NCBI GenBank assembly: GCA_020348925.1
Contig: CP070758.1
Location: 1,770,030-1,834,029, forward strand
Origin: Gemmatimonadota bacterium
GTDB taxonomy: Bacteria; JBHIER01; G020348925
Length of the DNA: 64,000 bases
Reading direction: 5' to 3'
Shown here: piece by piece, positions 1 to 64,000 of the stretch
Position numbering within the stretch: the first letter of the stretch is position 1
Layout of the letters: each line of letters opens with the position of its first letter
Notes under the pieces: model-generated
What the model was told of the DNA's origin: nothing
Seen by the model: only the letters and a program-made list of their open reading frames with translations
Databases searched by the model: none
Position numbers and translations under genes: made by a program

Positions 1-76
1 CATTGCGAGCTTCGATGACTGAAGTCACTTTTTAGAAATGATATCGTAAAAATTTGAACCTGTCATTGCGAGCCCC
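1..76 (+). repeat. Two direct copies of (tgt)cattgcgagc, 63 bp apart. The second copy is followed by a cccgg-ccttctc-ccggg hairpin. A reverse-complement copy lies at 7027..7040.
   Basis: cattgcgagc at 1-10 (truncated by the window edge) and tgtcattgcgagc at 61-73. ctcgcaatgaca at 7028-7039 is the reverse complement. The motif is related to the TGTCATTSC repeat termini elsewhere in the window. Confidence 0.4.
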
Positions 77-192
77 GGCCTTCTCCCGGGATTCTCACTG
101 TGCTCAAGAAACAACGATATGATTCACGACAGCATGTTCCTCCGTCTCTGACAGCCATGCGTCCGACGTGTCTCGACCTCATCGTGTGTCCA

Positions 193-396
193 TCAGGATG
201 ATCTCCGAACCAGAAGGATAATCCCGATGCCGACAAGAATTAACGGCCAAAACTTTTCAAAATCAAGTATGTAATAGTTGTTCAAGAGAAAGAGCACTCC
301 CAGAAGAATAAGAATCCAGCCTGTAACATTCCCACTTCTCTTGGGCTTTTTCTTGTTTTTCTGCTCTTCAACGTTCTCGTGAAGTTTATCATCCAT
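193..396 (-). CDS. Small membrane protein with a basic N-terminus and two hydrophobic helices. It resembles LiaF/PspC-like TM (DUF5668-type) proteins and sits immediately downstream of a membrane PP2C phosphatase.
   Basis: 67 aa ORF with a KKKPKR motif followed by the TM stretch ILILLGVLFLLNNYYIL...WPLILVGIGIILLV. It is on the same strand as the upstream phosphatase gene, 30 nt away. Confidence 0.45.
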   Translation of the reverse strand: MDDKLHENVEEQKNKKKPKRSGNVTGWILILLGVLFLLNNYYILDFEKFWPLILVGIGIILLVRRSS

Positions 397-425
397 TGCC
401 TCACCTCCTGAAGTTTTTGTTCTTT

Positions 426-2861
426 TTACAGTATTTTTAAAACGACCATGGTCATGTCGTCCCTCTGAGACGTGTCACCGATAAAAGCTCGAATTTCCTG
501 CTCAATTGCTGACACGATCTCCCCCGCACTCTTGTCTCTGTTTCTATCAATGAGATCGAACAGTCTCTCCTCTCCGAATTCCTCCTTACGCCAATTGATC
601 GCCTCCGTGAAGCCATCGGTGTAAAAAATGAGAACATCCCCAGGCGCGATGTCCATATGATCTTCAGCAATAACCTGTTTGAAAATTTTTCCCTTGTCCA
701 GTCCCAAAGCTATTCCAGGAGGAGTGAACGACTGGGGTTCACCCTCGGTAGTACGGCGGAGAATCACCGGATTGTGACCGGCCCTGGCATACATGAACCG
801 CTTCCGTTCCACGTCGAGCACACCGTAGACCATACTGATGAAGACGTCAGGTTCCGAATTTTCGTAGAACCTGGCGTTCACTTCGCTCAAAATCTCCTTT
901 GGCGAGACATGATCCGCAGCCTCGGCCCGGAGAATCCCTTTGGTCAGAGCCATGTAGAAAGCGGCCGATACGCCTTTTCCCGATACGTCGCCTATTACGA
1001 CACCCAGTCCTCTCTCCCCCAACGGAATGAAATCATAGTAATCCCCGCCGACCTCGTTGGCCGGCACACACACGGCCGCGATATCCAAGCCGTCAATTGG
1101 AGGGTACTCTTTGGGGAGAAAACTGCGCTGCACGCGGCGCGCCACCTCCAGCTCCTGTTTCATGCGCTCCCGTTCCAGGGCTCGGGCCATGTATGGCGGA
1201 ATGTACTCCTCAATCTGATCCACACTCTCACCGGTCCGTAAACTGACATAAGCAAGAACGGCAGGCACCGCAACGACGGCCAGGGAGGCGAGTCCGTTGG
1301 CGAAGTGGAAGCCACTGCCGGTAAAGAGCATAGGCCAAGCCTTCCACAGCGTCATAATAACAAAACTTCCCACGATCACCGTCGTCAGCTCGTAGCGAAT
1401 AAAAGCGTACGTAAAAACACAGGCCACCGCGCACATGGTTACCGTTTGAGACCACGTCGGTGCGAGCCTGAAAACATCGAATCCGGAGAATCCAAGGGCC
1501 AACCCGGATAGCAGAACAATCATCACGGTGGATCGTATTTTCCCCCTGAGAAATGAAACGAGAAACAGTCGGAAAAACAACTCCAGAAATACGGCGGTCA
1601 CCAGAGCGCCGATGACGATGTGAACAACAGGAAAGGCCGATGTATGCAGATCTCCAATCCCCTCATCAGTCAGCCACACCAGTGACGTTCGAACCCCCAA
1701 AAAGCAGAATACCGTCACAAAACCGAGACACACGAAAGCGAAGGCATATCCCCTCAGGGTGGCCAGACCAAACTCAACGGTGAGGAGCCGGCGGCGGCCC
1801 AATACGTCCAAGACGGCCAATTTCTCCCTCCATGTCGACCGCACGAGGGAATCGCACACCGCCCACAAAAGGGATACGCCGATCACGACAAAAAATGCCT
1901 TCAGGAAATAATTGAGTCCTTCACCCCATTCCCCCCTCAATAGGATCGGAAATATGGCCACAACATGAACCGCCGCTAAAGCAGCGCCCATGACCAGACC
2001 GTATTTGAATTCCAGCTCCGACCGAATTGCTTTCATGAAGAAAAGAACAAGAAAGATAAGACCCACTCCCACCCAGATGAGAATGAAAAATACGGTATAC
2101 GGGAGCGGGGTTTCCGTCTCCCGACTGTACAACGTCTCCATGGCGACCGGCACCTTGTACGAGAAATCGTACGTGATCACCCGGTCGCCTTTTAGAGTTG
2201 CGCCTATTTCGACCCTCTCCTCAGCAATACCGATATCGTGTCGTTCCCACTTAAAATCCCAATTCGTCTCCCCCTGGTGGGTCACGGCGGCATCCTCTTT
2301 GCGTTTGTATTCAGAGAGGTTGATGTTCATATTCACAGAGAGAAAGTTTTCCGCCAGATCAAGAGCATCGGCTTCATCGAGTTGCTTCACATTCTCGGAA
2401 TCTGCCAGGGCAACGGAGTAATCGAAGGCGAAAAGTCTCCCCGTGCCATCCACCTTGGCCTTGACCTCTCCCGACATTTCCACCTGGTTCTCCCCTTCTC
2501 CAACAAGAAACTGAAGATCGCCCCTCTTATACCATGTAATCTCCCAGTAGTAGGCGGGAATTTTTTCTTTGATGATCGTCCGCATCTGTGAAGGTTCGAG
2601 ACTTCTCTGAAGATACATGATCTGTTCCCCCCTGGAGGAGAACTCCACATTTTCCCTGTATCCCTCAAAACTGAGCCCCTGTTGCTCGAGGAAGGTCCGG
2701 GCGATGGCCGCTGCTCCTGTTCCGTCAACCTCCATACGCACCGCCGATGCTGGTGAAAGTCGACCGTACAGAGCTGCGAAGAGGAGCAATCCGACCCCTC
2801 CTGCGATGAACAGAACTATATCCTGTCGGGTAATTCTTTCTTTCATTCTTTCCCCAATCAA
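426..2861 (-). CDS. Membrane-bound PP2C-family (SpoIIE/RsbU-type) serine phosphatase with a large N-terminal extracytoplasmic sensor region and a multi-TM core.
   Basis: 811 aa. The C-terminal 250 aa carry PP2C/SpoIIE motifs (GDVSGKGVSAAFYMALTKGILR, FYTDGFTEA, DDMTMVVLKIL). The central region has about 8-10 hydrophobic helices. The N-terminus has one TM followed by a roughly 230 aa soluble domain. Confidence 0.8.
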   Translation of the reverse strand: MIGERMKERITRQDIVLFIAGGVGLLLFAALYGRLSPASAVRMEVDGTGAAAIARTFLEQQGLSFEGYRENVEFSSRGEQIMYLQRSLEPSQMRTIIKEKIPAYYWEITWYKRGDLQFLVGEGENQVEMSGEVKAKVDGTGRLFAFDYSVALADSENVKQLDEADALDLAENFLSVNMNINLSEYKRKEDAAVTHQGETNWDFKWERHDIGIAEERVEIGATLKGDRVITYDFSYKVPVAMETLYSRETETPLPYTVFFILIWVGVGLIFLVLFFMKAIRSELEFKYGLVMGAALAAVHVVAIFPILLRGEWGEGLNYFLKAFFVVIGVSLLWAVCDSLVRSTWREKLAVLDVLGRRRLLTVEFGLATLRGYAFAFVCLGFVTVFCFLGVRTSLVWLTDEGIGDLHTSAFPVVHIVIGALVTAVFLELFFRLFLVSFLRGKIRSTVMIVLLSGLALGFSGFDVFRLAPTWSQTVTMCAVACVFTYAFIRYELTTVIVGSFVIMTLWKAWPMLFTGSGFHFANGLASLAVVAVPAVLAYVSLRTGESVDQIEEYIPPYMARALERERMKQELEVARRVQRSFLPKEYPPIDGLDIAAVCVPANEVGGDYYDFIPLGERGLGVVIGDVSGKGVSAAFYMALTKGILRAEAADHVSPKEILSEVNARFYENSEPDVFISMVYGVLDVERKRFMYARAGHNPVILRRTTEGEPQSFTPPGIALGLDKGKIFKQVIAEDHMDIAPGDVLIFYTDGFTEAINWRKEEFGEERLFDLIDRNRDKSAGEIVSAIEQEIRAFIGDTSQRDDMTMVVLKIL

Positions 2862-3377
2862 TTCTTCCCTTGATACGGTGAACCTATCACACAGAGAAAT
2901 TACAGCCTCTGCACCACTTACAGTGTATTCGCGATAACGTATCGAAATGCTGCGTCAAAAGCTTCAAGTCGCACGTTCCCATCACGATCAGAAGGCCTCT
3001 CAGCACACCGTTGAAAAATCGCAAGATCAAAATAGGTTATTCCGCACATTCTGTCAAGCGGTTTCTTGAAAACTACGGTCTTCTGCCATAATCAAGATTC
3101 CTCCGGTTCTCAATGAATGAGATGGTGTGACTCCTGATTTTGTTTTGCCCGGCAGGGATTTGAATTTTGGCAATGGGGTTAAAGCCGTTCGGGAACGGAG
3201 TTGTTCCTGCCTCAATTTTCCAAAAGAGATTGACAAGGAAGCCAAAAGGAGTTATTATTTGTCTGATGCATATTCAGGCACTGCAGAAACCTCAAAATCT
3301 TTGGGAAAAAGTATAGCAGCGTGTAATCTAACAACTTGGAACAGGACATCGGTGGTCCTGCAAAACAAAAAGATACC

Positions 3378-4283
3378 ATGCACAGACGGGCGTATACATA
3401 TGCCGCAATTGCCGTCCTGTTTTGGGCAACCGTTGCCTCGGCCTTTAAAATCTCCCTGAGGTATCTCGACTTTCTTCAATTGTTATTCTATGCGTCGCTC
3501 GTCTCGACCGCGGCCTTATTCCTCATCGTATTCATACAAAGGAAACTGTATTTGCTGAGCAGGTACTCGGGAAAACAGTACATCCATTCCATGATGTTGG
3601 GGTTCTTAAATCCGTTCCTGTATTACGTTGTCCTGTTCAAGGCCTACTCGCTCCTTCCCGCTCAAGAGGCGCAGCCCTTAAACTGGACCTGGCCCATAAC
3701 CCTCTCCGTCTTATCCATTCCGCTGTTGAAACAGAGGATGTCGTTGGGGAGTTTTCTCGCGCTGTGCATCAGCTTTTCCGGAGTTTTTATCATTTCAACA
3801 CGCGGAAATATTATGGATTTTCGATTCACGAATCCACTGGGTGTCCTATTGGCAATAGGAAGTTCCATAGTATGGGCCCTGTTCTGGATATTCAATGTCA
3901 GGGATCAACGCGATGAGGTTGTGAAACTTTTGTTAAACTTTGCCTTTGGTTCAATTTTTATTTTAATAACTATTACGTTTTTTTCGAGCATAAAATTTTC
4001 TGACATGCGGGGAGTTTTCGGGGCCACATATGTCGGTCTGTTCGAAATGGGGATTACGTTCGTCGTCTGGCTGAAAGCTTTACAATTTTCAAAGACAACT
4101 GCCAGAGTGAGCAATGTTATATATGTCACTCCATTTTTTTCTCTTATTGTTATTTACTTTGTCCTGGGAGAACGTATATTACCCTCATCAATAGTCGGAT
4201 TGGTACTCATTGTAACCGGTGTCATTATCCAACAGCACAGCAGCCGCTCCCATCCGACTTCCGCACCTGTTCCAAAGAGTTAA
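3378..4283 (+). CDS. DMT superfamily (EamA-like) permease with 10 TM segments.
   Basis: Two repeated 5-TM halves, each typical of an EamA domain (AIAVLFWATVASAFKISL...). The alternative upstream start is 3336. The ATG at 3378 gives a typical short N-terminus. Confidence 0.7.
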   Translation: MHRRAYTYAAIAVLFWATVASAFKISLRYLDFLQLLFYASLVSTAALFLIVFIQRKLYLLSRYSGKQYIHSMMLGFLNPFLYYVVLFKAYSLLPAQEAQPLNWTWPITLSVLSIPLLKQRMSLGSFLALCISFSGVFIISTRGNIMDFRFTNPLGVLLAIGSSIVWALFWIFNVRDQRDEVVKLLLNFAFGSIFILITITFFSSIKFSDMRGVFGATYVGLFEMGITFVVWLKALQFSKTTARVSNVIYVTPFFSLIVIYFVLGERILPSSIVGLVLIVTGVIIQQHSSRSHPTSAPVPKS

Positions 4284-4359
4284 TGCGAACTCAAGACTTT
4301 TATGGATGATGCAGTGACATCGAGTCCAAGAGTCATTCATTCAAAAAGGGGTATATCAC

Positions 4360-5484
4360 ATGAAAAAGAGCACAATGAAGTTTTTCGTACTGAGTATCGG
4401 ACTCTTGTTGGTCTTTATGTGCACCTACTTGGTCCATGCAGCAGATTTCGAAACACAGACAGAGCAGGACACGGTTGAACAGAAAAGAAGCGGCCTCATT
4501 TTTCTGCCCATTCTGGGCTACACGCCGGAAACAAAAATGGCCGGAGGCGCTGCCGTAACTTTCTACTTTCGGGCAAAGGGGACCGAAAAAACCTGCAGAC
4601 CATCAACCCTTATGCCGATTTTCATCTATACTCAGAAGAAACAAATTGTGAGTGAACTCAATGCGGATCTCTACTGGAAAGAGGAAACGATACACCTAAC
4701 GAGCAATATTGGGTACATGAAGTTTCCTGACAAATTCTACGGGATCGGTAACCATACTTCGGAGGATGATGAAGAGGAATATACGCCTCGAAACGCTTAT
4801 TTTTCCTTCAACCTACAAAAAAAGATACAAAAAGTCTTTCATGCGGGAATACTCTATGAATTCACAGATAGTAAAATGAAGGAAGTGGAGGGCGGACGTT
4901 CATTGGCCCAAAAAAAGATCTTGGGAAGTGAAGGTGGAACGGTTTCAGGGGCCGGTATTCTCATGAACTGGGATACCCGCGACAACATATTCTGCGCCTC
5001 TTCGGGGCGCTTCTACCAGCTTTCGACGAGTCTGTTCAGGGACTATTTGGGGAGCGACTATGATTTTACGAGATATACCCTTGACCTTCGACAGTACATT
5101 CCCGTAGTCACGTCTCACGCCATCGCTCTTCAAGGGTACATGAAAGTCATAACCGGCGATCCACCCTTTCAGATGATGTCTATGCTTGGTGGGGATAGTC
5201 TCATGCGGGGGTACTACGGAGGTCGCTACAGGCATAAGAACATGGTTGTTGTTCAAACGGAATATCGCCTGCCGTTGTGGTGGCGATTCGGTCTGGTCGG
5301 GTTTTTGGGATTTGGGGATGTTTCAAAGGACATTGAAGATTTCGTACTAAGTGATTTTAAACACTCCGCTGGCCTCGGTCTTCGATATTTTCTCAATCCC
5401 GAGGAAAAGCTGAACATCAGACTCGACCTCGCCTACGGCAAGGATTCATCCGGTTTTTATATTACACTGTTTGAAGCTTTTTAA
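4360..5484 (+). CDS. Secreted outer-membrane beta-barrel protein of the Omp85/surface antigen D15-like family, with no POTRA domains.
   Basis: Signal peptide MKKSTMKFFVLSIGLLLVFMCTYLVHA. RBS aaaagggg upstream. Alternating amphipathic beta-strand pattern. The C-terminus ends ...GFYITLFEAF with a terminal aromatic, typical of beta-barrel OMPs. Confidence 0.5.
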   Translation: MKKSTMKFFVLSIGLLLVFMCTYLVHAADFETQTEQDTVEQKRSGLIFLPILGYTPETKMAGGAAVTFYFRAKGTEKTCRPSTLMPIFIYTQKKQIVSELNADLYWKEETIHLTSNIGYMKFPDKFYGIGNHTSEDDEEEYTPRNAYFSFNLQKKIQKVFHAGILYEFTDSKMKEVEGGRSLAQKKILGSEGGTVSGAGILMNWDTRDNIFCASSGRFYQLSTSLFRDYLGSDYDFTRYTLDLRQYIPVVTSHAIALQGYMKVITGDPPFQMMSMLGGDSLMRGYYGGRYRHKNMVVVQTEYRLPLWWRFGLVGFLGFGDVSKDIEDFVLSDFKHSAGLGLRYFLNPEEKLNIRLDLAYGKDSSGFYITLFEAF

Positions 5485-5811
5485 TAAATTGCTCTCTTTT
5501 TCATAATAAGGAAGGGTTCAACATTCCTCGCACGGGTATAAAGTCCTCCCTCCCGTCTCTCTTGCTTCGCCATCATTTGTTACAGGCTTCAGCTCGTTTC
5601 AAAGTCTCCCCATACGTCAGGTGCTTTCAATGTTGCCTTAAGATTACTGTACAACGTTACATTATAAATCAGAAGGAGTCGGGTGAAACTTTATTGATAC
5701 GAGAGATGTCGTATCGAAAAACGAATACCCTGGGTTGAGGGTTTTGAAAGGAACAGTAGAATACGCGTTGAGTCGTGGTTAGATCAAGACCCAGATTCCG
5801 GCGGAGAAAAC

Positions 5812-6825
5812 ATGTTCTCTCTCTTTTCGGCCCTTCTTCTTCTTCACTCGCTCGTGTGGGCAGTACCGGAAGTATCCGGCACGGCCGGCACAGCCGATCC
5901 AGGTATCCATGTGTGGTACCTTGGTTCCAACGGCTGGGCCGTGAATATCGGCGAAAAATTGCTCGTCTTCGACTATCAGGAGGGCTCCGATCCAAATCCG
6001 CCCGCCGCAGGCGAAGGGCGAAACCTCCAGAGAGGGTATATCGATCCGGCTGAACTGGACTCCTTTGACACGTATGTGTTTGTGACGCACGCCCATCAGG
6101 ACCACTTCGAGCCCGTCATCCTGGACTGGCAGGAACAGGTCGACAGGATCAACTACTTTTTCGGTTGGGAGGCCGGCGACGATCCCGAACACCATTACAT
6201 GATCGGCCCGCGGGCCCAAGCGCAAGTTGGTGACGTGGAGGTCTACACCATCAACTCGTACCATACAGGCATCCCCGAGGTGGCCTTTCTGGTCCGGGTG
6301 GAGGGGTACACCATCTATCACAACGGGGATTATAAAGCGGAGTACCAGGAGGACTACGCATATCTCCAGACGGTTGCGGATGACATCGATATCGCCTTCG
6401 TCATCGGCATCACCTATGAAGGTCACCAGTATTTCCAGCAGACCCTGTGTCTGGCCGAGATGTTTCACCCGACGTACGTCTTCCCCATGAACCGCGAGGG
6501 GGACGAGTACAAGAGTCTCCAGTTCGCCCAGCTCTTGACGTCGCACGTATCCGGGGTCAACGTCCTTTGTCCCGAGCAGCGGGGCGATGACTACCTTATA
6601 GAGGGTGGCCGGGGAGATGTCAATTTAGATGGGGTAATAAATATCCTCGATGTCATACAAGCCGTGAATATTCTCCTGGAGATCGGAAATCCACCTATGG
6701 AATGTGAGAACCGGGCGGCCGATTGTAACGGTGATGAGAATGTTGATATTTTGGACATCCTCGGGATGATCAATGTGATTTTGGGAATTGGCGAGTGCCA
6801 ACCTCGATTGCCGCGGATTATGTAA
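5812..6825 (+). CDS. Secreted MBL-fold metallo-hydrolase with a C-terminal dockerin-type double Ca-binding repeat.
   Basis: HAHQDH metal-binding motif (HxHxDH). Hydrophobic N-terminus. C-terminal DVNLDGVINILDVIQAVNILL...CNGDENVDILDILGMINVIL is a dockerin type-I-like tandem repeat. Confidence 0.7.
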   Translation: MFSLFSALLLLHSLVWAVPEVSGTAGTADPGIHVWYLGSNGWAVNIGEKLLVFDYQEGSDPNPPAAGEGRNLQRGYIDPAELDSFDTYVFVTHAHQDHFEPVILDWQEQVDRINYFFGWEAGDDPEHHYMIGPRAQAQVGDVEVYTINSYHTGIPEVAFLVRVEGYTIYHNGDYKAEYQEDYAYLQTVADDIDIAFVIGITYEGHQYFQQTLCLAEMFHPTYVFPMNREGDEYKSLQFAQLLTSHVSGVNVLCPEQRGDDYLIEGGRGDVNLDGVINILDVIQAVNILLEIGNPPMECENRAADCNGDENVDILDILGMINVILGIGECQPRLPRIM

Positions 6826-7076
6826 AAGGATGGATTGGGAATAGGGATTGGGAAAGGAGAAACGTCACCGTTTGCAGCAGAGTCTAACGAGATCGTGGCA
6901 GTCCGGGGGATTGGTACGATATAGTGAATGCGACGTTTTTGCTCACCCCATCGAATACATCCAATGAAAGAGGTCCAGGCGATTTTTCGTGATGCAGTCT
7001 CATGCCCAGAGGAGAATGCTTCGTTCGAGCTTTCACTCGCAATGACAGTTTCGATGATAAAAATTGCAGGTCGAAA

Positions 7077-9620
7077 CTAACTTATGACTTGCGGGAAAAA
7101 TGTGATGTCGCCGAAGGCACGGCCCTCCGGGTCCGTGATGCGGAAGTAGAAGCCCCATTCGCCCGTCTTCTGGCAGACTTTGATCAGAACCGTATTCGTA
7201 CCTTCCAGTAATGCGACGGGAATGATATCATTATCGATGTAGGCTCCCCGGCGCCTGTTATTCAACCAGACCTCTTCGCCGTTGAGCCAGATTTTGGTCG
7301 CTTCGTTCGTTCCTACCCGGAGCTGGGCCTGTCGCAGGGTCGGGGAATGGAAGGTGAGAAGCCCGTAGGCAACGGTCCATTTGTCCGGATTCAGAAGCTC
7401 CTTCAGATTGACATAGCCATCGAAGAGATTGTCCCCAGCCTGTCGCCACCGGACTTTCCCCCCCTTGCCCTTATACGCTCTGTCGAGCTGTATCTCCTTC
7501 TCCGGCGGAAACTTTCGATGGAACCCCCCCTTATTTTCGAAGGGGCCGATAACCCACCAATCGGTCTCATGAGGGGTGCCTGTGGCGGTCAATTCCCCTC
7601 TGAGACGCTCCTCATCCCCGATGGTTTTCAAATATTCAAAAAGGAGATATATCAAACTCGTCTCCAGGGCAGTATTCTCGGTTTCGCGTGAGATCCGAAT
7701 CATCTCCTCAAAGAAATTCTGTTTGTCCTCGAGATCCCCAGAACTGCCGGCGATTGCTTCGGAGATGTAGTTCGCCTGATACCAGTCCATGCCCAACCCC
7801 GTCTCGATCGTGAGAAACGTCTGAGCGGCTTCCTGAAACTGAGCTACGGCCACGTTGTTCTCCCCTCGTTTCAGAGAGATCACGCCTCGCAGTAAAGCAC
7901 ATTCGGCCCTATTGAAATCGTTCTGGGCCAGCTTTATGGCTTTTTCAATGAAGGGCTCCATCTCTTCGGGATGCAGATCGTTGAACAGACTGGTCCAGAC
8001 AAAGCTTTGGACGATACTGAAATTGGTCTCATCCAAAATTCTATCTCCTGTGTTCCAAAACCATTCCTCGCGGAATTTTTTGGCAGCGACCGAATCGCCC
8101 ATCTCCTCGTATAAATCACTTATGAGAGTGACCATTGGAAAATTGTTGGGATACACCTTCATGGCCTCTCGAAACTCCTTTACCGCCTTTTCATGTTTTC
8201 CTTTTGCCCACAGGGCTTCTCCGGCGAGGCGATGACTGAATGATTTGATATTGTTACTCGGTGCTGCCTCGTAATATCGACGAAAAGCACGCAAGGCTTC
8301 GTCAAATTCACCCTGGTCCATGTATGCGCCGCCCATGTGCTCCCAGGGAAAGTGGAAATCGGATTTCAATCTCAAGGCCTCCTTATACTCATGAATGGCC
8401 TCGTCGAGATGGCCGGCCATCTGATAGATCTCTCCCATACTGTCGCGAGGATTCGGTTCATCAGGTGCCAGCTCCAGATATCGCAGGAGACTTTCGACCG
8501 CTTTGTCATGCATACCCCGAGAAGAGTAGGCATATCCCAGGAGATTGTACACAAGTTTGTAGGTTTTATCTATGCTCAGGGCTTCTTCAAACTGGGCAAT
8601 GGCCTCGTCAAAACGACTCAGAGCGTAATAGACGGATCCCAATCTATACCGCGCTTCTTTGTCCTTTGGAAAAACCTGAACCATGCGCTCATAGGTTTCG
8701 ATGATCTTTTTCGTATCACCCTGAACACTCGCATCGAGGGCCATAATGTTGTATCTCTCACGCTCAGTAACGCGATCGGCCAAGGCCACCGCCTTCCTCA
8801 CCACCCGCCGGGTATCATCGCTCCGACCCAAACCCGAATAAGCGCTGGCCAGACGAGCGTAGGCCGTGGCGAAGGTCGTATCTATTTCCACCGCCCTTTC
8901 AAACCGCTCGGCCGCCTCCTTATAAAAAACTTTGTACAACAATTCCAAGCCCTCGGCAAAAAAGCGGTAGGCTTCAATTGAATTGGTCGTGACGTCGGCC
9001 AGGTCCTGGTCAAATTCGACGACCCCTTTCAGCGTCAGCTTTAAACCGTCCCGAATCTGTCGGGTCAGTTCGTCAACTTTGGTAAAGACTTCCTCCAGAC
9101 CGCTGCACTCGACCCTCTCCGCCTTGAGCATATTTCCTGTCCGGGTATCAAAAAGCTGAGCGTCGATACGGATATGCTCACCCACACGGGCAAAGCTACC
9201 CACCAAGGCCGTCTCCAAACGACCCCCTCTGGCAATCGAGATCGCCAAGGCGGGGTCAAGAGACCTGTCCTCAGGAACCCCCATTCTTTCCTTCAGGGTT
9301 GTCAATGCATGTTCGCCCACCACGTTCACATAGCGGGATTGGGAGAGATCCGTAATCAACATCTCCATCAAACCACGCTCCATCCATTCAAGATCCTCGT
9401 CCTCGGTCACATTATCGAAATAGAAGACGACGATGGAACGGCGTTCTTCAGGCTGAATCTGCAAAGTGGTGGCCAACCGAGAGGACTCCTGGGTCTGACG
9501 AAGGGCATCATTGGTCAGCTTGATCTTCTGGCCAGCCTCCCTCTTCGAGCACCCCGGAAGCACCACACCCAGAGTCCATATAAGACCAATGATGATAATA
9601 TGTCGAATCGCAGCTTTCAT
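7077..9620 (-). CDS. TPR-repeat lipoprotein (847 aa) with an N-terminal TolB-N/CsgG-like periplasmic domain and a C-terminal beta-sandwich-like domain.
   Basis: Lipoprotein signal MKAAIRHIIIIGLIWTLGVVLPGC. At least 10 TPR-like 34-aa repeats (AYxxLGxxY...A...Y patterns) between about residue 230 and 640. Confidence 0.65.
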   Translation of the reverse strand: MKAAIRHIIIIGLIWTLGVVLPGCSKREAGQKIKLTNDALRQTQESSRLATTLQIQPEERRSIVVFYFDNVTEDEDLEWMERGLMEMLITDLSQSRYVNVVGEHALTTLKERMGVPEDRSLDPALAISIARGGRLETALVGSFARVGEHIRIDAQLFDTRTGNMLKAERVECSGLEEVFTKVDELTRQIRDGLKLTLKGVVEFDQDLADVTTNSIEAYRFFAEGLELLYKVFYKEAAERFERAVEIDTTFATAYARLASAYSGLGRSDDTRRVVRKAVALADRVTERERYNIMALDASVQGDTKKIIETYERMVQVFPKDKEARYRLGSVYYALSRFDEAIAQFEEALSIDKTYKLVYNLLGYAYSSRGMHDKAVESLLRYLELAPDEPNPRDSMGEIYQMAGHLDEAIHEYKEALRLKSDFHFPWEHMGGAYMDQGEFDEALRAFRRYYEAAPSNNIKSFSHRLAGEALWAKGKHEKAVKEFREAMKVYPNNFPMVTLISDLYEEMGDSVAAKKFREEWFWNTGDRILDETNFSIVQSFVWTSLFNDLHPEEMEPFIEKAIKLAQNDFNRAECALLRGVISLKRGENNVAVAQFQEAAQTFLTIETGLGMDWYQANYISEAIAGSSGDLEDKQNFFEEMIRISRETENTALETSLIYLLFEYLKTIGDEERLRGELTATGTPHETDWWVIGPFENKGGFHRKFPPEKEIQLDRAYKGKGGKVRWRQAGDNLFDGYVNLKELLNPDKWTVAYGLLTFHSPTLRQAQLRVGTNEATKIWLNGEEVWLNNRRRGAYIDNDIIPVALLEGTNTVLIKVCQKTGEWGFYFRITDPEGRAFGDITFFPQVIS

Positions 9621-9642
9621 TATAACTTGAACCGGGGAAACG

Positions 9643-11169
9643 TCACAGTACTTTCAATACAACCATGGTGATATCATCCTGGTATGAAGCACGCCCTGAA
9701 AACCGCTCCACCTCTTGAAGAATTTTCTCCAATACATCTCCGGCACTGCCCCCTCTTTCCTCCCTTATGATCCGTTCCAGTCTGTCTTCACCAAACATGA
9801 TTCCGTTACTGTCATCCGCCTCTGTGACACCATCCGTATAAAATACGACCACATCTCCGGAGGAAAGTTTCACTTCATCCTCTTCGTGCCGAATGTCATC
9901 CATCACTCCCAGCAGGAGCCCTCCCTTCTCCAAGTGTCGGATCTCTCCCCTGGTGTTGATCAAAACCGGGTAATTGTGACCGGCGTTGGAGAAACGGAGA
10001 CGTTTCTGTTCTGGGTCCAAGACGGCGAGGAAGAGGGTAGCAAAGGTCTCGGGTGTCGTGCTCCGGCAGAGCATACTGTTGAGTCTCGTCATGAGCTCGC
10101 TGACCGATTGGGTGGTCTCCAGCTGAGCCCGAAGCCCTGCCTGAAGCGTGGACATCAACAGAGCTGCCGGAGTACCATGGCCGGTGACATCACCGACGGC
10201 TATCCCTATCTTTCCCTCGTCGCACGGGATATAGTCGTAATAATCGCCGCCGACCTGTGTACTGGGAATATACATTCCCGCAATATCATAACCCCGAAGG
10301 GACGGAGGCCCTTTGGGCAAGAGCGTCAGTTGAATCTCTTGTGCCAGGGCCAGTTCCTTCTCCATCTCCCGTTTCTCCCGCAAGCCTTCGGTCATGAGGT
10401 TGAAGGTTCGGGCCAAATCACCGATCTCGTCGTGCGACTGAATCTCCACCTTCTGATCGAGATCACCTCTCGAGATGCTTCTCATAGCTCCGGCCAACCT
10501 CTCCAGCGGTCTCGTTAGGCGACGACTCAACAACGCCGACATGGTCACACCGACGGCGATATACAGGCTGAGCAGGGCGATGTTGCGCTGAACAGCTCTG
10601 GACAGCTCCTCCCTCATCTTTATGAGAGAAAATCCAACGGTCACACTCCCCAGGTTCAGATCTCCGTATTGAATATCCACGCTGACACGCTCAAGATCGT
10701 CCTGGGACTCCTCGGCCACCATCCCCCGGTCCAATTGGCGCACAACACCCGATCTGGCAACCTCATCGAGGACCTCAAGACCTTCAACATCAATAAGGTT
10801 TTCATTCAGAGCATGCGCTTTCAACTCGTTCTGAACGTCGTAGACCGCGATGTATACGATATCCTCGATGGTTCGCGGCACTTGCTCGATATAATCCTGA
10901 TAGAGTGACCAGTCCTGGGTCTCCAGGAGGCGAATGGAGGCGACATTGCGAGCGATGCGCTGCATCTGATTCTCAACCTCAGCTCGTTTCGTCTCGGTCT
11001 CCCGGATCGTGTAAAAATACGTCACAGAGGCAATTGTGGCGACGATGAAGAATACGACAAGAGCGGTTATCTTCGCATTTAATCCGAGCTTGAAAGGGAT
11101 ATTATAGAGGTTTAAGAGGGGACGAAAGATCCCCCGGATATTTGCAATGATGGTCGTTTTCCGGGCCAT
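9643..11169 (-). CDS. HAMP-domain PP2C (SpoIIE/RsbU-type) serine phosphatase with an N-terminal single-TM sensor domain.
   Basis: One TM (ITALVVFFIVATIASVTYFY). HAMP-like segment (LTRPLERLAGAMRSISRGDLDQKVEIQSHDEIGDLARTFNLM). PP2C motifs (GGDYYDYIP, VGDVTGHGTPAALLMS, FYTDGVTEA, DDITMVVLKVL). Confidence 0.8.
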   Translation of the reverse strand: MARKTTIIANIRGIFRPLLNLYNIPFKLGLNAKITALVVFFIVATIASVTYFYTIRETETKRAEVENQMQRIARNVASIRLLETQDWSLYQDYIEQVPRTIEDIVYIAVYDVQNELKAHALNENLIDVEGLEVLDEVARSGVVRQLDRGMVAEESQDDLERVSVDIQYGDLNLGSVTVGFSLIKMREELSRAVQRNIALLSLYIAVGVTMSALLSRRLTRPLERLAGAMRSISRGDLDQKVEIQSHDEIGDLARTFNLMTEGLREKREMEKELALAQEIQLTLLPKGPPSLRGYDIAGMYIPSTQVGGDYYDYIPCDEGKIGIAVGDVTGHGTPAALLMSTLQAGLRAQLETTQSVSELMTRLNSMLCRSTTPETFATLFLAVLDPEQKRLRFSNAGHNYPVLINTRGEIRHLEKGGLLLGVMDDIRHEEDEVKLSSGDVVVFYTDGVTEADDSNGIMFGEDRLERIIREERGGSAGDVLEKILQEVERFSGRASYQDDITMVVLKVL

Positions 11170-11245
11170 AATGATTGACGTTCACCTCTCGTTTCCACTG
11201 CTGTCTGTGCTTTGAGAACCGACAAGTGTTTGCCTGTCTTTCGAT

Positions 11246-14200
11246 CTATCCACCCCCGATTATGATATGCACGATGCACATCGTATCAAGAATATCGATC
11301 GCACCAGTGGCATCACAATCTGCAGCCATGAGCTGGCCGTACGAGGGAATCATATCCTGCAAAATAATGCTGATGTTCATTACGACATCAACGATGTCGA
11401 CGTGTCCATCCCCATCGATATCACCTTTTCGAGGGGCTTCAATCTGCATCGACAATCCGACCCGTTCCGTGTTCATGACCGAATCAACTACTGCTACCTC
11501 GAAGGTTCTGCACTCAACAGAGTCTGGCACGCCTGACAGACAGCCGGTAGCATCCAAGGTCAGGCCGCACGGCAACATCCCCGAGTATACGAGCCACGTA
11601 TAAGGGGGCCAACCCCCTGCGGCCGAAAGTGTGTGTTCGTATTCGAATCCCATCTTTCCGGGTGGAAGAGTATCCGTACTGATCGCCAGGGGCAGATCAC
11701 AGACAATACTGTCCGAGAAGGGACCGGACCAGTTGCCGGCCACGTCCCGATATCTGACGGACACCCGCTTGTGTCCGGATCCGCCGCTTCCGCCGTATTG
11801 GGAGAGATCCCAGTCGTGCTTCGTGCTGTCGAGCGGCTCAGCCGGACTCCATGTCTGCCCGTTGTTTGAGAACTGCATGAGAGCGCCTGACCCCATTCCG
11901 CTCATCTCATCGACGGCGCTCAAAAAAGAGAGCGTCACCACAAGACTCGTCGTCGTATCGGCACCTCCGGAAATCGAAATTGTCCCCTGGCTGGGGGCGG
12001 TGGCGTCGAAGGCGAGCGTGACCGACGCACTTTTGTTGTGATCGACATTGTCCGCCCTGTCCTGAAGCCAGACGTAGACTGTGTGCGTACCCTCTGCTGC
12101 TGCTGAGAGGTTCAGGGGATATAAAGTGGTAAAGGTCCCGTCGTCCACGAAGGCCGGAGGTGAACTCAGACGATAGTATGCCCCCTCGACTCCGGAAAGA
12201 TCATCGGGATTGGTCCAGGTGAGGACAAAGGTTGAGTCGTTGGTCCATTCGGGTGGGTCGACTGTGAGGTCCAGGGGCGATTCAGGCGGTTCGGTGTCGA
12301 TCATGATTCGATAGTGTGCCGCCGGTCCCCACAGGCAGACGTCATCCCCGGCCCGGCAGTGGAAGTAGTATGTACCATCAGCGAGGCTATAATAGCCCTT
12401 CTCTCTCATTGTGTTATCTCTGGTCTCATCAGGCATAGTCTCGGGACTCTGGTCGAAAACGTAACTATATCCGATGACACCTGAGAGATCGTAAGGTTCC
12501 TCCCATTGAAACAGAACATCCACGGCCGAATACCAGTCCTCTTCATCCGGGTGCGTCGGGCTGCTGAGAAGAGGTGCTGAGGGCGGACTCGTGTCCTTAT
12601 AAAATTGCCAGTTCCACTCACCGGATTCACCCTCCACGTTGCCCGCATCGTCCACGGCCTTGAAATAGACAATATAGCTCCCGTTCGGCAGGGATGAAAA
12701 CTCCGACAGGGTCCAGCCGTCGCTGTCCCAATTCCTACCCGAAACATTCGTGAAGAGAACCGACCATTCCCCTGTGTAAGAATTGATCTGATACCAGCCA
12801 TCATCGAGGGCCATATCGTCATCGAAACCGAAGTTCGAGAAGAGGGGTGCCCGACTGTAGTACTGATTCTGGGGCTCACCGATGGTCTCCATGGTGGGGC
12901 TCTGATAATCGCCGACTCCAATCGGTCCGGCCAAAGCAGCCACCGCCGCTATGCTTGCTCTGACAACCTCAGTGGCATAGGGCAGGTTCAATGTCCCCAA
13001 AGTATCACCATCGCTGTGATAATAGGGCGTCCAGTCCGGAGATCCCCACAATTGCGCATCGATGGCGAAAATGGCTTTGTACCCGAGCAGGGCAAAGGAG
13101 TAATGATCGCTGCCCCATTGCTCGAAACCCGTATTTATCACCAAGGGCTCCGCCGTCGTATGTTGGTTCACCCTGTCGGCAAAAAAGAGGGCCAAATCGT
13201 AGGAATCGCTGTCACCATAGATGTTTATGTCCCACGTATCATTCGGAGGATCATCAACATAGGCGATCATGTCGAGGTTGATCACGCCGCGGATATCCAT
13301 ATCCCGGTCGGAGGCCCAATTGGCATAGTGCTCGCTACCCAATAATCCCTGCTCTTCACCTGAGAAACAGATGAAGAGTATGGTCGCATCGAAATCGTAC
13401 ATGCTGAGCACACGCGCCGCTTCGACGACCGCAGCCGTGCCGCTGGCGTTGTCATCCGCCCCCGGGGCTGAAATCCACGAATTGCCGTAAACATTTTTGG
13501 AATCGTAATGTCCACACAGGATATATTTCTGGCTCGTATCCGCTACGCCGGGATGAACAGCAACGACATTCCTCCACGTTTGTCCGCTGCAGAGTTCGCC
13601 GCCATAGGTATAGAAATCATAAGAGACGGAAAGACCGAAACTGGTAAAACGGTCGGACAAATATGCGGCCGCTGCCTGACACGAATCCGTGCATGAATAT
13701 CTCGTCCGGAAATCCTGAAGCCGTTTTATGGTTGCCCTGATTTCGCTCTCGGAGACATTGGACAGAATGGATTCGAGAAAAGCATACATTTCGGGATCTG
13801 TGGAGGGAACAGGGGGTTGCGGTTTCTTTCTGTCCCGGGGCAAACGGTCTTTGGAGATTCTCGTTAATCCGTAACCGAAGCGGGAGGCTCTTTCCGCCTC
13901 TGAAGGAGAGGCCCGCAGCAAAGCCGTGCCATTTCTGTAATCGAGCACTTCAGCGTGCTCCGCAATTTTCATCCGGTTGCCTTCGGGAACATAGAGGAGA
14001 TAGTCGTCTTCGGTTCCCTGGTCGTTTCTCAAGACATTGAGCTCCAATCCCACCCGATACAATTCATCCTTCTGGTCCTCGGATATTTTAACGAAAGCCC
14101 TCCCCTCGTAGACTGCCAAGACCGTGATTTCGAAGTCGGTCAGATACTGTTCATGTTCGGGGCTATCCACATCTATCAAAGCAAGGAAGCTCTCCTGTTC

Positions 14201-14302
14201 ACTCCGGACCGTCCCAACGACAGAGAGCACTACAAAGAAACATATCAAAAGCCCCAAAACACCGGCTTTCACACGTGGTTTCCCCTGACACCCAAAACGC
14301 AT
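11246..14302 (-). CDS. Secreted multidomain M28-family aminopeptidase. It carries PPxAP/HYRI repeat modules, a 'putative Ig' domain and a C-terminal dockerin.
   Basis: The signal peptide starts at the ATG at 14302 (MRFGCQGKPRVKAGVLGLLICFFVVLSVVGTV); the ORF also extends upstream to 14512. M28 motifs: HYDS, NSWISAPGADDNASGTAAVVEAARVL, FSGEEQGLLGSEHYA. Modules homologous to the 45938 and 48881 paralogs: DTSPPSAPLLSSPTHPDEEDWY...GTYYFHCRAGDD...HYRIMIDTEPP. Putative Ig domain: LPPGKMGFEYEHTLSAAGGWPPYTW. Dockerin: GDIDGDGHVDIVDVVMNISIIL...DCDATGAIDILDTMCIVHII. Confidence 0.75.
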   Translation of the reverse strand: MRFGCQGKPRVKAGVLGLLICFFVVLSVVGTVRSEQESFLALIDVDSPEHEQYLTDFEITVLAVYEGRAFVKISEDQKDELYRVGLELNVLRNDQGTEDDYLLYVPEGNRMKIAEHAEVLDYRNGTALLRASPSEAERASRFGYGLTRISKDRLPRDRKKPQPPVPSTDPEMYAFLESILSNVSESEIRATIKRLQDFRTRYSCTDSCQAAAAYLSDRFTSFGLSVSYDFYTYGGELCSGQTWRNVVAVHPGVADTSQKYILCGHYDSKNVYGNSWISAPGADDNASGTAAVVEAARVLSMYDFDATILFICFSGEEQGLLGSEHYANWASDRDMDIRGVINLDMIAYVDDPPNDTWDINIYGDSDSYDLALFFADRVNQHTTAEPLVINTGFEQWGSDHYSFALLGYKAIFAIDAQLWGSPDWTPYYHSDGDTLGTLNLPYATEVVRASIAAVAALAGPIGVGDYQSPTMETIGEPQNQYYSRAPLFSNFGFDDDMALDDGWYQINSYTGEWSVLFTNVSGRNWDSDGWTLSEFSSLPNGSYIVYFKAVDDAGNVEGESGEWNWQFYKDTSPPSAPLLSSPTHPDEEDWYSAVDVLFQWEEPYDLSGVIGYSYVFDQSPETMPDETRDNTMREKGYYSLADGTYYFHCRAGDDVCLWGPAAHYRIMIDTEPPESPLDLTVDPPEWTNDSTFVLTWTNPDDLSGVEGAYYRLSSPPAFVDDGTFTTLYPLNLSAAAEGTHTVYVWLQDRADNVDHNKSASVTLAFDATAPSQGTISISGGADTTTSLVVTLSFLSAVDEMSGMGSGALMQFSNNGQTWSPAEPLDSTKHDWDLSQYGGSGGSGHKRVSVRYRDVAGNWSGPFSDSIVCDLPLAISTDTLPPGKMGFEYEHTLSAAGGWPPYTWLVYSGMLPCGLTLDATGCLSGVPDSVECRTFEVAVVDSVMNTERVGLSMQIEAPRKGDIDGDGHVDIVDVVMNISIILQDMIPSYGQLMAADCDATGAIDILDTMCIVHIIIGGG

Positions 14303-14634
14303 ATCGAACTGAAACAATTTAAAGAGTTGAAAACACATACGTCCTTTTTTCTCAATCATAGTAACCCTGAAAAATAGCCTTTTATACCGTCTTAACGCAA
14401 GGAAATTCTTGCGTTCCAGGAAAAAAGAATACCGTAGAGATCTCGTATTGAATCTTGGCACATGCATCACGTTGAAGCGAACCGGAAACTTCTCCATAAA
14501 AAAACCTTGCACATCTTTTCAAAAAAAATTAAGTTATGTAAAATCATGGGGAGGGGGTTGAAACCATCCCACACCCCCGATGAGTGGACTTTCGGTGGAA
14601 ATTTGGACGTTTACAGAGAAAGCAGGAGAGCCCA

Positions 14635-16836
14635 ATGAGAAGACCATTTATTGTGAGCGTAATATTTTTGTGCGTCGTTCTTGTCGCGAGCGTCAGTGCC
14701 CAGAGCCGCACGGATCGCGAGGTGACGCTTGGAGCCAAACTGGAAGCCATCCAGCGAGCTATTCAGGAGAAGGGGGCGAACTGGACCGCAGGTATGACGG
14801 AGATCTTTCAGCTTCCTGAAGAGGAGCGGATGTTGATGTACGGGTGCGCCGATTCCATCTCCCAGGACAAAATCCCGGAGGAGCAGCAGCTCATGCGGTA
14901 CTCGTGGCAGCCGGAGAAATTCGATTGGCGCTTGAAGGACGGCGCGGACTGGACGACACCGGTCAAGAATCAGGGTAGGTGCGGAAGCTGCGTCGCCTTC
15001 GCCACAATCGGAACCCTGGAAGGGCAGCTCAATATTTTCTATGACGACCCGTACCTCAATATGGATCTCTCCGAGCAGTACCTCTTCGCCTGCGGGGGCG
15101 GGACCTGCAATGAGGGTATGAACACCGACCTCGCCTTTCGCTACGTCCTCGGAAACGGCGTTCCGGACGAGGACTGCTTCCCCTATACATCAGGACTGGC
15201 GGGCATCGATAGACCGTGCGGTGACGCCTGCCCCGACTGGCAGGAACGGATCCTCAAGCCCTCCTGTTACGGGGCCGCCGCCGCTGATAAAGACATCAAA
15301 GCACCGGCTGACATCAAAGAGCAGATTCTCCAGGGTCCCGTCTGCGTCACTATGGCCGTCTTCGAGGATTTTGACTCGTACACAGGCGGGATTTACCAAC
15401 ACGTTTGGGGTCAATACGAGGCCGGCCACGCCATCGTTATGGTCGGTTGGGACGACACGACCGAGCCCCCCTGCTGGATTGTCAGAAACAGCTGGGGCTC
15501 CGGATGGGGAGAGAGGGGCTATTTTCGGATACGGATGGGGACGAACGAGGTCGGGATTGAGGACCAGGCCCTCTACGCACGATTCGGCGACGTTCCGGAG
15601 GGAAGGCTCTCGAGCGGTGGCCATCAGTTCGGAGATGTGGATGTGGGAGATTCCGAAAATTGGCTGTTGAACATCTACAATGAAGGAGGTGCTCCCCTAG
15701 AAATATACGAGTACCAATCGAACAAGCCCAATTACTTCATCAGCTCGCCTGCGTCCTTCCCTCAGACTGTCACCCCGGGTGGAACCCTTGGCGTCACTCT
15801 CGTCTTCACTCCTGACACCCTGGGGGAGGAATTCGGCCGCATACGATTCCCGAGCAACAGCTGTCACTTTCTCTCCGTAAAATTGCGCGGGACAGGTGTC
15901 ATCCACAACGTGAGGACAAGTCAGAAATCCATCGAAAAGACCATGGTGGAAGGGGACATCATGACCGTGCCCCTGACCATGACCTACATCGGAGATACCA
16001 CCCTCACCTACCAAGTTGAAATTCTCAGGGAATGGCTCTCTGTTCAACCCGACAGCGGCACACTTGAAACCGGGGGTAGTGTCGATTTCACCGTTACCCT
16101 CGATGCGTCGAACCTGGAACCCGGCGAGTACAGAACAAATATTCTGATCAAAACGGACGATCCCACCGACAAACTCGTCGTCGTCCATATTGTTCTCAGT
16201 ACGGAGGAGGCCGCCGGGGTCGCCCTCACCATCCCGCCCACTGCCATACCCATTGACCGGACAATTCAATTGGGTCTGTCCATCGACAACAAGAACCGCA
16301 TCGAAATGCCCATCAGGGATGTTGCTCTGCACATCGGTTACGATGCGACGTTTATGGAGCTCCGCGAAATTTCATCCACCCTCCGGACCGAGCACATGAC
16401 CGCCTTTCAGTGGTCCGAAGCCGAACCAGGTCAAATTACCCTCTCGATCTCCGACGGCAACGGCAACTGCATCGTTCCCGGAACGGAGCCCATAGCCCAA
16501 TTTTTCTTCGAAGCCCGCGACGGCATATCATGCGGCGACAGCGTGACGCTCACCATCACCGAGGCGACCCTCATAGACACCCTCGGCAGTGCCCTCGAGG
16601 TCCGGCTGAACAACGACCCCTGCCTCCTGCTCTGCAAGGGGGATGTGAACGCTAACGGTACGATAGAGATAGATGATGTTATTGAGGTTATCCGTTTGAT
16701 TCTTGAGAATGGTTGTTTCGAGGAATGGACTCCAGAGTGCTGGTCCTCTGACTACAACGACGACGGAAGCATCGACGCCATGGACCTTGTGTGCATGGTC
16801 AACGTTATCTTGGACAGGGAGGCTGGTTCTGATTGA
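14635..16836 (+). CDS. Secreted papain-like (C1A) cysteine peptidase with an Ig-like/CARDB-like region, a cohesin-like domain and a C-terminal dockerin.
   Basis: RBS aggagag sits 5 nt before the ATG at 14635. Signal peptide MRRPFIVSVIFLCVVLVASVSAQ. Catalytic triad context: QGRCGSCVAF (Cys), GHAIVMVGWD (His), NSWGSGWGERGYFRI (Asn). The ALHIGYDATFMELREI...ITLSISDGNGN segment resembles cohesin. Dockerin: GDVNANGTIEIDDVIEVIRLIL...YNDDGSIDAMDLVCMVNVIL. Confidence 0.8.
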   Translation: MRRPFIVSVIFLCVVLVASVSAQSRTDREVTLGAKLEAIQRAIQEKGANWTAGMTEIFQLPEEERMLMYGCADSISQDKIPEEQQLMRYSWQPEKFDWRLKDGADWTTPVKNQGRCGSCVAFATIGTLEGQLNIFYDDPYLNMDLSEQYLFACGGGTCNEGMNTDLAFRYVLGNGVPDEDCFPYTSGLAGIDRPCGDACPDWQERILKPSCYGAAAADKDIKAPADIKEQILQGPVCVTMAVFEDFDSYTGGIYQHVWGQYEAGHAIVMVGWDDTTEPPCWIVRNSWGSGWGERGYFRIRMGTNEVGIEDQALYARFGDVPEGRLSSGGHQFGDVDVGDSENWLLNIYNEGGAPLEIYEYQSNKPNYFISSPASFPQTVTPGGTLGVTLVFTPDTLGEEFGRIRFPSNSCHFLSVKLRGTGVIHNVRTSQKSIEKTMVEGDIMTVPLTMTYIGDTTLTYQVEILREWLSVQPDSGTLETGGSVDFTVTLDASNLEPGEYRTNILIKTDDPTDKLVVVHIVLSTEEAAGVALTIPPTAIPIDRTIQLGLSIDNKNRIEMPIRDVALHIGYDATFMELREISSTLRTEHMTAFQWSEAEPGQITLSISDGNGNCIVPGTEPIAQFFFEARDGISCGDSVTLTITEATLIDTLGSALEVRLNNDPCLLLCKGDVNANGTIEIDDVIEVIRLILENGCFEEWTPECWSSDYNDDGSIDAMDLVCMVNVILDREAGSD

Positions 16837-17552
16837 AAGAGGCCTCTCACCTTAATTGTTCTTCAGTAAAGAATAGATTCACAGACATCGCCAATTTGAA
16901 CGTGAATAAAAAGCGGAGATTTTCAGCCCGACGTTTGGTGAGACTTTGTAGTAGAGTCTAATAGTGTGGGATTATTTCCTAAGTCGAGCCAAGAGGTTTT
17001 TTCACCATCTCACAACAGCCTTCATCTGACTTATCCACAATTTTCTATCACAGATTCACCGAATCATTATATCCTCCTCGGATAGTTTCATTCTTTTCTC
17101 GACGAACGTGCACTGTGTATATATCCTTAAGCAGATCTAAGAGTTAAGGGCATCTCAGGCAATTCTGAGGTTTCCACCTCCCCTCTCCCAATAGGGATTG
17201 ATCAAATAGCTGATTGCGACATAGCAAATAATAGCACTTTAGGTCTGTTTGTCAAGAGAAATGTACCCAAATTAGTATCCAAGTAAAGTTACCGTAAAAA
17301 ACACTTGCTTGAGTGTGAGCGATTGTATTAATTTCACATGGATATTGGTTCTCGAAAGGAGCAAATCAACCATGAAATGTCAAATATATATTTCAATTTT
17401 TTTGTAAGAAGGAAATACTCTATGCTTGTCTGATAAATACCATTCATAACGCCTACAGCCATTTTCTAAAATGATCCACCACTCAATAGATATCAAATTT
17501 AAACACGATTTATTTTGTTTGCACACTGCACTTTTGAAAAAGGGGGGATTAA

Positions 17553-18332
17553 ATGAAGAACCTGATTATCGTTATCGCACTAATTTTTTCTATCATTAGT
17601 GGATGTACCAAGTCCACTTCAACAGGTACAAGTGGCAACAGCCAGACTTGGTGTCTTTGGATTGGTGCCGACAAGGATACATATGTATGGTTGGAATATC
17701 CGGACAGCCAATGGGGAAAGCAAGGGTATCTGGCTGTAGCATATTTAGGGGATCACAAACGGAGTTTTGTCCACTTTGTTCTTCCAAACCTTCCTGACGG
17801 AACTGAAATTCTCGAAGCATATATGGAGCTCTATCATGGTGGACAGAATGAGGACGGTTATACTGATGACCTCGATATATTGGTACAGCGTGCATCGGGT
17901 TCCTGGAGTCCTGAAACGTTAACTTGGAATAATCAACCGCCTTTCTCCCGAGCTACTGAGTTCACGATCCACCTGCGAAGCAGAGCGTGGTGCGGTTCGG
18001 AGGAAATTAAACATATTGTAACTCAGATGTTCGAAGATCCGGAGAACGACTATGGCTTCATTATTGATTTCTTCTCAGCTTCAATAACTGTTGGGATAGA
18101 AAAAGGATTTCATGCAAATAATTTTGATCGCACTGCTTCGGACATGAAGAATGCTCCGCGCTTGCTTGTTAAAGTTGAGCTCCCTTCCGGGAAAACCATT
18201 AATGACATTACAATGCCTCCACTGGCATCGGACAATGATCTCGGATTCCCCCCAGGAACGGAGATTTTAATGCTTCGCTATAATAATGGTGCGGAGTGGC
18301 CTGAAAACTGGAACGTGGTTGCTGCCGAATAA
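17553..18332 (+). CDS. DNRLRE-domain lipoprotein.
   Basis: RBS aaagggggga upstream. Lipoprotein signal MKNLIIVIALIFSIISGC. Motifs DTYV...SFVHFVLPNLPDGTEILEAYMELY...LTWNNQPP match the DNRLRE-domain pattern (...TWNNQP). The gene has lower GC than its neighbours. Confidence 0.5.
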   Translation: MKNLIIVIALIFSIISGCTKSTSTGTSGNSQTWCLWIGADKDTYVWLEYPDSQWGKQGYLAVAYLGDHKRSFVHFVLPNLPDGTEILEAYMELYHGGQNEDGYTDDLDILVQRASGSWSPETLTWNNQPPFSRATEFTIHLRSRAWCGSEEIKHIVTQMFEDPENDYGFIIDFFSASITVGIEKGFHANNFDRTASDMKNAPRLLVKVELPSGKTINDITMPPLASDNDLGFPPGTEILMLRYNNGAEWPENWNVVAAE

Positions 18333-18700
18333 AAGGAACCTTCCCTCTTTTTCAGGCCAAATCTAAATAAGTGTCGTCGATGCGAGATGCATAATATCAA
18401 AGAAAATTCAGTGCCGAATTCTGAACGATATTGTTCGAATTCCCCAAGAATCACAGAAATCAAGGTTCACATGCGCCAATTCCCAATACAACATTTGCAG
18501 CGCCCATTGTATCAAGAACATTGATAGTTTTACCACCATTGCATCTGCTAACCACTCTGCTCCCTGTAATGCAAATTAAAGTTCGCATAGAAGTGAATAG
18601 TTATCCCAAGATTCACAGAACTAATTCTATTTTTATAACTTACCATGAAGATTGCCACCCGGATCAAAACAAGATAGTCTTACTGCTGTAAAGTCACGAT

Positions 18701-20761
18701 TTACTTCATGAATACCATACCCCGAGTGGCAGTGAAGCTGTTGGCGTTTATCCTAAAAAAGTACACTCCGCTGGGTAAGTCGGTAGCATCCCAACTGACC
18801 GCGTAGGTGCCTGGTGATTGGTGCGCATCGATCAGCGTGGTTACCTTCTCGCCAAGCAAATTATAAATTTCAAGGGTGACCATACAGTCGGTTGCTATAA
18901 CGTAGTTTATTTTTGTCTGAGCATTGAAGGGATTCGGATAGTTTTGTGATAAAGAGTATTCTCTCAGAGATGTGACTTCTGATTCATTTATTTCAATATT
19001 GGTGGGATTACCTTTTAACCAGTCAATAATACTGGCCAATAAATCTACCTTCATAATTTGAAAATCCGGACGAAGGTTTGTCAAATTTTCAAAGGGAAAA
19101 GCGAAGTAGACCAGTCTATATCCTGCAGCATATTTTAAGCCCGCTGTTTTTCCCGTCTGGGAGTATTCGAACACTGGAGTTGCTCCAAGAAGCGGTGTGA
19201 TTACATCCGGTGATCGCAAGTAGTCATTTTCATTGTTCTCCTGTATAAGTAAAAAACCTGAGATGTCACCGCTAATAGGATCCTCCGGCACGCTGGTAAT
19301 GAACCCGTCCTCCGAGTTATCCTGCATCCATTGAGCGCGGAGGTAATTGGTATAAAAATCCACGCCATTGCCTTTTTCGAATAAATCATACCCTATATCC
19401 TGTCCACAGAGAAAGAGCCGTCCACCATTATCCAAATAGGATATAAGGGAGGCTTGATCATCCTGAATCAGTGTGTTTTCTCTTGATTGCCCCGTAAACC
19501 ATATTACAATCTCGTGTTCATTCAACTTGTTTATGGGGGAACCCTGTCGTTCTACTTCCCAGGTTTGAAATGGGACCGCGTTTTCTGAAAGGCAGTAATG
19601 GTAGATATCTTGATACGTGTCACTACCATCATCGTCTACCAGCAACACCAATGGTTTGCCAATAGTGACGTAAAAGCTGTCGATTTTTGTGTATTCATCT
19701 TGTGTTGTGAAAGTGAGATAAAACTTGGCAAGATGAGTTTCAACGTCTGATTCAATGGAAATAATAAAAGGCGTTTGTGTATTTTCTGTGCTCTCATCGG
19801 GGGATAAATCACCATATTCTACAGTGTCAACTGAAACAACCACAGCGGGATCATCAGTGCTCAATGTTGCCATTAGCCCGAAGATATCGACCCCCGAGCT
19901 TATGATTGCCACCCTCAGTTCCACCGTTTCTCCTGGATCGCTTTGCCCGTTACCATCCCCATTACTCTGTCCGATTGAATCATCATCAACACAATAGTAG
20001 TCGATGTGTACCCTAGAAATGAGTTCGTAGTACTTTACGATAGCTTCAAACCAAACTGACGGACTTTGGATGTGCCAGCCGAAATTCCCAGATGGTCCTG
20101 GTCTACAGCCAGGGTAATAATAGTAGAAGCTATGAAAAGGGGTTGTACCCTCATCTTCAACAGCCCAGCCATGACCTGCCGTTATGTAAGTCGTGATTGA
20201 AATGAAAAATGGCTTGTCCCCAAGATCAATTTCCTTTTGCAGACCAGCTCTTGCAGGAATCTCGAACCATTTCCCAAGGTGATCTTCAGTTATCACAAAC
20301 GGGAATGGGCCCCAGATGTGACGTTCCCGATCGAATTGGTCCCATCCGATTGGCGAATGACCTATCACATTACCGGGGAGCCACTGACCGTCCTCGTCAT
20401 AGCCGATCCAACCGCAACTATCCGTGCTGTCGGTGGTAGTGATGTGGCCATCATAGTGGGAGCCGTCCCAAACATCAGCCAGGCAGGTTCCCTCGTAACT
20501 GTTAGACATGAGCCTCAGTGCGATGAGGGAACAGGGTCCGCTTGGCTGGAACCAAACCGCGATGGATTCTCCTGGACAATATGAGGGAAGTAATACAAGT
20601 GTGGTCGGCTCGTCCAATGTTCTCCAACTGAGCGTGTCATAGTCGCTTCGATTAAGAGTACCACCAGGTCGAAGTACCTCAATTTGACCAGCCACAACTG
20701 AAGTGAAGACGAAAAGTGCAAGAATGCAAAACATGAGGATGATATTCAATCTTTGACTCAT
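18701..20761 (-). CDS. Secreted protein with a T9SS type-A C-terminal sorting domain. The functional domain is unassigned; there is a gingipain/C25-like 'LLVDDDG...VIWFTG...GGRLFLCGQDIGYDLF' region.
   Basis: Signal peptide MSQRLNIILMFCILALFVFTSVVAGQ. C-terminal NYPNPFNAQTKINYV...YNLLGEKVTTLID...PSGVYFFRI is the Por-secretion-tail signature. The gene is AT-richer than its neighbours. Confidence 0.7.
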   Translation of the reverse strand: MSQRLNIILMFCILALFVFTSVVAGQIEVLRPGGTLNRSDYDTLSWRTLDEPTTLVLLPSYCPGESIAVWFQPSGPCSLIALRLMSNSYEGTCLADVWDGSHYDGHITTTDSTDSCGWIGYDEDGQWLPGNVIGHSPIGWDQFDRERHIWGPFPFVITEDHLGKWFEIPARAGLQKEIDLGDKPFFISITTYITAGHGWAVEDEGTTPFHSFYYYYPGCRPGPSGNFGWHIQSPSVWFEAIVKYYELISRVHIDYYCVDDDSIGQSNGDGNGQSDPGETVELRVAIISSGVDIFGLMATLSTDDPAVVVSVDTVEYGDLSPDESTENTQTPFIISIESDVETHLAKFYLTFTTQDEYTKIDSFYVTIGKPLVLLVDDDGSDTYQDIYHYCLSENAVPFQTWEVERQGSPINKLNEHEIVIWFTGQSRENTLIQDDQASLISYLDNGGRLFLCGQDIGYDLFEKGNGVDFYTNYLRAQWMQDNSEDGFITSVPEDPISGDISGFLLIQENNENDYLRSPDVITPLLGATPVFEYSQTGKTAGLKYAAGYRLVYFAFPFENLTNLRPDFQIMKVDLLASIIDWLKGNPTNIEINESEVTSLREYSLSQNYPNPFNAQTKINYVIATDCMVTLEIYNLLGEKVTTLIDAHQSPGTYAVSWDATDLPSGVYFFRINANSFTATRGMVFMK

Positions 20762-21220
20762 TGTCCCACCTCCTTATTGGATAGGTGTAGATAGACCAAT
20801 ACATTCAAAATATACGCAACAATCATTCCATTCTATATTATAAAACTGTTGAGTCTTCTTAATTAACTATATTTCATCTATTTATATCATTAAACTTGAA
20901 ATCTGAAATATCAGAAATGAAAGCATTTTGTGCTCGGTGGCTGCAAAACATGCAGTTTCATTCCTCTAAGGATGGTGGAAAATAGATTGGTGGAGAATTT
21001 TTATTATATCCAAATTCGATCTTGATTTCTATAAATATCTTTTGTTACATACAACTTAAGCATCAAAGAAAAAATGCATGTTCTCTTTGATAATTCACTT
21101 TGGGGGAGAGGTTTGATTTAGTATTTCCAATACGTTCAAGAAGTGAGCCATCGAATACTTTTGGGTAAATAGGGAATAAAGTTCTTGTATCAGGAGTGTG
21201 GATAAACGTAAATCCGAAAT

Positions 21221-22369
21221 TCAGTTTGATTCTTTCATCGAGCCTTGTATTGCCTTTACCCCGAATCTTTGAGCATATGAATGCATCGTAATCCTGAGAG
21301 TGTCTAAGCCGTCTCCTTTGAGAGCTGAGATGGCCACACTTCCCGGATACTCCTCCTTCAACCGGCCCAGAAGAGCCGTTTCGTTGAGGCAGTCAATTTT
21401 ATTGAAGACCAGAAGAGACGGTTTCTCCAGAATATTGAGCTCGTCCAGGACCTCGCGGACGGCGACCATGTGATCCTCAAAATTGGGGTGGCTCACATCG
21501 ACGACGTGCAGCAGCACATCGGCCTCGATCGCCTCCTCGAGCGTGCCCTTGAAAGAAGCCACAAGATGGTGGGGTAACTTCCGCAGAAACCCGACCGTAT
21601 CCGTCAGAAGCACTTTTCCCCCATCCTCCAGACGAGCCAGTCGTGTCGTGGCATCGAGGGTGGCAAAAAGCTGATCCTCGGTAAAGACCTCGGCCCTGGT
21701 CAGGGCGTTGAGCAGGGTCGATTTCCCCGAGTTCGTGTAGCCTACAATGGCGACACGAAAAAAATCCCTCCGCCCGACCCGCCGGACTTTGCGTCCCACG
21801 TCGATCTTTTTCAACATACGGGATAATTTAGCAATTCGTTCCCGTATCCGCCGGCGGTCGACCTCCAGCTGGGTCTCACCGGGTCCGCGCATGCCGATCC
21901 CCCCCTGCTGCCGGGAGAGGTGGGTCCATTGTCGTGTCAACCGGGGCAGTAAATATCGAAGCTGGGCCAGTTCCACCTGGGTCTTGGCCTCCCTCGTTCT
22001 GGCCCGACGGGCAAAAATATCCAGAATGATTCCGCTGCGGTCAATGATTTTCGCATCGATGACCCTTTCCAGATTCTTCACCTGGGCCGGTGATAAATCT
22101 TCATCAAAGATGACGAGGTCGGCTTCATACGATTTGACCAACTTGGCCACAGACTCGGCTTTCCCCTGGCCGATAAAAAAAGCCGGATCGATCCGCGATC
22201 GTTCCTGCACGACCCGATCGACGACATCGGCACCCGCTGTATTGGCCAGAAGAGCCAGTTCATCCAACATCTCCTCAACATGCCATTTGGATTGGGCTGG
22301 GAGTGCCACACCGATGAGAACAGCACGCTCCCGCACCTGTCGGTCAGGAATAAAGAAACGCTCTACCAT
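21221..22369 (-). CDS. hflX: GTPase HflX.
   Basis: HflX N-terminal domain (RAVLIGV...EEMLDELALLANTAGADVV). G-domain with G1 GYTNSGKSTLLNALT, and DTVGF. Confidence 0.85.
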   Translation of the reverse strand: MVERFFIPDRQVRERAVLIGVALPAQSKWHVEEMLDELALLANTAGADVVDRVVQERSRIDPAFFIGQGKAESVAKLVKSYEADLVIFDEDLSPAQVKNLERVIDAKIIDRSGIILDIFARRARTREAKTQVELAQLRYLLPRLTRQWTHLSRQQGGIGMRGPGETQLEVDRRRIRERIAKLSRMLKKIDVGRKVRRVGRRDFFRVAIVGYTNSGKSTLLNALTRAEVFTEDQLFATLDATTRLARLEDGGKVLLTDTVGFLRKLPHHLVASFKGTLEEAIEADVLLHVVDVSHPNFEDHMVAVREVLDELNILEKPSLLVFNKIDCLNETALLGRLKEEYPGSVAISALKGDGLDTLRITMHSYAQRFGVKAIQGSMKESN

Positions 22370-22514
22370 CTTCCTCTCGCTCCAGACACCTCACTCGTTC
22401 ATGGAAAAGGGATAGTGAAGGACATGATGACGAAAGCGTACAGATTGGACGTGTAAGAGGGTCAATCGATTCGTAGTTCTTGAACTTCGATTTTGAAAAA
22501 ATAATACGCTTGGC

Positions 22515-22937
22515 TCACTTGAATTTGGTCAATGTGATCGTTGTGCCCGAGGAGGTGCTCGATATATCAACCTTATCCATGAGCGTTCTCAAGATGTAGA
22601 GGCCGCGACCGGAGCCTTTCGAGATATTTTTGGGATCTGTCGGATCTTCAACCTTCTCCGGATTAAAACCACCGCCTTCGTCGGTTATCCTCATGACGAT
22701 CCTGTCCTTTCGAGGTTCGAAACGTATGTGCACTTTCTTCCGAGCATCCCCCTTGTTTCCGTGAATAATGGCATTATTGACGGCTTCAGTCACGGCGATG
22801 GCCAAAAAATCCCCTGTCTCCTCATCAAATCCCATATCCCGGACAACCTTCTCAATCTCGGTAACGACCCTGGGCATCCATTTCAAACTGCTGGGTATTG
22901 TCAACTCTTTGTTACGATCGTCTTCCTTTGAGGGCAC
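22515..22937 (-). CDS. Anti-sigma regulatory factor (RsbW/SpoIIAB-like serine kinase, HATPase_c only).
   Basis: 140 aa. AVTEAVNNAIIHGNKGD (N-box). DEGGGFNP, GSGRGLYILRTLMDKVDI (G-boxes). Confidence 0.7.
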   Translation of the reverse strand: MPSKEDDRNKELTIPSSLKWMPRVVTEIEKVVRDMGFDEETGDFLAIAVTEAVNNAIIHGNKGDARKKVHIRFEPRKDRIVMRITDEGGGFNPEKVEDPTDPKNISKGSGRGLYILRTLMDKVDISSTSSGTTITLTKFK

Positions 22938-23388
22938 CGATACTCCTTAGAGAATATTCACGATAGATACTTCATCCAGACCCGTCGCACCGCAGTCGCC
23001 TTTCTCCCCGCACCTTCTCTTGTTTTGGGACCGGATATCCGTATCATTCCCTGTTTAATATAATAACATCACAAATAAATACAAAATATTTAAAGCAGAC
23101 AGAGCAATAAAACGTCTATGTCGAAAGAAGAGACAGCGATTGAAGCCCAAAGGTTTCATCCGCTCCTCAAATATTTCAACATTCAACAGGTTTCAGAGTC
23201 TCAGGTCGATCTTAGTAAAATAGAACCGGAGGGAGTCTTCAGCGCCCAAGTTCTTTTCCCTTGACCATAGGATTGAAGCCATATATATTGGCATCTTGCC
23301 GATGTTCCCAAGCCCCACTGGGAACGGGCACAGTATCTGAACACAGCATTCAAATCTCTCGGGTTCGAGAGCAATTATCGGTTTCACA

Positions 23389-24234
23389 GTGAATCTTCAG
23401 CAACATGGCAGCGTGGCACTCCTCCTCTTTGACTCATTTGATCGATCCGGAAATCTGCTCCAGGCCATGTCGACACGAGGCGGAGGTGTCAGTCAGGGAG
23501 TGTACGGCTCTCTCAATCTCGGCTTCCACGTTGGGGACGACAACGGCGCCGTACTGACCAATCGCAAGCGTTTCTTCCAGACGCTGTCCATACCGTTCGA
23601 ATCGGTTGTGACGGCCCAGCAGGTACATGGGGCAGAGGTGAGGGTGGTTACAGAGCATGATTGTGGAACGGGAGTGAGGAGTTGGGAAGAGGGGCTCCCC
23701 CAAACAGATGCCATGGTTACCGACGTCTGCGATGTCGGACTTTTAGTCCTCGTGGCCGATTGTGCTCCAGTTCTCCTGCACGATCAAAAACGCAAGGCCG
23801 TCGGCATCGCTCACGGAAGCTGGCGTGGAACGGCTGAGGGTATTGCCAGAAACACTGTATTAAAAATGATCGCCGAATTCGGATGTAAACCGGAGAACAT
23901 AAGAGCAGGCATCGGCCCTTCAATAGGTCCTTGCTGCTACCGGGTGGGAGAGGAAGTCATCTCTTGTCTGAAGAACGCAGCCCCGGACATCTGGAATAAC
24001 CTCCTCATTCCCAAAGGCAAAGACACCGTTTTCCTCAACCTGTGGGAGGCGCTCCTGCAGCAATTGATTGAGGCCGGGATACAGAGGGAAAAGATAGAGA
24101 TCGCCGGTATCTGCACAGCATGTCACACCGACCTCTTCTATTCCCACCGAAGGGAGAACGGGAAGACAGGAAGGAACGGGGCCATAATCGCTCTCAGGAA
24201 TCAAGAGGAACACCTTGAAGCCTGTCACGAATGA
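23389..24234 (+). CDS. pgeF: Peptidoglycan editing factor PgeF / YfiH-family purine nucleoside phosphorylase-like (laccase-domain) protein.
   Basis: STRGGGVS, QVHGAEV, DAMVTDVCDVGLLVLVADCAPVLL, GIAHGSWRGTAEGI, IGPCCYRVGEEV are conserved YfiH/DUF152 motifs. Confidence 0.8.
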   Translation: MNLQQHGSVALLLFDSFDRSGNLLQAMSTRGGGVSQGVYGSLNLGFHVGDDNGAVLTNRKRFFQTLSIPFESVVTAQQVHGAEVRVVTEHDCGTGVRSWEEGLPQTDAMVTDVCDVGLLVLVADCAPVLLHDQKRKAVGIAHGSWRGTAEGIARNTVLKMIAEFGCKPENIRAGIGPSIGPCCYRVGEEVISCLKNAAPDIWNNLLIPKGKDTVFLNLWEALLQQLIEAGIQREKIEIAGICTACHTDLFYSHRRENGKTGRNGAIIALRNQEEHLEACHE

Positions 24235-24250
24235 AAAGGATATGGTTCAC

Positions 24251-26842
24251 ATGAAATTATATGCATTCAGCTTCATCATCATGTTCACTGTGATGATGAG
24301 CCCCAAGTGGGCTTCTCCGCTGAAACCGACGGACCGGCAAGAAGATCCTGACACCACGACCTCGACAGTGATGTCCCAGGACACGACGGTGAGGGAAATG
24401 GATTCGGTCGATACTTCGGACACCGGCCAGGAGGAACCGGACACTGCCTCGATTTTCAAGGTACCGCCCGATACTGCGAAGATCCCCCCCGCCGTTCCCG
24501 ACTCAGCCGAAATCGGCCGAGAGGCTCCGGCCATATCAAGAATCGGCCGAAGTGTGCGTGATGCGACACCCGCAGCCGAGAGTCCCGACGACACCAGCGG
24601 TGCCGATGCGATCTCGGCCGATACATCTACTGTGGAAGCGGCTGCTCCAGACACCTCCCTCGATATCACGGCCGAACCTGATACGGCCGGTTTGGTCCGG
24701 CCTGATACCGTCTCTCTGGAGACCGAAGTTGGCCCTGATACGACGGCCTTTGTGGAAGCCCTCATCGACACAATCTTCGGCAGACTCGATACAGCTTACG
24801 TGGGCGAGATCCTCTTTTCGCACAAACGCACCCTGCCGTTCTCTGCGCTCTACACATACAGATATGCCGGCCTGCAGAGTGATACCACCTTCGGTATTGA
24901 GCTCATAACGAACATAATGCAACGGTCGTACAGAAGTCAATTTCAGTATTTTTCAAAAGGCACGAACATTGTGGCTATCGGCCCGTACGACGTTGAGATT
25001 TTTTCCGCCGAAAGCCTACAACTCGTTTTCGAGCCGAAAGGATTTGTGAAACTGCCTGAGCCTGAAATACCGGAACCTGTGGAAGAAATAGTCGAAGCGG
25101 AAACACCGTCCGCAGTGGAACCGACTCAGTTGAAAGCGTCCCCTACGGACCCCAAGGAATATTTCTCGCGCGCCTACATTCGAGCTTCCGAGGGGAACTA
25201 TGGTGAGGCAAAACGTGATTTAGGGAAAATCCTGGAAATGGACTCGACTTTTTTTGAGGCTCGTCTCATGCTCGGATGGATTCTCTCGGAGGAAAATGAC
25301 AGTGGTGCAGTCGAGGTCTTCAGGAAATGTGCTGCCTTGAAACCGGACGATAGAACCGCTTCATCTTTCCTGGCGTACAACCTGAAAAGGTTCGGATCTT
25401 CAGAGGAAGCTTTCGACAGTTACACCGAGATCGTTGCGGAGGACTCATCGAACTCAGGGGCTCTCTTTCACCTGGCCGCCCTCTATGAAGCGAAGGGAGA
25501 TTCCCAAAAGGCCGATCCGCTGTTCGAAAAAGCCCGGAGCATGACACCGGGCATAGACACCACCGCTGCCACGCCCTCCCTTGCGGATATACACCATGAA
25601 TACTGGTGGGTGGAAGAGGGACTTCAGCTCCTTCACTTTGAGGAGCCGGTCTCTCCTGGGTCCGCCGTGGAGGAGAGCCTCGAATGCGACGTGAACGTCT
25701 CCATCCTCGTCGATGAGACCGGAAAACCTGCCGAGGTGACGATAGACGAACCCTGCGTTCATGCCGGTTCGAACGAGGCCATAGAGAGCGCGGCGTGGAA
25801 GTGCACCTTTAGACCAGGTCAGCACAAGGGCAAGCCGGTCCGGGTGTGGGTATCCCTGCCCTTCCGCGTCGAACCGGCGGAGGCGGTGGTGGTCGCAGAT
25901 TCAACGAAAACCACCGAAACAGACACATCGGCGCTTGTGGCAGAGGTTCCGACGGATGTTGATGTCACACAGGCCCCGCTCGATACAGGGGAGGTCAGGC
26001 CGAAACTGGTCGGGTTCATAAAGCCGCATTATCCGCCGCAGGCCCTGGAGGACAGCATCGAGACAACCGTCGTTCTCAGCGTGCTCGTGGGAACGGACGG
26101 GTCCGTCACAGAAGTGAAATTCGTCCGGCCTGACACCTTGAACGAAGCCTTCAACGAAGAGGCGGAGAAAGCCGCCCGCCGATGCCGCTTTCAGCCCGGA
26201 TTGAGAGACGGCTCTCCGGATACGATGTGGACCGAACTTCCTATGACCTTCAGCTTGACATCTCCTCCAACTACTCCTGAAGGCTCTATTCCCCGTCCGC
26301 AGAGAAGACCTCCGGCAAGAGAAGAGAAACCCCCTCAAGCCGGCTCTCAGGATAAGGCCGCAGCCCTGGTTGAGGCAACCATGCTCGCGGCGCAGCAGAA
26401 CTACGATGAGGCCCTTCAAAAATTGACGACGATTTTAAAATCGGATGCCAAGGAAAAAAACGCGCAACTTCTCTACGGCTTAATTATTCTGGCCAAAGAA
26501 GTGGGCAAGAGAGTGGAGGACGTGGCTCCTCTCGCCCATGGCACGGAAGCCGATTCCTATTGGTGGGTCGATACCATGCCGGAGATCAAGGAATTCAAGG
26601 AGGCCGCGTACCCCGAGGCGGTGATAGCTTCAGGGGCAGAAGCGCGTGTCGTGCTCTACGCGCTGGTCAGCGAAAACGGTTCGGTGGAGAAGGTGATTCT
26701 TCTCACTCCGGCGGAAGAGCAGAGCTTCAATGCCGCGGCGGAGGAGGCCGCAAAAGGGTCTACCTTTACTCCGGGCACACTTGACGGTGAACCGGTAAGG
26801 GTATGGAGTCGCCTCTCCTACGAATTCACGCCGAGTGAGTAA
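24251..26842 (+). CDS. Secreted protein with a D/T/P-rich low-complexity linker, TPR repeats and three tandem TonB C-terminal (TonB_C)-like domains.
   Basis: Signal peptide MKLYAFSFIIMFTVMMSPKWASP at the ATG at 24251. Three segments match the TonB_C pattern (hydrophobic ...P.YP + ...G.V.V.F.V..dG.V..V.V.....F..AA..A......F.P...G.PV): about 25650-25870, 26010-26260 and 26590-26830. TPR-like AYNLKRFGSSEEA..ALFHLAALYEAKGD. Confidence 0.65.
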   Translation: MKLYAFSFIIMFTVMMSPKWASPLKPTDRQEDPDTTTSTVMSQDTTVREMDSVDTSDTGQEEPDTASIFKVPPDTAKIPPAVPDSAEIGREAPAISRIGRSVRDATPAAESPDDTSGADAISADTSTVEAAAPDTSLDITAEPDTAGLVRPDTVSLETEVGPDTTAFVEALIDTIFGRLDTAYVGEILFSHKRTLPFSALYTYRYAGLQSDTTFGIELITNIMQRSYRSQFQYFSKGTNIVAIGPYDVEIFSAESLQLVFEPKGFVKLPEPEIPEPVEEIVEAETPSAVEPTQLKASPTDPKEYFSRAYIRASEGNYGEAKRDLGKILEMDSTFFEARLMLGWILSEENDSGAVEVFRKCAALKPDDRTASSFLAYNLKRFGSSEEAFDSYTEIVAEDSSNSGALFHLAALYEAKGDSQKADPLFEKARSMTPGIDTTAATPSLADIHHEYWWVEEGLQLLHFEEPVSPGSAVEESLECDVNVSILVDETGKPAEVTIDEPCVHAGSNEAIESAAWKCTFRPGQHKGKPVRVWVSLPFRVEPAEAVVVADSTKTTETDTSALVAEVPTDVDVTQAPLDTGEVRPKLVGFIKPHYPPQALEDSIETTVVLSVLVGTDGSVTEVKFVRPDTLNEAFNEEAEKAARRCRFQPGLRDGSPDTMWTELPMTFSLTSPPTTPEGSIPRPQRRPPAREEKPPQAGSQDKAAALVEATMLAAQQNYDEALQKLTTILKSDAKEKNAQLLYGLIILAKEVGKRVEDVAPLAHGTEADSYWWVDTMPEIKEFKEAAYPEAVIASGAEARVVLYALVSENGSVEKVILLTPAEEQSFNAAAEEAAKGSTFTPGTLDGEPVRVWSRLSYEFTPSE
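24383..24806 (+). repeat. Low-complexity acidic Pro/Asp/Thr/Ser-rich repeat region ('PDT' motif recurring about 10 times) inside CDS 24251..26842.
   Basis: Recurrent PDT/ADT/SDT tripeptides: PDTTTS, EPDTAS, PPDTAK, ADTSTVEAAAPDTSLDITAEPDTAGLVRPDTVSLETEVGPDT. Matching degenerate ccNgaYacN nucleotide repeats. Confidence 0.4.
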
Positions 26843-26911
26843 TTTCCGGTTACCATCAGCGCATCTCATAACACCAGATCCCACTGTCAGGAGCGTCCGC
26901 AGGAGGCAGTC

Positions 26912-28093
26912 ATGATCAAAGAAAAGATTACGCAAGCGATAGACATTTTAAAGGAAAAGAACGTCGATGCCTGGTTGACATTCGTCAGGGAAAGCGATAC
27001 CGTCCACGATCCGAGTCTCGACTTCATTCTGGGGACAAGCTGCACGTGGCAGTCGGCTTTCATTATCACACAGGAGGGCCTGACCGCGGCCATTGTGGGC
27101 AGTCTCGACGTGGCCAATATTGAATCGAGAGGGTGTTACGGCGAGGTCATCGGATACAAAGAATCGATCCAGGAGGCCCTTCACGGCGTCTTGCAAAAGC
27201 TCGATCCGCAAACAATCGCCCTGAACTACTCGACGGATTCGCCTTTGGCCGACGGCTTGACCCACGGAATGTATCTCAATTTAATGAAGTACCTCCGGAA
27301 AACGCCTTATGCGAAACGAATCATCTCCGCCGAACCTATCGTGGCCGCCCTTCGGGGGCGAAAATCGCCGACCGAGATCGAACGAATTCAAGAGGCCGTT
27401 CAATTGACCCTGGTCATGTTCGATCGCGTATCAGACTACATCCAGGTGGGACGCACCGAAAAAGAGGTCGCAGCGTTCCTGAAGGAGAAAGTGAAGGAGG
27501 CCAGGGTTGAACTCGCCTGGGACCCTGACTACTGTCCGTCGGTTTTTACAGGCCCTGAATCGGCCGGCGCCCATGCCGGGCCAACCGATCGGACCATCGC
27601 GCGCGGCCACTTGATGAACATCGACTTCGGAGTAAAAAAGGATGATTACTGCTCTGATCTTCAGCGCACCTGGTACGTTCTGCGGGAAGGGGAGGCCGAG
27701 CCGCCTGATGACGTCCGCAAGGCTTTCGACACCATTCGGGAGGCCATTCAATTGGCCGCGGCGCGGCTGAAGCCCGGCGTGGAAGGTTGGATTGTGGACG
27801 ATGTAGCCCGCAGCCATATCACCTCGGCAGGCTACGATGAGTATCCTCACGCCCTCGGTCATCAGATCGGCCGTTTCGCCCACGACGGCGCGGGACTGCT
27901 CTGTCCGAAATGGGACCGGTACGGGAAAATGCCCCATGAAAAGGTCGAAGCACAACAAGTGTATACGATCGAACCGCGGATTACGCTGAAAGAATTCGGG
28001 GTAGCGACAATTGAGGAGATCGTCGTAGTGACAGATTCGGGCTGCCAATTTTTATCAGATCCCCAGAAGGAGATCTACATCATAAAAGAGTGA
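26912..28093 (+). CDS. M24-family metallopeptidase (Xaa-Pro aminopeptidase/creatinase-like), cytoplasmic.
   Basis: RBS ggagg 7 nt upstream. M24 metal-binding motifs: HLMNIDFGVKKDDYCSDLQRTWYV, HALGHQIGRFAHDG, YTIEPRI, EE. Confidence 0.8.
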   Translation: MIKEKITQAIDILKEKNVDAWLTFVRESDTVHDPSLDFILGTSCTWQSAFIITQEGLTAAIVGSLDVANIESRGCYGEVIGYKESIQEALHGVLQKLDPQTIALNYSTDSPLADGLTHGMYLNLMKYLRKTPYAKRIISAEPIVAALRGRKSPTEIERIQEAVQLTLVMFDRVSDYIQVGRTEKEVAAFLKEKVKEARVELAWDPDYCPSVFTGPESAGAHAGPTDRTIARGHLMNIDFGVKKDDYCSDLQRTWYVLREGEAEPPDDVRKAFDTIREAIQLAAARLKPGVEGWIVDDVARSHITSAGYDEYPHALGHQIGRFAHDGAGLLCPKWDRYGKMPHEKVEAQQVYTIEPRITLKEFGVATIEEIVVVTDSGCQFLSDPQKEIYIIKE

Positions 28094-29049
28094 GAAAAGC
28101 GAAAAAAAAGTGAGCAGGCTATAGCCGCTTGAGAGGGACAAAGTAAGAGGAGAAAGGAAGGATAGTATGGGTAGGCTTAATTATCGTTTTGTCAATCAAC
28201 CCCGGCTAGTCACCTGCTCATTTTTTCACTTTTCATGTACGCTATAAATTATCTTCTTAAGTTTCAGCAACCTCCTTGTTACCTTGGAAATCCGGATGAT
28301 GTGACTCTATGGGTAGTATTTATTTTTCTTGTTGACACAATATATAGAGTAATTTGTATTTGTCAAGGTAAAAATGATATTTTTTTTCGAGGTGTAAAAA
28401 CGAACAGCATATTTGTCCGTCGCTTTCAGATCCCCAACAAGGTCTCCGTTGTGGCCTCTCTTCAACCTCGTAATCTTTTGCCGGGCATCCTCCAGGAACG
28501 AAAATCATCCGTTTGATGTCGCCGCTTCAAACCCAACCGGTAACACCGGTTGAAAATGTGCGTCACACCTTTTCATTCTTTCGGAGAATCCAGTTATTCT
28601 TAAGTTATTGTATTCAAAGCATATGTGCCGCTCAGCGGCTCGTCAGGGTGCAACAGCGCTTGCACCGAAAGGGGCCCGGGACTGAGAGTCTGGGAACCGA
28701 TTTTCATCTTTCCGGTCAGCTTCCGGCCGGTTTTTTCCGCAGCGACCTCTCGGCCGATCGAAAGCCTTCTCATTCTGATAGGGATCGTCTTGGCCGTTCC
28801 AGTGCCGATCCTGTGGCAGATCGTGTCCAGGACGAACGGCCCCTGGTTCCGGTCGAGATTTTAAACCATATGAAACGAACTGGTGAACTTTGGGGGGCTC
28901 AATTCTTCATTGTTGCGGACAGGGCCTTTCGGCAACTCCCCGGCCCCACGCCACACCGAGAAGCGAGAGATTTCCAACCTAAGTTTCGCACTTACGGCTC
29001 CACCGCCTGAATCCCAACCTCCACGGGGATCAGAGAAGAGACACAACCG

Positions 29050-30138
29050 CTACAATATGAAGGTGATCCCGACCGCGTAATGTCCTTCCCTCTCTTCTCT
29101 AACAGCCTTCGACCACCTCGAAGTTCGGAAATTATATCCACCCACAATGCTTAAGGTACTTATCACATGGCCGACACTGACACCGACGAATATATCGTCG
29201 AAAAGATCTTCCGATAGTCTCGTTCCCGTAACGAGACTGAAAGATATTTGCCTCCAGAATTCTATCTTTGAACGGTTCAGACGAGGCTTCGGCCGTTGGG
29301 GTCTCATTATGTAAAGGTGTCCAAGTATGAAGGGTTCGACCGATGTTTTGTTGACGCTATCTTGTCTGGCCGTCTCGCCGGAAAGAAAAGTCCCCATCAA
29401 GCCAATACTCGAGGTGACCCATGAGCTGCTATAGTTGCCAAATGTAGCCTGAGGTTCGATTTTTGAGTCGACTTCTTCCAATCGGATTCTGTTTATGGTA
29501 TTTTCTGCCAGAGGCAGTTTCGTTCGCCCGTGATAGAGGCGGGCGGAAGCATCGGTCTTTTCTCCAATCGGTATCATGTGAAGAACCGCTTGTGTATCAG
29601 GCGGGCATCTTGCCATCATCCTCTCCCCCACAGTCCGCCCTAAAACAGCCCCGACGATCATTTTCACTGCGGTGAAAAGCGCAAATTCGCCGGATCCAAC
29701 CCTCCGATCAAGGGACGACATCTTAATAACAGGCTTGTTACTGCTCTTTGATACGGAGTCTATGGTTGAGCTGTCCTCGGCCACAAACACCAGCACATAT
29801 ATGAAGCGTTCACCAAAGAGTTCATCCCTGCGTTTATCACCCTTGAGCAAATCGATCCGGACCGGCGTCTCCTCCGACGCAGTTTTTCCTCTTCTATCGA
29901 CGAATATGACAAGGTCCGGCAGTTCGTCATCATACACCTCGCCATAAAAGGCCTGGGGCAGATGTTCAAGTTGGCCCCGCGACAAGGAATCCAGCAGGGC
30001 GTCGATCTTCCCCGACTCGAATTTGACTCTGGCGGCACCTCGAATCATTTTATGAGAACTGCAGGACAGGCTCATCGTAAGGACACACGAAAATGCCAGT
30101 GCAAGCATAACCGGTAAATGTGGCGAACAGGATTTCAT
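29050..30138 (-). CDS. Hypothetical lipoprotein/secreted protein (362 aa).
   Basis: Signal peptide with lipobox-like MKSCSPHLPVMLALAFSCVLTMSLSC. No recognisable catalytic motif. The C-terminus ends ...GITFIL. Confidence 0.4.
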   Translation of the reverse strand: MKSCSPHLPVMLALAFSCVLTMSLSCSSHKMIRGAARVKFESGKIDALLDSLSRGQLEHLPQAFYGEVYDDELPDLVIFVDRRGKTASEETPVRIDLLKGDKRRDELFGERFIYVLVFVAEDSSTIDSVSKSSNKPVIKMSSLDRRVGSGEFALFTAVKMIVGAVLGRTVGERMMARCPPDTQAVLHMIPIGEKTDASARLYHGRTKLPLAENTINRIRLEEVDSKIEPQATFGNYSSSWVTSSIGLMGTFLSGETARQDSVNKTSVEPFILGHLYIMRPQRPKPRLNRSKIEFWRQISFSLVTGTRLSEDLFDDIFVGVSVGHVISTLSIVGGYNFRTSRWSKAVREEREGHYAVGITFIL

Positions 30139-30308
30139 GTTTTTCTCCTTCGTTTCCGACTAAAATGTGCCGCGGGGCGTTCCTCTTCAAAGACGTGGCT
30201 GGAGTAACTCCAGTCTGAGGAGGACGCCGTCTGCTCCACCAGAGATCCTCGCCGCCTGCTGATCCTTTGTTCCACTGTCGCCCTCACCGTTTCGGTTCTC
30301 CTAAAATT

Positions 30309-31388
30309 CTACGATACCTCTCCATGATGGATTTCCCCACCTCCCTCAGGTTCCACCTCGAACGCTCTGGTCTGCAATTCCCCATAAGCGAGGAAGAGCT
30401 CGCGGTACCACAATCGGAAGAACTTCAGATAACAAAAAAACATCAGGATACTGACCAGCACACATGCAAGGCCCAAAAATACGAGATTGGAACAGCAAAG
30501 AACGATGACTCCAGCGAGAATGAAACTCAGAGACATATTTCGACTGAAGCCGTAAAGGTTCAGAAACGTGTTGAGCTGTTCCCTCACCCATTTCTCCTTT
30601 TTGACCTTACTGTAAGCATGCAGGTACATTGCACGACTTATATTTTCAGTCTCCCTATTTATCTCACCGAAAATCTTTGGCTCTCCCCACGGCAACCAAC
30701 CCTCTGCGATCCAACGCTCCTCAATAATCTTATCCTTGGCCAACGCATCCAGAATATGCCTCCTCAGGGGCTCAACGAGAGGTTCCCAGTAGTGTTCGAA
30801 AATGAAATTGAACGATCTCATCAAGAATCCCTTCTTGGGTCTGCTCCAGAACAGGTTGATGCTGGGGGATCGCAACCACTTTTTTGTCACCATTCGCTCC
30901 AAAAGCCAGGCTGATAGAATAGCCAGAATGTGACCTAAGACGTAAGCGACTCCCACCCATAGTACGAAAAAGACAAACCCGATATCTTTTCGAAACAGGA
31001 AGTGTTTGGGCTGAGCTTCGAGAAAAAGGAGATTCGTATGCAGGGCGCGTTGCATATCGAGGTTGTTCTTCAAAGCTTCTAACAGCTGAGAGGTATTTGT
31101 AGTGTCACTTTTCAGCAGGGTTTCTTGAAGTTTAAAATTGTTTTCCAACACCCGTGTCAGCTGCGAGTAGTTTCGCCACGCTTGCGCTGGGAGGGAGGCA
31201 CTTTCCGACTTTTGTTGCACCTCCGGAGTATCTGAGGTGTGCTGCAACTGCGGGATGTGGTAGAAACGTTCCTGAAGGAATTTGCCTGTTACCGGCCAGA
31301 ACCCCAAGATGACCAGTATCAGAAAACCCGGTGCAAGATATCCGAAAAAGTCATACACTGAAAACGGGATATCTTTCATAATGCGCAC
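30309..31388 (-). CDS. Hypothetical integral membrane protein (359 aa).
   Basis: N-terminal TM (GYLAPGFLILVILGFWPV), central TMs (FVFFVLWVGVAYVLGHILAILSAWLL) and C-terminal TMs (LSFILAGVIVLCCSNLVFLGLACVLVSILMFFCYL). No recognised family. Confidence 0.4.
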   Translation of the reverse strand: MRIMKDIPFSVYDFFGYLAPGFLILVILGFWPVTGKFLQERFYHIPQLQHTSDTPEVQQKSESASLPAQAWRNYSQLTRVLENNFKLQETLLKSDTTNTSQLLEALKNNLDMQRALHTNLLFLEAQPKHFLFRKDIGFVFFVLWVGVAYVLGHILAILSAWLLERMVTKKWLRSPSINLFWSRPKKGFLMRSFNFIFEHYWEPLVEPLRRHILDALAKDKIIEERWIAEGWLPWGEPKIFGEINRETENISRAMYLHAYSKVKKEKWVREQLNTFLNLYGFSRNMSLSFILAGVIVLCCSNLVFLGLACVLVSILMFFCYLKFFRLWYRELFLAYGELQTRAFEVEPEGGGEIHHGEVS

Positions 31389-31557
31389 CCTCCTCGTATG
31401 AACGGGTTTTATTCTCGAATCCCAGCTCTTGGCGCAAGACGTCGAAACTTCGGTCTGCAGGGAGACGATTGAATTACCTTACTGGCTCAAGTCGAAGGAT
31501 GAAAGCTGTTGAAACGGTCGAAAAGCGAACCTCGTGTTGTAATCATCAATACGAAAA

Positions 31558-31763
31558 TATAATCCCAATATAGTCCCTGTCAAGACATATCCATTCCGTG
31601 AATAATAAGAGCGATCCGAAATACTGTCGGGCAGAAGGTGAGGACACTGATCGATGAGGAGACGAAGGTTGGATATTATTCTGCCACCTGGGACGGAAAG
31701 GATAATCGAGGACAGATCGTGGCCAACGGCATATACCTGTGCGGTCTTAAGACACTTTATTTC
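31558..31763 (+). pseudogene. Orphan, decayed remnant of a T9SS C-terminal sorting domain. It covers only the last ~65 codons of a lost cargo gene and is interrupted by a stop and a frameshift.
   Basis: Frame A (31558-31602) reads YNPNIVPVKTYPFRE* (compare NYPNPFNP...SF.L). After a TGA and a frame change, 31602-31763 reads IIRAIRNTVGQKVRTLIDEETKVGYYSATWDGKDNRGQIVANGIYLCGLKTLYF. This matches the CTDs of the intact cargo proteins here (e.g. VTLSVYNVLGQMVRTLVSGECDPGEHVVSWDGTD..LPSGVYFSRI). There is no upstream ORF in the same orientation. Confidence 0.4.
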
Positions 31764-31805
31764 AGCTCGGTACGGAGGATGACTTCGGTCGGGGAGGAAC
31801 ACATT

Positions 31806-32894
31806 TTATTCGGCGTCCCCTTTAACAATATACTCGGCCATCTTCCCGAAGTAACTGGCCACTTCAGGCGCTTCGATTCCCGTTTCCCTCAAGGCGCTCG
31901 AGTTGTCGAACTTCAGTTCGCTCGACATATAGGGCAGATAGAGTCGAATTTCATCAACCGCGTCGCGCTCCCCCCGGGAGAGTCTGTTCTCCATTTGGGA
32001 GACATAAGCGAGAAACTCCTCCGGAGGAATCAAGGCAAACGGATCCCGCCCGAAATGATGGCCGGCAAGATCCCTGATCTCCCCGAGCGTCGTTGTCTTA
32101 TTCAATCCGGCCGTCAGATGGTAGCATCTGCCGAGACTGGCTCTGTTCGCGGAAAGAGAATATACGGCGTCCGAGACATAATCCACCGGCACGAGATCGA
32201 GCGGGGATGATGGGTAGCCCGGAAGCATTTTCAACAGGCCGAGAGAGTACATTCTCAGTACTCTGTAGAATCCATTGTAACTCGAGGCCCTTCCCGTCCT
32301 GGAATCGCAAATAACGATGCTGAGACGGTGAATCGCTATCGGCAATTGGCTCATACGCTCCCTGACGATTTTCTCCGCCTCAAATTTGCTCCTCTCGTAC
32401 GTATTGTTGTGCTGCTGCCCCCTATCCAGCTCATCCTCTTTAATGATGCCCTTTCGTCTCCCCGCCACATACGCTGTGCCAATGTAATCGACTCTCTCCA
32501 AACCCTTGCACGTCCGTGCAAAATCGAGAACGTTCACTGTACCGCCCACATTCGTTTTTCGCGCGTCCTCAAGCTCGAGATCAAATCGTGCGGCGGCGGC
32601 ACAGTGCAGGACGTGGCAGATTTTCTCCCCCAACCCTTCATACGCCTCACGTTTCAACCCAAAGCTATCCAGGGAAACATCACCTTCCAAGACCTCGATC
32701 CGCCCGGAAAAACGCGAAATATCCTCATCAGGATAGAACCCGGTAAGGACGCGTTCTATTCTGTCGCGGGGACGCTCTTCATGTCTGCTTCTCACCAGCA
32801 GATGTATTTTATTGTCAGTACAGTCCAGCCACTTCTGCAGCAAGCTGCTTCCAATATATCCGGTAACGCCAGTCAACAACATCTCTCCGGTCAT
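31806..32894 (-). CDS. NAD(P)-dependent thioester-reductase-like (NAD_binding_4 / 'male sterility' family) epimerase/dehydratase-fold protein.
   Basis: N-terminal Rossmann motif LLTGVTGYIGSSLL. HLLVRSR...RIE, YxxxK-type active-site context GTAYVAGRRKG...YNNTYERSKFEAEKIV. It overlaps the upstream acyl-CoA ligase gene by 4 nt. Confidence 0.7.
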   Translation of the reverse strand: MTGEMLLTGVTGYIGSSLLQKWLDCTDNKIHLLVRSRHEERPRDRIERVLTGFYPDEDISRFSGRIEVLEGDVSLDSFGLKREAYEGLGEKICHVLHCAAAARFDLELEDARKTNVGGTVNVLDFARTCKGLERVDYIGTAYVAGRRKGIIKEDELDRGQQHNNTYERSKFEAEKIVRERMSQLPIAIHRLSIVICDSRTGRASSYNGFYRVLRMYSLGLLKMLPGYPSSPLDLVPVDYVSDAVYSLSANRASLGRCYHLTAGLNKTTTLGEIRDLAGHHFGRDPFALIPPEEFLAYVSQMENRLSRGERDAVDEIRLYLPYMSSELKFDNSSALRETGIEAPEVASYFGKMAEYIVKGDAE

Positions 32895-34615
32895 ACCTCA
32901 CCCCTTTCACAGTGATCGTACAGGGCATCAATTTCTTTTTGATATCGCTCGACGATTTTGCTTTTTCTGAGCTTCAGGGTCGGCGTCAGCAGCTCATTCT
33001 CCACCGTGAATTCCTCCGACAGCAGGGCAAACGCTCTCACCTTTTCATACGATGCCAGATCGGCCGTCGCAGTTTCTATCTCACTCCCGATGAGTTCTTT
33101 CACTTCATCCGTCTCTAAAAGGGCCGCATAATTGCCACAGGCAATGGCCCTGTCCCGGGCGTAACTGGAAATGAACTCCCTGTCCGGTACAATCAGGGCT
33201 ACAATATATTTTCTCTTGTCACCGTACAGGACGGCCTGGGCAATATACCTGCTCATCGTCAGGCGTGCCTCGATGGGCGCGGAGGCAATCTTCTTGCCAT
33301 AGGAGGTGACAATGAGCTCCTTTATCCTGCCGGTAATGATGAGATTTCCGTCTTCATCGAACCGGCCTTGATCGCCGGTATGAAACCAGCCGCCCCTGTC
33401 GATCGCCCCCTCCGTCTCCCCAGGCTTGTTCAGATAGCCCTTCATCACATTGGGGCCCTTCACCAGGATTTCGTCGTTCTCGCCGATGGCCACTTCAATC
33501 CCATCCAGAGGTCTGCCCACGGTCCCGAGTTTGCGATCCTTCAAGGTATGACAGCACACGATGGGCGACGTTTCCGTAAGGCCGTATCCCTCCATGATGT
33601 GAAATCCTAAAACATGAAGAACCTTGGCGATCTTTGGGTCGAGGGGTGCACCCCCTGAGGCGATGATCCTCAGCCTCCCGCCCGCAATTTTGCGAAATGT
33701 TGACGCGATGAAGGCGTTGAAAATACCGCATCTCACTTTGAGTCCCAGAGGCACACTCTTCCTTTTGTAGGTGAGATTGGCATACGTATTGAGGTCTCTG
33801 ATCGCGGCAGAAACAAGGGCCCTTTTCACGAACGAACTTCCCTCCACTCTTTTCACGACCTCATCGTACGCTTTTTCTATCACCCTTGGGACGGCCAGGA
33901 GTATGGTGGGACGGATCGTCGCGACATCCTGAGCGAGGGTGGACAGGTTCTCGGCGTAGGCGATGCTCGCCCCGGCAAAGAGCATGGCGTAATAGCCGCA
34001 CGTCCTTTCGAACATGTGAGAGAGAGGGAGATAGGAGACGACAACATCCTCATCATGTGCACGGCATCTTTTCTTTATCGACAGCGCGTTGGAGACGATG
34101 TTGCCGTGGGTCAGGACGACACCTTTCGGTTCACCGGTCGTACCGGAGGTGTAGACAACAGTCGCCACGTCATCACAGGAGATATCATCATGGTCGGGTA
34201 CTCCGGTTTCATCCTTTTTCAAATCAGTAAAACACAAAAAATCCTGTTCAGCGCTGATACCTGAATCGTCGAAGAGCACGATCTTTTCGAGATTCGGCGT
34301 TTCACTCCGAATGCTACCGATACCGGTAAAGAGCCCGGCATTTTCGACAAAGATCATTCTCATCTTTGAATCATTTAGAATGTACCTCACGTGGGGAGGG
34401 GGCAGCGTGGGATAAATGGGCACGACGACACCCCCCAGTTTCAGAGTTGCCAGATCGGCAATGGCCCACTCCGGCCGGTTGTGAGAAAAAATGCCAACCA
34501 CATCCCCCTTCTCCAGCCCCATGCTCTCGAGAGATGAAGCGATCCTCTTTATGCGCTCACTCAACTCCTTGTACGTGATGCCTCGATATTCTTTGTCCTT
34601 GCCCTTGTAAAGCAA
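32891..34615 (-). CDS. Long-chain fatty-acid--CoA ligase (AMP-binding superfamily).
   Basis: AMP-binding motifs: VVYTSGTTGEPKGVVLTHGNI, EGYGLTET, GWFHTGDQGRFDEDGNLIITGRIKELIVTSYGKKIA. Confidence 0.85.
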   Translation of the reverse strand: MLYKGKDKEYRGITYKELSERIKRIASSLESMGLEKGDVVGIFSHNRPEWAIADLATLKLGGVVVPIYPTLPPPHVRYILNDSKMRMIFVENAGLFTGIGSIRSETPNLEKIVLFDDSGISAEQDFLCFTDLKKDETGVPDHDDISCDDVATVVYTSGTTGEPKGVVLTHGNIVSNALSIKKRCRAHDEDVVVSYLPLSHMFERTCGYYAMLFAGASIAYAENLSTLAQDVATIRPTILLAVPRVIEKAYDEVVKRVEGSSFVKRALVSAAIRDLNTYANLTYKRKSVPLGLKVRCGIFNAFIASTFRKIAGGRLRIIASGGAPLDPKIAKVLHVLGFHIMEGYGLTETSPIVCCHTLKDRKLGTVGRPLDGIEVAIGENDEILVKGPNVMKGYLNKPGETEGAIDRGGWFHTGDQGRFDEDGNLIITGRIKELIVTSYGKKIASAPIEARLTMSRYIAQAVLYGDKRKYIVALIVPDREFISSYARDRAIACGNYAALLETDEVKELIGSEIETATADLASYEKVRAFALLSEEFTVENELLTPTLKLRKSKIVERYQKEIDALYDHCERGEV

Positions 34616-35496
34616 AGCCGCTTTTCCGGGATAGAGCGAGGCAGCTTCGCAAAAGAGTCCGTAAAGAGTTTGAGTTCTATGTTCTCTCTGAGTTGTTATT
34701 TGTATCCTCCTGTTTTTAAGATCGCCCTGGGATTCCTGGCCCTGAGTGAAACTCTATGGGACCTCTGCCCCGATGAAGAACTTCGTTTAGCTTGTAAATC
34801 TCATAACACTTTCGTCGTCAACGAGCCGATTGCTAAAACGGCTCGACTCGGCAGCGTTTCCTGGGAATCTTTCGCTTTTATGGGCCGTGAAGCCCGTGGA
34901 TTATGCGCGGTACCACTTCAAAGGAATTGCTGGAAGTCTTTTAAGTGTTTGGGTTTTTGGGTCCACAATGATTCCAACAGAGTCAAGGGCAATAACCCCT
35001 GATATGGGCTCGACATCATCAGGGCCGAAGATGATTCTGCCTGCAGTGATATCATCCATGAACTCCAAAACGCAGGCCCAAATTCCAATTCTCTCGGAGT
35101 TCCTTCAGTCGGTTCATAGGTAGTTTTACCTACAGGCATAATCCCTGTTTTCTTGAGCTCCTTTGCGGGAGCGAGACAATCGGACTCCCGGTATAAACCG
35201 AGAAATCTGCCTCACACTTTCCTGGTGAGTCGACTTTGCCCTGACCGTAACCGTAACATACCTCAATCCCATCGTAATCCCTCCCTTACGTATATTAGAT
35301 CCAGACTCGATATTAATAACTTAATACGTGAAAAATCATCCCATTGCACTTTTCCTAACAAATGCAGCACAAACTGTTCTTCACAACAGCGTAATTTTTG
35401 CATGCTAAGTAAAGTCCGTTTTATTATATGTGCAGAGCGCAATAATAATAGTGGGTCGAAATGATTTTGCCAACTCATTTCCAACCTGGTTTATTC

Positions 35497-35608
35497 ATGA
35501 GCTGTCATTCCGGCTGGAATGCCGGAATCTCCTCGATTGATGCACCGGGTTCTCTATTCAGGAGATTCCGGGATAAACCCGGCATGACAGAGTATACAAT
35601 TGCGGGAG
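35497..35608. repeat. Roughly 110-bp nested palindromic element with TGTCAT termini, similar to a REP/MITE-like repeat family.
   Basis: Left arm: ctgtcattccggctggaatgccggaatctcc. Right arm reverse-complement: ctgtcatgccgggtttatcccggaatctcc. Inner perfect 11-bp inverted repeat: ccggaatctcc/ggagattccgg. Each arm also contains its own hairpin (attccggc-tggaat-gccggaat). It lies in a 1.1 kb non-coding gap. Confidence 0.5.
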
Positions 35609-35717
35609 ATACTACCGAACAAAGCTCAACACCAGTATTCATTATAATTCCATAAATATATTCGTGTTACGTTGCGTTTGCAGTGGTTTTTTAAAATTAT
35701 CCAGGCTAAATCCCAAA

Positions 35718-36104
35718 TCATGCCATCGCCACACACTCGATCTCAATTTCGACGTCCTTGGGCAGTCGGGCGACCTGGACGGCGGAGCGGGCGGGTGGGT
35801 TCTTCCCAAAATATTGATCATAGACCTCATTCATGGCGGCAAAGTCGTCCATGTCTTTCAAAAAGACCGTCACCTTCACCACTTTGTCGAGACTCGATCC
35901 CCCGGCCTCAAGGAGGGCCTTGAGGTTCTCCAAAACCCGCCTCGCCTGTACCTGAATATCACCGGAAACAAGCTCTCCTGTCTCAGGATCCATCGGAATC
36001 TGACCGGCCGTAAACAACAATTCACCGCTGCCTACCTTGACAGCCTGACTGTACGGCCCAATCGCCGCCGGGGCCTTGTCGGTTTGGATGACCTTTTTTG
36101 ACAT
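35718..36104 (-). CDS. ridA: RidA (YjgF/TdcF) family reactive enamine/imine deaminase.
   Basis: 128 aa. [49 protein letters not shown] are the RidA signature. Confidence 0.85.
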
Positions 36105-36313
36105 GGTTTTTTCCTTTCTTTGCGTTACGTGTTTCGTTTTTTGGATCCTTGTTGTAAAATATAATATACTGTTTTACCCTGTTGACCGCAAATACGAACT
36201 TAGTTCCCTTTGAAGGTTCGGCCCTATGAAATTTAGGATATTGGCTACAGTCTTTGTGGTGCATATTGTGCGGTGCGTGTTTTTGACTGTGACTGTGGGA
36301 TTTCGGATTTGTC

Positions 36314-38269
36314 CTAAAAGACGGGGTTGCATTCGAATTGAATGCCGAACCTGCGATCGTCCTCCCTATCACCCTCGTAGAAACGGGTCATCGAGTACTT
36401 AAAAGCCATTCGGGCGGCGCGACCCAATTTTACCTTGGCCAAAACATACCACCGCATTCCCTCACCATAGAAACCCGAATTTGTCATCAAGCCCGGTAAA
36501 TCGTTTTCGAACTCGTAGATGCGGCTGTCATACGAGTCCGTTTCGAAGAGGACAATCCTGGTATCCAGAGTCATCCACTTCTTTGGGCAAAGACGCAGGT
36601 CACCGGAGAGGAGCCATCCGGTCTCTGTGACCGACAGATCAGGATATCCCACCCGAACGCTCTCCCACCTTCCGCGAAGTCTTCCCGCCTCGGAGAACTC
36701 CCAGTCGACTTGCCCTCTCACATTGACCTGCTGTCTCCCCGTATTCTTTGATTGTCCCTCGCCGACGCTTTTATTCGTCTCCTTGTTCTTCAAACGAAGA
36801 CGGACGGTCGCGAGCATTCCGCCGGCAACTCTCCGTTCGGCCTGCGTCCAGAATTCCTGACGTGTGGGCGGCATTTTCTCATAATAGTGTCGCCACGGAT
36901 TCCTCAGTCTATCAACATAGGCCCTCAATCTCGTTCCCGAATCCGGTTGATACACGAAACCGAGCAGAGCACCGCATTCATTCTGCGTCTCGTCCGGCTT
37001 CTCGGCAAAGGCATAGTTGTGTCGGTTATAAAAGTGCGGCTCGTAGTTTCGCACGAGGGCATCGATCTCTATTCGATCGAAGTCAATGATGAGTCCCATG
37101 ACCATCCCTGAGCCCGAACCCTCTGTCCTCGAGATCTCCCCAAACAGGTTCAAACGGCGACAATAGAGATCGAAATTGATCCCAGCCACAGTATTGGACC
37201 CTCCGCGAAAAGTAAAACGTTTCCGCTCCGTATCCTTCGGATCGAAGACATGATCGTACCCGCTGTGATAAAGGCAGACACCCACATTTCCCCAGCTTCC
37301 CCCTTCATAAGAAAAATGGGCCCCGTAGAGATCCTCCTTCAGAGTATCCCTTTTTCGCTGTTCGGTTTCCGTTCGATGGAGGCCGCTTTCATAGACACTG
37401 CTGACCGTGCTGTCGGAATTGAAGGTGGCATCCACTCTCGCTTGCGAACCGAAGAGTGAAAAGGTAATACCCCTCACAGAACCACTGCAGCCCAATCCGA
37501 AGAACGGACCGGTTTCGGAAGTGGAAGTGTTGGCTCCCACTCCCCTCTCCCGCTTCTTCAAGGACGAAGGAAACGAGGCTCCCTTGAACCCTCCGGAATA
37601 CGCGCCTAAGACAAGCCCCTGACCGAAATCGAGTCGAAAGTTTCCGAAGATGATCCTATCAAAGACATGCCATCGCTCAATTTCAAGAGAAGAGACCCTA
37701 TGATCGCTCAGGGACTTTTCATCGGCGTCCTTCTCCGTGACTACACATATTGTGATACGATCGGAAATGCTCGCTTCACCCCTGGTATACACTTTCTCCT
37801 GGAAAAGGAATTGGTCCCCTTCGATCTCCTCCGAGGACGCGCCATGCAGGATCCGCGTCCGCAGTCTGCCTGACACAGCCGGCAGACTGCGCTCGGCCTT
37901 CAACCTCACAAAGGGTTCTATTGCTTCCAGCAGATCTTCATCAACCCCCGAAATTCCCTGGAGGTCGGAAAGGCATCTGAAAGGACCGAATGCCCGCCTG
38001 TGCTTCACGATCTCTTGGGCCTGAACCGGGGAAAGATAGGGGATGCGCTGCAGTTCGGGGGCCGAGGCCGCATTGAGGTCAATCGGGTGTTCTTTCAATT
38101 CAGCCAGGCGCTCGAGCAGTTCAGACTGATCCGAGGTTTCCCCTTCGGACTCCAAAAAATCCTCATATTCCTCCTGGGCGTTGACATTGGCGTAACAGCA
38201 CAATGCAACCACAGAAATAAGCGCAATAAAAGGATATCCCCAATTTTTTTTCATGCGATGTACGAGCAA
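36314..38269 (-). CDS. Secreted protein with an N-terminal ComEA-like helix-hairpin-helix DNA-binding motif fused to a large predicted outer-membrane beta-barrel.
   Basis: Signal peptide MKKNWGYPFIALISVVALCCYANVNAQ. HhH: IDLNAASAPELQRIPYLSPVQAQEIVKHRRAFGPFRCLSDLQGISGVDEDLL. About 450 aa of alternating beta-strand pattern ending ...FGIQFECNPVF with a terminal Phe. Confidence 0.55.
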   Translation of the reverse strand: MLVHRMKKNWGYPFIALISVVALCCYANVNAQEEYEDFLESEGETSDQSELLERLAELKEHPIDLNAASAPELQRIPYLSPVQAQEIVKHRRAFGPFRCLSDLQGISGVDEDLLEAIEPFVRLKAERSLPAVSGRLRTRILHGASSEEIEGDQFLFQEKVYTRGEASISDRITICVVTEKDADEKSLSDHRVSSLEIERWHVFDRIIFGNFRLDFGQGLVLGAYSGGFKGASFPSSLKKRERGVGANTSTSETGPFFGLGCSGSVRGITFSLFGSQARVDATFNSDSTVSSVYESGLHRTETEQRKRDTLKEDLYGAHFSYEGGSWGNVGVCLYHSGYDHVFDPKDTERKRFTFRGGSNTVAGINFDLYCRRLNLFGEISRTEGSGSGMVMGLIIDFDRIEIDALVRNYEPHFYNRHNYAFAEKPDETQNECGALLGFVYQPDSGTRLRAYVDRLRNPWRHYYEKMPPTRQEFWTQAERRVAGGMLATVRLRLKNKETNKSVGEGQSKNTGRQQVNVRGQVDWEFSEAGRLRGRWESVRVGYPDLSVTETGWLLSGDLRLCPKKWMTLDTRIVLFETDSYDSRIYEFENDLPGLMTNSGFYGEGMRWYVLAKVKLGRAARMAFKYSMTRFYEGDREDDRRFGIQFECNPVF

Positions 38270-38302
38270 CGTCTGACGAAACGATCGACTTCATAAGAAA
38301 CA

Positions 38303-40003
38303 TCAACGAAGCCGTGGGTGTTCTCGTGAAAAATATTCCTTGCTCAGCTTAACGACAACTCCCGATAGGGCAATGATGGCGATGAGATTGGGAATCGACA
38401 TCAGCCCCAGAGCCGTATCCCCAAAACCCCACACCACTTCGAGGGAGAAGATCGCCCCCAAAAAATGCATGACGACATATACAAACTTGTACGGCAGAAC
38501 GGCCCGAGGGCCGAAGAGGTACTGTGCGCTGCGGTCCCCGTAATACGACCAACTTATGGCCGTGGAGATGGCAAAGAGAAAGACAGCGATGGTGACTAAG
38601 AGATTGCCGTACCCTCCCAGAATAGGACGTAAGCCCATCTGAAAGGACCAGGCCGTGAGCGGAGATCCGTGCTGGAGCATGAGGCCCTCGATGTGGACGT
38701 CGGTCACATCCAGTGATCTCCCGTTGCTGCCAACAACACCTGTCACCGAGCCTTCGTCCGAAACATCAAAAGTGCCCGTGAAGGATTCATCCCCATGTAG
38801 AATATGGCTCTGTTCGACAATTCCGTCCCGCCTGACGAAGAGTACGCCCTCGGCCACCCCATCCCTCACGGAGAATGACCCTTGGTACACGTCGTCATCG
38901 TCGATCTCCCCCTTCATCTCAATCACTCCTGTGCCTCTGATAACGGTGATGTTGCTCTTTGTCTCGAAAGGGATTTTTTCGGGTTTTTTCCGGTGCCACG
39001 TTCCCATAATACAGATAACGAGCCCGGTAATGGTACAAATCGTTATCGTATCGATGAAAGGTCCGATCATGGCCACCGTTCCCTCGCGCACCGATTCCTT
39101 TGTCTTCGCTGCTGCGTGGGCGATGGGGGCTGATCCCTGTCCGGCTTCGTTGGAGAAGAGTCCCCGTTTGACCCCCCAGATGAGGGTCCACATGAATGTC
39201 GAACCCGCGAAGCCACCGATTCCCGCAGTGGGCGTGAAGGCTTGTTTGAAAATGAGGGCGAATGTGGCCGGAATCTGGTCGTAATTCAACACCAGGACCA
39301 ACAGACCGCCGGCAACGTAAGTGATGGCCATGGCCGGAGCGAGACGACAGGCCACCTGGCCGATTCTTCTGATGCCGCCGAGGATAACGAGGGCGACGAG
39401 ACTGGACGTCATGAGCCCCGTGATCCAGGGGGGGATGCCCAGATCGGCCCGAAAGCTGTCGGCGACGGTGAATGATTGTATGGCATTTCCCGTTCCGAAG
39501 GAGCAGATGACTGCCAGGGCGGCGAAAAGAACCCCCAGCCATTTCCACTGCGGTCCCAATCCTCTCTCAATGTAATACATCGGACCACCTGAGGCCGATC
39601 CGTCCGGATGAAGAATACGATAGAAGTGGGAAAGGGCGCACTCGACGTACTTCGTGCACATTCCGAAGATAGCTGTCACCCACATCCAGAAAAGTGCCCC
39701 AGGACCACCATAATGGATGGCCGTCGCCACCCCCGCGATGTTGCCGATCCCGACAGTCGCCGAGAGGGCCGCCGACAGTGCCTGAAAATGACTGATATCG
39801 CCCTCATCCCTGGGATCGTCGTAATGACCGGCAATGACCTCCAGGCTGTGACGAAATTTACGGATCTGGACAAACCGGAGGCGTACCGTCAGAAAGATTC
39901 CGGTGCCGACGAGAAGAACGACCAGAAAGGGCAACTGCGGAGGCCAACTCCAGACAATCTCCTGAACCGCATCGATCACGTTTTTCACGGTCTCCATACT
40001 CAT
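38303..40003 (-). CDS. Alanine/glycine:cation symporter (AGCS family) with an unusual ~110-aa soluble insertion.
   Basis: AGCS N-terminal signature FQALSAALSATVGIGNIAGVATAIHYGGPGALFWMWVTAIFGMCTKYVECAL. Insertion: KKPEKIPFETKSN...DGVAEGVLFVRRDG...VTDVHIEGLMLQHGSPL, lying between TM blocks. Confidence 0.8.
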   Translation of the reverse strand: MSMETVKNVIDAVQEIVWSWPPQLPFLVVLLVGTGIFLTVRLRFVQIRKFRHSLEVIAGHYDDPRDEGDISHFQALSAALSATVGIGNIAGVATAIHYGGPGALFWMWVTAIFGMCTKYVECALSHFYRILHPDGSASGGPMYYIERGLGPQWKWLGVLFAALAVICSFGTGNAIQSFTVADSFRADLGIPPWITGLMTSSLVALVILGGIRRIGQVACRLAPAMAITYVAGGLLVLVLNYDQIPATFALIFKQAFTPTAGIGGFAGSTFMWTLIWGVKRGLFSNEAGQGSAPIAHAAAKTKESVREGTVAMIGPFIDTITICTITGLVICIMGTWHRKKPEKIPFETKSNITVIRGTGVIEMKGEIDDDDVYQGSFSVRDGVAEGVLFVRRDGIVEQSHILHGDESFTGTFDVSDEGSVTGVVGSNGRSLDVTDVHIEGLMLQHGSPLTAWSFQMGLRPILGGYGNLLVTIAVFLFAISTAISWSYYGDRSAQYLFGPRAVLPYKFVYVVMHFLGAIFSLEVVWGFGDTALGLMSIPNLIAIIALSGVVVKLSKEYFSREHPRLR

Positions 40004-40393
40004 CTCCTCAAAGAACCGATACGCCTGGGAATGGGTTATTCAACTCCCTGCAAAACAGATGCAAAGGAGCCTGCTCTTTGCCGCAGGGAACATCCTGCCT
40101 CCCAAGGAACGTGAGCTCCTTGGTGTGGGCCAGGGGCAATATGTATCACAATAACTCTTTTTTGTATGGTTGTCAATAAAAAAATCGAAAATTTTTGACC
40201 GGCAATTTTTAACAGGTGAGGTAAGAACGTAGAAATTAAACAAACATTCAAAAAAGTACTTGACTTTCCCCCTGAAAAATATAAAAATTATACATACTAT
40301 GTCTCAGTCCTGTTATCGGACCAACTGCGTGCACTCATGTCGAAGACAGCGCAAAAAGAGATACGATGTGACAAAAAGGAGGAGTGAAAAAGA

Positions 40394-41581
40394 ATGGACA
40401 CCTTCTATTTCGATTTTCGCGACGTATTCCGAGCGGCCAGAATCGGACTCAGTGGCAAGAAGATGTGGACCCTGTTCCTCTCTCTGGCCCTGGCCCATTT
40501 CGTGTATCTCGTCTTAGGATATCTCGCCTTGCTGGCCAGCGGATTCTCCCTTCAGACCATCTGGGGTTCCTACGGATTGTTTCCGGTAGCCGTCGTTGAC
40601 CAATTTGCCTGGTACAGCTGGCTTCTCTTCGGGGCCGCAATCATTCTCTGTATCATCATCTTTTTATTCGCCAGTGCGATAGTTGCCAGAATCACGTTCC
40701 AGCAATTGAAAGGTGACGAGCTGTGCGCCTTCAGCGAAGCCTACAGGTTCTCCAAGAGGCACTGGAAAGCCGTCGTCGTTACACCGTTCAGTTACATCGT
40801 GATTGTCGCTTTTATCGTCTTGTGCGGACTCATTCTCGGACTTGTGGCCCGAATCCCATACGTGGGCGAATTGGGATTCTCGATCTTTCTCGTCCCTATT
40901 GTTTTTGTCGCCATCTTCATCGTATTCATGGCGGTGGTTGCGGTATTCTCCTTCATCCTGAGTCCGGCCATTGTGGCCACAGCTGGTGAGGATACAATGG
41001 AGACCGGCATTCAGAATTTCTCCATCGTGTGGAGTCAAACCTGGCGTTTGGTTGTTTATGAGGCTATTCTGAAAGCGACGACGGCCGTGGGTTTCTATGT
41101 TCTCAGTCTCATCACCTTCATAGCCTTGGTGCTCACCTACTGGGTTTGTGGTCTCTTTATGGGCCCGAAAATGGCCCACATTGCCAGCAAAGCCCTCGGC
41201 TATCTCCCGGCATCGTGCCCCTTCTTTGAGAACTTCACCCAATACTTTTGGATACCAAGTCTTTCTCCTTGGCTGCCCACCCTCCCCATTCCCGGGAAAA
41301 TGGGAATCACGGGAGAAATCTCCGCCATTATCTGCGGAGTCTCTCTCGTCCTTGTTATGTGGGGGGTTGTCTCCTATTCCTGGTCAACATTAACTGCGGG
41401 CCAAGCGATCATTTACCTCATACTCAGAAAAAAGAAGGACGACGAAAACCTGCTGGATCGAGAGGAAGAAGAGGAAGACAAGAGCATAAACCTCGAAGGG
41501 AGCGAAGCAAGACCTGGGGAAAATGAGGAGGGAGGCGGGTTGTCGGAGACGGGATCTCTTCAAGTAAACGAGAACACATAG
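40394..41581 (+). CDS. Hypothetical polytopic membrane protein with an acidic C-terminal tail.
   Basis: About 8 hydrophobic helices. The C-terminus DREEEEEDKSINLEGSEARPGENEEGGG is acidic low-complexity. No family recognised. Confidence 0.45.
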   Translation: MDTFYFDFRDVFRAARIGLSGKKMWTLFLSLALAHFVYLVLGYLALLASGFSLQTIWGSYGLFPVAVVDQFAWYSWLLFGAAIILCIIIFLFASAIVARITFQQLKGDELCAFSEAYRFSKRHWKAVVVTPFSYIVIVAFIVLCGLILGLVARIPYVGELGFSIFLVPIVFVAIFIVFMAVVAVFSFILSPAIVATAGEDTMETGIQNFSIVWSQTWRLVVYEAILKATTAVGFYVLSLITFIALVLTYWVCGLFMGPKMAHIASKALGYLPASCPFFENFTQYFWIPSLSPWLPTLPIPGKMGITGEISAIICGVSLVLVMWGVVSYSWSTLTAGQAIIYLILRKKKDDENLLDREEEEEDKSINLEGSEARPGENEEGGGLSETGSLQVNENT

Positions 41582-41995
41582 AGATTCGTACCGAGTAATC
41601 CACAACCGCCAGCAAGGACGGAGCTTTGTGATTCGGTCTAAGTCAATCGACAAGATCGAAGCTTACGTCAATCGGGTATGGCCACGAAGCCCGTATCGTT
41701 TCGCGATCAGGTTTTTACTTCATTGTGTGCAATTTTTGTGGCGACACAAAACCGATCCGCTGACCCTTCTATCCGCTTTCCGAGTATGCCGTGGATACAT
41801 CAAGCCTTTTGGACCACCCGGTTTTCTCTCGTCCATCGTCCCGGCCTTCAATGGACGCTCTCATACTTCCCCCAGGGACAAATCCAAGCCGTCACTTTAA
41901 CATTGACAGAATGGTGGAGCGACCATATATTGTAAAACTTTTCGAGAAATAGAGATTCGGAAGAGAGTTCACATTTTTCTGGGACACATCGCAGC

Positions 41996-43801
41996 ATGGA
42001 TTGGAACACACAGAATATCCGTAATTTTTGCATCATCGCTCATATTGACCACGGCAAATCGACCCTGGCCGATCGGTTGTTGGAGTTCACAGGCACCGTC
42101 TCGGCTGCGGATATGATCAATCAGGTTCTGGATGACATGGATTTGGAGCGGGAGCGGGGCATTACGATCAAATCCCATCCCATTCGGATGGATTACACAT
42201 CGAAAGGCGGCGGCACGTATATCCTCAACCTTATCGACACCCCCGGGCACGTCGATTTTTCCTACGAAGTTTCAAGGAGCCTGGCGGCCTGCGAAGGAGC
42301 CTTATTGGTCGTCGATGCCGCCCAGGGTATTGAAGCACAGACGATCAGCAACCTCTTTCTGGCTCTTGAAAACAATTTGACCGTCATCCCCGTCATTAAT
42401 AAGATCGATCTGAAGAACGCCCAGATCGATGTTGTCACCCGACAGATTTCGGAACTCACAGGTGCTTCGGAGAAGGAGATCCTGTTGGTCAGTGCCAAAG
42501 AAGGTTCCGGCACGGAAGAAGTATTGGAGGCGATTGTAGACCGCATTGCACCTCCCTCTCTGCACCCCGACAATCCCAGTCGAGCCCTCATCTTCGACTC
42601 TCAGTTCGATCAATATCGCGGTGCCGTCCCCTACATTCGGGTTTTTGACGGGATCTTCAAACAAGGGATGCGGATACAACTGTGCTCCAGCGGTAAGGAA
42701 TTTGAGGTGGACGAGGTCGGCATCTTTCGGTTGAATCGCATCAAACGAACGAGCCTTTCAGCCGGCGAGGTCGGGTACCTTGTGGCCAACATTAAAAAGG
42801 TTTCAGACACAAAGGTCGGCGACACGATCGCCGCTGCTCATGGGCCAACGATCGCTCCTCTGCCGGGCTACAAGGAGGTCAAACCGATGGTCTTCAGCGG
42901 CCTCTATCCAACGAACAGCGATGATTATGAGGAACTGGGATACGCCCTGGAGCGTTTGAAACTCAACGATGCCTCATTGAGTTATGAACCGGAATCCTCC
43001 GCAGCGCTTGGATTCGGGTTTCGCTGTGGATTTCTCGGTCTGCTCCACATGGAAATCATTCAGGAGCGTCTGGACCGAGAGTACGGCCTGGACATCATCA
43101 CCACGGTGCCCAATGTCAAGTATCGGCTCCTGTTGACCACTGGGGAACGGATCTTCGTCGAAAATCCAGCCGCTATGCCGGAGGTACGCCTCATCGAGGC
43201 CATTGAGGAGCCCTATATCAAGGCTCATATTATTGCTCCGGCCGATTATGTCGGGACGGTTATGAAACTTATGAAGGAACGAAGGAGTCTCTTTAAGACG
43301 ATGGACTATCTCGATCGGACCAAGGTCGATCTCCACTACGAACTGCCCTTTTCCGAGATCGTCTTTGACTTTTACGATAGACTGAAGTCTGTGAGCCGCG
43401 GATACGCCTCTTTTGACTACGACTATATCGATTACAGACCATCGAGCCTGGTAAAATTGGAGATTTTACTCAACAACGTGCCGGTGGATGCACTCTCATC
43501 CATTGTCCACAAGGATCGAGCCTACGAGTGGGGGCGAGAACTCTGCCAGCGATTGCGCACCATCATCCCCAGGCAGCTCATTCAAGTGGTTATTCAGGCG
43601 GCCATCGGCAGCCGTATCATCGCCCGGGAATCGATCGCTCCGCTGAAAAAAAATGTGACGGCAAAATGCTACGGCGGCGACATCACCCGCAAGAGAAAAT
43701 TGCTCGAACGGCAGAAGGAAGGGAAAAAACGCATGAAACAGGTGGGAAAAGTCGAAATCCCCCAGGAAGCTTTTCTGGCTATCCTGAAAGCGGAAAGATG
43801 A
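41996..43801 (+). CDS. lepA: Elongation factor 4 (LepA).
   Basis: [22 protein letters not shown] (G1), [13 protein letters not shown], and the LepA-specific C-terminal domain ...[22 protein letters not shown]. Confidence 0.95.
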
Positions 43802-43857
43802 AGGGATACCACGTCCCCTGTTCTCGCTCAAATGACTTTGGAGAGGAGGAACTCAAA

Positions 43858-44685
43858 GTGACGCGCAAAAAACAGAAAAAGAGAAAATCAATCATTCGTG
43901 AATATATGGAATCCATCGTCGTGGCCGTCTTTTTGGTCATGTTCATCATCCGCCCGTTTGTTGTTCAGGCATTTCGTATTCCCTCGGGTTCAATGGAGGA
44001 TGCGCTCTTGGTGGGGGATTTTCTCTTGGTCAACAAGTTCATCTACGGAGCGAAGAGTATTGACAGAATTCCCCTCACAAAGATCGATATTCCATATTTC
44101 ACCCTGCCCGCTTTGACCGATCCGAAACCGGGAGACATCATTGTCTTCCGGGCACCGCACGAACCTGATAAGGACTTCATTAAACGGTGTATCGCCGTTC
44201 CAGGCCAGACGCTTGAGATCAAAGACAAAATTGTGTATATCGACGGCAAAAAAATGGAAAATCCACCGAAGGCGAAGCACATCACGAATTATTCCATCCC
44301 CAAGGCGGCCGGTCTTCGTGACAACTTCGGCCCAGCCCGGGTACCGACCGAAGGGGATACCCTCCGTTTCGCCAACTTAAACGAATACGAATATGAGTTA
44401 TTGAGGATGTATCTCGAATACAAGGGAGAGGCCCTGGCAACAAAGGGAAACGGATTTACGTTGAATGGCCGGAGTGCAAACTTTTACATTATGGACGAGG
44501 ATTGCTATTTTATGATGGGCGACAACAGAGACAACAGTCGTGACAGTCGCTTCTGGGGTTGGCTTCCCAGAAAAGACATTCGAGGAAAGGCCCTCATCCT
44601 CTACTGGTCCTGGAACAGCGAGCCACCTCTCTACGACATCTTTCACAAGGTTCGATGGGGTCGCATCGGATGGCTCATCAAGTGA
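43858..44685 (+). CDS. lepB: Signal peptidase I (LepB).
   Basis: A GTG start preceded by the strong RBS ggagaggagg. Basic N-terminus plus TM (RKKQKKRKSIIREYMESIVVAVFLVMFII). Catalytic Ser box IPSGSMEDAL. GDNRDNSRDSRFWGWLP (box E). The six-frame ORF extends upstream to 43528, but that part overlaps the lepA 3' end. Confidence 0.8.
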   Translation: MTRKKQKKRKSIIREYMESIVVAVFLVMFIIRPFVVQAFRIPSGSMEDALLVGDFLLVNKFIYGAKSIDRIPLTKIDIPYFTLPALTDPKPGDIIVFRAPHEPDKDFIKRCIAVPGQTLEIKDKIVYIDGKKMENPPKAKHITNYSIPKAAGLRDNFGPARVPTEGDTLRFANLNEYEYELLRMYLEYKGEALATKGNGFTLNGRSANFYIMDEDCYFMMGDNRDNSRDSRFWGWLPRKDIRGKALILYWSWNSEPPLYDIFHKVRWGRIGWLIK

Positions 44686-44763
44686 AATCTTTCCTCGTAA
44701 TCCTGCCGTTGTCTCTCAGCATTTCGGCTGTTTTAAGGAATCATGGAGATACGATAGACTCCT

Positions 44764-45537
44764 GTGCAGAGTGACATTGAAAAAGCCAGCACGTTTATCA
44801 GAGAGGCGAAAAGAATGGTAGCCTTCACAGGGGCTGGGATCTCCGAAGAGAGCGGTATCCCCACCTACCGGGACACAAACGGCCTGTGGACCAAATATGA
44901 TCCCAGCAAATATGCCAGTATAGATTATTTCCTGCAGGATCCTTCGTACTATTGGCATTTCTTCCGGGAAGTCCGATATCCGCTGCTCTTCGAGAGTGCA
45001 CAACCCAATCCTGGCCACCTGGCACTGGCCGATTTGGAGCGCACGGGCAAGCTTCGGTGCGTCATTACGCAGAACATCGACGGACTACACCAGGAGGCGG
45101 GATCGACGCGGGTCATCGAGCTTCACGGGAACACCCGCATTATCCGGTGCCTGGAGTGTTCCAAAGAGTTCACTGCCGAAAAAGTGTACGAGATGACGGA
45201 AACGAGGATCCCCCCCCTTTGCACCGATTGCGGTGGTCTTTTAAAGCCGGCCGTCGTCTTCTTCGGCGAACAGCTTCCTCAGGATGCGGTTCATGATGCT
45301 TATGCTGAGGCCGAAGCCTGCGATCTGTTTCTTGTCGTCGGAAGCTCCCTCGTCGTCTATCCCGCTGCACATATTCCTGTTCGGGCAAAGGAATGCGGCG
45401 CGAGACTCGTCATCATCAACAAAGAGCCCACCGTCATGGACACTCTGGCCGATGCCGTCCTCAACGCCAAGGCCGGTACGACACTTCCTCAAATCATTGC
45501 GACTCCCGCACCTCAGAGGAATACTCCGAAAACGTGA
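44764..45537 (+). CDS. cobB: NAD-dependent protein deacylase (Sir2 family, CobB-like).
   Basis: VAFTGAGISEESGIPTYRD, TQNIDGLHQ, HGN. Zn ribbon CLEC...CTDCGG. VFFGEQLP. The GTG start is at 44764 (alternative ATG 44815). Confidence 0.85.
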   Translation: MQSDIEKASTFIREAKRMVAFTGAGISEESGIPTYRDTNGLWTKYDPSKYASIDYFLQDPSYYWHFFREVRYPLLFESAQPNPGHLALADLERTGKLRCVITQNIDGLHQEAGSTRVIELHGNTRIIRCLECSKEFTAEKVYEMTETRIPPLCTDCGGLLKPAVVFFGEQLPQDAVHDAYAEAEACDLFLVVGSSLVVYPAAHIPVRAKECGARLVIINKEPTVMDTLADAVLNAKAGTTLPQIIATPAPQRNTPKT

Positions 45538-45937
45538 TCCAGGTTTCCCCTTTTACCACCACCCCTCCACCATTAAACACCTTGACAGTGAGTCTGGGAT
45601 GTCATATCTTTTGTTCCAAAGAATAGCGGAGAAGGGGTCGAGCCGGATGGACAGGGACCCCGTGAACGGTTGGACACGGAGGAGAATTTATATCGCAGAT
45701 CGATTCCTCCGTCAATTTTTTTAGGAGCATGATAACAACTGAAAGATGATGGGAGCGAGCAGAGCCATAGGTAACCTGAAAAAGGATCACACTCAATCTC
45801 GGACCGTGAGATTGCCTGGGCAAAAAAATACCGAAAAGACTCTTTTTTTGACTTAAGTCAAGGTGTTCCAAAATGTTCTTATATATTTTCAAATTTCCAA
45901 TATGAAGTGCACGGACGATACACATAAAGGGCACGAT

Positions 45938-48691
45938 ATGTTTTTCAGACTCATTCTTCTTTTTGTAAGTACTGCTATGTTTTGGCCAGTTCTGGTGCAC
46001 GGCCAGGAGATTCTCAAGCAATTGCAGGCGCCGGGCTCTGAACCGAGGGGCTTGACCTGGGACGGCCACTCCCTGTGGTGTGCTGATGCCTCGGCACAAA
46101 GGGTCTATCAAATCGATCCTGACGACGGTCAGATCATCTCCTCATTCGACTACTCTATGGACTTCCAGTACGGAGGGCTGGGCTGGAGCCCCGAGGGATA
46201 TCTTTGGATCACAGATTACCGGGAGAGTCAAAGCTGGTTCGACAAGGTCCACCCGACATCGGGCAGCGTGATCTCCTCGTTCCACTGCCCAGGCGGGTGA
46301 ACCGCTCGAGGTGCAGGGGTGGCCAGTCTGGCCATCGACACTCTCTGGTACTCCGACAGGAGGCAAAAATATATCGGTAAAACGACCACATCAGGGTATT
46401 TGGTCGAAAACATTGAAACGTTCGACTCATTGATTCGCGACATAGCCTGGGACGGGACCCATATCTGGGCCATATCACTCGAGGGAACGATCAAGAAATT
46501 CAGCACCTCAGGCGATCTGATCGAGACATACGCCGGGCTCCTCAGCGGCGGATGGGGGCTGACCTATGATGGTGCCTATGTGTGGGCCTCCGATCCGGGA
46601 ACGAACAAAATTTACAAACTTCTCTTCCCGGGCTTGGGCGACAAAACACCACCTTCCGCTCCCGCGCTCACATCCGACACGCACCCATCCCAGGACGACT
46701 GGTACAGGCAGGACAGTCCCACCCTCAACTGGACCCCCCCTGCAGATCCCTCGGGCATAAGCGGATACAGTTACGCAGTGAACCACGAATCCACATTTTC
46801 TCCGGATACAACCAGTGAGGGTTGGCTGACAACCGCCACGTACAGCGACCTGACTGACGGCACATGGTATTTCCACTGCCGGGCCAGAGACGGCGTAGGC
46901 AATTGGAGCACGGCGAATCATTACCGTATCAGAATCGACACACAAGCCCCTGCCCCCCCCATCAACCCCACCGTTTTTCCCAGCGGATGGACCAACGACA
47001 GTATTTTCCAAGTCCACTGGACTAATCCTCCCGACAGTTCGGCCATAGCCGGTGTCTATTACAAGATCGGACCACCTCCTGAACACGGGGAAGATGGGAC
47101 GTTTTCTTCGACGATACCTCTATTTCTCGCAGCCCCGGCTGAAGGCGAAAACGCTGTGCATCTCTGGCTCGAAGACGGCGCAGGGAACAAGGACGAGGCC
47201 TCTCGCGCCGATGCCGTTCTCCCGTATGATGCCACCGGACCTCAGGAGGGGACTATTTTAATAAACGCCGGCGCTGAAGCTACAGTATCAACCACGGTCA
47301 CTTTAGCCAATCTAAACGCTGTTGATGCCTTGAGCGGCATGGAACCAGGGGCACAGATGCGGTTCAGCAACGACGGTACGACCTGGTCTCCGGCCGAAGA
47401 CTATACGAGCCTCAAGACCAACTGGGATCTCTCCTCGTATGGGGGGACGAGTCAACCGGGACCCAAGACGGTCTCCGTCATATACCGCGATGCCGCCGGC
47501 AACTGGTCAGATCCCTTCAGCGACGACATTCTTCTCTCTGAACCCCTGGCTATTGTCACCGATTCCCTGCCCGGAGGTGCTGTGGGCTTTGCCTACGAGG
47601 AGACTTTGGTTGCAACAGGAGGGGTACCGCCTTATAGCTGGAGCATATCCTCCGGAGCGCTTCCCAACAATCTGACGCTCACTCCCGACGGCACAATCAC
47701 CGGTGTGCCTGATGAAGCCGGTCCTTCGAATTTTATCGTCGAGGCGATCGACCCCTATTCGAGTTCTCAGTTCCGAGCTTACACAATCACCATATTCATC
47801 GGGGCAACCAAAGGGGACATAAACGGCGACTCCGAGGTCGATCTTCGCGATATACTCCCTGTTGTCGGATATATTCTGGGACGAAGCGGGTTGACGCAGT
47901 CGCAGCTCTGGTCGGCTGATGCCTTTCCTGACGGATCAATCGACCTGTCCGACCTGGTGGCTTTAGCCCATCTCATCGTCGGGCAATCGTCCGGAGCCGC
48001 GAGGGTCTCATATTCTGGGGGAGGTCCATCCGTTCTCCGGGCCTCACACACATATGATGCTCCATCATCAACCGTGACTCTGTTCCTCGACAACGGAGTA
48101 CCTGTCGGTGGCCTTCAACTCGAGGTACGATTACCCCGGGACGCAACGCTTCGCAAGCCCCCTCAAGTCACCGACCGATGCGGATCTTTCACCGTGGACT
48201 ATACCAAGAATCACGACGATCTCACCGTCCTGACGTACACCCTCAACGGAGACGCGATCTTACCCGGGTCAGGACCCCTCTTGATGCTGTCTTTATCCTG
48301 CCCGGAAGATACGAAGGAACAGAACGCCATAATAGAAAAAGCATTTCTGGTCGGTGTCAGGGGCGAACCGCTCCCTCTCGACATTCGGACAGAATCTGTA
48401 GTGACTGCCCCCGTGGCACACGGTTTGGCACGCAACTATCCCAATCCTTTCAATCCTGAGACGTCCATCAGTTTTTCACTTCCTGCTGAGAACACCGTTT
48501 CCGTAATCATCTATGATGCTTTGGGCCGCAGGGTGAGAACAATCGCCGAGGAGACATTGAAGGCCGGAGTTCACACCATGCTTTGGGACGGACGTGATGA
48601 AGGCGGCCACGCATCGCCGAGCGGAGTCTATTATTGCAGAATTGACGGGGGAGATGTCGTTCACACACTAAAGTTGGCCCTCATCAGATAA
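45938..48691 (+). CDS. Secreted beta-propeller / PPxAP-module / putative-Ig / dockerin / cohesin-like protein ending in a T9SS C-terminal sorting domain. It is interrupted by one in-frame TGA at 46298-46300, presumed recoded (selenocysteine?).
   Basis: Signal peptide MFFRLILLFVSTAMFWPVLVHGQ. The ORFs 45863..46300 and 46319..48691 share a frame and are separated only by a TGA after ...FHCPGG. The second ORF has no signal peptide yet ends in a T9SS CTD (NYPNPFNPETSISFSLP...SGVYYCRI). Propeller-blade repeats: GLTWDGHSLWCAD...VYQID, IAWDGTHIWAIS...IKKF, GLTYDGAYVWASD...IYKL. Dockerin: GDINGDSEVDLRDILPVVGYIL...DGSIDLSDLVALAHLIVG. Confidence 0.6.
46298..46334 (+). promoter_or_regulatory. In-frame UGA with a downstream hairpin (tggccaGTCtggcca, 46320-46334). 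Candidate bacterial SECIS-like recoding element.
   Basis: The TGA at 46298-46300 is followed 19 nt later by a 6-bp perfect stem with a GUC loop. The E. coli fdhF SECIS apical loop is (A)GGUC(U). A homologous position in the paralog 48881..51319 has the same arrangement. Confidence 0.5.
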
Positions 48692-48880
48692 TATTTCCGT
48701 AGCAATGACATCATTTCCGCTTTAAATTGGAATATTTTACAGGACCCTTTCGGGATCGTGCGGAAGTTCCAAAAGGTCACTCCCGGTTTGGGGGAAAACG
48801 GTCTTCTCCTCAAAAGAGGAATAATCCCGAACCCCACGCTTCGGGCGGTGCGAACCAAGTTCGAAAGAGAGAGGTGGCTT

Positions 48881-51319
48881 ATGAAACAATGGCAACGGTT
48901 GCTTTCGGTTTTTCTTGTATCACTCCTACCGGTCGCCGGATTCGCTCAACGCATTGTCAAAGAGTTTGATACTCCGGGTCCTGAGCCGAGGGGCTTGACC
49001 TGGGACGGAACATATCTCTGGTGCGCTGATGCCGAAGAGGATTCCATATTCAAGATCGATCCTGAGTCAGGTCAAGTTATTCACTCTTTCTATTTCAGCA
49101 TGACTTTTGAATTTTCCAGAGGAGGAGGAATAGCGTGGAGCGGCGACGGTGCCCTGTGGGCCACCCGTAGTACCTATTTTTATAAACTTGACGCGAACAC
49201 CGGTCAGAGCATAACAAACTTTCACTGTCCTGGGGGCTGAAGCGTCCGACCGGCGGGCGTGACCCGCCAAGGGAGTTACCTCTGGTATTACGATCAAACA
49301 TCCAATTACGTTGGGAAAACGACCACCGGAGGGAGTCTTCTGGCCAATTTCATCCCGAGCGACAACACTCTCCGAGACCTTTGTTGGGACGGCACCCATC
49401 TCTGGACCATGAACATCTCAGGCGAGATAAAGAAATATACCACATCCGGAGTTCTCGAAGAAACCGTTACCGATCTTCTCCCAAGAGGATGGGGCATAAC
49501 GTTCGACGGCTCACATCTGTGGGCCTCGGATCCTCAAACCGATAAGATCTATCAAATAGCACTCTCCGATGACTCAGATCCCCCCGGAGCGCCGCTGATC
49601 CAAAGCGCAACGCATTCCTTCGATTCAGCCTGGTACAGCGATCCCGATCCGGTTTTCACCCTCACGCAACCTGAAGATCCTTCGGGTATCGCCGGATACA
49701 GCTATCTCCTGGATGAACACGCTGAGACCGTCCCTGACAATTCTGTCGACGGAACAGGAACGACGGTCGCCTATGTATCCATCCAGGATGGAAAATGGTA
49801 TTTCCACTGTCGGGCTCAGGATGGGGCCGGGAATTGGGGCGAGACAAATCACTACAGAATTCAGATCGATACGACACCTCCGGCAGGTGGCACCATCCTC
49901 ATCGAGGATGACGCCGACACGACGAAATCCTTAGTGGTAACCTTGGGCAATCTCCAAGCCGAAGATACTCTCTCGGGAATGGGTTCCGGTGCAGCCATGA
50001 AATTCAGCAACTACGGATCCGTCTGGTCAGACGAAGAGCCTTTCAGGGACACCCGCACGGGCTGGGATCTCTCACAATATGGCGGAAATGATTCCTCGGG
50101 TCTGAAAAGGGTCTTCGTCTCTTTCCGAGATGTGGCCGGGAACTGGTCCCAGCCCCTCTTCGATGAGATCATCTACAGCGCACCTCTTGTCGTTGAAACA
50201 GAATCGCTGAGTGCAGGTACCCTGGGTTTCGCTTATGCCGAAACGCTTTTCGCCTCAGGCGGTTGGCCACCCTATGAGTGGGAGATTGGTGGGGGTGCAT
50301 TACCTCCTGACCTGGAACTCGATACTACTGGCATCATATCAGGGAAACCGGATTCGGCCGGAACATTCACTTTTACGGTGACTGTAACTGACGCCAACAT
50401 GTCCGCAACAATGAAGGATTATACAATCACCATTCACATTGAGGCCGAAAAGGGAGACGTGAACGGCGACGCGGATGTCAATATTCTTGATATCATCGCC
50501 GTTGTTCGATATATCCTCGGATTGGAGGAGTTTACCCCTCTTCAAATATGGGCGGCTGACGTCATAACCGACGGCGCCATCGATGTAACGGACATCCTGG
50601 GCATCGTCAACCTCATCCTCGAATCGCCTGGTGGAGGACGGTTGATGCTCTCACAGGGGCAGGCCCTCATCGGCCTCGAAGAAGACACACGCTTTCCCAA
50701 TGCCCACAATACCACAGCTGTTACCTTGAAGAGTCAAATACCTGTGGCTGGAATCCAGCTGAACATAAGGCTGGCTTCAGGTTCAAAGCTAACACGCCCG
50801 CCTCAATTGACACAGTGGAGTCAAACTTTTCAATGCAGCTATAAAATCAACGAGAATAATGTCTTACTTCTGTTGTACAGCCTGTCACACGAGATCATTT
50901 CACTGCCCTATCCTGTTCCAATTGTGAATCTCCGTATCCCTGAGGATGCCTACCCCGTATACATTGAAAGTGTCATCGTCGCTGACAAAAACGGCCAGCC
51001 AATCACCGTCGGCAACGATCCTGAAAAGCTGAGCTCTGCCCGGCAGGGGACGGACGTTCAAAGCCATCCGAATCCCTTTAATACGGAAACGTTCCTGTCG
51101 TTCACCCTTGAAAAGAGAGAATACGTCACACTGTCTGTCTACAATGTCCTGGGTCAAATGGTCAGAACACTCGTGAGCGGGGAGTGTGATCCGGGCGAAC
51201 ATGTGGTGAGCTGGGACGGCACGGACTGGACCGGCAATACACTTCCCAGCGGAGTCTATTTCAGCCGAATAGAAGTGGGAAATATCGGAACCGTTAGGGA
51301 GATGCTCCTTTTGAAGTGA
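48881..51319 (+). CDS. Paralog of 45938..48691 with the same domain order (beta-propeller, PPxAP module, putative Ig, dockerin, cohesin-like, T9SS CTD). It is interrupted by an in-frame TGA at 49238-49240, presumed recoded.
   Basis: RBS gagaggtgg upstream. Signal peptide MKQWQRLLSVFLVSLLPVAGFAQ. The ORFs 48758..49240 and 49259..51319 share a frame and are split only by a TGA after ...FHCPGG. Dockerin: GDVNGDADVNILDIIAVVRYIL...DGAIDVTDILGIVNLIL. T9SS CTD: HPNPFNTETFLSFTL...YNVLGQMVRTLV...SGVYFSRI. Confidence 0.6.
49238..49268 (+). promoter_or_regulatory. In-frame UGA with a downstream hairpin (ggcgggCGUGAcccgcc, 49252-49268). Candidate SECIS-like recoding element.
   Basis: The TGA at 49238-40 is followed 11 nt later by a 6-bp GC stem with a CGUGA loop (a GU dinucleotide in the apical loop). 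It is positionally equivalent to the hairpin at 46320-46334, although the sequences differ. Confidence 0.5.
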
Positions 51320-51344
51320 TGTGGTGGGACACGAATCGTGACAG

Positions 51345-51376
51345 AGACGAAAGCCACCCAGGTCCGATCTTGGGTG
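51345..51376. terminator. Rho-independent terminator between the convergent genes 48881..51319 (+) and 51417..52112 (-).
   Basis: gccaccca-ggtccgatct-tgggtggc stem (8 bp GC-rich) followed by TTTTTT on the + strand. It is A-rich on the 5' side, so it may also function for the minus-strand gene. Confidence 0.6.
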
Positions 51377-51416
51377 GCTTTTTTAAAATGATTAAATATA
51401 CGGCAATGAATTCTTC

Positions 51417-52112
51417 CTATTCCTCTCGAATCAGCTCCTTGAGAAGCGTTGTGAGCACCCTGGCCAGTTTCCGTTCTTCACTTGTTTGACGGAGATTGAA
51501 CGTGTCAATATCGCCCTTGGCTCCGCGCTGCTGAGAGCCATCACGGACAACGGCCAGAATAGCCGGCTTCGCACCGTACTGGATGGATGTAAAAAATGCT
51601 CGCAAATCTTTTATCGTACCATCTTTACATCGGATTGCGAACGTCCCCTGCTCAGGCAGCTCGCCACCCATTGTATACCCTTGATAAATCTGTCTGATTC
51701 GTTCCTTCTCCGCTGGAAAAGCGTGTGTGTCATAGGTTTTATCCAGCATATCCTCGTTCGTGTACCCCATGATTCGCTTGAGCGCTTTATTGAAGAACTT
51801 GTGGGCTCCGTCCTGGATAACCGTGACACCGTCCTCAAACCTATTGAGAAAAGCTGTAAAATGTTCGTCCGGCTGGCCGGATGTGTCGACGCCTTGATAC
51901 ATCTGCCCCTCGCCCGTCAGGAGCCAGTCGAGGGAAAAACCCATTTCACAGAGTTTTTTCAGAATTTCATCTTCCGGAAGTCTCCCCTTCTCATAATTGC
52001 AGATGGCCGGTCCTGTCTTGCCAAATCGCGTTCCAAATTCAACCTGGTTTTCACCAAGACTCTTACGAATTTTGACTAACCTTTCACCACGTTCCTTGTC
52101 AAGTGTTGCCAT
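51417..52112 (-). CDS. XRE-family HTH transcriptional regulator with a C-terminal PAS-like sensor domain.
   Basis: N-terminal Cro/C1-type HTH (LVKIRKSLGENQVEFGTRFGKTGPAICNYEKGRLP). The C-terminal roughly 120 aa carry PAS-like features (IMGYTNEDMLDKTYDTHAFPAEKERIRQIY...GTFAIRCKDGTIKDL). Confidence 0.6.
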   Translation of the reverse strand: MATLDKERGERLVKIRKSLGENQVEFGTRFGKTGPAICNYEKGRLPEDEILKKLCEMGFSLDWLLTGEGQMYQGVDTSGQPDEHFTAFLNRFEDGVTVIQDGAHKFFNKALKRIMGYTNEDMLDKTYDTHAFPAEKERIRQIYQGYTMGGELPEQGTFAIRCKDGTIKDLRAFFTSIQYGAKPAILAVVRDGSQQRGAKGDIDTFNLRQTSEERKLARVLTTLLKELIREE

Positions 52113-53468
52113 TTCAAAAACCTCGCGAAAAAAACCGCTACTCCTAAGGTGAAAAATACCGATGTCTGCTCATTATGCTCACTGCGAAACGAACGAGCCT
52201 CTGAGCAAACTCTCTCTGAATAAATTGTAAAACTGAAACTCTGCAAACCCGCATCAGCGCTGTTGGCAGCACCGCGACCCCACATCACCTAAAGCAACTC
52301 CAAATATAATGCAAAAAATTGTAAAATGCAAACTACAAATTTAAGAGCGGTTGATTTTCAGCGAACGCCCGAAGGACTCCGGTGATGTTCCGGTTTCTCA
52401 ATGTTCTGAAGCCCGAGCCCAAAGACCGTCAGGCGAACGGGACCCTTCGATGACGTTTCTGGTGAGCGGAGCCTGGCCGGAGCTTACCGAAATGTTGAAT
52501 TGTTCGTGACAGGCTCTTATTTTCCGCCCTCCGAATCCCCGCAAAACCGTGGATGAGTTCAAAAAGAGAGCGCAGGGGGACGGACGACGATCCCGGCGAA
52601 GGCTGGGGCTGTTTTCCCTTTTTGCTTCGAATACATTTCGGAAATTCCCAAAATTTTCGAAATGTATATCAGGTGGTTTGGAGAAAAGGATCGCTTCCCT
52701 CCGGGAGGCGGCAGGATTTCGATGTGAGCTGGCGGAGCAGCGAATGCACCATATCCTGAAATCTTTCGGGACCGGAAGTGTTGAGCGATGCGAATACTTC
52801 TTCAATGACGGTAAAAAAGGAAGAGCACAACATCTTTCCCCTTAGAAGCAAGAAGTGAACGAAGGTCAAAACCGGCCTCTTTCCACTCCTGACACCATGC
52901 CTTCACTTCGTGCATTCCGAGCATCTCACCGACGAGAGGAAACAGATCGCTCACAACTTCCTGCCACGAAACATGTCTCTATTATTGACCAGGAGTCTCA
53001 CCTGACAGAGAGCAGGCCGGGTGAAAGCGCGGGGCGAACGTCCTCACGCGCTGAGGAGGATGCCTGTGAAGGGAGGAGCATCTCGTGAATCAAAGTGAGA
53101 AACAGAAACCGACAAGTGCAATTGAGGCAGGTCGTAAAGGGAAGGGGAGCCAATTATAACCAGATCCGTATAAAGAAACGAAAGTCCGGCTCGACGGGAT
53201 TTCGCCCTCCAAAAAGTGATCGGGACTTGTAGATTTTGGCTGGGAGAAAGGGGTTGGGATCCGAGATTCCTCACCATTTTTATACATGACGACCAAAATC
53301 TTTGCGAATGGAACGGTTGTGCATGACTCCCTTGTGTTATCTCCCCATATCAAGAGAGGACTGGGGGGTTGGAAACCGTTCACAGCAAATCTCGGTACAT
53401 CTGCGCAATTCCTTGTGACGGTCCGTGAAGCATCCATACGGGATTTTGGGAGCGAGGTACGATTACGC

Positions 53469-53783
53469 TCACTCCACCTTGACTGCAGTGCCGTATACCA
53501 GTATCTCCGAAGCGCCGGACATGACCATGGATGTGGTTATCCGGATACACACAACGGCATTCGCCCCCAGGTCTTCGGCCTCCTCGACCAGGCGATCGAG
53601 CGCCTGCTCCCGAGACTCGGCCATCATCTTCGTATAGTCGGAAATCTCTCCGCCGACAATACCGCGCAAACCGGCCACGATATCCCTGCCCACATGTCTG
53701 GCCCGGATAGTATTGCCCTTCACCAATCCATAATGCTTCACTATCTTCTTGCCCGGAATATCGCTTGATGTTGACAACAGCAT
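53469..53783 (-). CDS. ybjQ: YbjQ/UPF0145 (DUF74) family protein.
   Basis: MLLSTSSDIPGKKIVKHYGLVKGNTIRARHVGRDIVAGLRGIVGGEI...ANAVVCIRIT...ILVYGTAVKV matches the YbjQ fold pattern. It starts 2 nt after the anti-sigma gene stop. Confidence 0.7.
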   Translation of the reverse strand: MLLSTSSDIPGKKIVKHYGLVKGNTIRARHVGRDIVAGLRGIVGGEISDYTKMMAESREQALDRLVEEAEDLGANAVVCIRITTSMVMSGASEILVYGTAVKVE

Positions 53784-53785
53784 AT

Positions 53786-54232
53786 CTACCTCCTGACGTC
53801 TCTGTATCGATCCCTTTTCCAAAAATAGAGCCGCTCTCTCAGAACCGAGATAAAAAGAATGGCCACCCCTACAATCAGACCCAGAATTGCCACTTTCACA
53901 AAAAGCCCTACGGTTGGATCGGCAATAAACTCCTCAACCGCCTTATAGCCGCCGTAGCAAAGCAGAAGAATCCCACAAATGGAGAGCAATATCCAACCGA
54001 CACCTCTTTCAATACGGTTGTAGATTACCGACCAATAATCCCGCCAGATTTTATCCTCAGGGCTCGTCAGTTTCATTCCGTCTGTCACCTCCTTCAATTT
54101 TCTGTAATGCTCCAGCTCTGACGAGCATTCGGCGCAACTTCGGACGTGTCCCAAGAATGCACCCCTGTCGTGCTCGTTCAACTCATCGTCAATGTAGCCC
54201 ATCATCAGATTCTTAAACTTCTCGCAGCTCAT
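53786..54232 (-). CDS. zf-HC2 anti-sigma factor (single TM).
   Basis: N-terminal HVRSCAECSSELEH (HxxxCxxC zinc motif), followed by a TM stretch WILLSICGILLLCYGG...VAILGLIVGVAILFISVL. It lies downstream of the ECF sigma gene. Confidence 0.75.
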   Translation of the reverse strand: MSCEKFKNLMMGYIDDELNEHDRGAFLGHVRSCAECSSELEHYRKLKEVTDGMKLTSPEDKIWRDYWSVIYNRIERGVGWILLSICGILLLCYGGYKAVEEFIADPTVGLFVKVAILGLIVGVAILFISVLRERLYFWKRDRYRDVRR

Positions 54233-54290
54233 TCCTCAACACCTCCTTTTTCCATCGAACTTTGCACAGACATATGAATTGAGCATCACT

Positions 54291-54866
54291 TCACTCCACT
54301 TCAGTATGTTGTTCCAATTTCTGTCTCAAAGCTCGTCTGGCATAATACAAGCGGGACATGACTGTCCCCTGGCTGCACGAGAGAACCTCGGCAATCTCAC
54401 GATACGTGAGGTTTTGAAAATGACGCAGAATGATGATCTCCCGATCGCGGGGCTTGAGCGAAGAGATGGCCTTCCACACCCTGTCCTTTACGGCATCCCT
54501 CTCCACCATAAGGTTCGGATCAAAAGAGAGGGAGAGCTCCTCCCTCTCAACGCGTTCGCTCAAATCCTCCAAAGCGATCCGGGGATTGGCCCTTTGCTCC
54601 CGTAACCAGTTAAAACACAGATTTTTCAGAATCTGATAGAACCACGGGAAGAAACGTCGATTCGGATCGAATTTCCTGCGATGGCGATAGACCCTCACAA
54701 AAGCTTCCTGTGAAAGATCCAGGGCGACATCATGCTGGCCGACCAATCCTAAAGCGATGAAATACGCCTTGCGCATGTATTTCTTGACGAGAAACTCGAA
54801 GGCTTTCGTTTCCCCCTTTCGCCAGCGTACTACGAAATGTGTTTCATCATCCATCGCTCGGTTCAT
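54291..54866 (-). CDS. ECF-subfamily RNA polymerase sigma factor (sigma-24-like).
   Basis: Region 2 (FEFLVKKYMRKAYFIALGLVGQHDVALDLSQEAFVRVY) and region 4 (LTYREIAEVLSCSQGTVMSRLYYARRAL) motifs. Confidence 0.85.
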   Translation of the reverse strand: MNRAMDDETHFVVRWRKGETKAFEFLVKKYMRKAYFIALGLVGQHDVALDLSQEAFVRVYRHRRKFDPNRRFFPWFYQILKNLCFNWLREQRANPRIALEDLSERVEREELSLSFDPNLMVERDAVKDRVWKAISSLKPRDREIIILRHFQNLTYREIAEVLSCSQGTVMSRLYYARRALRQKLEQHTEVE

Positions 54867-55083
54867 ACTGTCCCCTGTGTGAAAAAAACTTTTTCAAAGA
54901 AGTCTTGCTTGCTCTACTGGAATTTCATTCAATGAATATACACAGACATAGATCGTTTTATTCAAAAATTTTTTCCATGGTTCTTTGATCGCCCTGTATC
55001 TCAAAAGGGAGCGGGAATATGGAGAGACCCACGCCTATACTGAGAGAGTGAAAGAGTGCGATTCTACAAATAAATGAATCGCG

Positions 55084-57273
55084 CTATGCAAAAATATTTT
55101 CAGCCCCTGAATCTCTGATGAAAAGGCAGGAGGTTTTGAGCGTGTCGGCCACTTTCCTCAAGTATTTAGGGTCTATTGTTTCAGCCAAGCCAAAGATATT
55201 GATATCGGCTTCAGGGGCACTGTCGAGCGCCTCTTCGAAGTCTCCCGCGAGGACAACCGCTTCCGTGTGACTTGGCATACGGGCCGCATCGCGAAATTTA
55301 TAGAGATGAGTTATCACTCTTTTTACGTTCTCTTCCGAATCGACGGCGCGGAGCAATCTGAGAGCACCCTCCCAATTCTTCACCAATTGGATGCTCACGA
55401 TTATGGCTAAATCCTTGTTCGGACTCTCTTGCCTGAGCCAAAGGTTGACTTTCTTTTTACAGCCGAAACCCCTCTTCGGATGCTGTCTCAAGAGAATCAT
55501 TCCCAGACCGTGCATCCTTCCGTGTTCGATCAATCGGATGAGTTGTCCGTCCTTTTTCGAATCCTCACTCAAAGTGATAAAGAGCGTGTTCGGGGGAAAA
55601 AACATTCCCTTCAAGATTTGCATCACAATAGCGCTGCCACCCACGAAATCATCATCCTCGATGGATGTCGAGGTCAGAAAGAGACCTTCCTCCTTCAAGG
55701 GCGTGATCAAACGGTCAAGATCCTTTGAGACCGCATCCTTTTGTTGAGCCGGAACGCTCCCTGTTTTGCCCGGGGTCGAAGCGACTTTCTTCCCTTTTTC
55801 AATGACACGAACGTGAAAGACCCGCAATGTCCCGCCGGGATAAATGATATCTCTGACGAATTGGATGAGGGTTGTCCATACTTTCGGATCCTCTATGGGT
55901 ACGAGCAAATTGGGTCTCCAGGATTTGGCATGATGAGGAAATTTTACAGCGGTTTTGGCTGCCCACTCGGCAATGGAGACGAACAGGGCTTCGCGCACAT
56001 CTCCCCACCGGACCTTGAGATGTTTCTTGAGAAGAAACATATAGACAGCAATAATTATGGCGATGGCCGCGACACTGAAAACCGGATTAATAAGAACCAT
56101 GGCCGCAAGGGCGGCTCCACCGCCGAATAGAGGGATGCCCTTGGGGATACGAAAGGACGGTCGAAAGCTGACAATGCCGATGCCCTGCTCGATGGCGACG
56201 ACAATGTTTACCATGGCGTAGGTGATCAAAAAGAACATGGTCAACAGAGGTGCGATGGTATCGAGTTCCCCAAGCAGGAGACTGATTTCTACTATGAGGC
56301 CGGTAAACAAAATTGCGTTTCGCGGCTCTCCGGTTTTACTCGTTTTGGAAAAGAAGGAGGACAAGGGGGCGACGCGATGACGGCCCAAGGCCTGCAAGGT
56401 TCGAGGACCGCTCACCAGACAAGCAAGGGCTGAGGAGACGGTGGCTCCCATAATGGCCGCAATAACCGCCCAGGGCCAGCGCGCCAACAGAATCATAATG
56501 TTCGTATTTGTTACCAACTCATCAGCGCTGCTGTGCCGGGCCAGCCAGATGGCTGTGAGGAGATATAAAACGAAGGTCACCGCGATGGCCGACATAATAC
56601 CGATGGGGATGCTTCTTCTTGGATTCCTCAAATCCCCGGACATGGCTGCTCCGGCCTCTGTCCCGGTCACAGCCGGAAAGAAAATCGCGAACGCGCCCCA
56701 AAAACCAACATTCGCGAACCGACCCCAGGTCACAATCTGGGGTTGGACCTCACCTCTGCCCAGAAAAAATGAGATGAAGGCAAAGGCGATCACGGCCATG
56801 ATGAGAAACTGCACCTTCATGGCCAACTTGGCACTGACATACGAGAGAACAATCAGGATAAGGAGAAGCAGGGATGAGATGATCCTGGGATCCTGGGTGG
56901 GAAAGATGCTCTGCCAGGCCTCGGTAAAACCGATAATATACATGGCCGCACCGAGCGTGAAGGAGAAATAGAGGGGCAGACCTATGGCTCCTCCAACTTC
57001 CGGTCCCAGGGATTTGGCAATAATATCGTAGGAGCCGCCGGCGCCAACCTTGATGTTCGTGCAGATCGAAGAGAGCGAGAAAGCATAACTGATGGTGATG
57101 AGGTGGGCAATGACCATTATGAGAATCGCCCCTCCCAAACCGCCCGTGCCAACCACCCATCCGAGTCGCAGAAACAATATGACGCCAAAGATGGTCAACA
57201 CTGCCGGCGTGAAGACACCCTCAAAGGTGCCGAATTTTCTAGATGTCGTGCCTGTTGACATACTCCTCAACAC
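55084..57273 (-). CDS. Cation-chloride cotransporter (SLC12/CCC family)-like APC-superfamily transporter with a C-terminal cytoplasmic domain.
   Basis: N-terminal KFGTFEGVFTPAVLTIFGVILFLRLGWVVGTGG is the SLC12 signature region. Twelve TM helices. About 250 aa of hydrophilic C-terminal domain. Confidence 0.75.
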   Translation of the reverse strand: MLRSMSTGTTSRKFGTFEGVFTPAVLTIFGVILFLRLGWVVGTGGLGGAILIMVIAHLITISYAFSLSSICTNIKVGAGGSYDIIAKSLGPEVGGAIGLPLYFSFTLGAAMYIIGFTEAWQSIFPTQDPRIISSLLLLILIVLSYVSAKLAMKVQFLIMAVIAFAFISFFLGRGEVQPQIVTWGRFANVGFWGAFAIFFPAVTGTEAGAAMSGDLRNPRRSIPIGIMSAIAVTFVLYLLTAIWLARHSSADELVTNTNIMILLARWPWAVIAAIMGATVSSALACLVSGPRTLQALGRHRVAPLSSFFSKTSKTGEPRNAILFTGLIVEISLLLGELDTIAPLLTMFFLITYAMVNIVVAIEQGIGIVSFRPSFRIPKGIPLFGGGAALAAMVLINPVFSVAAIAIIIAVYMFLLKKHLKVRWGDVREALFVSIAEWAAKTAVKFPHHAKSWRPNLLVPIEDPKVWTTLIQFVRDIIYPGGTLRVFHVRVIEKGKKVASTPGKTGSVPAQQKDAVSKDLDRLITPLKEEGLFLTSTSIEDDDFVGGSAIVMQILKGMFFPPNTLFITLSEDSKKDGQLIRLIEHGRMHGLGMILLRQHPKRGFGCKKKVNLWLRQESPNKDLAIIVSIQLVKNWEGALRLLRAVDSEENVKRVITHLYKFRDAARMPSHTEAVVLAGDFEEALDSAPEADINIFGLAETIDPKYLRKVADTLKTSCLFIRDSGAENIFA

Positions 57274-57357
57274 TCCCGACTCGTTCCAAGATTTTGTTGA
57301 AAGAAACTGCTGTTCCTAATCTCACGAACAGGGAACATGGATGTTTGATTTTGGACC

Positions 57358-59880
57358 TTATTCCCGGTATTTTTCAATCTGTCTGACAAAGGATCGAACC
57401 AACCGTCGGGCTTTGTCTTTGGTTTTCGCTTCGGCCTGCAGGAGAAAGGATGATTGGTCGGCTCCCGGTAGAATCAGAACATAACTGTCACCGTAGTGAA
57501 CCCGAATCCCATCAAGAAGTATCCGCTCCTCCTTCTCCGTCGCTTTCATCAGGCGCCGCATCACCTGGCCCTTCTTTTCCAGAGGGCAGGGCACTGTCTC
57601 CCTGACCATATTCAGCTTAGGAAGGGACCGCTTCAGCTCTCTGAACCTGAGGCCGGTGCTGACCATCAATTCCAGGATTTTAACCGTGGCGAACATGGCA
57701 TCGCATCCCAGTTGAAATTCCGTAAAAATGAATCCCCCTTTCGTACCTCCCACGAAGCTCACCCCGGCTTCGGAGCCGCCGTCCATCATCCCTCTATGGT
57801 TGTCCTTCGTCCAGATCACCTGGGCTCCGTATTTCCGGGCCAATATACCGACGTTCATCGAAGCTGATACAGGCACGGAGATTCGTTCGGGATGCTGGTG
57901 TTGAAGGTGCAGCGATACGACGGCCAGTAGGGCATCATGGTGGTCCAGGAGTTTGCCGGTTTCATCAACGATGAAGATTCTTTGGGCTCCGGGATCAATG
58001 AGAAAACCGGCATCGGCTTTGAGGGATGTGACGATGGTGGAGAGCTGTAGAATGATGTTTTCCATGTTCTCCTGAGTCATATGAACCCGTTCAGTCTCAT
58101 GGTATGCATTCAGGGAGATCACTTCAATTCCCAATTCTCCGAAAATGGTTGGTAGAACCATAGCTGCGGCGCCATTTGCGTAGTCGACCACGACCTTGAG
58201 ACGGGCTTGAGAGATCGCACTCCGGTTGAGGTGTTCGAGGAAATCCTGACGGTAGGATTCCAAGACGCGGTAGGGATAGTTGAGATGACCGATCTCATGA
58301 TGGGGCACGCGGTGAAAATCTTCTCCGAAAAAGAGCCGCTCGATGGCCTTCGTCTTGGAAACGGGAAGGTCCCTTCCCGTGCCGTCGAAGAAGATGATAT
58401 CTTTCACCGACCCATCTGTGGGCGAACTGCGAACGTGAAGCCCTGCCTTCTCTTTGCCGGATCTGAGTTCGTAGCGAACGATAGGAATGGGTACAGTACG
58501 CAAGTTTTCCACATTCACGCCTGTGGACATGAGCCCGCTGATGACGGCCCGACTGATCATGCGGGAGGAGAGGTAACCGTCACGGCTGGTTACCACGCTG
58601 TTGCCAACTCCGATGAATGCTCCGAAAGCGGCTCCCAATCGTGCTGCCAACTCCGGTGAGATCTCCACGTTGGCCAGACCGGTGATTTTCGACTCGAAAA
58701 AGAGCTCGCGGGCCCAGCGCTCTCCCCAAACGAGACTTGTCGACAGAACCGCCCCATCCTCCACGACCTTACTGGGCCAAATTTTTACCTGCGGTTTAAT
58801 CCGAGAATCTCGTCCGATGACGCACCCCTCCCCGATGGTCACCCCATCGAGGATGTGGGTGCCGCTGGAAATCGTTGAGCCATGGGCGACAATATCGTCC
58901 GTCATGTGCACGCCATCGCCCACGCGAACGCCGTCCCACAGAATCCCTCGCAATATGGATGCACGAGGCCCGATCCAGCAGTCGTCGCCGATGACGGTAT
59001 TTTCAAGAGTCGCCTCCCCCTCAATACGGCAGTTGTTTCCGATTACGACTGCCCCTTTGAGCGTCGCACCTGGATCAACTACCGTTCCCTGCCCGATCCA
59101 GGCCCATCCATGCTCCGTGTCCCGCTTCTCCCCCGGAAAAGGTATCTTCACCTGTCCATTGAGAATATCCCGTGTCGCCTGTTGATATTCACCAATATTT
59201 CCCACATCGCGCCAATAGCCCTCAGCTATGTATCCGAAGAGAGAGCTTCTTCTTTTCAAAAATTGAGGAAAGAGATCCTGGCTGAAGTCGGACTCCACCC
59301 CCGGGGGAATATGTTTGAAGACCTCCGACTCCAAAATATAGATCCCGGTGTTGATGGTATCGCTGAACACTTCACCCCAGGTGGGCTTCTCGAGAAAGCG
59401 GAGAATTCGACCGTTGCGATTGGTGATGACGATGCCGTAGGGCAGAGGATTGTTCACCCGGGTGAGTACAATGGTGGCCAGCGCTCCTTTTCTTCTGTGA
59501 AAGGCCACGGCTTTTCCCAAGTCGATATCCGTGATCAAATCACCGCTGATAATGATGGTCGTCCCTCCGAGAGCGTCTGCGGCATTCTTCACGCTGCCAG
59601 CGGTTCCCAAATCCTCCTCAGCGCGAACATAGGTAATGTTGACCCCGAAAGCGGAACCGTCACCGAAATAGTTCTCGATTTGTTCGCCTTGAAAGTAAGG
59701 CAGCACAACGAGCTCTTTGACTCCATGGATCTTCAAGAGATCAATGACCCGTTCCATGATCGGAACGTTGACGAGAGGAATCATAGGTTTCGGTCGATGG
59801 CACGTCAGAGGCCTCAATCGTGTCCCGAAACCGCCTGCCATTATGACGGCGTTCGATCCGTTCTTTTTATTTTTGGTCAT
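57358..59880 (-). CDS. Bifunctional sugar-1-phosphate nucleotidyltransferase (GDP-mannose pyrophosphorylase-like, with a left-handed beta-helix) / phosphomannomutase-phosphoglucomutase.
   Basis: N-terminal AVIMAGGFGTRLRPLTCHRPKPMIP (NTP_transferase), followed by hexapeptide repeats (VIGNNCRIEG..., IGEGCVIGRDSRI). The C-terminal half has PGM/PMM alpha-D-phosphohexomutase domains (GVNVENLRTVPIP, GLHVRSSPTDGS, ...). Confidence 0.85.
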   Translation of the reverse strand: MTKNKKNGSNAVIMAGGFGTRLRPLTCHRPKPMIPLVNVPIMERVIDLLKIHGVKELVVLPYFQGEQIENYFGDGSAFGVNITYVRAEEDLGTAGSVKNAADALGGTTIIISGDLITDIDLGKAVAFHRRKGALATIVLTRVNNPLPYGIVITNRNGRILRFLEKPTWGEVFSDTINTGIYILESEVFKHIPPGVESDFSQDLFPQFLKRRSSLFGYIAEGYWRDVGNIGEYQQATRDILNGQVKIPFPGEKRDTEHGWAWIGQGTVVDPGATLKGAVVIGNNCRIEGEATLENTVIGDDCWIGPRASILRGILWDGVRVGDGVHMTDDIVAHGSTISSGTHILDGVTIGEGCVIGRDSRIKPQVKIWPSKVVEDGAVLSTSLVWGERWARELFFESKITGLANVEISPELAARLGAAFGAFIGVGNSVVTSRDGYLSSRMISRAVISGLMSTGVNVENLRTVPIPIVRYELRSGKEKAGLHVRSSPTDGSVKDIIFFDGTGRDLPVSKTKAIERLFFGEDFHRVPHHEIGHLNYPYRVLESYRQDFLEHLNRSAISQARLKVVVDYANGAAAMVLPTIFGELGIEVISLNAYHETERVHMTQENMENIILQLSTIVTSLKADAGFLIDPGAQRIFIVDETGKLLDHHDALLAVVSLHLQHQHPERISVPVSASMNVGILARKYGAQVIWTKDNHRGMMDGGSEAGVSFVGGTKGGFIFTEFQLGCDAMFATVKILELMVSTGLRFRELKRSLPKLNMVRETVPCPLEKKGQVMRRLMKATEKEERILLDGIRVHYGDSYVLILPGADQSSFLLQAEAKTKDKARRLVRSFVRQIEKYRE

Positions 59881-59938
59881 CTTTCCCCCTTTCTCAGGGC
59901 ACGGATCAGGAAGAACAAACGTGTTCCGTCCTACTCTG

Positions 59939-60988
59939 CTATGAAGACTTCGGAGCGGCCTGGCTCAAGTATCGCGCGGCCTCCTCAGGCGGCATCGGGT
60001 TGATATAAAATCCGCTTCCCCATTCGAATCCGGCCACCCTCGTCAGACGGGGGATAATCTCAAAATGCCAGTGATAATCAAATTCCACGGTCTGCCAGTA
60101 CATTGGTCTCTTCGGTTTCGCCTCCGTATTGGGAGACGTGTGCAGGATGAAATTGTACGGAGGATCGTTGAGGCATATTTTCAGCCGGGACAGGATGTCC
60201 TTCATTGTCTCAGCTAAAAAGGAAAGCTCCTCGTCCGTTGTCGTTTCAAAGGCATGTTTGTGGACTTTAGGAACAACCCAGCATTCGAAGGGGAAGCGGG
60301 AGGCAAAGGGGGAGAGGATCACGTAATGACCATCATCACGAATAATCCGATCGGGAAAGACGGTCTCCTGTTGTATCAGGTCGCACATCAAACATCGCTC
60401 CTTCTCCCGGTAATGTTCTTTGGACGTCTCCAGTTCAATGGCCACCGTTCTCGGGGTGACGGGGGTAGCGATAAGTTGCGTGTGTGAATGGCTCAAAGAT
60501 GCCCCGGCCGCCTCCCCGTGATTCTTAAAGATTAATATGTATCGGAAACGGTCGTCCTTTTTCAAATCGGCGATCCGGTCTCGGTAGATGGTTAAAACGC
60601 GGATCATCTGGTCGTGATCGAAGTCGGCCGTGGTGAGTGTATGCTCAGTCGTCTCGATGATGACCTCGTGGGCCCCCACCCCGTTCATCGCATCGTACAA
60701 TCCGAGGCCGCGACGATCGAGATCTCCGTCAATTCTTAACGCCGGGAACTTATTGGAGATAACCCGGACCGTCCACCCTGGTTCGTTCGGCTGAGTCCCC
60801 TCATCCCGATATGCGAGGATTTCCGGGGGAGTCATCGATTCATTTCCTTCACAGAAGGGGCAGGTGTTTTCCTTCTGCGGCTCCTCACATACTTCGAAGT
60901 CCGTAGGACGCATGGCTCTTTCGGTGGCAATAATGATCCATCGCTTCTGGAGCGGGTCATGTCGTAATTCTGGCATAGTCACCTCCAA
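59939..60988 (-). CDS. galT: Galactose-1-phosphate uridylyltransferase family (HIT-like; GalT/ADP-glucose phosphorylase type).
   Basis: Zn site CPFCEGNE. VISNKFPAL. Active-site LSHSHTQLIA (HxHxQ). The second half-domain is present. Confidence 0.8.
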   Translation of the reverse strand: MEVTMPELRHDPLQKRWIIIATERAMRPTDFEVCEEPQKENTCPFCEGNESMTPPEILAYRDEGTQPNEPGWTVRVISNKFPALRIDGDLDRRGLGLYDAMNGVGAHEVIIETTEHTLTTADFDHDQMIRVLTIYRDRIADLKKDDRFRYILIFKNHGEAAGASLSHSHTQLIATPVTPRTVAIELETSKEHYREKERCLMCDLIQQETVFPDRIIRDDGHYVILSPFASRFPFECWVVPKVHKHAFETTTDEELSFLAETMKDILSRLKICLNDPPYNFILHTSPNTEAKPKRPMYWQTVEFDYHWHFEIIPRLTRVAGFEWGSGFYINPMPPEEAARYLSQAAPKSS

Positions 60989-61506
60989 AAAATTTTACAC
61001 AAGTAGCTCATCCTTCGTTTTGCAGGGAGATCGCGTCTCTATTCTGGGACAGGTTCCTCCATGGAGTTTTCCGTGCAGACGCTTCCTCGGAAGAAAAACT
61101 TCAGAGCGACGCTTCGCCTCAAACCGACGAGGCATAACGGTAGCAAGAAAATCCGAAATTCTCCTATCGAAACCCGAAACAAATTCCAATGACCTCCACC
61201 CCACTGCTCCAAGCCGGAAAACCTTTGCGCAGAACAGTTCAATTTTGTGCTGACCCAGATTTTGAGCCTTTGAATTTTGAAATCGTTTCGAGCTTCTCAT
61301 TTCGGAATGCGAATTTCAAAGCACACAGTTTGATGACACCACCAAAACGTAACACAATCTTTTGAGACTTGCCTCATGAAGCTGGCCAGTCTTACTCTTC
61401 GATCCATAATATAATACATGGCGTTAGAAAGAGGGAACAAGAAATGGGAAAATGCAACCGGGTCAAACATGGGCCGCATCGGCTCCGCAGAATGCGAAGT
61501 GATTTT

Positions 61507-62487
61507 TCAATTGGGAAATATGACGAAGCGACTGGCCACATATGCACAATAAAGAAGGAGCAGCAGAACCCCCTCGAGCCTGCTGATTTTTAATCCCGTT
61601 TTAAAGAAGACAATGAGGAGCAAACTCAGCATCACCATGCAGGGCATATCAAGCCACTGGGAGATTTTCTGAACCGAAATAGTCGTCACCAGAACCGCAA
61701 ATCCTACGATCCAAAGCGTATTGAAGATGTTGCTGCCAATGATGTTGCCGACTCCGAGGCCGGACTCCTTTCGGAATCCAGCGACCACGGTTGTGGCCAG
61801 CTCCGGCAGTGAGGTTCCGACGGAGACAATGGTCAAACCGATGACAAGCTCACTGATACCCAAAGCATGGGCAATGTTAACGGCTGACCGTACAAGAAAG
61901 GTCCCACTGCCTAACAGGAGTCCCAGTCCGATCAAAGATAAAATTGACTTTTTGAGTCGCTCTTTCGGCTTCTTCGAGAGAGGATCGATATTCCCCCCCC
62001 CGTTACCGACCGCGGTCCCGGAATCGCTGTCGGTTCTTCCTCTCAGCGCATTTCGAACGCAATAGAGGAGAAAAAGGATGAAGAATATAAGAAGAATGAC
62101 ACCTTCTGACCAGCCTATCTTCCCGTTGAATGAGAGGAGCCACAGGAGGACGGCTGTGCCAGAGACCCACGGAAGTTCACGACGGAGCACCTTTGGTTCG
62201 ACCTCCAAAGGATGGAAAAGTGAAGCCAATCCAAGGATGAGGCCGATATTGGCAATGTTGCTCCCTACGATGTTACCGATGGCGATGGATTCAGACTTGG
62301 CCAGGGCAGCCATAAAACTGACTCCAAACTCCGGCGCTGAAGTGCCGAAGGCCACGAACGTTAAACCGATAATAATCGGTTTGACACCGAGAGACCGTGC
62401 TAACGACGATGAATTTTTAACGAGAAGATCAGCTCCATACGAAAGTATGGCGAGTTCTATTAGAAAAAGAACGATTTGAATGAGCAT
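61507..62487 (-). CDS. CaCA-family sodium/calcium exchanger (YrbG-like).
   Basis: Two alpha-repeats: GLTFVAFGTSAPEFGVSFMAA and GLTIVSVGTSLPELATTVVAG. About 10 TM segments. Confidence 0.85.
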   Translation of the reverse strand: MLIQIVLFLIELAILSYGADLLVKNSSSLARSLGVKPIIIGLTFVAFGTSAPEFGVSFMAALAKSESIAIGNIVGSNIANIGLILGLASLFHPLEVEPKVLRRELPWVSGTAVLLWLLSFNGKIGWSEGVILLIFFILFLLYCVRNALRGRTDSDSGTAVGNGGGNIDPLSKKPKERLKKSILSLIGLGLLLGSGTFLVRSAVNIAHALGISELVIGLTIVSVGTSLPELATTVVAGFRKESGLGVGNIIGSNIFNTLWIVGFAVLVTTISVQKISQWLDMPCMVMLSLLLIVFFKTGLKISRLEGVLLLLLYCAYVASRFVIFPN

Positions 62488-62630
62488 CTATCTCAATCTT
62501 CCCTTCGAACACTGAAGACTATCCTGGATCATTCATAAAAATGGTCAGAATTTAGACTCATGAACATTATTGGCGTTGAACTCCGCCCGTGTATGCTTTC
62601 CATAGGAACCCTGCATGTCATTCCCGCACG

Positions 62631-62684
62631 GAGTCTACCCCGTATTCCATTACGGGGGCTGGAATGACAGCTTGTGAATAGAGC
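62631..62684. repeat. 54-bp palindromic element (TGTCATTCC ... GGAATGACA) with an internal hairpin. Same repeat family as 35497..35608.
   Basis: tgtcattcccgcacggagtctaccccgtattccattacgggggctggaatgacag. Terminal 9-bp inverted repeat plus an inner cccgtaat/attacggg hairpin. The 16-mer agctgtcattccRgcc is shared with the 35497 locus. It lies in a 735-bp non-coding gap. Confidence 0.5.
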
Positions 62685-63222
62685 AGTTCGGACAATAATT
62701 CCAACAATCTCTCTAAAATATGCGGAAATTTTTCATATGCCACAAAGATCATAAGAGTCGTTTCTGGTGACGATCGAAGGTTCGGATTCACTTGAAGCAC
62801 TATTCACGTCAAAACGTGTGTCTTGTTTCAAATGGCCATAAACCCTACTTTTTATCCCGCAAGGATCCGAGACAGATCCGAATATGAACGGTACTCGCTT
62901 CGCTCGCGACAGGCCCACGGGACCCACACCCCACTGTGCGGAGACTCTGCCAGCTTACATTGAAATCCTGTTATCCCCTGGCTGAAAGCGATCTTATCCC
63001 CACTCCTTCTGATACATTCGAAATTTGTAGGATGTTCGAGACGTAAAACTACACCGTACGAACATAAAATGCAAACCATAACTGACAATGACTTCGACAA
63101 AAATTTGCCTGGAATATCCGGATGTTAAAATCGTTTTAAATTTAGGATTTTGTGCTTCAGAATGTTGAATCCATGGTCCGCCTGCACCCGAATTCCAAAG
63201 CCGCCGCCTCGCAGGTGGTGGT

Positions 63223-64000
63223 TTACGTGGCATAAATGTGCAAGAATTGTCTTCTCGATCTGTGTTTTAATTTTTCAATGGCTTTCACTTTAATTTGTCG
63301 TGCTCTTTCCCTCGTGACTCCGAATTTTTCACCGATCTCGCTCAAGGTGAGAGATTTCCTCCCGCTCAGTCCGAAATAGAGCCGTATCACCTCTGCCTCC
63401 CGGCAGGTCAACGTAGCCAAGGCTTTCTCAATATCAGCCGGTAAAAATCCAAGGTACATCCCTTCATCCGGATACGGCTGTCTCTCATCTCCAATGATAT
63501 CTAAAAGTACATAATCATCATCACTTTTTATGGGAGAATTCAACGAGAGTGGAGTTGATGCGCCTGTCAATGTTTTAACGACATCTTTGTCAGGAACACC
63601 AAGCTCCGATGCGATTTCGAATGTATTGGGCGACCTTCCGTGTTCTTGGAAATACGCACCCTGAATTTTGCCTATTTTTCGCAGCATATTGTGCCTGTTC
63701 ATAGGAATCTTCACAATTCGCGTCTGCGAAGCGAGAGCCGTAAGTATGGCCTGTCGTATCCACCACACAGCATATGAGATGAATTTGAATCCCTTTGTCC
63801 CATCAAATCGTTTTACCGCCTCCATCAATCCCATATTTCCCTCGTTGATAAGGTCCTCGAGGGGCAACCCGTAACCTGCATAATTTTTCGCTACGGTGAT
63901 AACATATCGAAGGTTGGCCTCGATCAACTTTTGAGCCGCTCTCTTATCCCCCCGTCGAATCCTTCTGGACAATTTTCTCTCCTCCTCGGCCGTAATAAGG
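63223..64000 (-). CDS. Sigma-70 family RNA polymerase sigma factor (RpoD/RpoS-like group). The 5' end is truncated by the window edge.
   Basis: Region 2 (RRIRRGDKRAAQKLIEANLRYVITVAKNYAGYGLPLEDLINEGNMGLMEAVKRFD...FISYAVWWIRQAI), region 3 and region 4 (LTCREAEVIRLYFGL...LSEIGEKFGVTRERARQIKVKAIEKL). The reading frame continues upstream of 63972 to the window end (…ITAEEERKLSRRIRRGD). Confidence 0.85.
   Translation of the reverse strand, partial: LITAEEERKLSRRIRRGDKRAAQKLIEANLRYVITVAKNYAGYGLPLEDLINEGNMGLMEAVKRFDGTKGFKFISYAVWWIRQAILTALASQTRIVKIPMNRHNMLRKIGKIQGAYFQEHGRSPNTFEIASELGVPDKDVVKTLTGASTPLSLNSPIKSDDDYVLLDIIGDERQPYPDEGMYLGFLPADIEKALATLTCREAEVIRLYFGLSGRKSLTLSEIGEKFGVTRERARQIKVKAIEKLKHRSRRQFLHIYAT

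Follow-up and report, generated by a model that had tools for sequence, protein, structure and literature searches.

Introduction

Cohesin-dockerin assembly has mostly been studied as a tool with which Gram-positive bacteria degrade cellulose. Archaeoglobus fulgidus has proteins that carry both a cohesin and a dockerin. For many dockerins outside cellulosomes no partner is known, and ANME archaea encode proteins in which a dockerin is combined with up to 5 cohesins (PMC9012536). A passage of the same paper cites Peer et al. 2009 for the absence of multi-cohesin scaffoldins from the archaea surveyed earlier, and other work in which archaeal dockerin-cohesin binding was verified. For the Cloacimonadota, a neighbouring phylum of the one considered here, Williams et al. 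2021 proposed, from genome sequence only, a cellulosome-like complex of 'Ca. Stygibacter' with dockerin-bearing peptidases and a scaffoldin bearing a C-terminal sorting domain (CTD) (PMC8542988).

Here we analysed a 64-kb window (the whole stretch of DNA considered below, 64,000 nucleotides) of an NCBI metagenome-assembled genome labelled Gemmatimonadota, with locus tags JSV84_ (Table 1). Because a similar system was proposed in 2021 for the Cloacimonadota, the present case is a further example of a system type that is already known. The two share enzymes, peptidases included, with signal peptides and C-terminal dockerins, and cohesin proteins with a type IX secretion system (T9SS)-type CTD, which in the scaffoldin candidates here is CTD-like by eye. 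The cargo comprises M28, C1A and MBL-fold hydrolases here as against S8, C25, GH18 and GH57 enzymes in the Cloacimonadota, and the scaffoldin spacers are Ig (choice-of-anchor D) domains rather than CBM2/CBM3; one enzyme has its own cohesin, small dockerin-cohesin-CTD proteins are present, and the phylum label is Gemmatimonadota.

With the clostridial cellulosome (C. thermocellum CipA, C. cellulolyticum CipC) the locus shares the two-repeat calcium-binding dockerin at the enzyme C-terminus, multi-cohesin scaffoldin candidates in the same genome, and a protease cohesin whose modelled fold is closest to type I cohesins (TM 0.82-0.85). Unlike in the clostridial case, the dockerin proteins of the window are MBL, M28 and C1 enzymes and two non-catalytic surface proteins, with zero glycoside hydrolases; CBM3 was not seen, the host is a diderm, and SLH or sortase anchoring is replaced by a CTD-like tail that we interpret as a T9SS sorting signal. 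As in non-cellulosomal systems (Peer et al. 2009; A. fulgidus 2xdh; ANME archaea, PMC9012536), cohesins and dockerins are found outside cellulose degradation and sometimes in one polypeptide, but in contrast to the archaea surveyed earlier this genome has 3- and 5-cohesin proteins and a clear hydrolase cargo. An enzyme rather than a dedicated scaffoldin also bears the cohesin in the Clostridium perfringens toxin/glycosidase complexes (GH84C cohesin; 2jh2, 2w1n, 2o4e), although these are glycosidases of a Gram-positive organism with no T9SS, whereas peptidases are concerned here.

Table 1. Features of the locus, with positions in the 64-kb window
Feature	Position	Strand	Evidence and remarks
MBL-fold (Lactamase_B_3) hydrolase	5812..6825	+	signal peptide, C-terminal dockerin; Pfam scan
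TPR lipoprotein, 847 aa, lipobox LPGC	7077..9620	-	many TPR Pfam families
Membrane HAMP and PP2C (SpoIIE-family) phosphatase	9643..11169	-	SpoIIE 182 bits, HAMP 66.9 bits
M28 aminopeptidase with C-terminal dockerin (UCE20026.1)	11246..14302	-	Peptidase_M28 113.7 bits
C1A papain-like protease with cohesin and dockerin (UCE20027.1)	14635..16836	+	Peptidase_C1 169.2 bits
Cohesin module of C1 protease	16204..16638	+	orthologue Pfam matches, profile against PDB, AF2 and Foldseek
Dockerin of C1 protease	16639..16818	+	Dockerin_1 35.6 bits, module alone
Surface protein, in-frame TGA 46298-46300	45902..48691	+	Dockerin_1 27.8 bits, TIGR04183 34.5 bits
Surface-protein paralogue, in-frame TGA 49238-49240	48881..51319	+	Dockerin_1 39.1 bits, TIGR04183 27.3 bits

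Results

Secreted hydrolases and their dockerins

The initial annotation had read three open reading frames as an MBL-fold hydrolase, an M28 aminopeptidase and a C1A protease, each with a C-terminal dockerin, and all three were recovered at those positions. By eye, each of them has a signal peptide at its N-terminus. The MBL hydrolase (Lactamase_B_3, 33.1 bits by Pfam) has an intact HxHxDH motif, which reads THAHQDH. In the M28 protein the peptidase is followed by OmpL47/Big_13-type Ig domains, He_PIG and the dockerin (about nt 11255-11428), and in the C1A protein the protease is followed by two Ig (choice-of-anchor D / ASH) domains, the cohesin and the dockerin. The Q/C/H/N active site of the latter is invariant across the orthologue alignment, and the protease, cohesin and dockerin architecture was kept in 12/12 full-length orthologues (46-100% identity).

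The Pfam Dockerin_1 model (PF00404; gathering cut-off 22.9 bits) was passed by the MBL dockerin with 40.2 bits (residues 268-324, about nt 6613-6783) and by the C1 dockerin with 26.3 bits in the whole protein and more as a module alone (Table 1); the M28 dockerin scored 21.6 bits in the whole protein, below the cut-off, and 29.4 bits as an isolated module. The claim of C-terminal dockerins on all three enzymes thus stood, for M28 as the isolated module, and the window contains five Dockerin_1 proteins as against the three listed initially. All five dockerins consist of two tandem segments of ~22 residues, in which a D/N-rich calcium loop (positions 1, 3, 5 and 12) is followed by a helix; the loops have the form D-x-[DN]-x-[DN]-G...D, as in the pairs DVNLDGVINILD...DCNGDENVDILD, DIDGDGHVDIVD...DCDATGAIDILD and DVNANGTIEIDD...DYNDDGSIDAMD. 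EF-hand models gave 12-20 bits on the C1 dockerin, under their own cut-offs, and the thrombospondin type-3 model had zero matches on it. Since Dockerin_1 was passed, a reading of the repeats as generic EF-hand-like or thrombospondin type-3 repeats, which the initial annotation had named as its refutation, fails. From their sequences, the dockerins of the window are predicted to bind cohesins in a calcium-dependent manner.

The additional domain of the C1 protease

A cohesin-like domain had also been claimed for the C1 protease, and this stretch (residues about 541-685 of the ORF) was compared with known cohesins. Pfam Cohesin (PF00963) did not match the window's copy even at E<=10, but it matched 10 of the 12 orthologous domains, with a best E of 3e-7. 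Among PDB entries, a profile of the family matched 6kgc and 4ums, both cohesins, with E between 8e-4 and 8e-3. The AF2 model (pLDDT 84, pTM 0.80) was searched against the PDB with Foldseek, and the best 50 matches were all cohesins, with TM up to 0.85; the three C. perfringens structures named above were among the best matches. The model superposes on solved cohesins, as expected of their nine-stranded beta jelly-roll of ~140 residues. Solved cohesins share 12-17% sequence identity with the domain. Profile, orthologue and modelled-fold evidence therefore agree, and by profile and predicted fold the additional domain is a genuine cohesin. Its end, LLLCK, is followed directly by GDVNANG of the dockerin with zero linker, and the C, G and D of this C-[KR]-G-D junction are invariant in the 12 orthologues.

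Surface proteins with a post-dockerin domain

The protein at 45902-48691 consists of a signal peptide, a beta-propeller containing the TGA, Ig domains, He_PIG, a dockerin (about 47810-47971), a cohesin-like domain (about 48029-48391) and a T9SS type A sorting domain (about 48437-48676). Its paralogue, 100% identical to P0121, has the same architecture (dockerin at about 50450-50617, cohesin-like domain at about 50666-51028, sorting domain at about 51068-51295); the NCBI gene call for it, UCE20052.1, covers the post-TGA part only. The cohesin-like domains of the two share 29% identity. That of the first protein was modelled with a pLDDT of 82.6, and its Foldseek matches were mostly cohesins (TM 0.58-0.70) with some CBM2, the best being the cohesin 2xdh (E 2.7e-7); hhalign aligned it to the C1 cohesin profile with 82% probability, and its own profile reached a best E of 0.039 against the PDB. 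These data suggest that the domain is cohesin-like in both proteins, on weaker evidence than for the C1 cohesin.

The T9SS type A sorting domain model (TIGR04183, cut-off 23 bits) was passed by three window proteins, 46319-48691 and 49259-51319 (scores in Table 1) and 18701-20761 (38.7 bits), and was not found in the MBL, M28 or C1 proteins of the window. Because these enzymes of a diderm have no such domain, they might stay periplasmic or leave by another exporter. A sorting domain is added in 2 of the 12 C1 orthologues, one of which is the same-genome paralogue UCE19121.1. In the alignment, the orthologues P0009 and P0011 have an additional C-terminal tail that closes with an NPFNP motif, and PF18962 is listed for P0011 in precomputed Pfam.

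Scaffoldin candidates

Multi-cohesin scaffoldin candidates of the same genome are UCE17402.1, with 3 Pfam cohesin stretches, 11 Ig domains and a CTD-like tail, and UCE17761.1, with 5 cohesin stretches, a dockerin and a CTD-like tail; both lie on the 5,038,017-bp contig that also carries the window's proteins. UCE19583.1 of the same genome has a cohesin, a dockerin and a CTD-like tail. These tails were read by eye from FlgD_ig or sub-threshold CHU_C scores and an NPFNP motif; those of the two multi-cohesin proteins resemble a T9SS sorting domain only by eye and by FlgD_ig score. No CBM was found in these three proteins, and among the cohesin proteins that were scanned with Pfam none had an SLH domain. 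The C1 cohesin profile retrieved 524 representative proteins, the best of which were multi-cohesin proteins (8, 6, 5 and 4 stretches). Among the eight of these that were scanned, P0250 and P0251 passed Por_Secre_tail, and P0248 and P0255 had FlgD_ig or sub-threshold CHU_C matches only.

Gene order

Two PP2C phosphatases and a TPR lipoprotein had been described as interleaved with the three enzymes. The lipoprotein and one phosphatase (9643-11169, with a weak SiaA-like match) do lie between them; the second SpoIIE-family gene is located at 426-2861, outside the 5812-16836 span. The M28, HAMP-PP2C and TPR-lipoprotein genes, separated by 76 and 22 nt and divergent from the C1 gene, are likely to form an operon in which the lipoprotein gene comes last. 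The same block, divergent from a C1 gene whose product is 52% identical, recurs at another locus (L010), where the HAMP-PP2C gene again adjoins the M28 gene and the lipoprotein gene has the same size and position. At two further loci (L008 and L009), C1 homologues lie in different gene contexts. The MBL gene is tied to the block by proximity alone, and synteny gives no support for such a link.

A conserved in-frame TGA

An in-frame TGA was found at the same alignment column in 13/13 homologous genes on 9 contigs, with the frame open on both sides; TAA, TAG or a sense codon never occurred at this column in the 13 genes examined. The putative motif, H-C-P-G-G-U, would lie in a loop of the N-terminal beta-propeller. 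A candidate SECIS of the 686 type has a 6-bp stem after an 11-nt spacer and the loop CGUGA, with 97.6% of cells paired; one pair was seen as CG, GC and UG, and 24/500 shuffles equalled this stem. The 790-type stem is uninformative because it is invariant. Rfam gave zero matches for the candidate hairpins, and folding-energy z-scores downstream of the UGA were not significant. No Cys occurs at the candidate Sec position among 13 close homologues, and neither Cys nor Sec was seen there by eye in the distant homologues read, without formal alignment. No tRNA gene lies in the 64-kb window. Judged from the sequences, the conserved TGA of the two surface-protein genes probably encodes selenocysteine.

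Discussion

We consider it fairly probable, on in silico evidence, that this genome has components of a cohesin-dockerin network which is non-cellulosomal and bears peptidases as cargo, with binding predicted. The dockerins, cohesins, multi-cohesin proteins and T9SS sorting domains lend in silico support to the proteolytic, cellulosome-like assembly that the initial annotation had envisaged, since additional dockerin-cohesin-T9SS genes, multi-cohesin proteins and a recurring block at L010 were found; 'cellulosome-like' is the appropriate term, not cellulosome, because no glycoside hydrolase is involved. One prediction of our model is that the hydrolases would be exported by Sec before their dockerins bind cohesins in a calcium-dependent manner, and would so be gathered by multi-cohesin scaffoldins and by the dockerin-cohesin-CTD proteins. 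The type IX system would export these cohesin proteins and may fix them to the cell surface, and cohesin proteins with a sorting domain might take along, across the outer membrane, dockerin-tagged enzymes that lack one. In the C1 protease, the dockerin would make the enzyme a cargo, while the cohesin would let it serve as an adaptor. The outcome would be a cell-associated assembly of endopeptidase, aminopeptidase and metallohydrolase that degrades external protein; as a guess, the HAMP-PP2C phosphatase and the TPR lipoprotein may regulate the system or help to assemble it.

That the three hydrolases are instead independent enzymes, secreted or periplasmic, whose dockerins are orphan stabilising or non-cohesin-binding modules, with their proximity due to a dockerin-rich genome, appears unlikely to us. 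Partnerless dockerins are common outside cellulosome producers (PMC9012536), none of the three enzymes has a T9SS sorting domain, the MBL gene is without synteny support, and five dockerin proteins in 64 kb suggest a high background density; if dockerins are very common in the genome, chance may account for part of the clustering of three dockerin enzymes in 11 kb. Against this, both the protease and multi-cohesin proteins encoded by the same genome contain cohesins of the same subtype, the pairing of M28-dockerin with C1-cohesin-dockerin is conserved at 52% protein identity, and cohesin and dockerin are jointly retained in 12/12 orthologues.

The presence of both modules in one chain, with an invariant linkerless junction in the protease, raises a further possibility, that the C1 cohesin-dockerin pair and the dockerin-cohesin pairs of the surface proteins act on themselves, as head-to-tail homo-oligomers or as an intramolecular enzyme lock, with no scaffoldin. 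The fold search returned 2xdh, a non-cellulosomal A. fulgidus cohesin, and binding between archaeal dockerins and cohesins was verified in work cited in a passage of PMC9012536. We nevertheless hold this to be quite improbable: the dockerin-only MBL and M28 enzymes and the same-genome multi-cohesin proteins with CTD-like tails would be left unexplained, and an intramolecular fit would be unlikely with a zero-length linker. A reading of the domain calls as artefacts, in which generic EF-hand pairs and a generic beta-sandwich were misjudged, is scarcely credible and largely refuted. The unmatched cohesin copy of the window, the sub-threshold M28 dockerin (21.6 bits vs 22.9 in the whole protein) and a single-sequence PDB search in which troponin C came best (E 0.07) would fit it, whereas Dockerin_1 stood above every EF-hand model, orthologous domains matched Pfam Cohesin, and both the profile search and the best 50 structural matches led to cohesins.

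Returning to the peptidase-carrying network, its biological meaning lies in the finding of the same cohesin and dockerin parts in a diderm labelled Gemmatimonadota, where they carry peptidases and the cohesin proteins have T9SS-type tails. This makes a second phylum-level case beside the Cloacimonadota proposal, with a compact part set: the 64 kb contain five dockerins and three cohesin-type modules, and the same genome has named scaffoldin candidates. The public annotation of UCE20027.1, filed at NCBI as 'hypothetical protein', is corrected to protease-cohesin-dockerin. We give about even chances to the proposal that the two dockerin-cohesin-CTD proteins belong to an undescribed family of exported bacterial selenoproteins, which would be exported by the T9SS and would place a redox-active or metal-binding site at the surface, beside the peptidases of the cohesin-dockerin network. 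A 2026 review of prokaryotic selenoproteomes appears to contain no such exported family, the terms Gemmatimonad, propeller, secreted, periplasmic and signal peptide being absent from its text. If the selenocysteine is real, present annotation cuts a whole surface-protein family at the UGA, and the family would be a new exported selenoprotein family, seemingly outside that review.

Dockerin-tagged hydrolases and their neighbourhood

The ORF map placed the genes for the MBL-fold hydrolase (MBL), the M28 peptidase (M28) and the C1A papain-like protease (C1) where the initial annotation had put them, and Pfam recognised a catalytic domain in each product (Lactamase_B_3, 33.1 bits; Peptidase_M28, 113.7 bits; Peptidase_C1, 169.2 bits, respectively). 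The THAHQDH active-site motif of MBL is intact, the metal ligands of M28 are readable in its sequence, and the catalytic Gln, Cys, His and Asn of C1 are invariant in 12 orthologues. Judged by eye, all three N-termini resemble signal peptides. The dockerin tags proposed for these enzymes were recovered with Pfam Dockerin_1 (cut-off 22.9 bits): MBL scored 40.2 bits, C1 35.6 bits as a lone module and 26.3 bits in the whole protein, and M28 29.4 bits as a lone module and 21.6 bits in the whole protein, the M28 match thus exceeding the cut-off only as a lone module. Every one of the three dockerins has two calcium loops with a helix after each. It had been anticipated that EF-hand or thrombospondin type-3 models might fit the repeats better. 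This did not occur: the C1 dockerin scored 12-20 bits on EF-hand models, below the cut-offs of those models, no thrombospondin type-3 model matched it, and the scores favour Dockerin_1. Exact-sequence matching identified UCE20026.1 as the M28 protein and UCE20027.1 as the C1 protein; NCBI labels the latter 'hypothetical protein JSV84_06710' despite its 169-bit Peptidase_C1 match.

Coordinates of the features discussed
Feature	Position	Strand	Remarks
SpoIIE-family phosphatase	426-2861		811 aa, upstream of the hydrolase cluster
MBL hydrolase ORF	5812-6825	+	
TPR lipoprotein	7077-9620	-	
HAMP-SpoIIE phosphatase (PP2C)	9643-11169	-	
M28 peptidase ORF	11246-14302	-	within a longer ORF opening at 14512
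M28, cassette-sharing region	11246-12760		
C1 protease ORF	14635-16836	+	within an ORF opening at 14584
C1, cohesin-dockerin region	16204-16836		
DNRLRE/CBM96-domain lipoprotein	17553-18332		shortly downstream of the hydrolase cluster
686-aa protein	18701-20761		
875-aa protein	24215-26842		TPR repeats, three TonB_C stretches
First surface protein, full gene	45902-48691		listed ORF 46319-48691
First surface protein, TGA	46298-46300		...SFHCPGG-TGA-TARGAGV...
First surface protein, cassette-sharing region	46319-47971		
Second surface protein, full gene	48881-51319		listed ORF 49259-51319
Second surface protein, TGA	49238-49240		...NFHCPGG-TGA-SVRPAGV...
Second surface protein, cassette-sharing region	49259-50617		
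UCE17402.1	window's contig		1783 aa; signal peptide, 3 Pfam cohesin stretches, 11 Ig domains, CTD-like tail
UCE17761.1	window's contig		1880 aa; 5 cohesin stretches, dockerin, CTD-like tail
UCE19583.1	window's contig		1104 aa; DUF11 repeats, cohesin, dockerin, CTD-like tail

The initial annotation had described two PP2C phosphatases interleaved with the hydrolases, a point that needed correction: just one, the HAMP-SpoIIE gene, sits between them, and the second, larger SpoIIE-family gene falls outside the span. The M28, HAMP-SpoIIE and TPR-lipoprotein genes share one strand, separated by 76 and 22 nt, and the C1 and M28 genes are divergent, 332 nt apart. Scanning genome contigs with the alignment of full-length C1 proteins returned five loci, none from the source genome. 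The same four-gene arrangement was found on one Logan contig (L010), where genes for a TPR protein (849 aa), a HAMP-SpoIIE protein (502 aa) and an M28-He_PIG-dockerin protein (996 aa) are divergent from a C1 gene whose product is 52% identical to ours. Of the loci compared, L010 alone shared the block; the C1 homologues in L008 and L009 have unrelated contexts and no common neighbours, and no neighbours were shared in L003 or L004, contigs too short to tell. The MBL gene was without synteny support among the loci compared. In the TPR lipoprotein, a terminal non-TPR region of ~170 residues (from GTPHETDWWVIGPF...) had no Pfam match, and the N-terminal half matched TIGR04510, 'peptide modification system cyclase', well below its cut-off (154 against 400 bits).

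The extra domain of the C1 protease

A cohesin-like domain had also been proposed in the C1 protease. Pfam Cohesin did not match the window's own copy, even at E<=10, and a single-sequence PDB search with the C-terminal fragment returned just weak troponin C and dockerin matches (E >= 0.07). A homologue search with the C-terminal 210 residues gave no match at all; the word index missed even the 100% identical database protein, and this empty result therefore has no biological meaning. The full-length protein has 12 orthologues (46-100% identity), all identical in architecture, and the 145-residue domain was excised from each to build an alignment (A2). Pfam Cohesin matched 10 of these 12 domains (best E 3e-7), and the A2 profile retrieved solved cohesins as the top PDB matches (6kgc/6kg8, E 8e-4 to 9e-4; 4ums, E 8e-3). 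The AlphaFold model (pLDDT 84, pTM 0.80) had cohesins alone among its best 50 Foldseek PDB matches, type I on top (TM 0.82-0.85), at 12-17% identity to the solved structures. Taken together, the orthologue matches, the profile matches and the predicted fold identify the domain as a cohesin, though a divergent one, in agreement with the original proposal.

In C1 the cohesin and dockerin are fused without a linker, the C-[KR]-G-D junction being invariant in the 12 orthologues. Cysteines flank this junction, C633 and C667 being invariant in the full orthologue alignment (A1), and the dockerin linker (NGCFEEWTPECW) has a C...C pair in most orthologues but not in P0007, P0009, P0011 and P0012. These cysteines may form disulfides that hold the two modules in place.

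Candidate scaffoldins and surface proteins

Searching 1.84 billion representative proteins with the A2 profile (E<=1e-3) yielded 524 proteins; at the top of the ranking stand multi-cohesin proteins in which the profile matched 8, 6, 5 and 4 stretches. Pfam found Cohesin in all eight matches that were scanned and choice-of-anchor D type Ig domains in most; P0250 and P0251 passed Por_Secre_tail, and the C-termini of P0248 and P0255 matched FlgD_ig or sub-threshold CHU_C alone. The search for a scaffoldin elsewhere in the genome, suggested at the outset, was productive: three of the profile matches are encoded on the window's contig, two of them, UCE17402.1 and UCE17761.1, being multi-cohesin proteins, and a candidate scaffoldin thus exists in this genome. 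The tails of these proteins and of UCE19583.1 were called sorting-domain-like (CTD-like) from FlgD_ig or sub-threshold CHU_C scores and an NPFNP motif seen by eye. A protease paralogue in the same genome, UCE19121.1 (48% identity), has an additional C-terminal tail with an NPFNP motif. In the sister MAG b2.sp2_bin.59, P0003 is an orthologue of the protease, P0247 has 8 cohesins, and P0250 has 4 cohesins and a sorting domain.

Among the other large ORFs of the window, two more proteins matched Dockerin_1, the first surface protein at 27.8 bits and the second (UCE20052.1 by exact-sequence match) at 39.1 bits. Each has a T9SS type A sorting domain at its C-terminus (TIGR04183, cut-off 23 bits; 34.5 and 27.3 bits, respectively). 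The dockerin and the sorting domain are separated by a conserved domain of ~130 residues, 29% identical between the two proteins. An alignment of 12 of its homologues (A3) matched the protease-cohesin profile with an hhalign probability of 82% (E 1e-5), and its profile gave a weak match only in the PDB (cohesin 5n5p, E 0.039). Foldseek matches to the AlphaFold model (pLDDT 82.6) were mainly cohesins with a few CBM2 modules among them, the best being the non-cellulosomal cohesin 2xdh of A. fulgidus (E 2.7e-7; TM 0.58-0.70). Profile and predicted fold suggest that this domain is cohesin-like.

A C-terminal cassette of ~430 residues (OmpL47/Big_13-type Ig, He_PIG, dockerin) is common to M28 and the two surface proteins, residues 583-1016 of M28 being 46% identical to orthologues of the latter. 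This sharing suggests that modules have been shuffled between dockerin proteins that are enzymes and others that are not.

The DNRLRE/CBM96-domain lipoprotein and the 686-aa protein, both encoded shortly downstream of the hydrolase cluster, are further secreted proteins of the window. The initial 600 residues of the latter had no family match, and it carries a TIGR04183 sorting domain (38.7 bits). The 875-aa protein with TonB_C stretches lies further downstream; no link to the dockerin genes emerged for it or for the 811-aa SpoIIE-family phosphatase.

In-frame TGA codons in the surface-protein genes

Both surface-protein genes extend upstream of their listed ORFs, where an ORF in the same frame, separated by one TGA, encodes the signal peptide and the first beta-propeller blades. 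The TGA was found in 13 of 13 genes on nine contigs (the two window genes and 11 on L001, L002 and L012-L017), with no TAA, TAG or sense codon in that column. All 12 non-identical homologous database proteins (P0122-P0133), like NCBI's own version of the window gene (P0121), begin just past it. The TGA, which follows HCPGG in both genes, lies within a propeller blade and shortly ahead of the propeller's third WDGxxLW motif, and sub-threshold Pfam propeller matches (Vgb_lyase) span it; a stop here would cut the propeller fold and deprive a T9SS cargo of its signal peptide. A reassigned genetic code was ruled out, because TGA is the ordinary stop of 12 of the 24 other ORFs checked (13 of 26 overall).

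Downstream of the TGA, after an 11-nt spacer, the 686-type genes have a 6-bp stem with the loop CGUGA. It is 97.6% paired across seven sequences, one pair occurring as CG, GC and UG; in slid controls 36-48% of cells were paired, and among 500 shuffles 24 equalled it. In the 790-type genes the downstream stem is invariant and so uninformative. Folding energies around the TGAs were not significant, Rfam matched no family near the TGAs or anywhere else in the window, and the 64-kb window has no tRNA gene. No cysteine-bearing counterpart was seen at the TGA position among the homologues examined, and a window-wide scan for further TGA-split ORF pairs gave antisense shadows alone. Selenocysteine is the most likely reading of the in-frame TGA, and on this sequence pattern we consider it probable. 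In L012 and L013 (JGI Ga0209635_10087820 and Ga0209427_10121818), the long Ig region is missing and a dockerin-like calcium loop (SGDVNGDGNADRLD, KGDVNCDGQITPGD) comes directly after the TGA-propeller, a form that would be a minimal propeller-dockerin version of the family.

Discussion

The analysis establishes directly what the modules are and that they are conserved, that candidate scaffoldins are encoded in the genome, and that both surface proteins bear sorting signals. In the mechanism that we propose, the hydrolase dockerins would dock in a calcium-dependent manner onto cohesins carried by the candidate scaffoldins, the surface proteins and the protease itself, and docking would yield a proteolytic assembly associated with the cell. 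That the dockerin or cohesin domains were mis-called is essentially excluded, given the Dockerin_1 scores and the cohesin folds. Another possibility is that the enzymes act independently and their dockerins are orphans. MBL, M28 and the window's C1 protease have no T9SS sorting domain, which makes export the weak point of the mechanism; putative multi-cohesin partners are encoded on the same contig. Self-association alone might also account for the cohesin-dockerin pairs, C1 and the surface proteins each combining the two modules; it would leave the dockerin-only MBL and M28 unexplained. The cellulosome-like proteolytic assembly envisaged in the initial annotation is supported, at the level of sequence and structure prediction.

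The closest precedent is the inferred cellulosome-like complex of the Cloacimonadota 'Ca. Stygibacter', with dockerin-bearing S8 and C25 peptidases, GH18 and GH57 enzymes and a 3,755-aa scaffoldin whose cohesins stand in tandem and which bears a T9SS C-terminal domain (PMC8542988). More broadly, PMC9012536, citing Peer et al. 2009, notes that both bacteria and archaea have cohesins and dockerins of non-cellulosomal kinds. Unlike a true cellulosome, the window has neither dockerin-borne glycoside hydrolases nor SLH or sortase anchoring. Since these two defining features are missing, the system is no cellulosome member, although by analogy it would be cellulosome-like in its working. Our literature search found no publication joining dockerin with Gemmatimonadota, the best-ranked paper for dockerin and Gemmatimonadetes being off-topic, and a review of selenoproteomes in prokaryotes from 2026 nowhere uses the terms Gemmatimonad, propeller, secreted, periplasmic or signal peptide. 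Public annotation truncates the surface proteins at the TGA, and these may represent a possible exported selenoprotein family among cohesin-dockerin proteins.

What the first reader, a model, noticed from the sequence alone, without database searches (positions are those of the whole stretch)
24251..26842. Signal-peptide protein with three tandem TonB C-terminal-like domains, TPRs and a PDT-repeat linker
Canonical TonB has one N-terminal membrane anchor and one C-terminal domain. This 863-aa protein instead has a cleavable-looking signal peptide, a roughly 140-aa acidic PDT/SDT-repeat linker, TPR repeats and three separate TonB_C-like modules. Each module has the hydrophobic-core pattern ...P.YP...G.V.V.F.V...G.V..V.V..S....F..AA..A......F.PG...G.PV.

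It could be a periplasmic or outer-membrane-associated multivalent TonB-box binder.
Basis: partly seen in the sequence, partly recalled or inferred. Interest (0 to 1): 0.5.

Follow-up and report, generated by a model that had tools for sequence, protein, structure and literature searches.

The report
Exported protein with three TonB-type heads
This gene encodes an exported cell-envelope protein with three copies of the TonB docking domain plus TPR repeats but no TonB-type membrane anchor; it belongs to a large, unstudied class of multi-headed TonB-like proteins, so it is real and moderately interesting but not unprecedented.

Summary
ORF 24251-26842 (+) encodes an 863-aa protein. It has a short N-terminal export signal, a 160-aa acidic Thr/Asp/Pro-rich disordered stalk and an 88-aa domain found only in this family. 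Then come four TPRs, TonB_C 1, TonB_C 2, a two-TPR block and TonB_C 3. Each TonB_C module passes Pfam's cut-off on its own (28.5, 57.2 and 47.4 bits; cut-off 24.6).

The modules are 33-35% identical to each other. Across six orthologues each is 60-63% conserved, against 29-34% for the linkers.

The protein is already deposited as UCE20034.1, "MAG: TonB family protein [Gemmatimonadota bacterium]". Its full-length family is tiny: six sequences, all in the same pgeF-X-M24 peptidase gene order.

The architecture class is not rare. Of the 154 proteins analysed (the 150 best hits of an exhaustive profile search of 1.84 billion proteins, plus hits of the earlier search), 129 carry at least 2 TonB_C modules and 86 carry at least 3, up to 7. 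Most have one N-terminal hydrophobic segment, and some also have TPRs. None has been characterised. Two-domain TonB9 and TonB10 of Bacteroides thetaiotaomicron are the published precedent.

It fails the tests for a canonical energy-transducing TonB. The most likely function is a passive, multivalent envelope adaptor. That is inferred, not shown.

The parts
23261..23289 (+). Promoter-like site (TTGACC-17-TATATT) upstream of pgeF; possible start of a pgeF-X-M24 transcript
   Evidence: Consensus scan. No terminator-like site lies between pgeF, the TonB_C gene and the M24 gene. This is inference only.
23389..24234 (+). Upstream neighbour: PgeF/YfiH-type protein (Cu-oxidase_4), with no export signal; it ends 17 nt before the gene
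   Evidence: Pfam PF02578, E 9.5e-82. It occupies the same position in five related loci, L001, L002, L003 and L006 plus the window. In L003 it overlaps the TonB_C gene by 4 nt.
24251..24313 (+). aa 1-21: N-terminal export signal (MKLYAFSFIIMFTVMMSPKWA), with predicted cleavage after Ala21
   Evidence: It has a 14-residue hydrophobic core and a maximal 19-residue KD mean of 1.3, which is too weak and too short for a membrane helix. Orthologues end in IWA|S, AGA|E and GEA|G. None contains a His. No signal-peptide predictor was available.
24314..24790 (+). aa 22-180: acidic, Thr/Asp/Ala/Pro/Ser-rich disordered stalk carrying 11 D-[ST]-[AILVMT] motifs ('PDT' motifs)
   Evidence: Composition and net charge of -21. 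pLDDT is about 25. There are 11-16 motifs per orthologue linker against 1.9-2.6 in shuffles, with a shuffle maximum of 7-9. No DNA tandem repeat is present. Length varies from 130 to 253 aa and identity is 34%. One site is positionally conserved, DTx[TA][VIL], at ADTSTVEA.
24791..25054 (+). aa 181-268: conserved family-specific domain of unknown fold or function (R193, P196, Y201, Y203, G207, R228, S229, F231, G244, P245 and others are invariant)
25055..25138 (+). aa 269-296: acidic Glu/Pro linker (LPEPEIPEPVEEIVEAE...)
   Evidence: Net charge -7. The PEPEIPEP core is conserved in orthologues.
25139..25570 (+). aa 297-440: TPR block 1 (eight helices, four TPRs)
   Evidence: Several Pfam TPR families hit, for example TPR_19 at 9.4e-11. 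pLDDT is 85-91. Foldseek matches consensus TPR proteins, the OGT TPR domain and MamA with TM-scores up to 0.93, normalised to the target.
25571..25624 (+). aa 441-458: conserved motif IxHE(Y/F)WWxEE.xxLxHF that links TPR block 1 to TonB_C 1
   Evidence: H449, W452, W453, E455 and E456 are invariant. A similar YWWVDTMP motif precedes TonB_C 3.
25625..25876 (+). aa 459-542: TonB_C module 1, with three family-invariant Cys (C479, C502, C518)
   Evidence: PF03544, 28.5 bits as an isolated fragment. Mean identity across orthologues is 61%. The Cys positions are conserved, and are repeated in the extra module of P0003.
25877..25999 (+). aa 543-583: variable linker; in orthologue P0003 it holds a fourth TonB_C module
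   Evidence: Identity is 30% and length ranges from 31 to 179 aa. The P0003 insertion is seen.
26000..26257 (+). aa 584-669: TonB_C module 2, the closest to canonical TonB, with a YP motif
   Evidence: PF03544, 57.2 bits. PDB sequence hits to TonB and TonB2 chains 9ddz_A, 9dc4_T, 2k9k_A, 1xx3_A and 5lw8_A. Mean identity across orthologues is 63%.
26258..26338 (+). aa 670-696: Pro/Arg-rich linker
   Evidence: P8 and R4 in 24 residues (aa 673-696). pLDDT is below 50.
26339..26545 (+). aa 697-765: TPR block 2 (four helices)
   Evidence: TPR_16 at 1.3e-8 and TPR_20 at 7e-8. Helices at 698-761.
26546..26578 (+). aa 766-776: second YWW motif (SYWWVDTMPEI)
   Evidence: Y770, W771, W772, D774, M776 and P777 are invariant.
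26579..26842 (+). aa 777-863 plus stop: TonB_C module 3, at the extreme C-terminus, with a YP motif
   Evidence: PF03544, 47.4 bits. Mean identity across orthologues is 60%.
26912..28093 (+). Downstream neighbour: M24 metallopeptidase (Xaa-Pro aminopeptidase-like), with no export signal
   Evidence: Pfam PF00557, E 6e-43. N-terminus read. The same position is occupied by an M24 gene in L002, L003, L004 and L006. In L001 the equivalent downstream gene is cut off by the contig end and is unannotated.

Best explanation
The gene encodes a Sec-exported envelope protein of an uncultured bacterium, labelled Gemmatimonadota by NCBI. It is not an energy-transducing TonB. It is a multivalent adaptor built from TonB-type docking domains.

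After export, an acidic and probably disordered Thr/Asp/Pro-rich stalk and a small family-specific domain sit at the N-terminus. The C-terminal 570 residues form two [TPR block - YWW motif - TonB_C] units with an extra TonB_C between them.

In characterised TonB proteins, the TonB_C domain binds a short extended peptide (the Ton box) by adding it as a strand to its beta-sheet. The most likely mechanism here follows from that. Each of the three modules would dock a short extended segment of an outer-membrane or periplasmic partner. The TPR blocks would hold further partners. The protein would thereby cluster, tether or sequester partners without drawing on the proton-motive force.

Shown here: the domain architecture, purifying selection on all three modules, the absence of TonB anchor features, and membership of a large class of exported multi-TonB_C proteins. 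Inferred: periplasmic location, signal-peptide cleavage, peptide binding by beta-augmentation, and the identity of the partners.
For: - **Three modules.** Each TonB_C module is above the Pfam cut-off on its own and has the expected predicted fold.
- **All modules maintained.** The modules are anciently duplicated, at 33-35% mutual identity. All are equally conserved among six orthologues, at 60-63% against 29-34% for linkers. That includes the C-terminal strand region (VxVW, DTMWxELP). None is a decaying copy.
- **No TonB anchor features.** The N-terminus has a short hydrophobic core with small residues at -1, no His, and no 19-residue window above KD 1.3. Pfam finds no TonB polyproline region.
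- **No linked Ton genes.** No ExbB, ExbD, Plug or TonB-dependent receptor domain occurs in any non-overlapped ORF of at least 150 aa in the 64-kb window, nor directly beside the gene in six related loci.
- **Consistent with a periplasmic location.** Three invariant Cys in module 1 would fit an oxidising compartment.
- **A recurrent design.** Of the 154 proteins analysed (the 150 best hits of an exhaustive profile search plus hits of the earlier search), 129 have at least 2 modules and 86 have at least 3. Pfam confirms 3-5 TonB_C stretches in every multi-module hit sampled, and TonB_C in all 79 proteins of the >=3-module set. 85 of the 129 have only a single or short N-terminal hydrophobic segment. 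TPR plus 4-5 TonB_C occurs in two further hits, P0016 and P0022; P0016's 90% cluster includes Zixibacteria-labelled sequences.
- **Published precedent.** Dual-TonB_C proteins TonB9 and TonB10 of B. thetaiotaomicron are described as uncharacterised (PMC10350073).
Against: - No binding partner is identified and no binding was tested.
- The conserved neighbours, PgeF and an M24 peptidase, lack export signals and give no link to outer-membrane transport.
- Orthologue P0008 has a 19-20-residue N-terminal hydrophobic stretch with no cleavage-like site, which looks like a membrane anchor.
- Residues reported as conserved in functional TonB C-terminal domains (E. coli Gly174, Trp213; PMC10350073) are replaced in all three modules.
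- The rest of the 5-Mb genome could not be inspected for exbBD, tonB or receptors.
Confidence: 0.45

Rival explanations
1. It is a genuine but unusual TonB paralogue. The N-terminal hydrophobic segment stays uncleaved as an inner-membrane anchor. The long acidic Thr/Asp/Pro-rich stalk plays the part of TonB's periplasm-spanning spacer. The protein would be energised by ExbB/ExbD encoded elsewhere and could engage up to three receptors at once.
For: - The overall order, hydrophobic N-terminus then long disordered spacer then a TonB_C at the extreme C-terminus, mirrors TonB.
- P0008's N-terminal segment is long enough for a membrane helix.
- A short conserved PEPEIPEP stretch recalls TonB's Glu-Pro repeats.
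- tonB genes are often unlinked to exbBD (PMC10350073).
- NCBI annotates the protein as a TonB family protein.
Against: - The window protein's hydrophobic core is only 14 residues and is followed by Pro and a WA|S site.
- No orthologue has the His found in the TonB anchor.
- There is no PF16031 hit.
- TPR blocks and a folded domain interrupt the 'spacer'.
- No exbB or exbD occurs in the window or in six related loci.
Confidence: 0.2
2. It is a structural cell-envelope scaffold related in logic to Tol-Pal/CpoB. TolA-like heads and TPRs would link the outer membrane, peptidoglycan-associated proteins and cell-wall enzymes. It would be co-expressed with the peptidoglycan-editing factor PgeF.
For: - The pgeF-X-M24 gene order is conserved across loci whose X proteins are only 41-69% identical. 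pgeF is present in L001, L002, L003 and L006, and in L003 it overlaps X by 4 nt.
- No terminator-like site lies within the cluster.
- TolA's C-terminal domain shares the TonB_C fold, and CpoB is a TPR protein (PMC12204202).
- Weak NCBIfam similarities to GltE (a TPR lipoprotein) and to the AgmX/PglI TonB_C-like tail of the Myxococcus gliding machinery.
Against: - PgeF and the M24 peptidase have no export signals, so a physical link is unlikely.
- The shared gene order may simply be inherited within one lineage.
- No tolQRB or pal genes are nearby.
- There is no PF06519 TolA hit for the window protein.
Confidence: 0.15
3. It is a periplasmic decoy or regulator. Soluble TonB_C heads would compete with the cell's real TonB for receptor Ton boxes and damp TonB-dependent uptake or signalling. 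The outcome differs from the main explanation, but it uses the same binding mechanism.
For: - The same architectural evidence as the main explanation applies.
- From my own knowledge, not checked here: periplasmic expression of TonB C-terminal fragments inhibits FhuA- and FecA-dependent transport in E. coli (Howard et al. 2001, J Bacteriol).
- One other multi-TonB_C protein (P0015) sits directly after an ECF sigma factor and a 154-aa gene, a signalling-type context.
Against: - There is no regulatory context at this locus.
- The gene order with housekeeping genes suggests constitutive expression.
- TPRs and the N-terminal domain are unnecessary for a simple decoy.
Confidence: 0.1

Closest known systems
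Canonical TonB (E. coli TonB; Pfam TonB_C PF03544)
   Same: The C-terminal domain family is the same. Module 2 matches solved TonB and TonB2 chains by sequence. The YP motif is present in modules 2 and 3. The last module lies at the extreme C-terminus, and a long non-globular region follows the N-terminal hydrophobic segment.
   Different: There are three heads instead of one. The N-terminus is a short signal-like segment without the anchor His. There is no polyproline region. Two TPR blocks and an extra folded domain are inserted. No exbBD is linked.
Dual-TonB_C proteins of Bacteroides thetaiotaomicron (TonB9 BT3896, TonB10 BT3898)
   Same: More than one PF03544 domain sits in one polypeptide, and the function is uncharacterised (PMC10350073).
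   Different: Those have two domains and no TPRs, and TonB10 has a BlaR1-type M56 membrane domain. The paper states that the dual architecture 'seems to be limited to the Bacteroidetes'. The present protein is labelled Gemmatimonadota and has three modules, or four in P0003.
Uncharacterised metagenomic multi-TonB_C proteins (e.g. P0009 with 5 modules, P0011 with 4, P0016 with TPR plus 5, P0022 with TPR plus 4, P0054 with BamD-like TPR plus 3)
   Same: They combine one N-terminal hydrophobic segment with 2-7 TonB_C modules, sometimes with TPRs.
   Different: They share only the modules, with E no better than 2e-77 against 5e-268 or better within the family. They lack the DT-rich stalk, the N-terminal domain and the YWW-linked units, and their gene contexts differ.
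BlaR1/M56-TonB_C sensors
   Same: TonB_C modules are used outside a TonB context. 14 of the 79 proteins with at least 3 modules carry Peptidase_M56.
   Different: The window protein has no M56 domain and no polytopic membrane region.
TolA / CpoB of the Tol-Pal system and GltG/GltJ-GltD/E of the Myxococcus gliding machinery
   Same: They combine TonB_C-fold heads with periplasmic TPR proteins in envelope-spanning assemblies (PMC12204202; PMC11761067).
   Different: In those systems the heads and TPRs are separate proteins, and the heads are motor-coupled through membrane helices. Here they are fused in one exported chain with no motor genes nearby.

Membership tests
Energy-transducing TonB (TonB-ExbB-ExbD system) | N-terminal transmembrane helix of about 20 residues carrying the conserved His that couples to ExbB/ExbD | tested here: not met
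   The hydrophobic core is 14 residues and the best 19-residue KD mean is 1.3. There is no His in the N-terminal segment of any of five full-length orthologues. P0008 does have a 19-20-residue stretch, but without His. No dedicated topology predictor was available.
Energy-transducing TonB (TonB-ExbB-ExbD system) | Proline-rich periplasm-spanning spacer (PF16031 in enterobacterial TonB) | tested here: not met
   There is no PF16031 hit at E<=1. An acidic Thr/Asp/Pro-rich stalk and a short PEPEIPEP stretch are present instead. The spacer is also absent from B. thetaiotaomicron TonBs, so this feature discriminates weakly.
Energy-transducing TonB (TonB-ExbB-ExbD system) | TonB_C (PF03544) domain at the C-terminus with a YP motif | tested here: met
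   Three domains are above the cut-off, and the last ends at the C-terminus. YP is present in modules 2 and 3. Module 1 has SP in the window protein and YP in most orthologues.
Energy-transducing TonB (TonB-ExbB-ExbD system) | Partner genes exbB/exbD and TonB-dependent receptors in the genome, often nearby | tested here: inconclusive
   None occurs in the 64-kb window or beside the gene in six loci. One receptor lies 5 kb away in L004. The rest of the genome could not be read, and tonB genes are often unlinked.
Energy-transducing TonB (TonB-ExbB-ExbD system) | Binding of receptor Ton boxes and pmf-dependent transport | not testable with these tools
   This requires complex prediction or experiment.
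Exported multi-TonB_C proteins (uncharacterised class; B. thetaiotaomicron TonB9-type) | Two or more PF03544 domains in one polypeptide | tested here: met
   There are three in the window protein and three or four in orthologues. Hits of the exhaustive search carry 2-7.
Exported multi-TonB_C proteins (uncharacterised class; B. thetaiotaomicron TonB9-type) | A single N-terminal hydrophobic segment (signal peptide or anchor) with no polytopic membrane domain | tested here: met
   The same holds for 85 of 129 multi-module proteins.
TPR-repeat proteins | Tandem 34-residue helix-turn-helix repeats | tested here: met
   Pfam TPR families hit, the AF2 helices have pLDDT 85-91, and Foldseek matches consensus TPR structures.
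BlaR1/M56-TonB_C sensor proteins | Peptidase_M56 membrane domain N-terminal to the TonB_C | tested here: not met
   There is no PF05569 hit.
TolA (Tol-Pal) | TolA C-terminal domain (PF06519) and tolQRB-pal gene context | tested here: not met
   There is no PF06519 hit for the window protein and no tol or pal genes in the window.
Bacteroidota-type general O-glycoproteins | Exported protein carrying the D-(S/T)-(A/I/L/V/M/T) sequon | tested here: met
   There are 19 sequons, 11 of them in the stalk, which is 2.2 per 100 aa. The other 33 ORFs of the window have 0-0.87 per 100 aa. The sequon is defined in PMC8550257.
Bacteroidota-type general O-glycoproteins | Presence of the O-glycosylation machinery in the organism, and actual glycan attachment | not tested
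   The genome outside the window was not available, and the system is only documented in Bacteroidota.

The most novel reading that the evidence does not exclude
The protein may be a non-energised periplasmic 'Ton-box organiser' that gathers or sequesters several outer-membrane receptors at once, with its own stalk taking part. The stalk could be a heavily O-glycosylated spacer, which would extend the Bacteroidota-type D-(S/T)-x glycosylation code to another phylum. Alternatively, the positionally conserved DTx[TA][VIL] site could act as an internal pseudo-Ton box that occupies one head until a partner displaces it.
Probability: 0.1. Interest if true: 0.7.

Novelty: new variant of a known kind. 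Interest (0 to 1): 0.35.

Why it matters
TonB_C domains are almost always discussed as the single head of an inner-membrane energy transducer. This locus and the search around it show something else. Many bacteria encode exported proteins with two to seven such heads, sometimes fused to TPRs, without the features that couple TonB to its motor. None of these has been studied.

If the heads bind Ton boxes, these proteins could cluster, tether or block outer-membrane receptors. That would be an unrecognised layer of control over nutrient uptake and envelope organisation.

The window protein is a well-defined representative. It has six orthologues, all three modules are under selection, and the gene order is conserved, so it could be used to test the idea. 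The blanket database label 'TonB family protein' should not be read as 'a TonB' when counting Ton systems in genomes.

Tried and rejected
- **Whole-model fold search** (Foldseek against PDB). It returned only TPR proteins, so it confirms the TPRs and nothing more.
- **The 88-aa N-terminal domain.**
  - No Pfam hit at E<=1.
  - The PDB profile search gave nothing below E 1.2.
  - hhalign against the rest of the protein found only the self-match, so it is not a degenerate TonB_C.
  - The word-index homology search with the domain found nothing, not even the parent protein. That is a limit of the tool.
  - The AlphaFold-database fold library was unavailable.
  - Conclusion: a domain of unknown function.
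- **Stalk as an array of Ton-box-like motifs.** Two Ton-box-style patterns occur 0-2 times per linker, no more than in shuffles. Only one positionally conserved DTx[TA][VIL] site remains as a lead. The lineage's own receptor in L004 has a different Ton box, SEIVVTPG.
- **True tandem repeat in the stalk.** None at the DNA level.
- **Gene neighbourhood as a functional clue.**
  - At this locus the neighbours are PgeF, an M24 peptidase, HflX and an anti-sigma-type kinase. All are cytoplasmic housekeeping or regulatory genes.
  - Contexts of other multi-TonB_C proteins are heterogeneous: DUF4384 operons, an ECF sigma pair, and T9SS cargo nearby.
- **Ordinary TonB.** Rejected on the anchor, the spacer and the architecture.
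- **BlaR1-type sensor and TolA.** Rejected for lack of their defining domains.
- **Literature.** Searches found no characterised exported multi-TonB_C protein.
- **RNA features.** Rfam and tRNA scans of the window were empty.


Full report
**1. The observation**

The ORF at 24251-26842 (+) is real and encodes 863 residues. A longer TTG-initiated reading begins at 24215 and would overlap the upstream gene.

Pfam finds TonB_C (PF03544) in three separate stretches. I scanned the three regions as isolated fragments. Each exceeded the curated cut-off of 24.6 bits: 28.5, 57.2 and 47.4 bits. NCBIfam's tonB_Cterm model also reports three stretches.

The modules match one another by BLASTP at E 1e-16 to 1e-18, with 33-35% identity. 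AlphaFold2 gives each the expected strand-helix-strand topology at pLDDT about 70-88.

TPRs occur in two blocks. The first is four repeats at aa 297-440, with pLDDT 85-91 and Foldseek matches to consensus TPR proteins. The second is a shorter four-helix block at aa 697-765.

The acidic linker exists: aa 25-165 has net charge -21 and is rich in T, D, A, P and S. It is a biased region with a recurring short motif and not a tandem repeat.

**2. Anatomy**

In order along the protein:

- aa 1-21: a short N-terminal hydrophobic signal
- aa 22-180: the acidic stalk
- aa 269-296: a Glu/Pro linker
- aa 297-440: TPR block 1
- aa 441-458: a conserved HE(Y/F)WW motif
- aa 459-542: TonB_C 1, with three invariant Cys
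- aa 543-583: a variable linker
- aa 584-669: TonB_C 2
- aa 670-696: a Pro/Arg-rich linker
- aa 697-765: TPR block 2
- aa 766-776: a second YWW motif
- aa 777-863: TonB_C 3, running to the C-terminus

The protein is thus two [TPR - YWW - TonB_C] units with an additional TonB_C between them.

Across six orthologues, mean identity is 60-63% for the three modules, 58% for the TPR blocks, 52% for the N-terminal domain and 29-34% for the linkers. All three heads are therefore maintained by selection. One orthologue, P0003, has a fourth head. It is a copy of the module-1 type, including its three Cys, inserted in the first inter-module linker.

**3. The N-terminus**

The hydrophobic core is 14 residues and is followed by SPKWA|S. 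The best 19-residue Kyte-Doolittle mean anywhere near the N-terminus is 1.3. Three other orthologues have similar short cores ending in IWA|S, AGA|E and GEA|G.

These look like Sec signal peptides, but I had no dedicated predictor, so this is inference. The most divergent orthologue, P0008, instead has a 19-20-residue stretch with no cleavage-like site. An uncleaved anchor therefore remains possible for at least part of the family. None of the segments contains the His characteristic of the TonB anchor.

**4. The stalk**

The recurring 'PDT' motif fits D-[ST]-[AILVMT]. Each orthologue's stalk has 11-16 copies, against about 2-2.6 in composition-preserving shuffles, where the maximum was 7-9. 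The whole protein has 2.2 copies per 100 residues. The other 33 ORFs of the window have 0-0.87.

This three-residue pattern is the published O-glycosylation sequon of Bacteroidota (PMC8550257). Whether this organism has such a system is untested.

I also asked whether the stalk is an array of Ton-box-like motifs. Two Ton-box-style patterns are not enriched. One site, ADTSTVEA and its equivalents, is conserved in position in all five stalks.

**5. The N-terminal domain**

**6. Relatives and context**

The identical protein is deposited as UCE20034.1, 'MAG: TonB family protein [Gemmatimonadota bacterium]', on a 5.04-Mb contig.

An exhaustive profile search of 1.84 billion representative proteins found only four full-length family representatives. 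Scores then fall from E 5e-268 to 2e-77. With two closer sequences from the first search, the family has six members. Only one lies in a GTDB species-representative genome.

All six loci share the order pgeF - X - M24 peptidase, apart from elements cut off by contig ends. hflX and an anti-sigma-type kinase sit upstream on the other strand. In one locus pgeF overlaps X by 4 nt. In the window there is a promoter-like site upstream of pgeF and no terminator-like site inside the cluster, so co-transcription is likely. PgeF and the M24 peptidase have no export signals, and the shared order may simply be inherited.

No ExbB, ExbD, Plug or TonB-dependent receptor domain occurs in the window. One related locus has a receptor 5 kb away, with the Ton box SEIVVTPG.

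**7. The wider class**

Beyond the family, the hits of the exhaustive search are dominated by proteins that match through several TonB_C modules.

I built an HMM from the family's modules. Of the 154 proteins in hand, 129 have at least 2 modules and 86 have at least 3, up to 7. Pfam confirms this. It reports 3-5 TonB_C stretches in every multi-module hit sampled. All 79 proteins with at least 3 modules and at most 1000 aa hit PF03544. Of those, 14 also carry Peptidase_M56 and 9 carry TPRs, six of which are the family itself.

Of the 129 multi-module proteins, 85 have only a single or short N-terminal hydrophobic segment, and 21 are polytopic. TPR plus 4-5 TonB_C recurs in two further hits, P0016 and P0022, and P0016's 90% cluster includes sequences labelled Zixibacteria.

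The contexts of these other proteins vary and do not include exbBD.

In the literature I found only the note that B. thetaiotaomicron TonB9 and TonB10 carry two TonB_C domains. The paper calls this an architecture that 'seems to be limited to the Bacteroidetes', with no known function (PMC10350073).

**8. Interpretation**

The protein fails the tests for a canonical TonB on the anchor and the spacer. It passes only on the C-terminal domain family.

The best-supported reading is an exported, non-energised, multivalent adaptor. Its three heads would each dock a short extended peptide by strand addition, as TonB_C does with Ton boxes, and its TPR blocks would bind further partners.

The binding mechanism, the partners and even cleavage of the signal are inferred. 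Three rivals remain:

- a membrane-tethered multi-headed TonB paralogue
- a Tol-Pal-like structural scaffold
- a decoy that competes with TonB

**9. Verdict**

The protein is a new variant within the known TonB_C-domain world. It is a small, well-defined family inside a large, unstudied class of multi-headed exported proteins. Interest is moderate. The architecture is not unique and is already labelled, loosely, in databases, but no member of the class has a known function.

Noticed in passing
window 5812-6825 (+), 14584-16836 (+), 46319-48691 (+), 49259-51319 (+), 18701-20761 (-): Several large secreted-looking proteins combine dockerin type I domains with Ig-like domains and C-terminal FlgD_ig or Por_Secre_tail (T9SS-type) sorting domains. 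One is a papain-family protease with BACON and dockerin domains. This suggests an FCB-group organism with an elaborate surface or secreted proteome.
   Followed up: no
window 426-2861 (-), 9643-11169 (-), 22515-22937 (-): Two SpoIIE-type PP2C phosphatases, one with a HAMP domain, and a HATPase_c_2 anti-sigma-type kinase look like parts of partner-switching regulation. The kinase gene keeps its position upstream of pgeF in related loci.
   Followed up: partly
P0003 (locus L002 3649-6639): One orthologue has a fourth TonB_C module. It is a duplicate of the module-1 type, including its three Cys, inserted in the linker after module 1. Head number therefore varies within the family.
   Followed up: yes
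loci L008 (6946-9353) and L009 (2649-7498); unnumbered JGI contig of P0015: Other multi-TonB_C proteins have recurring contexts of their own. One is a DUF4384 protein, a 100-aa gene, a further gene (single-TonB_C in L008, without a Pfam hit in L009) and then a 4-5-module protein. Another is an ECF sigma factor, a 154-aa gene and a 3-module protein, which looks like a signalling cassette.
   Followed up: partly
window 34616-35717: About 1.1 kb between an AMP-binding enzyme gene and a RidA-like gene (35718-36104, -) has only short overlapping ORFs, no Rfam match at gathering threshold and no tRNA. It may be non-coding or hold an unrecognised small gene.
   Followed up: no
window 28094-29049: Downstream of the M24 gene, GC content drops to about 0.41 over 28000-28499. 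Only weak ORFs without Pfam hits are present (28235-28516, 28513-29010), along with strong promoter-like matches on the minus strand.
   Followed up: no
window 41996-43801 (+) and 43528-44685 (+): The longest ORF for the signal peptidase I gene (GTG at 43528) overlaps the end of lepA by about 270 nt. The true start is probably further downstream.
   Followed up: no

What the first reader, a model, noticed from the sequence alone, without database searches (positions are those of the whole stretch)
35497..35608. Family of short palindromic TGTCATT(G/C)C-terminated repeats in intergenic regions
At least four loci share the termini TGTCATT[GC]C[GC][GA]G and its reverse complement:
- 35497-35608: a nested ~110-bp palindrome with an 11-bp perfect inner inverted repeat.
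- 62631-62684: tgtcattcc...ggaatgaca.
- 61-73: tgtcattgcgagc, plus a truncated copy at 1-10.
- 7027-7040: reverse-complement copy.

The 16-mer agctgtcattccRgcc is shared between the 35.5 kb and 62.6 kb loci. All copies lie in unusually long non-coding gaps. This pattern fits a REP/MITE-like mobile or structural repeat family, or reiterated regulator binding sites.
Basis: seen in the sequence. Interest (0 to 1): 0.5.

Follow-up and report, generated by a model that had tools for sequence, protein, structure and literature searches.

The report
TGTC-tagged hairpin repeats, Ssn-nuclease type
The short palindromes are real intergenic copies of a known, cross-phylum hairpin repeat family (CGTC/TGTC-tagged REPs, Neisseria dRS3/NTS); elsewhere small GIY-YIG "Ssn" nucleases cut these hairpins as single-stranded DNA, so the finding is ordinary rather than new.

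Summary
The motif is real. TGTCATTSC occurs 6 times against 1.56 expected, and all six copies are intergenic (P about 1.5e-5).

The window holds two head-to-head doublets with their tags facing outward. E4 is at 35503-35589 and E5 at 62616-62669. There are also three single or decayed 'ATTGCGAG' units, at 1-10, 61-96 and 7012-7047.

The anatomy is an unpaired TGTC tag, a stem starting with AT, and a C after the palindrome. This matches the CGTC-tagged REP superfamily of Di Nocera 2013, which includes Neisseria dRS3. It also matches the NTS/Ssn-related motifs of Chenal 2025, which the 94-aa GIY-YIG nuclease SsnA binds and cuts only as single-stranded DNA.

I reproduced the repeat-gene association in independent data: unit density is 17-fold higher next to ssn-like genes. 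I extended it to the 'ATTGCGAG' subtype, which flanks a distinct 'KAGSR' clade of GIY-YIG genes.

The window has no ssn, RAYT or transposase gene, so activity in this genome is inferred, not shown.

Verdict: a new member of a known kind in an uncultured FCB-group bacterium. Interest is low.

The parts
35503..35529 (+). E4L: an intact CC-type unit, TGTC | ATTCCGGC | tggaat | GCCGGAAT | C.
   Evidence: It has an 8/8 bp stem starting with AT, a 6-nt loop, and a C after the palindrome. It is one mismatch from the published SRM search string.
35564..35589 (-). E4R: the inverted partner unit, TGTC | ATGCCGGG | tttat | CCCGGAAT | C.
   Evidence: It has a 7/8 bp stem, a 5-nt loop, and a C after the palindrome. 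It is one mismatch from the SRM string.
35502..35590 (.). E4: a head-to-head (tags outward) doublet of E4L and E4R with a 34-nt spacer (35530-35563). It folds as an 89-nt hairpin on either strand.
   Evidence: Inverted repeat I1. DNA fold -21.9 and -22.1 kcal/mol, z = -4.4 and -4.2, 0 of 200 shuffles as good. It lies 128 nt downstream of the RidA gene stop at 35718.
62616..62669 (.). E5: a 54-bp palindrome, TGTC ATTCCCGC [30 nt] GCTGGAAT GACA. The 30 nt contain an inner hairpin, CCCCGTA (62638-62644), ttccat, TACGGGG (62651-62657). It is probably two outward-facing unit heads that pair with each other, that is, a fused or degenerate doublet.
   Evidence: I18; z = -4.6 and -5.2. The base after the palindrome is G, not the C found in 83 of 84 validated units. 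It has 3-4 mismatches to the SRM string.
61..96 (+). E2: a GC-type single unit, TGTC ATTGC GAG C, then an upper hairpin CCCGG ccttctc CCGGG. The 3' closing arm is truncated (ATTCTC instead of CGRRGCAATC).
   Evidence: No significant fold (z = -0.5). Six mismatches to the SRM string. The head is identical to GC-type units that flank KAGSR-clade GIY-YIG genes.
1..10 (+). E1: the head of another GC-type unit (CATTGCGAGC), cut off by the window edge and in tandem with E2 at a 60-bp distance.
7012..7047 (-). E3: a GC-type single unit, TGTC ATTGC GAG tgaaagctcgaa CGAA GCATT C. It is canonical except for one substitution in the 3' arm (GCATT for GCAAT).
   Evidence: It lies between convergent genes, 30 nt after the stop (7077) of the TPR gene 7077-9620.
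48702..48710 (-). A doubtful TGTCATTGC 9-mer 11 nt after the stop of gene 46319-48691, with no hairpin and no further similarity. It is a relic or a chance match.
   Evidence: 4 mismatches to SRM.

Best explanation
**What the copies are**
They are members of the CGTC/TGTC-tagged REP superfamily. This family is the same as Neisseria dRS3/NTS and the 'Ssn-related motifs' (SRM).

**Unit anatomy**
- An unpaired (Y)GTC tag.
- A hairpin whose stem starts A-T, T-A.
- A C immediately 3' of the palindrome.

**How they work elsewhere (published)**
- Such units flank genes for about 95-aa single-domain GIY-YIG nucleases (Ssn), with the tags facing outward.
- Ssn binds the folded hairpin only in single-stranded DNA and nicks a few nucleotides 5' of the tag.
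- Binding depends on the stem and the 3' C. Cutting depends on the GTC.

**What the window holds**
- It holds only gene-less copies: one well-preserved head-to-head doublet (E4), one fused doublet (E5), and three single 'ATTGCGAG'-type units that are partly decayed.

**Inferred steps (not shown)**
- The doublets are miniature derivatives of the unit-ssn-unit cassette, analogous to REPINs versus RAYT genes. They were seeded into intergenic DNA when an Ssn enzyme was active in this lineage.
- E4L and E4R would still be substrates.
- E5, E2 and perhaps E3 are relics.
- Any effect on neighbouring transcripts, for example as 3' stem-loops, would be secondary.
For: **In the window**
- The motif is enriched and exclusively intergenic.
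- E4L and E4R have the tag, an AT-start 8-bp stem, 5-6 nt loops, a C after the palindrome and the HH arrangement.
- Each is one mismatch from the SRM string HGTCWYN(0-2)YYVSBRHN(0-5)WNVSBRGN(0-2)RNCYNB.

**Family identity**
- The definition in PMC3733652 fits: the tag 'changed to TGTC' in many repeats, stems of 8-9 bp that almost invariably start with AT, HH dimers predominant, spacers of 20-100 bp.
- The canonical relative CTGTCATTCCCGCGCAGGCGGGAATCCAGG hits Neisseria (at least 40 places per record), Azospirillum, Cupriavidus and sphingomonads. These are the genera Di Nocera et al. list.

**Partner protein (literature)**
- PMC11893778 shows that SsnA cuts NTS only as ssDNA and that ssnA genes are flanked by the repeats.

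**Partner protein (my independent checks)**
- A family of about 95-aa GIY-YIG proteins was found by protein search alone.
- 23 of 30 loci have a hairpin-validated unit within 200 nt of the gene, and 13 of 30 are flanked on both sides with tags outward.
- Unit density is 5.16 per kb near the gene versus 0.30 per kb farther away, and the base after the palindrome is C in 83 of 84 units.
- FCB-group examples are included: Latescibacterota (L334) and Melioribacteraceae (L335 and L336).
- The Neisseria member is 94 aa and has Y6, Y17 and E64, the residues mutated in the paper. NTS copies sit on both sides of it.

**GC-type units (as E1-E3)**
- 14 metagenome loci have a GC-type unit 60-90 nt before a GTLY[IV]GVT-coding gene.
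- Unconditioned checks agree: L352, P0300 at 10 places, P0243 at 6 places, and over-called N-termini such as 'MSLRGAKRRSNP'.

**Dynamics**
- A 328-bp indel made only of about 100-bp head-to-head doublets separates two samples at one syntenic site.
Against: - No ssn/GIY-YIG gene lies in the 64 kb (tblastn, hmmsearch, Pfam of likely ORFs). Whether this genome has one is unknown.
- No window unit matches the published SRM string exactly.
- The tails are CTC, not the usual CCA.
- E4L has a 6-nt loop where 4-5 nt is described.
- E5 lacks the 3' C.
- E1-E3 do not fold significantly.
- There are only about 7 unit heads in 64 kb, and relatives' loci are nearly free of them (38 raw 9-mer hits in 1.32 Mb, few genuine). 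The family may be inactive here.
- Whether Ssn moves the repeats has not been shown by anyone. Chenal et al. only raise the possibility.
- The 14 GC-type loci were selected by a pattern that imposed the geometry. The unconditioned support covers only 3 genes plus 5 over-called ORFs.
Confidence: 0.72

Rival explanations
1. The hairpins act mainly as RNA. Transcribed at gene 3' ends, they would stabilise mRNA or end transcription, as proposed for classical REPs. The sequence family would then be maintained for that role.
For: - The units lie downstream of genes. E3 is 30 nt after a stop codon and E4 is 128 nt after the RidA stop.
- In phage contigs the median distance from the upstream stop is 38 nt.
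- E4 and E5 form very stable stems.
- Di Nocera et al. consider many such REPs 'plausibly transcribed'.
Against: - No T-tract or terminator-like match lies at the units.
- There is no sense/antisense preference relative to flanking co-directional genes (24 versus 25), although the tag and 3' C are strand-specific.
- SsnA does not interact with RNA of the same sequence.
- There is no Rfam family.
- An RNA role does not explain the clustering around GIY-YIG genes.
Confidence: 0.12
2. E4 and E5 are MITEs: deletion derivatives of a DDE-transposase insertion sequence whose terminal inverted repeats begin TGTCATT, moved in trans by that transposase.
For: - E5 has 9-bp terminal inverted repeats (12 nt at 92%). 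E4 has CTGTCAT...ATGACAG ends.
- Their sizes (54 and 89 bp) are MITE-like.
- TGT...ACA ends are common among DDE elements (my own knowledge).
Against: - There are no target-site duplications. The flanks are gagc/gagt for E4 and gca/gct for E5.
- Single units (E2 and E3) carry the same head without a partner end.
- Each E4 half is a self-contained hairpin with family-specific features.
- No transposase is in the window.
- The same heads flank a nuclease gene, not a DDE gene, in more than 40 loci.
Confidence: 0.05
3. They are classical REP/REPIN elements mobilised by a RAYT (HUH Y1) transposase, as the first reader proposed checking.
For: Doublets of inverted hairpins in intergenic DNA are the REPIN architecture (PMC3733652).
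Against: - The tag is TGTC, not GTAG.
- Di Nocera et al. report that no tyrosine-transposase gene is flanked by CGTC units.
- No Y1 transposase domain was found in the window's ORFs.
Confidence: 0.04
4. They are operator sites for a dimeric transcription factor that recognises TGTCATTCC...GGAATGACA.
For: They are palindromic and intergenic. E5 lies 130 nt upstream of the Na/Ca-exchanger gene start.
Against: - The half-site spacing differs widely between E4 and E5.
- The three single units have only one half-site.
- Most copies lie at gene 3' ends.
- The identical motif is found across phyla and in phages.
Confidence: 0.03

Closest known systems
NTS / Ssn-related motifs (SRM) with SsnA GIY-YIG ssDNA nucleases (Chenal et al. 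2025, PMC11893778)
   Same: - The (Y)GTC tag, AT-start hairpin and C after the palindrome are shared.
- E4L and E4R are one mismatch from the SRM string.
- The tags-outward arrangement mirrors NTS-ssnA-NTS.
- FCB-group relatives (Latescibacterota, Melioribacteraceae) have ssn genes flanked by very similar TGTCATTCCCG... units.
   Different: - No ssn gene lies in the window.
- No unit matches the SRM string exactly.
- The tails are CTC, not CYRG or CCA.
- The ATTGCGAG units (E1-E3) fall outside the published SRM string (3-6 mismatches). They go with a different GIY-YIG clade (KAGSR motif).
CGTC-tagged REP superfamily, families CGTC-1 to -4 (Di Nocera, De Gregorio & Rocco 2013, PMC3733652); includes Neisseria dRS3 and Rickettsia RPE-4/RPE-6
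   Same: - The TGTC tag variant, 8-bp stems starting with AT, HH dimers with 20-100 bp spacers and intergenic location are all shared.
   Different: - The host phylum is new. The nearest relatives are Ca. Stahlbacteria, Krumholzibacteriota, Eisenbacteria and WOR-3 at no more than 60% aa identity. The paper lists five other phyla.
- The E4L loop is 6 nt, and the tail is not CCA.
- The apparent copy number is low.
- GC-type units have a conserved 2x3 internal loop (GA / G-N-R) and a hypervariable upper stem. That differs from the simple 8-9 bp stems the paper describes. Its figures were not available to me.
GTAG-tagged REPs / REPINs with RAYT transposases
   Same: - Both are a short tagged hairpin with inverted doublets as the likely replicating unit.
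- Both have a single-copy gene for an ssDNA-hairpin enzyme flanked by the repeats.
   Different: - The tag differs (GTAG).
- The enzyme class differs (HUH Y1 transposase rather than GIY-YIG nuclease).
- For RAYTs, both ends are processed on one strand.
Bacterial MITEs (e.g. Neisseria Correia/NEMIS elements)
   Same: Both are small, non-coding, palindromic and intergenic.
   Different: MITEs have 15-30 bp terminal inverted repeats and target-site duplications and derive from DDE insertion sequences. None of these features is seen here.

Membership tests
CGTC-tagged REP superfamily (Di Nocera 2013) | Unpaired 4-nt tag CGTC (or TGTC/CCTC) abutting the stem | tested here: met
   All seven unit heads read TGTC immediately before ATT(G/C)C or ATGCC.
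CGTC-tagged REP superfamily (Di Nocera 2013) | Stem of 8-9 bp beginning A-T, T-A | tested here: met
   E4L is 8/8 and E4R is 7/8, both starting with AT. E5 is 7/8 but spans 30 nt. This is not met by E2, which lacks its 3' arm. E3's lower stem is 4/5.
CGTC-tagged REP superfamily (Di Nocera 2013) | Loop of 4-5 nt and a 3-nt tail close to CCA | tested here: inconclusive
   E4R has a 5-nt loop. E4L has a 6-nt loop, or 4 nt if read as a 9-bp stem with one mismatch. The tails are CTC: the first C is conserved and the rest is not.
CGTC-tagged REP superfamily (Di Nocera 2013) | Mostly HH dimers (tags outside) with 20-100 bp spacers, in intergenic DNA | tested here: met
   E4 has tags outside and a 34-nt spacer. 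E5 has tags outside. All six 9-mer hits are intergenic (P = 1.5e-5).
CGTC-tagged REP superfamily (Di Nocera 2013) | Repeated family in the genome (tens to thousands of units) | not testable with these tools
   Only 64 kb of this genome is available. The nearest genomes are at most 60% identical at the protein level. The first metagenome scan found no relative.
NTS/SRM-Ssn system (Chenal 2025) | Match to the SRM search string HGTCWYN(0-2)YYVSBRHN(0-5)WNVSBRGN(0-2)RNCYNB | tested here: not met
   There are 0 exact matches in the window. E4L and E4R have 1 mismatch each, E5 has 3-4, and E2 and E3 have 6 and 4. The canonical NTS and L010 controls have 0 mismatches.
NTS/SRM-Ssn system (Chenal 2025) | GTC directly 5' of the palindrome (needed for cutting) and C directly 3' of it (needed for binding) | tested here: met
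   E4L, E4R and E3 have both. E5 has G after the palindrome. In 84 validated units next to ssn genes, the 3' base is C in 83.
NTS/SRM-Ssn system (Chenal 2025) | Cognate ~95-aa single-domain GIY-YIG (cd10448) gene flanked by the units | tested here: not met
   None is in the window (and the Pfam). The rest of the genome cannot be examined.
NTS/SRM-Ssn system (Chenal 2025) | Strand-specific binding and cleavage as ssDNA only | not testable with these tools
   This needs purified enzyme and oligonucleotides.
GTAG REP / REPIN-RAYT | GTAG tag and a RAYT (Y1 HUH) gene flanked by the repeats | tested here: not met
   The tag is TGTC. No Y1 transposase domain is in any likely ORF of the window.
MITE | Terminal inverted repeats plus target-site duplication | tested here: not met
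   Inverted termini are present, but no direct duplication flanks E4 or E5.
Neisseria dRS3 (strict) | ATTCCC-N8-GGGAAT | tested here: not met
   E4L is ATTCCGGC-N6-GCCGGAAT. E5 has ATTCCC but its partner is 30 nt away. These are the same superfamily, not the Neisseria sequence type.

The most novel reading that the evidence does not exclude
The 'ATTGCGAG' units (E1-E3 here) may be a distinct, so far undescribed class of Ssn sites.
- They have a 5-bp lower stem ATTGC/GCAAT, a conserved asymmetric internal loop (5'-GA / 5'-G-N-R) and a hypervariable upper stem.
- They fall outside the published SRM search string.
- They pair with their own clade of GIY-YIG nucleases, marked by the motif REKQ[LI]K[AG]G[SN]R.
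- They have also spread at high density into genuine phage genomes whose fetched segments carry no ssn gene.
- This suggests trans-mobilisation during phage ssDNA replication, or a role as host restriction targets.
Probability: 0.55. Interest if true: 0.45.

Novelty: new member of a known kind. Interest (0 to 1): 0.25.

Why it matters
- For this window it mainly prevents mis-annotation. These hairpins generate spurious ORFs. ORF 35461-35655, for example, reads '...DKPGMT...' straight through E4.
- It extends the host range of CGTC/TGTC-tagged repeats to an uncultured FCB-group lineage.
- More generally, it shows the family can be recognised from a handful of copies by its tag, AT-start stem and 3' C.
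- It also shows that a second hairpin type travels with a second clade of the new Ssn ssDNA nucleases. That is useful to anyone mining these enzymes as site-specific ssDNA tools.

Tried and rejected
- **Literature search by raw motif strings:** it returned only primer noise.
- **Rfam:** no family at gathering score on the window, and none at E<=1 on five repeat-rich loci.
- **Idea that Logan contigs break at the repeat:** withdrawn. L001 and L002 end at a SNP about 45 nt away, and another Logan contig runs straight through E3.
- **Presence/absence comparison in relatives:** not possible.
  - The best genome relative is only 60% identical at the protein level.
  - The metagenome scan with the neighbouring 651-aa protein found nothing.
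  - The exact Na/Ca-exchanger protein is not on record.
- **Search for genes bracketed by inverted units in the first 200 loci:** none found.
- **Bacteroidota-type 83-aa GIY-YIG family as partner of the GC-type units:** rejected. Those genes sit next to tRNA genes instead.
- **Isolated GC-type units on Methylosinus, Calothrix and Halomonas replicons:** no GIY-YIG gene within 4 kb.
- **K-turn reading of the GC-type internal loop:** considered by eye and rejected, because the strand order of the bulge and the G-A pairs does not fit.
- **Terminator and promoter scans at the loci:** nothing above shuffle level.
- **Guess that 34901-35272 (minus strand) is a frameshifted small protease gene:** no support from Pfam or NCBIfam.
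- **Supplementary files of both key papers:** they held no sequences I could check.

Full report
**1. The observation**

TGTCATTSC occurs six times in the 64-kb window, at 61+, 7047-, 35503+, 48710-, 62616+ and 62669-. Dinucleotide-preserving shuffles give 1.56 +/- 1.09, and none of 100 shuffles reaches six.

I built a gene map from long ORFs and Pfam. About 84% of the window is coding, yet all six hits are intergenic (P = 1.5e-5).

Four of the six hits share CTGTCATTSC. Allowing two mismatches adds nothing beyond chance. No other repeat is shared among the intergenic gaps.

- The main palindrome is 89 bp (35502-35590).
- Its perfect inner inverted repeat is 12 bp.
- The 62.6 kb element lies at 62616-62669.
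- The 7 kb copy lies at 7036-7047.
- The shared word is a 15-mer, not a 16-mer.

**2. Anatomy**

E4 consists of two self-contained units that face away from each other.
- E4L is TGTC | ATTCCGGC | tggaat | GCCGGAAT | C (35503-35529, + strand).
- E4R is TGTC | ATGCCGGG | tttat | CCCGGAAT | C (35589-35564, - strand).
- A 34-nt spacer separates them.

E5 is TGTC ATTCCCGC [30 nt with an inner 7-bp hairpin] GCTGGAAT GACA. It reads as two outward-facing heads that pair with each other.

As single strands, E4 and E5 fold far better than shuffles (z = -4.2 to -5.2). The three ATTGCGAG copies do not (z = -0.5 to +0.4).
- E3 is canonical apart from one substitution in its 3' arm.
- E2 has lost its 3' arm.
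- E1 is cut off by the window edge.

The units have no T-tract and no terminator-like match. They match no Rfam family.

**3. Context**

The window is ordinary chromosome. It carries LepA, signal peptidase, HflX, sigma factors, transporters, and T9SS and dockerin surface proteins. There is no transposase, recombinase or GIY-YIG gene.

The closest genomes reach only 60% amino-acid identity for an acyl-CoA ligase. They are Ca. Stahlbacteria, Krumholzibacteriota, Eisenbacteria and WOR-3, all FCB-group candidate phyla. Their loci are almost free of the motif.

The same population occurs in runs SRR14739665 and SRR14739666 at 99.9-100% identity.

**4. The family is widespread**

It returned two recurring types.
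- The CC type is a perfect hairpin such as TGTC ATTCCCGC gcag GCGGGAAT CCAGG.
- The GC type is TGTC ATTGC GAG ... GCAAT C.

The two S positions are complementary in 104 of 145 hits. After collapsing duplicates and dropping short hairpins (122 sequences), 70% are complementary against 55% on permutation (maximum 67% in 1000 permutations). Full 8-bp hairpins number 11 against 1.3 expected.

GC-type units share a common architecture.
- A 5-bp lower stem.
- A conserved asymmetric internal loop, GA opposite G-(A/T/C)-(A/G).
- An upper stem of entirely variable sequence that still pairs.

**5. What is known**

Di Nocera, De Gregorio and Rocco (2013, PMC3733652) defined 'CGTC-tagged REPs'.
[quoted passage not shown] - Loops are 4-5 nt, and the tail is close to CCA.
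- They are mostly head-to-head dimers with the tags outside and spacers of 20-100 bp.
- They occur in five phyla. Neisseria dRS3 and Rickettsia RPE-4 and RPE-6 are members.
- No associated transposase was found.

The canonical CC-type 30-mer hits exactly their genera: Neisseria (at least 40 places per record), Azospirillum, Cupriavidus and sphingomonads.

Chenal et al. (2025, PMC11893778) then made three findings.
- dRS3 is the core of the 28-nt NTS, CGTCATTCCCGCGMAVGCGGGAATCYRG.
- ssnA genes (94 aa, single-domain GIY-YIG, cd10448) are flanked by these repeats across phyla.
- SsnA binds and nicks the NTS only as ssDNA. It does not act on dsDNA, RNA or the reverse strand.

In their mutational analysis, the C right after the palindrome matters most for binding. 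[quoted passage not shown]

**6. Independent test of the association**

A search with a remembered ~95-aa GIY-YIG consensus found a very large real family carrying PF01541. Members include Latescibacterota, Melioribacteraceae, Omnitrophica and cyanobacteria (alignment A1).

I examined 30 loci chosen by protein similarity alone: 28 viral and 2 from FCB genomes.
- 23 of 30 have a hairpin-validated (Y)GTCAT unit within 200 nt of the gene.
- 13 of 30 have one on each side with the tags outward.
- Unit density is 5.16 per kb near the gene and 0.30 per kb farther away.
- The base after the palindrome is C in 83 of 84 units.

The N. gonorrhoeae member is 94 aa. It has Y6, Y17 and E64, the residues mutated in the paper, and NTS copies on both sides. 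So this family is Ssn.

**7. The GC type**

GC-type units, including the canonical ones, miss the published SRM string by 3-6 positions.

A metagenome scan looked for a GC-type unit followed 60-90 nt later by codons for GTLY[IV]GVT. It gave 14 loci.
- All 14 encode a GIY-YIG protein: 13 full-length genes of 92-99 aa, and one cut short by the contig end.
- All 13 full-length proteins carry REKQ[LI]K[AG]G[SN]R, the 'KAGSR' clade.
- Seven have an inverted GC-type unit downstream.

That scan imposed the geometry, so I checked cases chosen by protein alone.
- The one KAGSR gene found in viral contigs (L352) is embedded in GC-type doublets.
- Over-called ORFs in the protein database begin 'MSLRGAKRRSNP', 'LRGAKRRGNL', 'SLRGGQRLDRRSNP' or 'SLRTQCSNP'. 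These are translated units.
- P0300 (10 places) and P0243 (6 places) have a unit(+) at -56 or -80. In most places they also have a unit(-) at +99 to +137.

At the P0300 site, two samples differ by a 328-bp indel. The indel is made only of about 100-bp head-to-head doublets with a conserved 28-nt spacer. This is direct evidence, in another organism, that the doublet is the unit that multiplies.

**8. Interpretation for the window**

E4 is a gene-less head-to-head doublet whose halves keep every feature that matters for Ssn: the GTC tag, the stem and the 3' C. It is the miniature counterpart of unit-ssn-unit.

E5 has G instead of the 3' C and no inner arms. It looks like a collapsed doublet.

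E1-E3 are GC-type singles in various states of decay.

- **Shown:** the family membership and the features of each copy.
- **Shown by others:** that such sites are cut by Ssn as ssDNA.
- **Inferred:** that an Ssn acts, or once acted, in this genome, and that Ssn activity spreads the units.

The RNA-level rival is weakened by two results. There is no orientation bias relative to transcription (24 sense versus 25 antisense among co-directional gene pairs). SsnA also does not interact with RNA of the same sequence. The MITE, RAYT and operator readings each fail a defining feature (see the membership table).

**9. Verdict**

This is a real but ordinary feature: new members of a known repeat kind in a poorly sampled lineage.

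The GC-type/KAGSR pairing and the density of these units in genuine phage genomes were not part of the finding. They are the only points that might interest a specialist.

Noticed in passing
L115 (1-13155), L117 (1-6577), L049 (3400-12750): Genuine phage contigs carry 6-17 GC-type TGTC unit heads in 6-13 kb. L115 has portal, terminase and DNA methylase genes. L117 has capsid and portal genes. The units are often in tandem arrays just after stop codons. No GIY-YIG gene lies in the fetched segments.
   Followed up: partly
L374 880-1360 versus L376 880-1030: At one syntenic site, between a Methyltransf_33 gene and an FGE-sulfatase gene, two samples differ by 328 bp. The difference is made entirely of about 100-bp head-to-head doublets of GC-type units with a conserved 28-nt spacer.
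   Followed up: yes
L192 20445-20666; proteins P0134, P0199, P0220: A separate ~83-aa Bacteroidota-type GIY-YIG family sits directly next to tRNA genes. Over-called N-termini read 'VRIPACHAGGREFESRRHR', and L192 has a tRNA just upstream. It is not associated with TGTC units.
   Followed up: partly
L335 and L336 (Melioribacteraceae contig JBGORM010000001.1, 203-216 kb): Two identical 95-aa ssn-like genes lie 6.5 kb apart, bracketing a molybdopterin oxidoreductase operon. Each is surrounded by 7-14 TGTC units.
   Followed up: partly
window 35461-35655 (+): An ORF reads straight through E4 and gives '...SCHSGWNAGIS...RFRDKPGMTEY'. This is the kind of spurious peptide this repeat family produces in annotations. 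P0052 ('MSFPRKRESRKS...') and P0344 ('MSLRGAKRRSNP...') are further examples.
   Followed up: yes
window 46319-48691 and 49259-51319: These are tandem paralogous surface proteins with Big_13, He_PIG, dockerin, FlgD_ig and a T9SS sorting tail. They share 56-103 nt DNA segments at 71-75% identity (repeats D1, D2 and D4).
   Followed up: no
window 52631-52667: A near-perfect palindrome, ATACATTTCGGAAATT / AATTTTCGAAATGTAT, with 16-nt arms at 94% and a 5-nt gap. It lies inside or next to the unannotated ORF 52398-52805, about 1.1 kb from the zf-HC2 anti-sigma-like gene (53786-54232) and the ECF sigma gene (54291-54866). It is unrelated to the TGTC family.
   Followed up: no
window 34901-35272 (-): Three short ORFs in different frames looked to me like a frameshifted small aspartic-protease-like gene. 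It would fill part of the 1.1-kb 'non-coding' gap next to E4. Pfam and NCBIfam gave no hit, so this is unverified.
   Followed up: partly
PLSDB records NZ_CP119140.1 and NZ_CP119142.1: Two 2.17-Mb Neisseria gonorrhoeae chromosomes are filed as plasmids in the plasmid collection. This happened to give access to the gonococcal ssnA locus.
   Followed up: no
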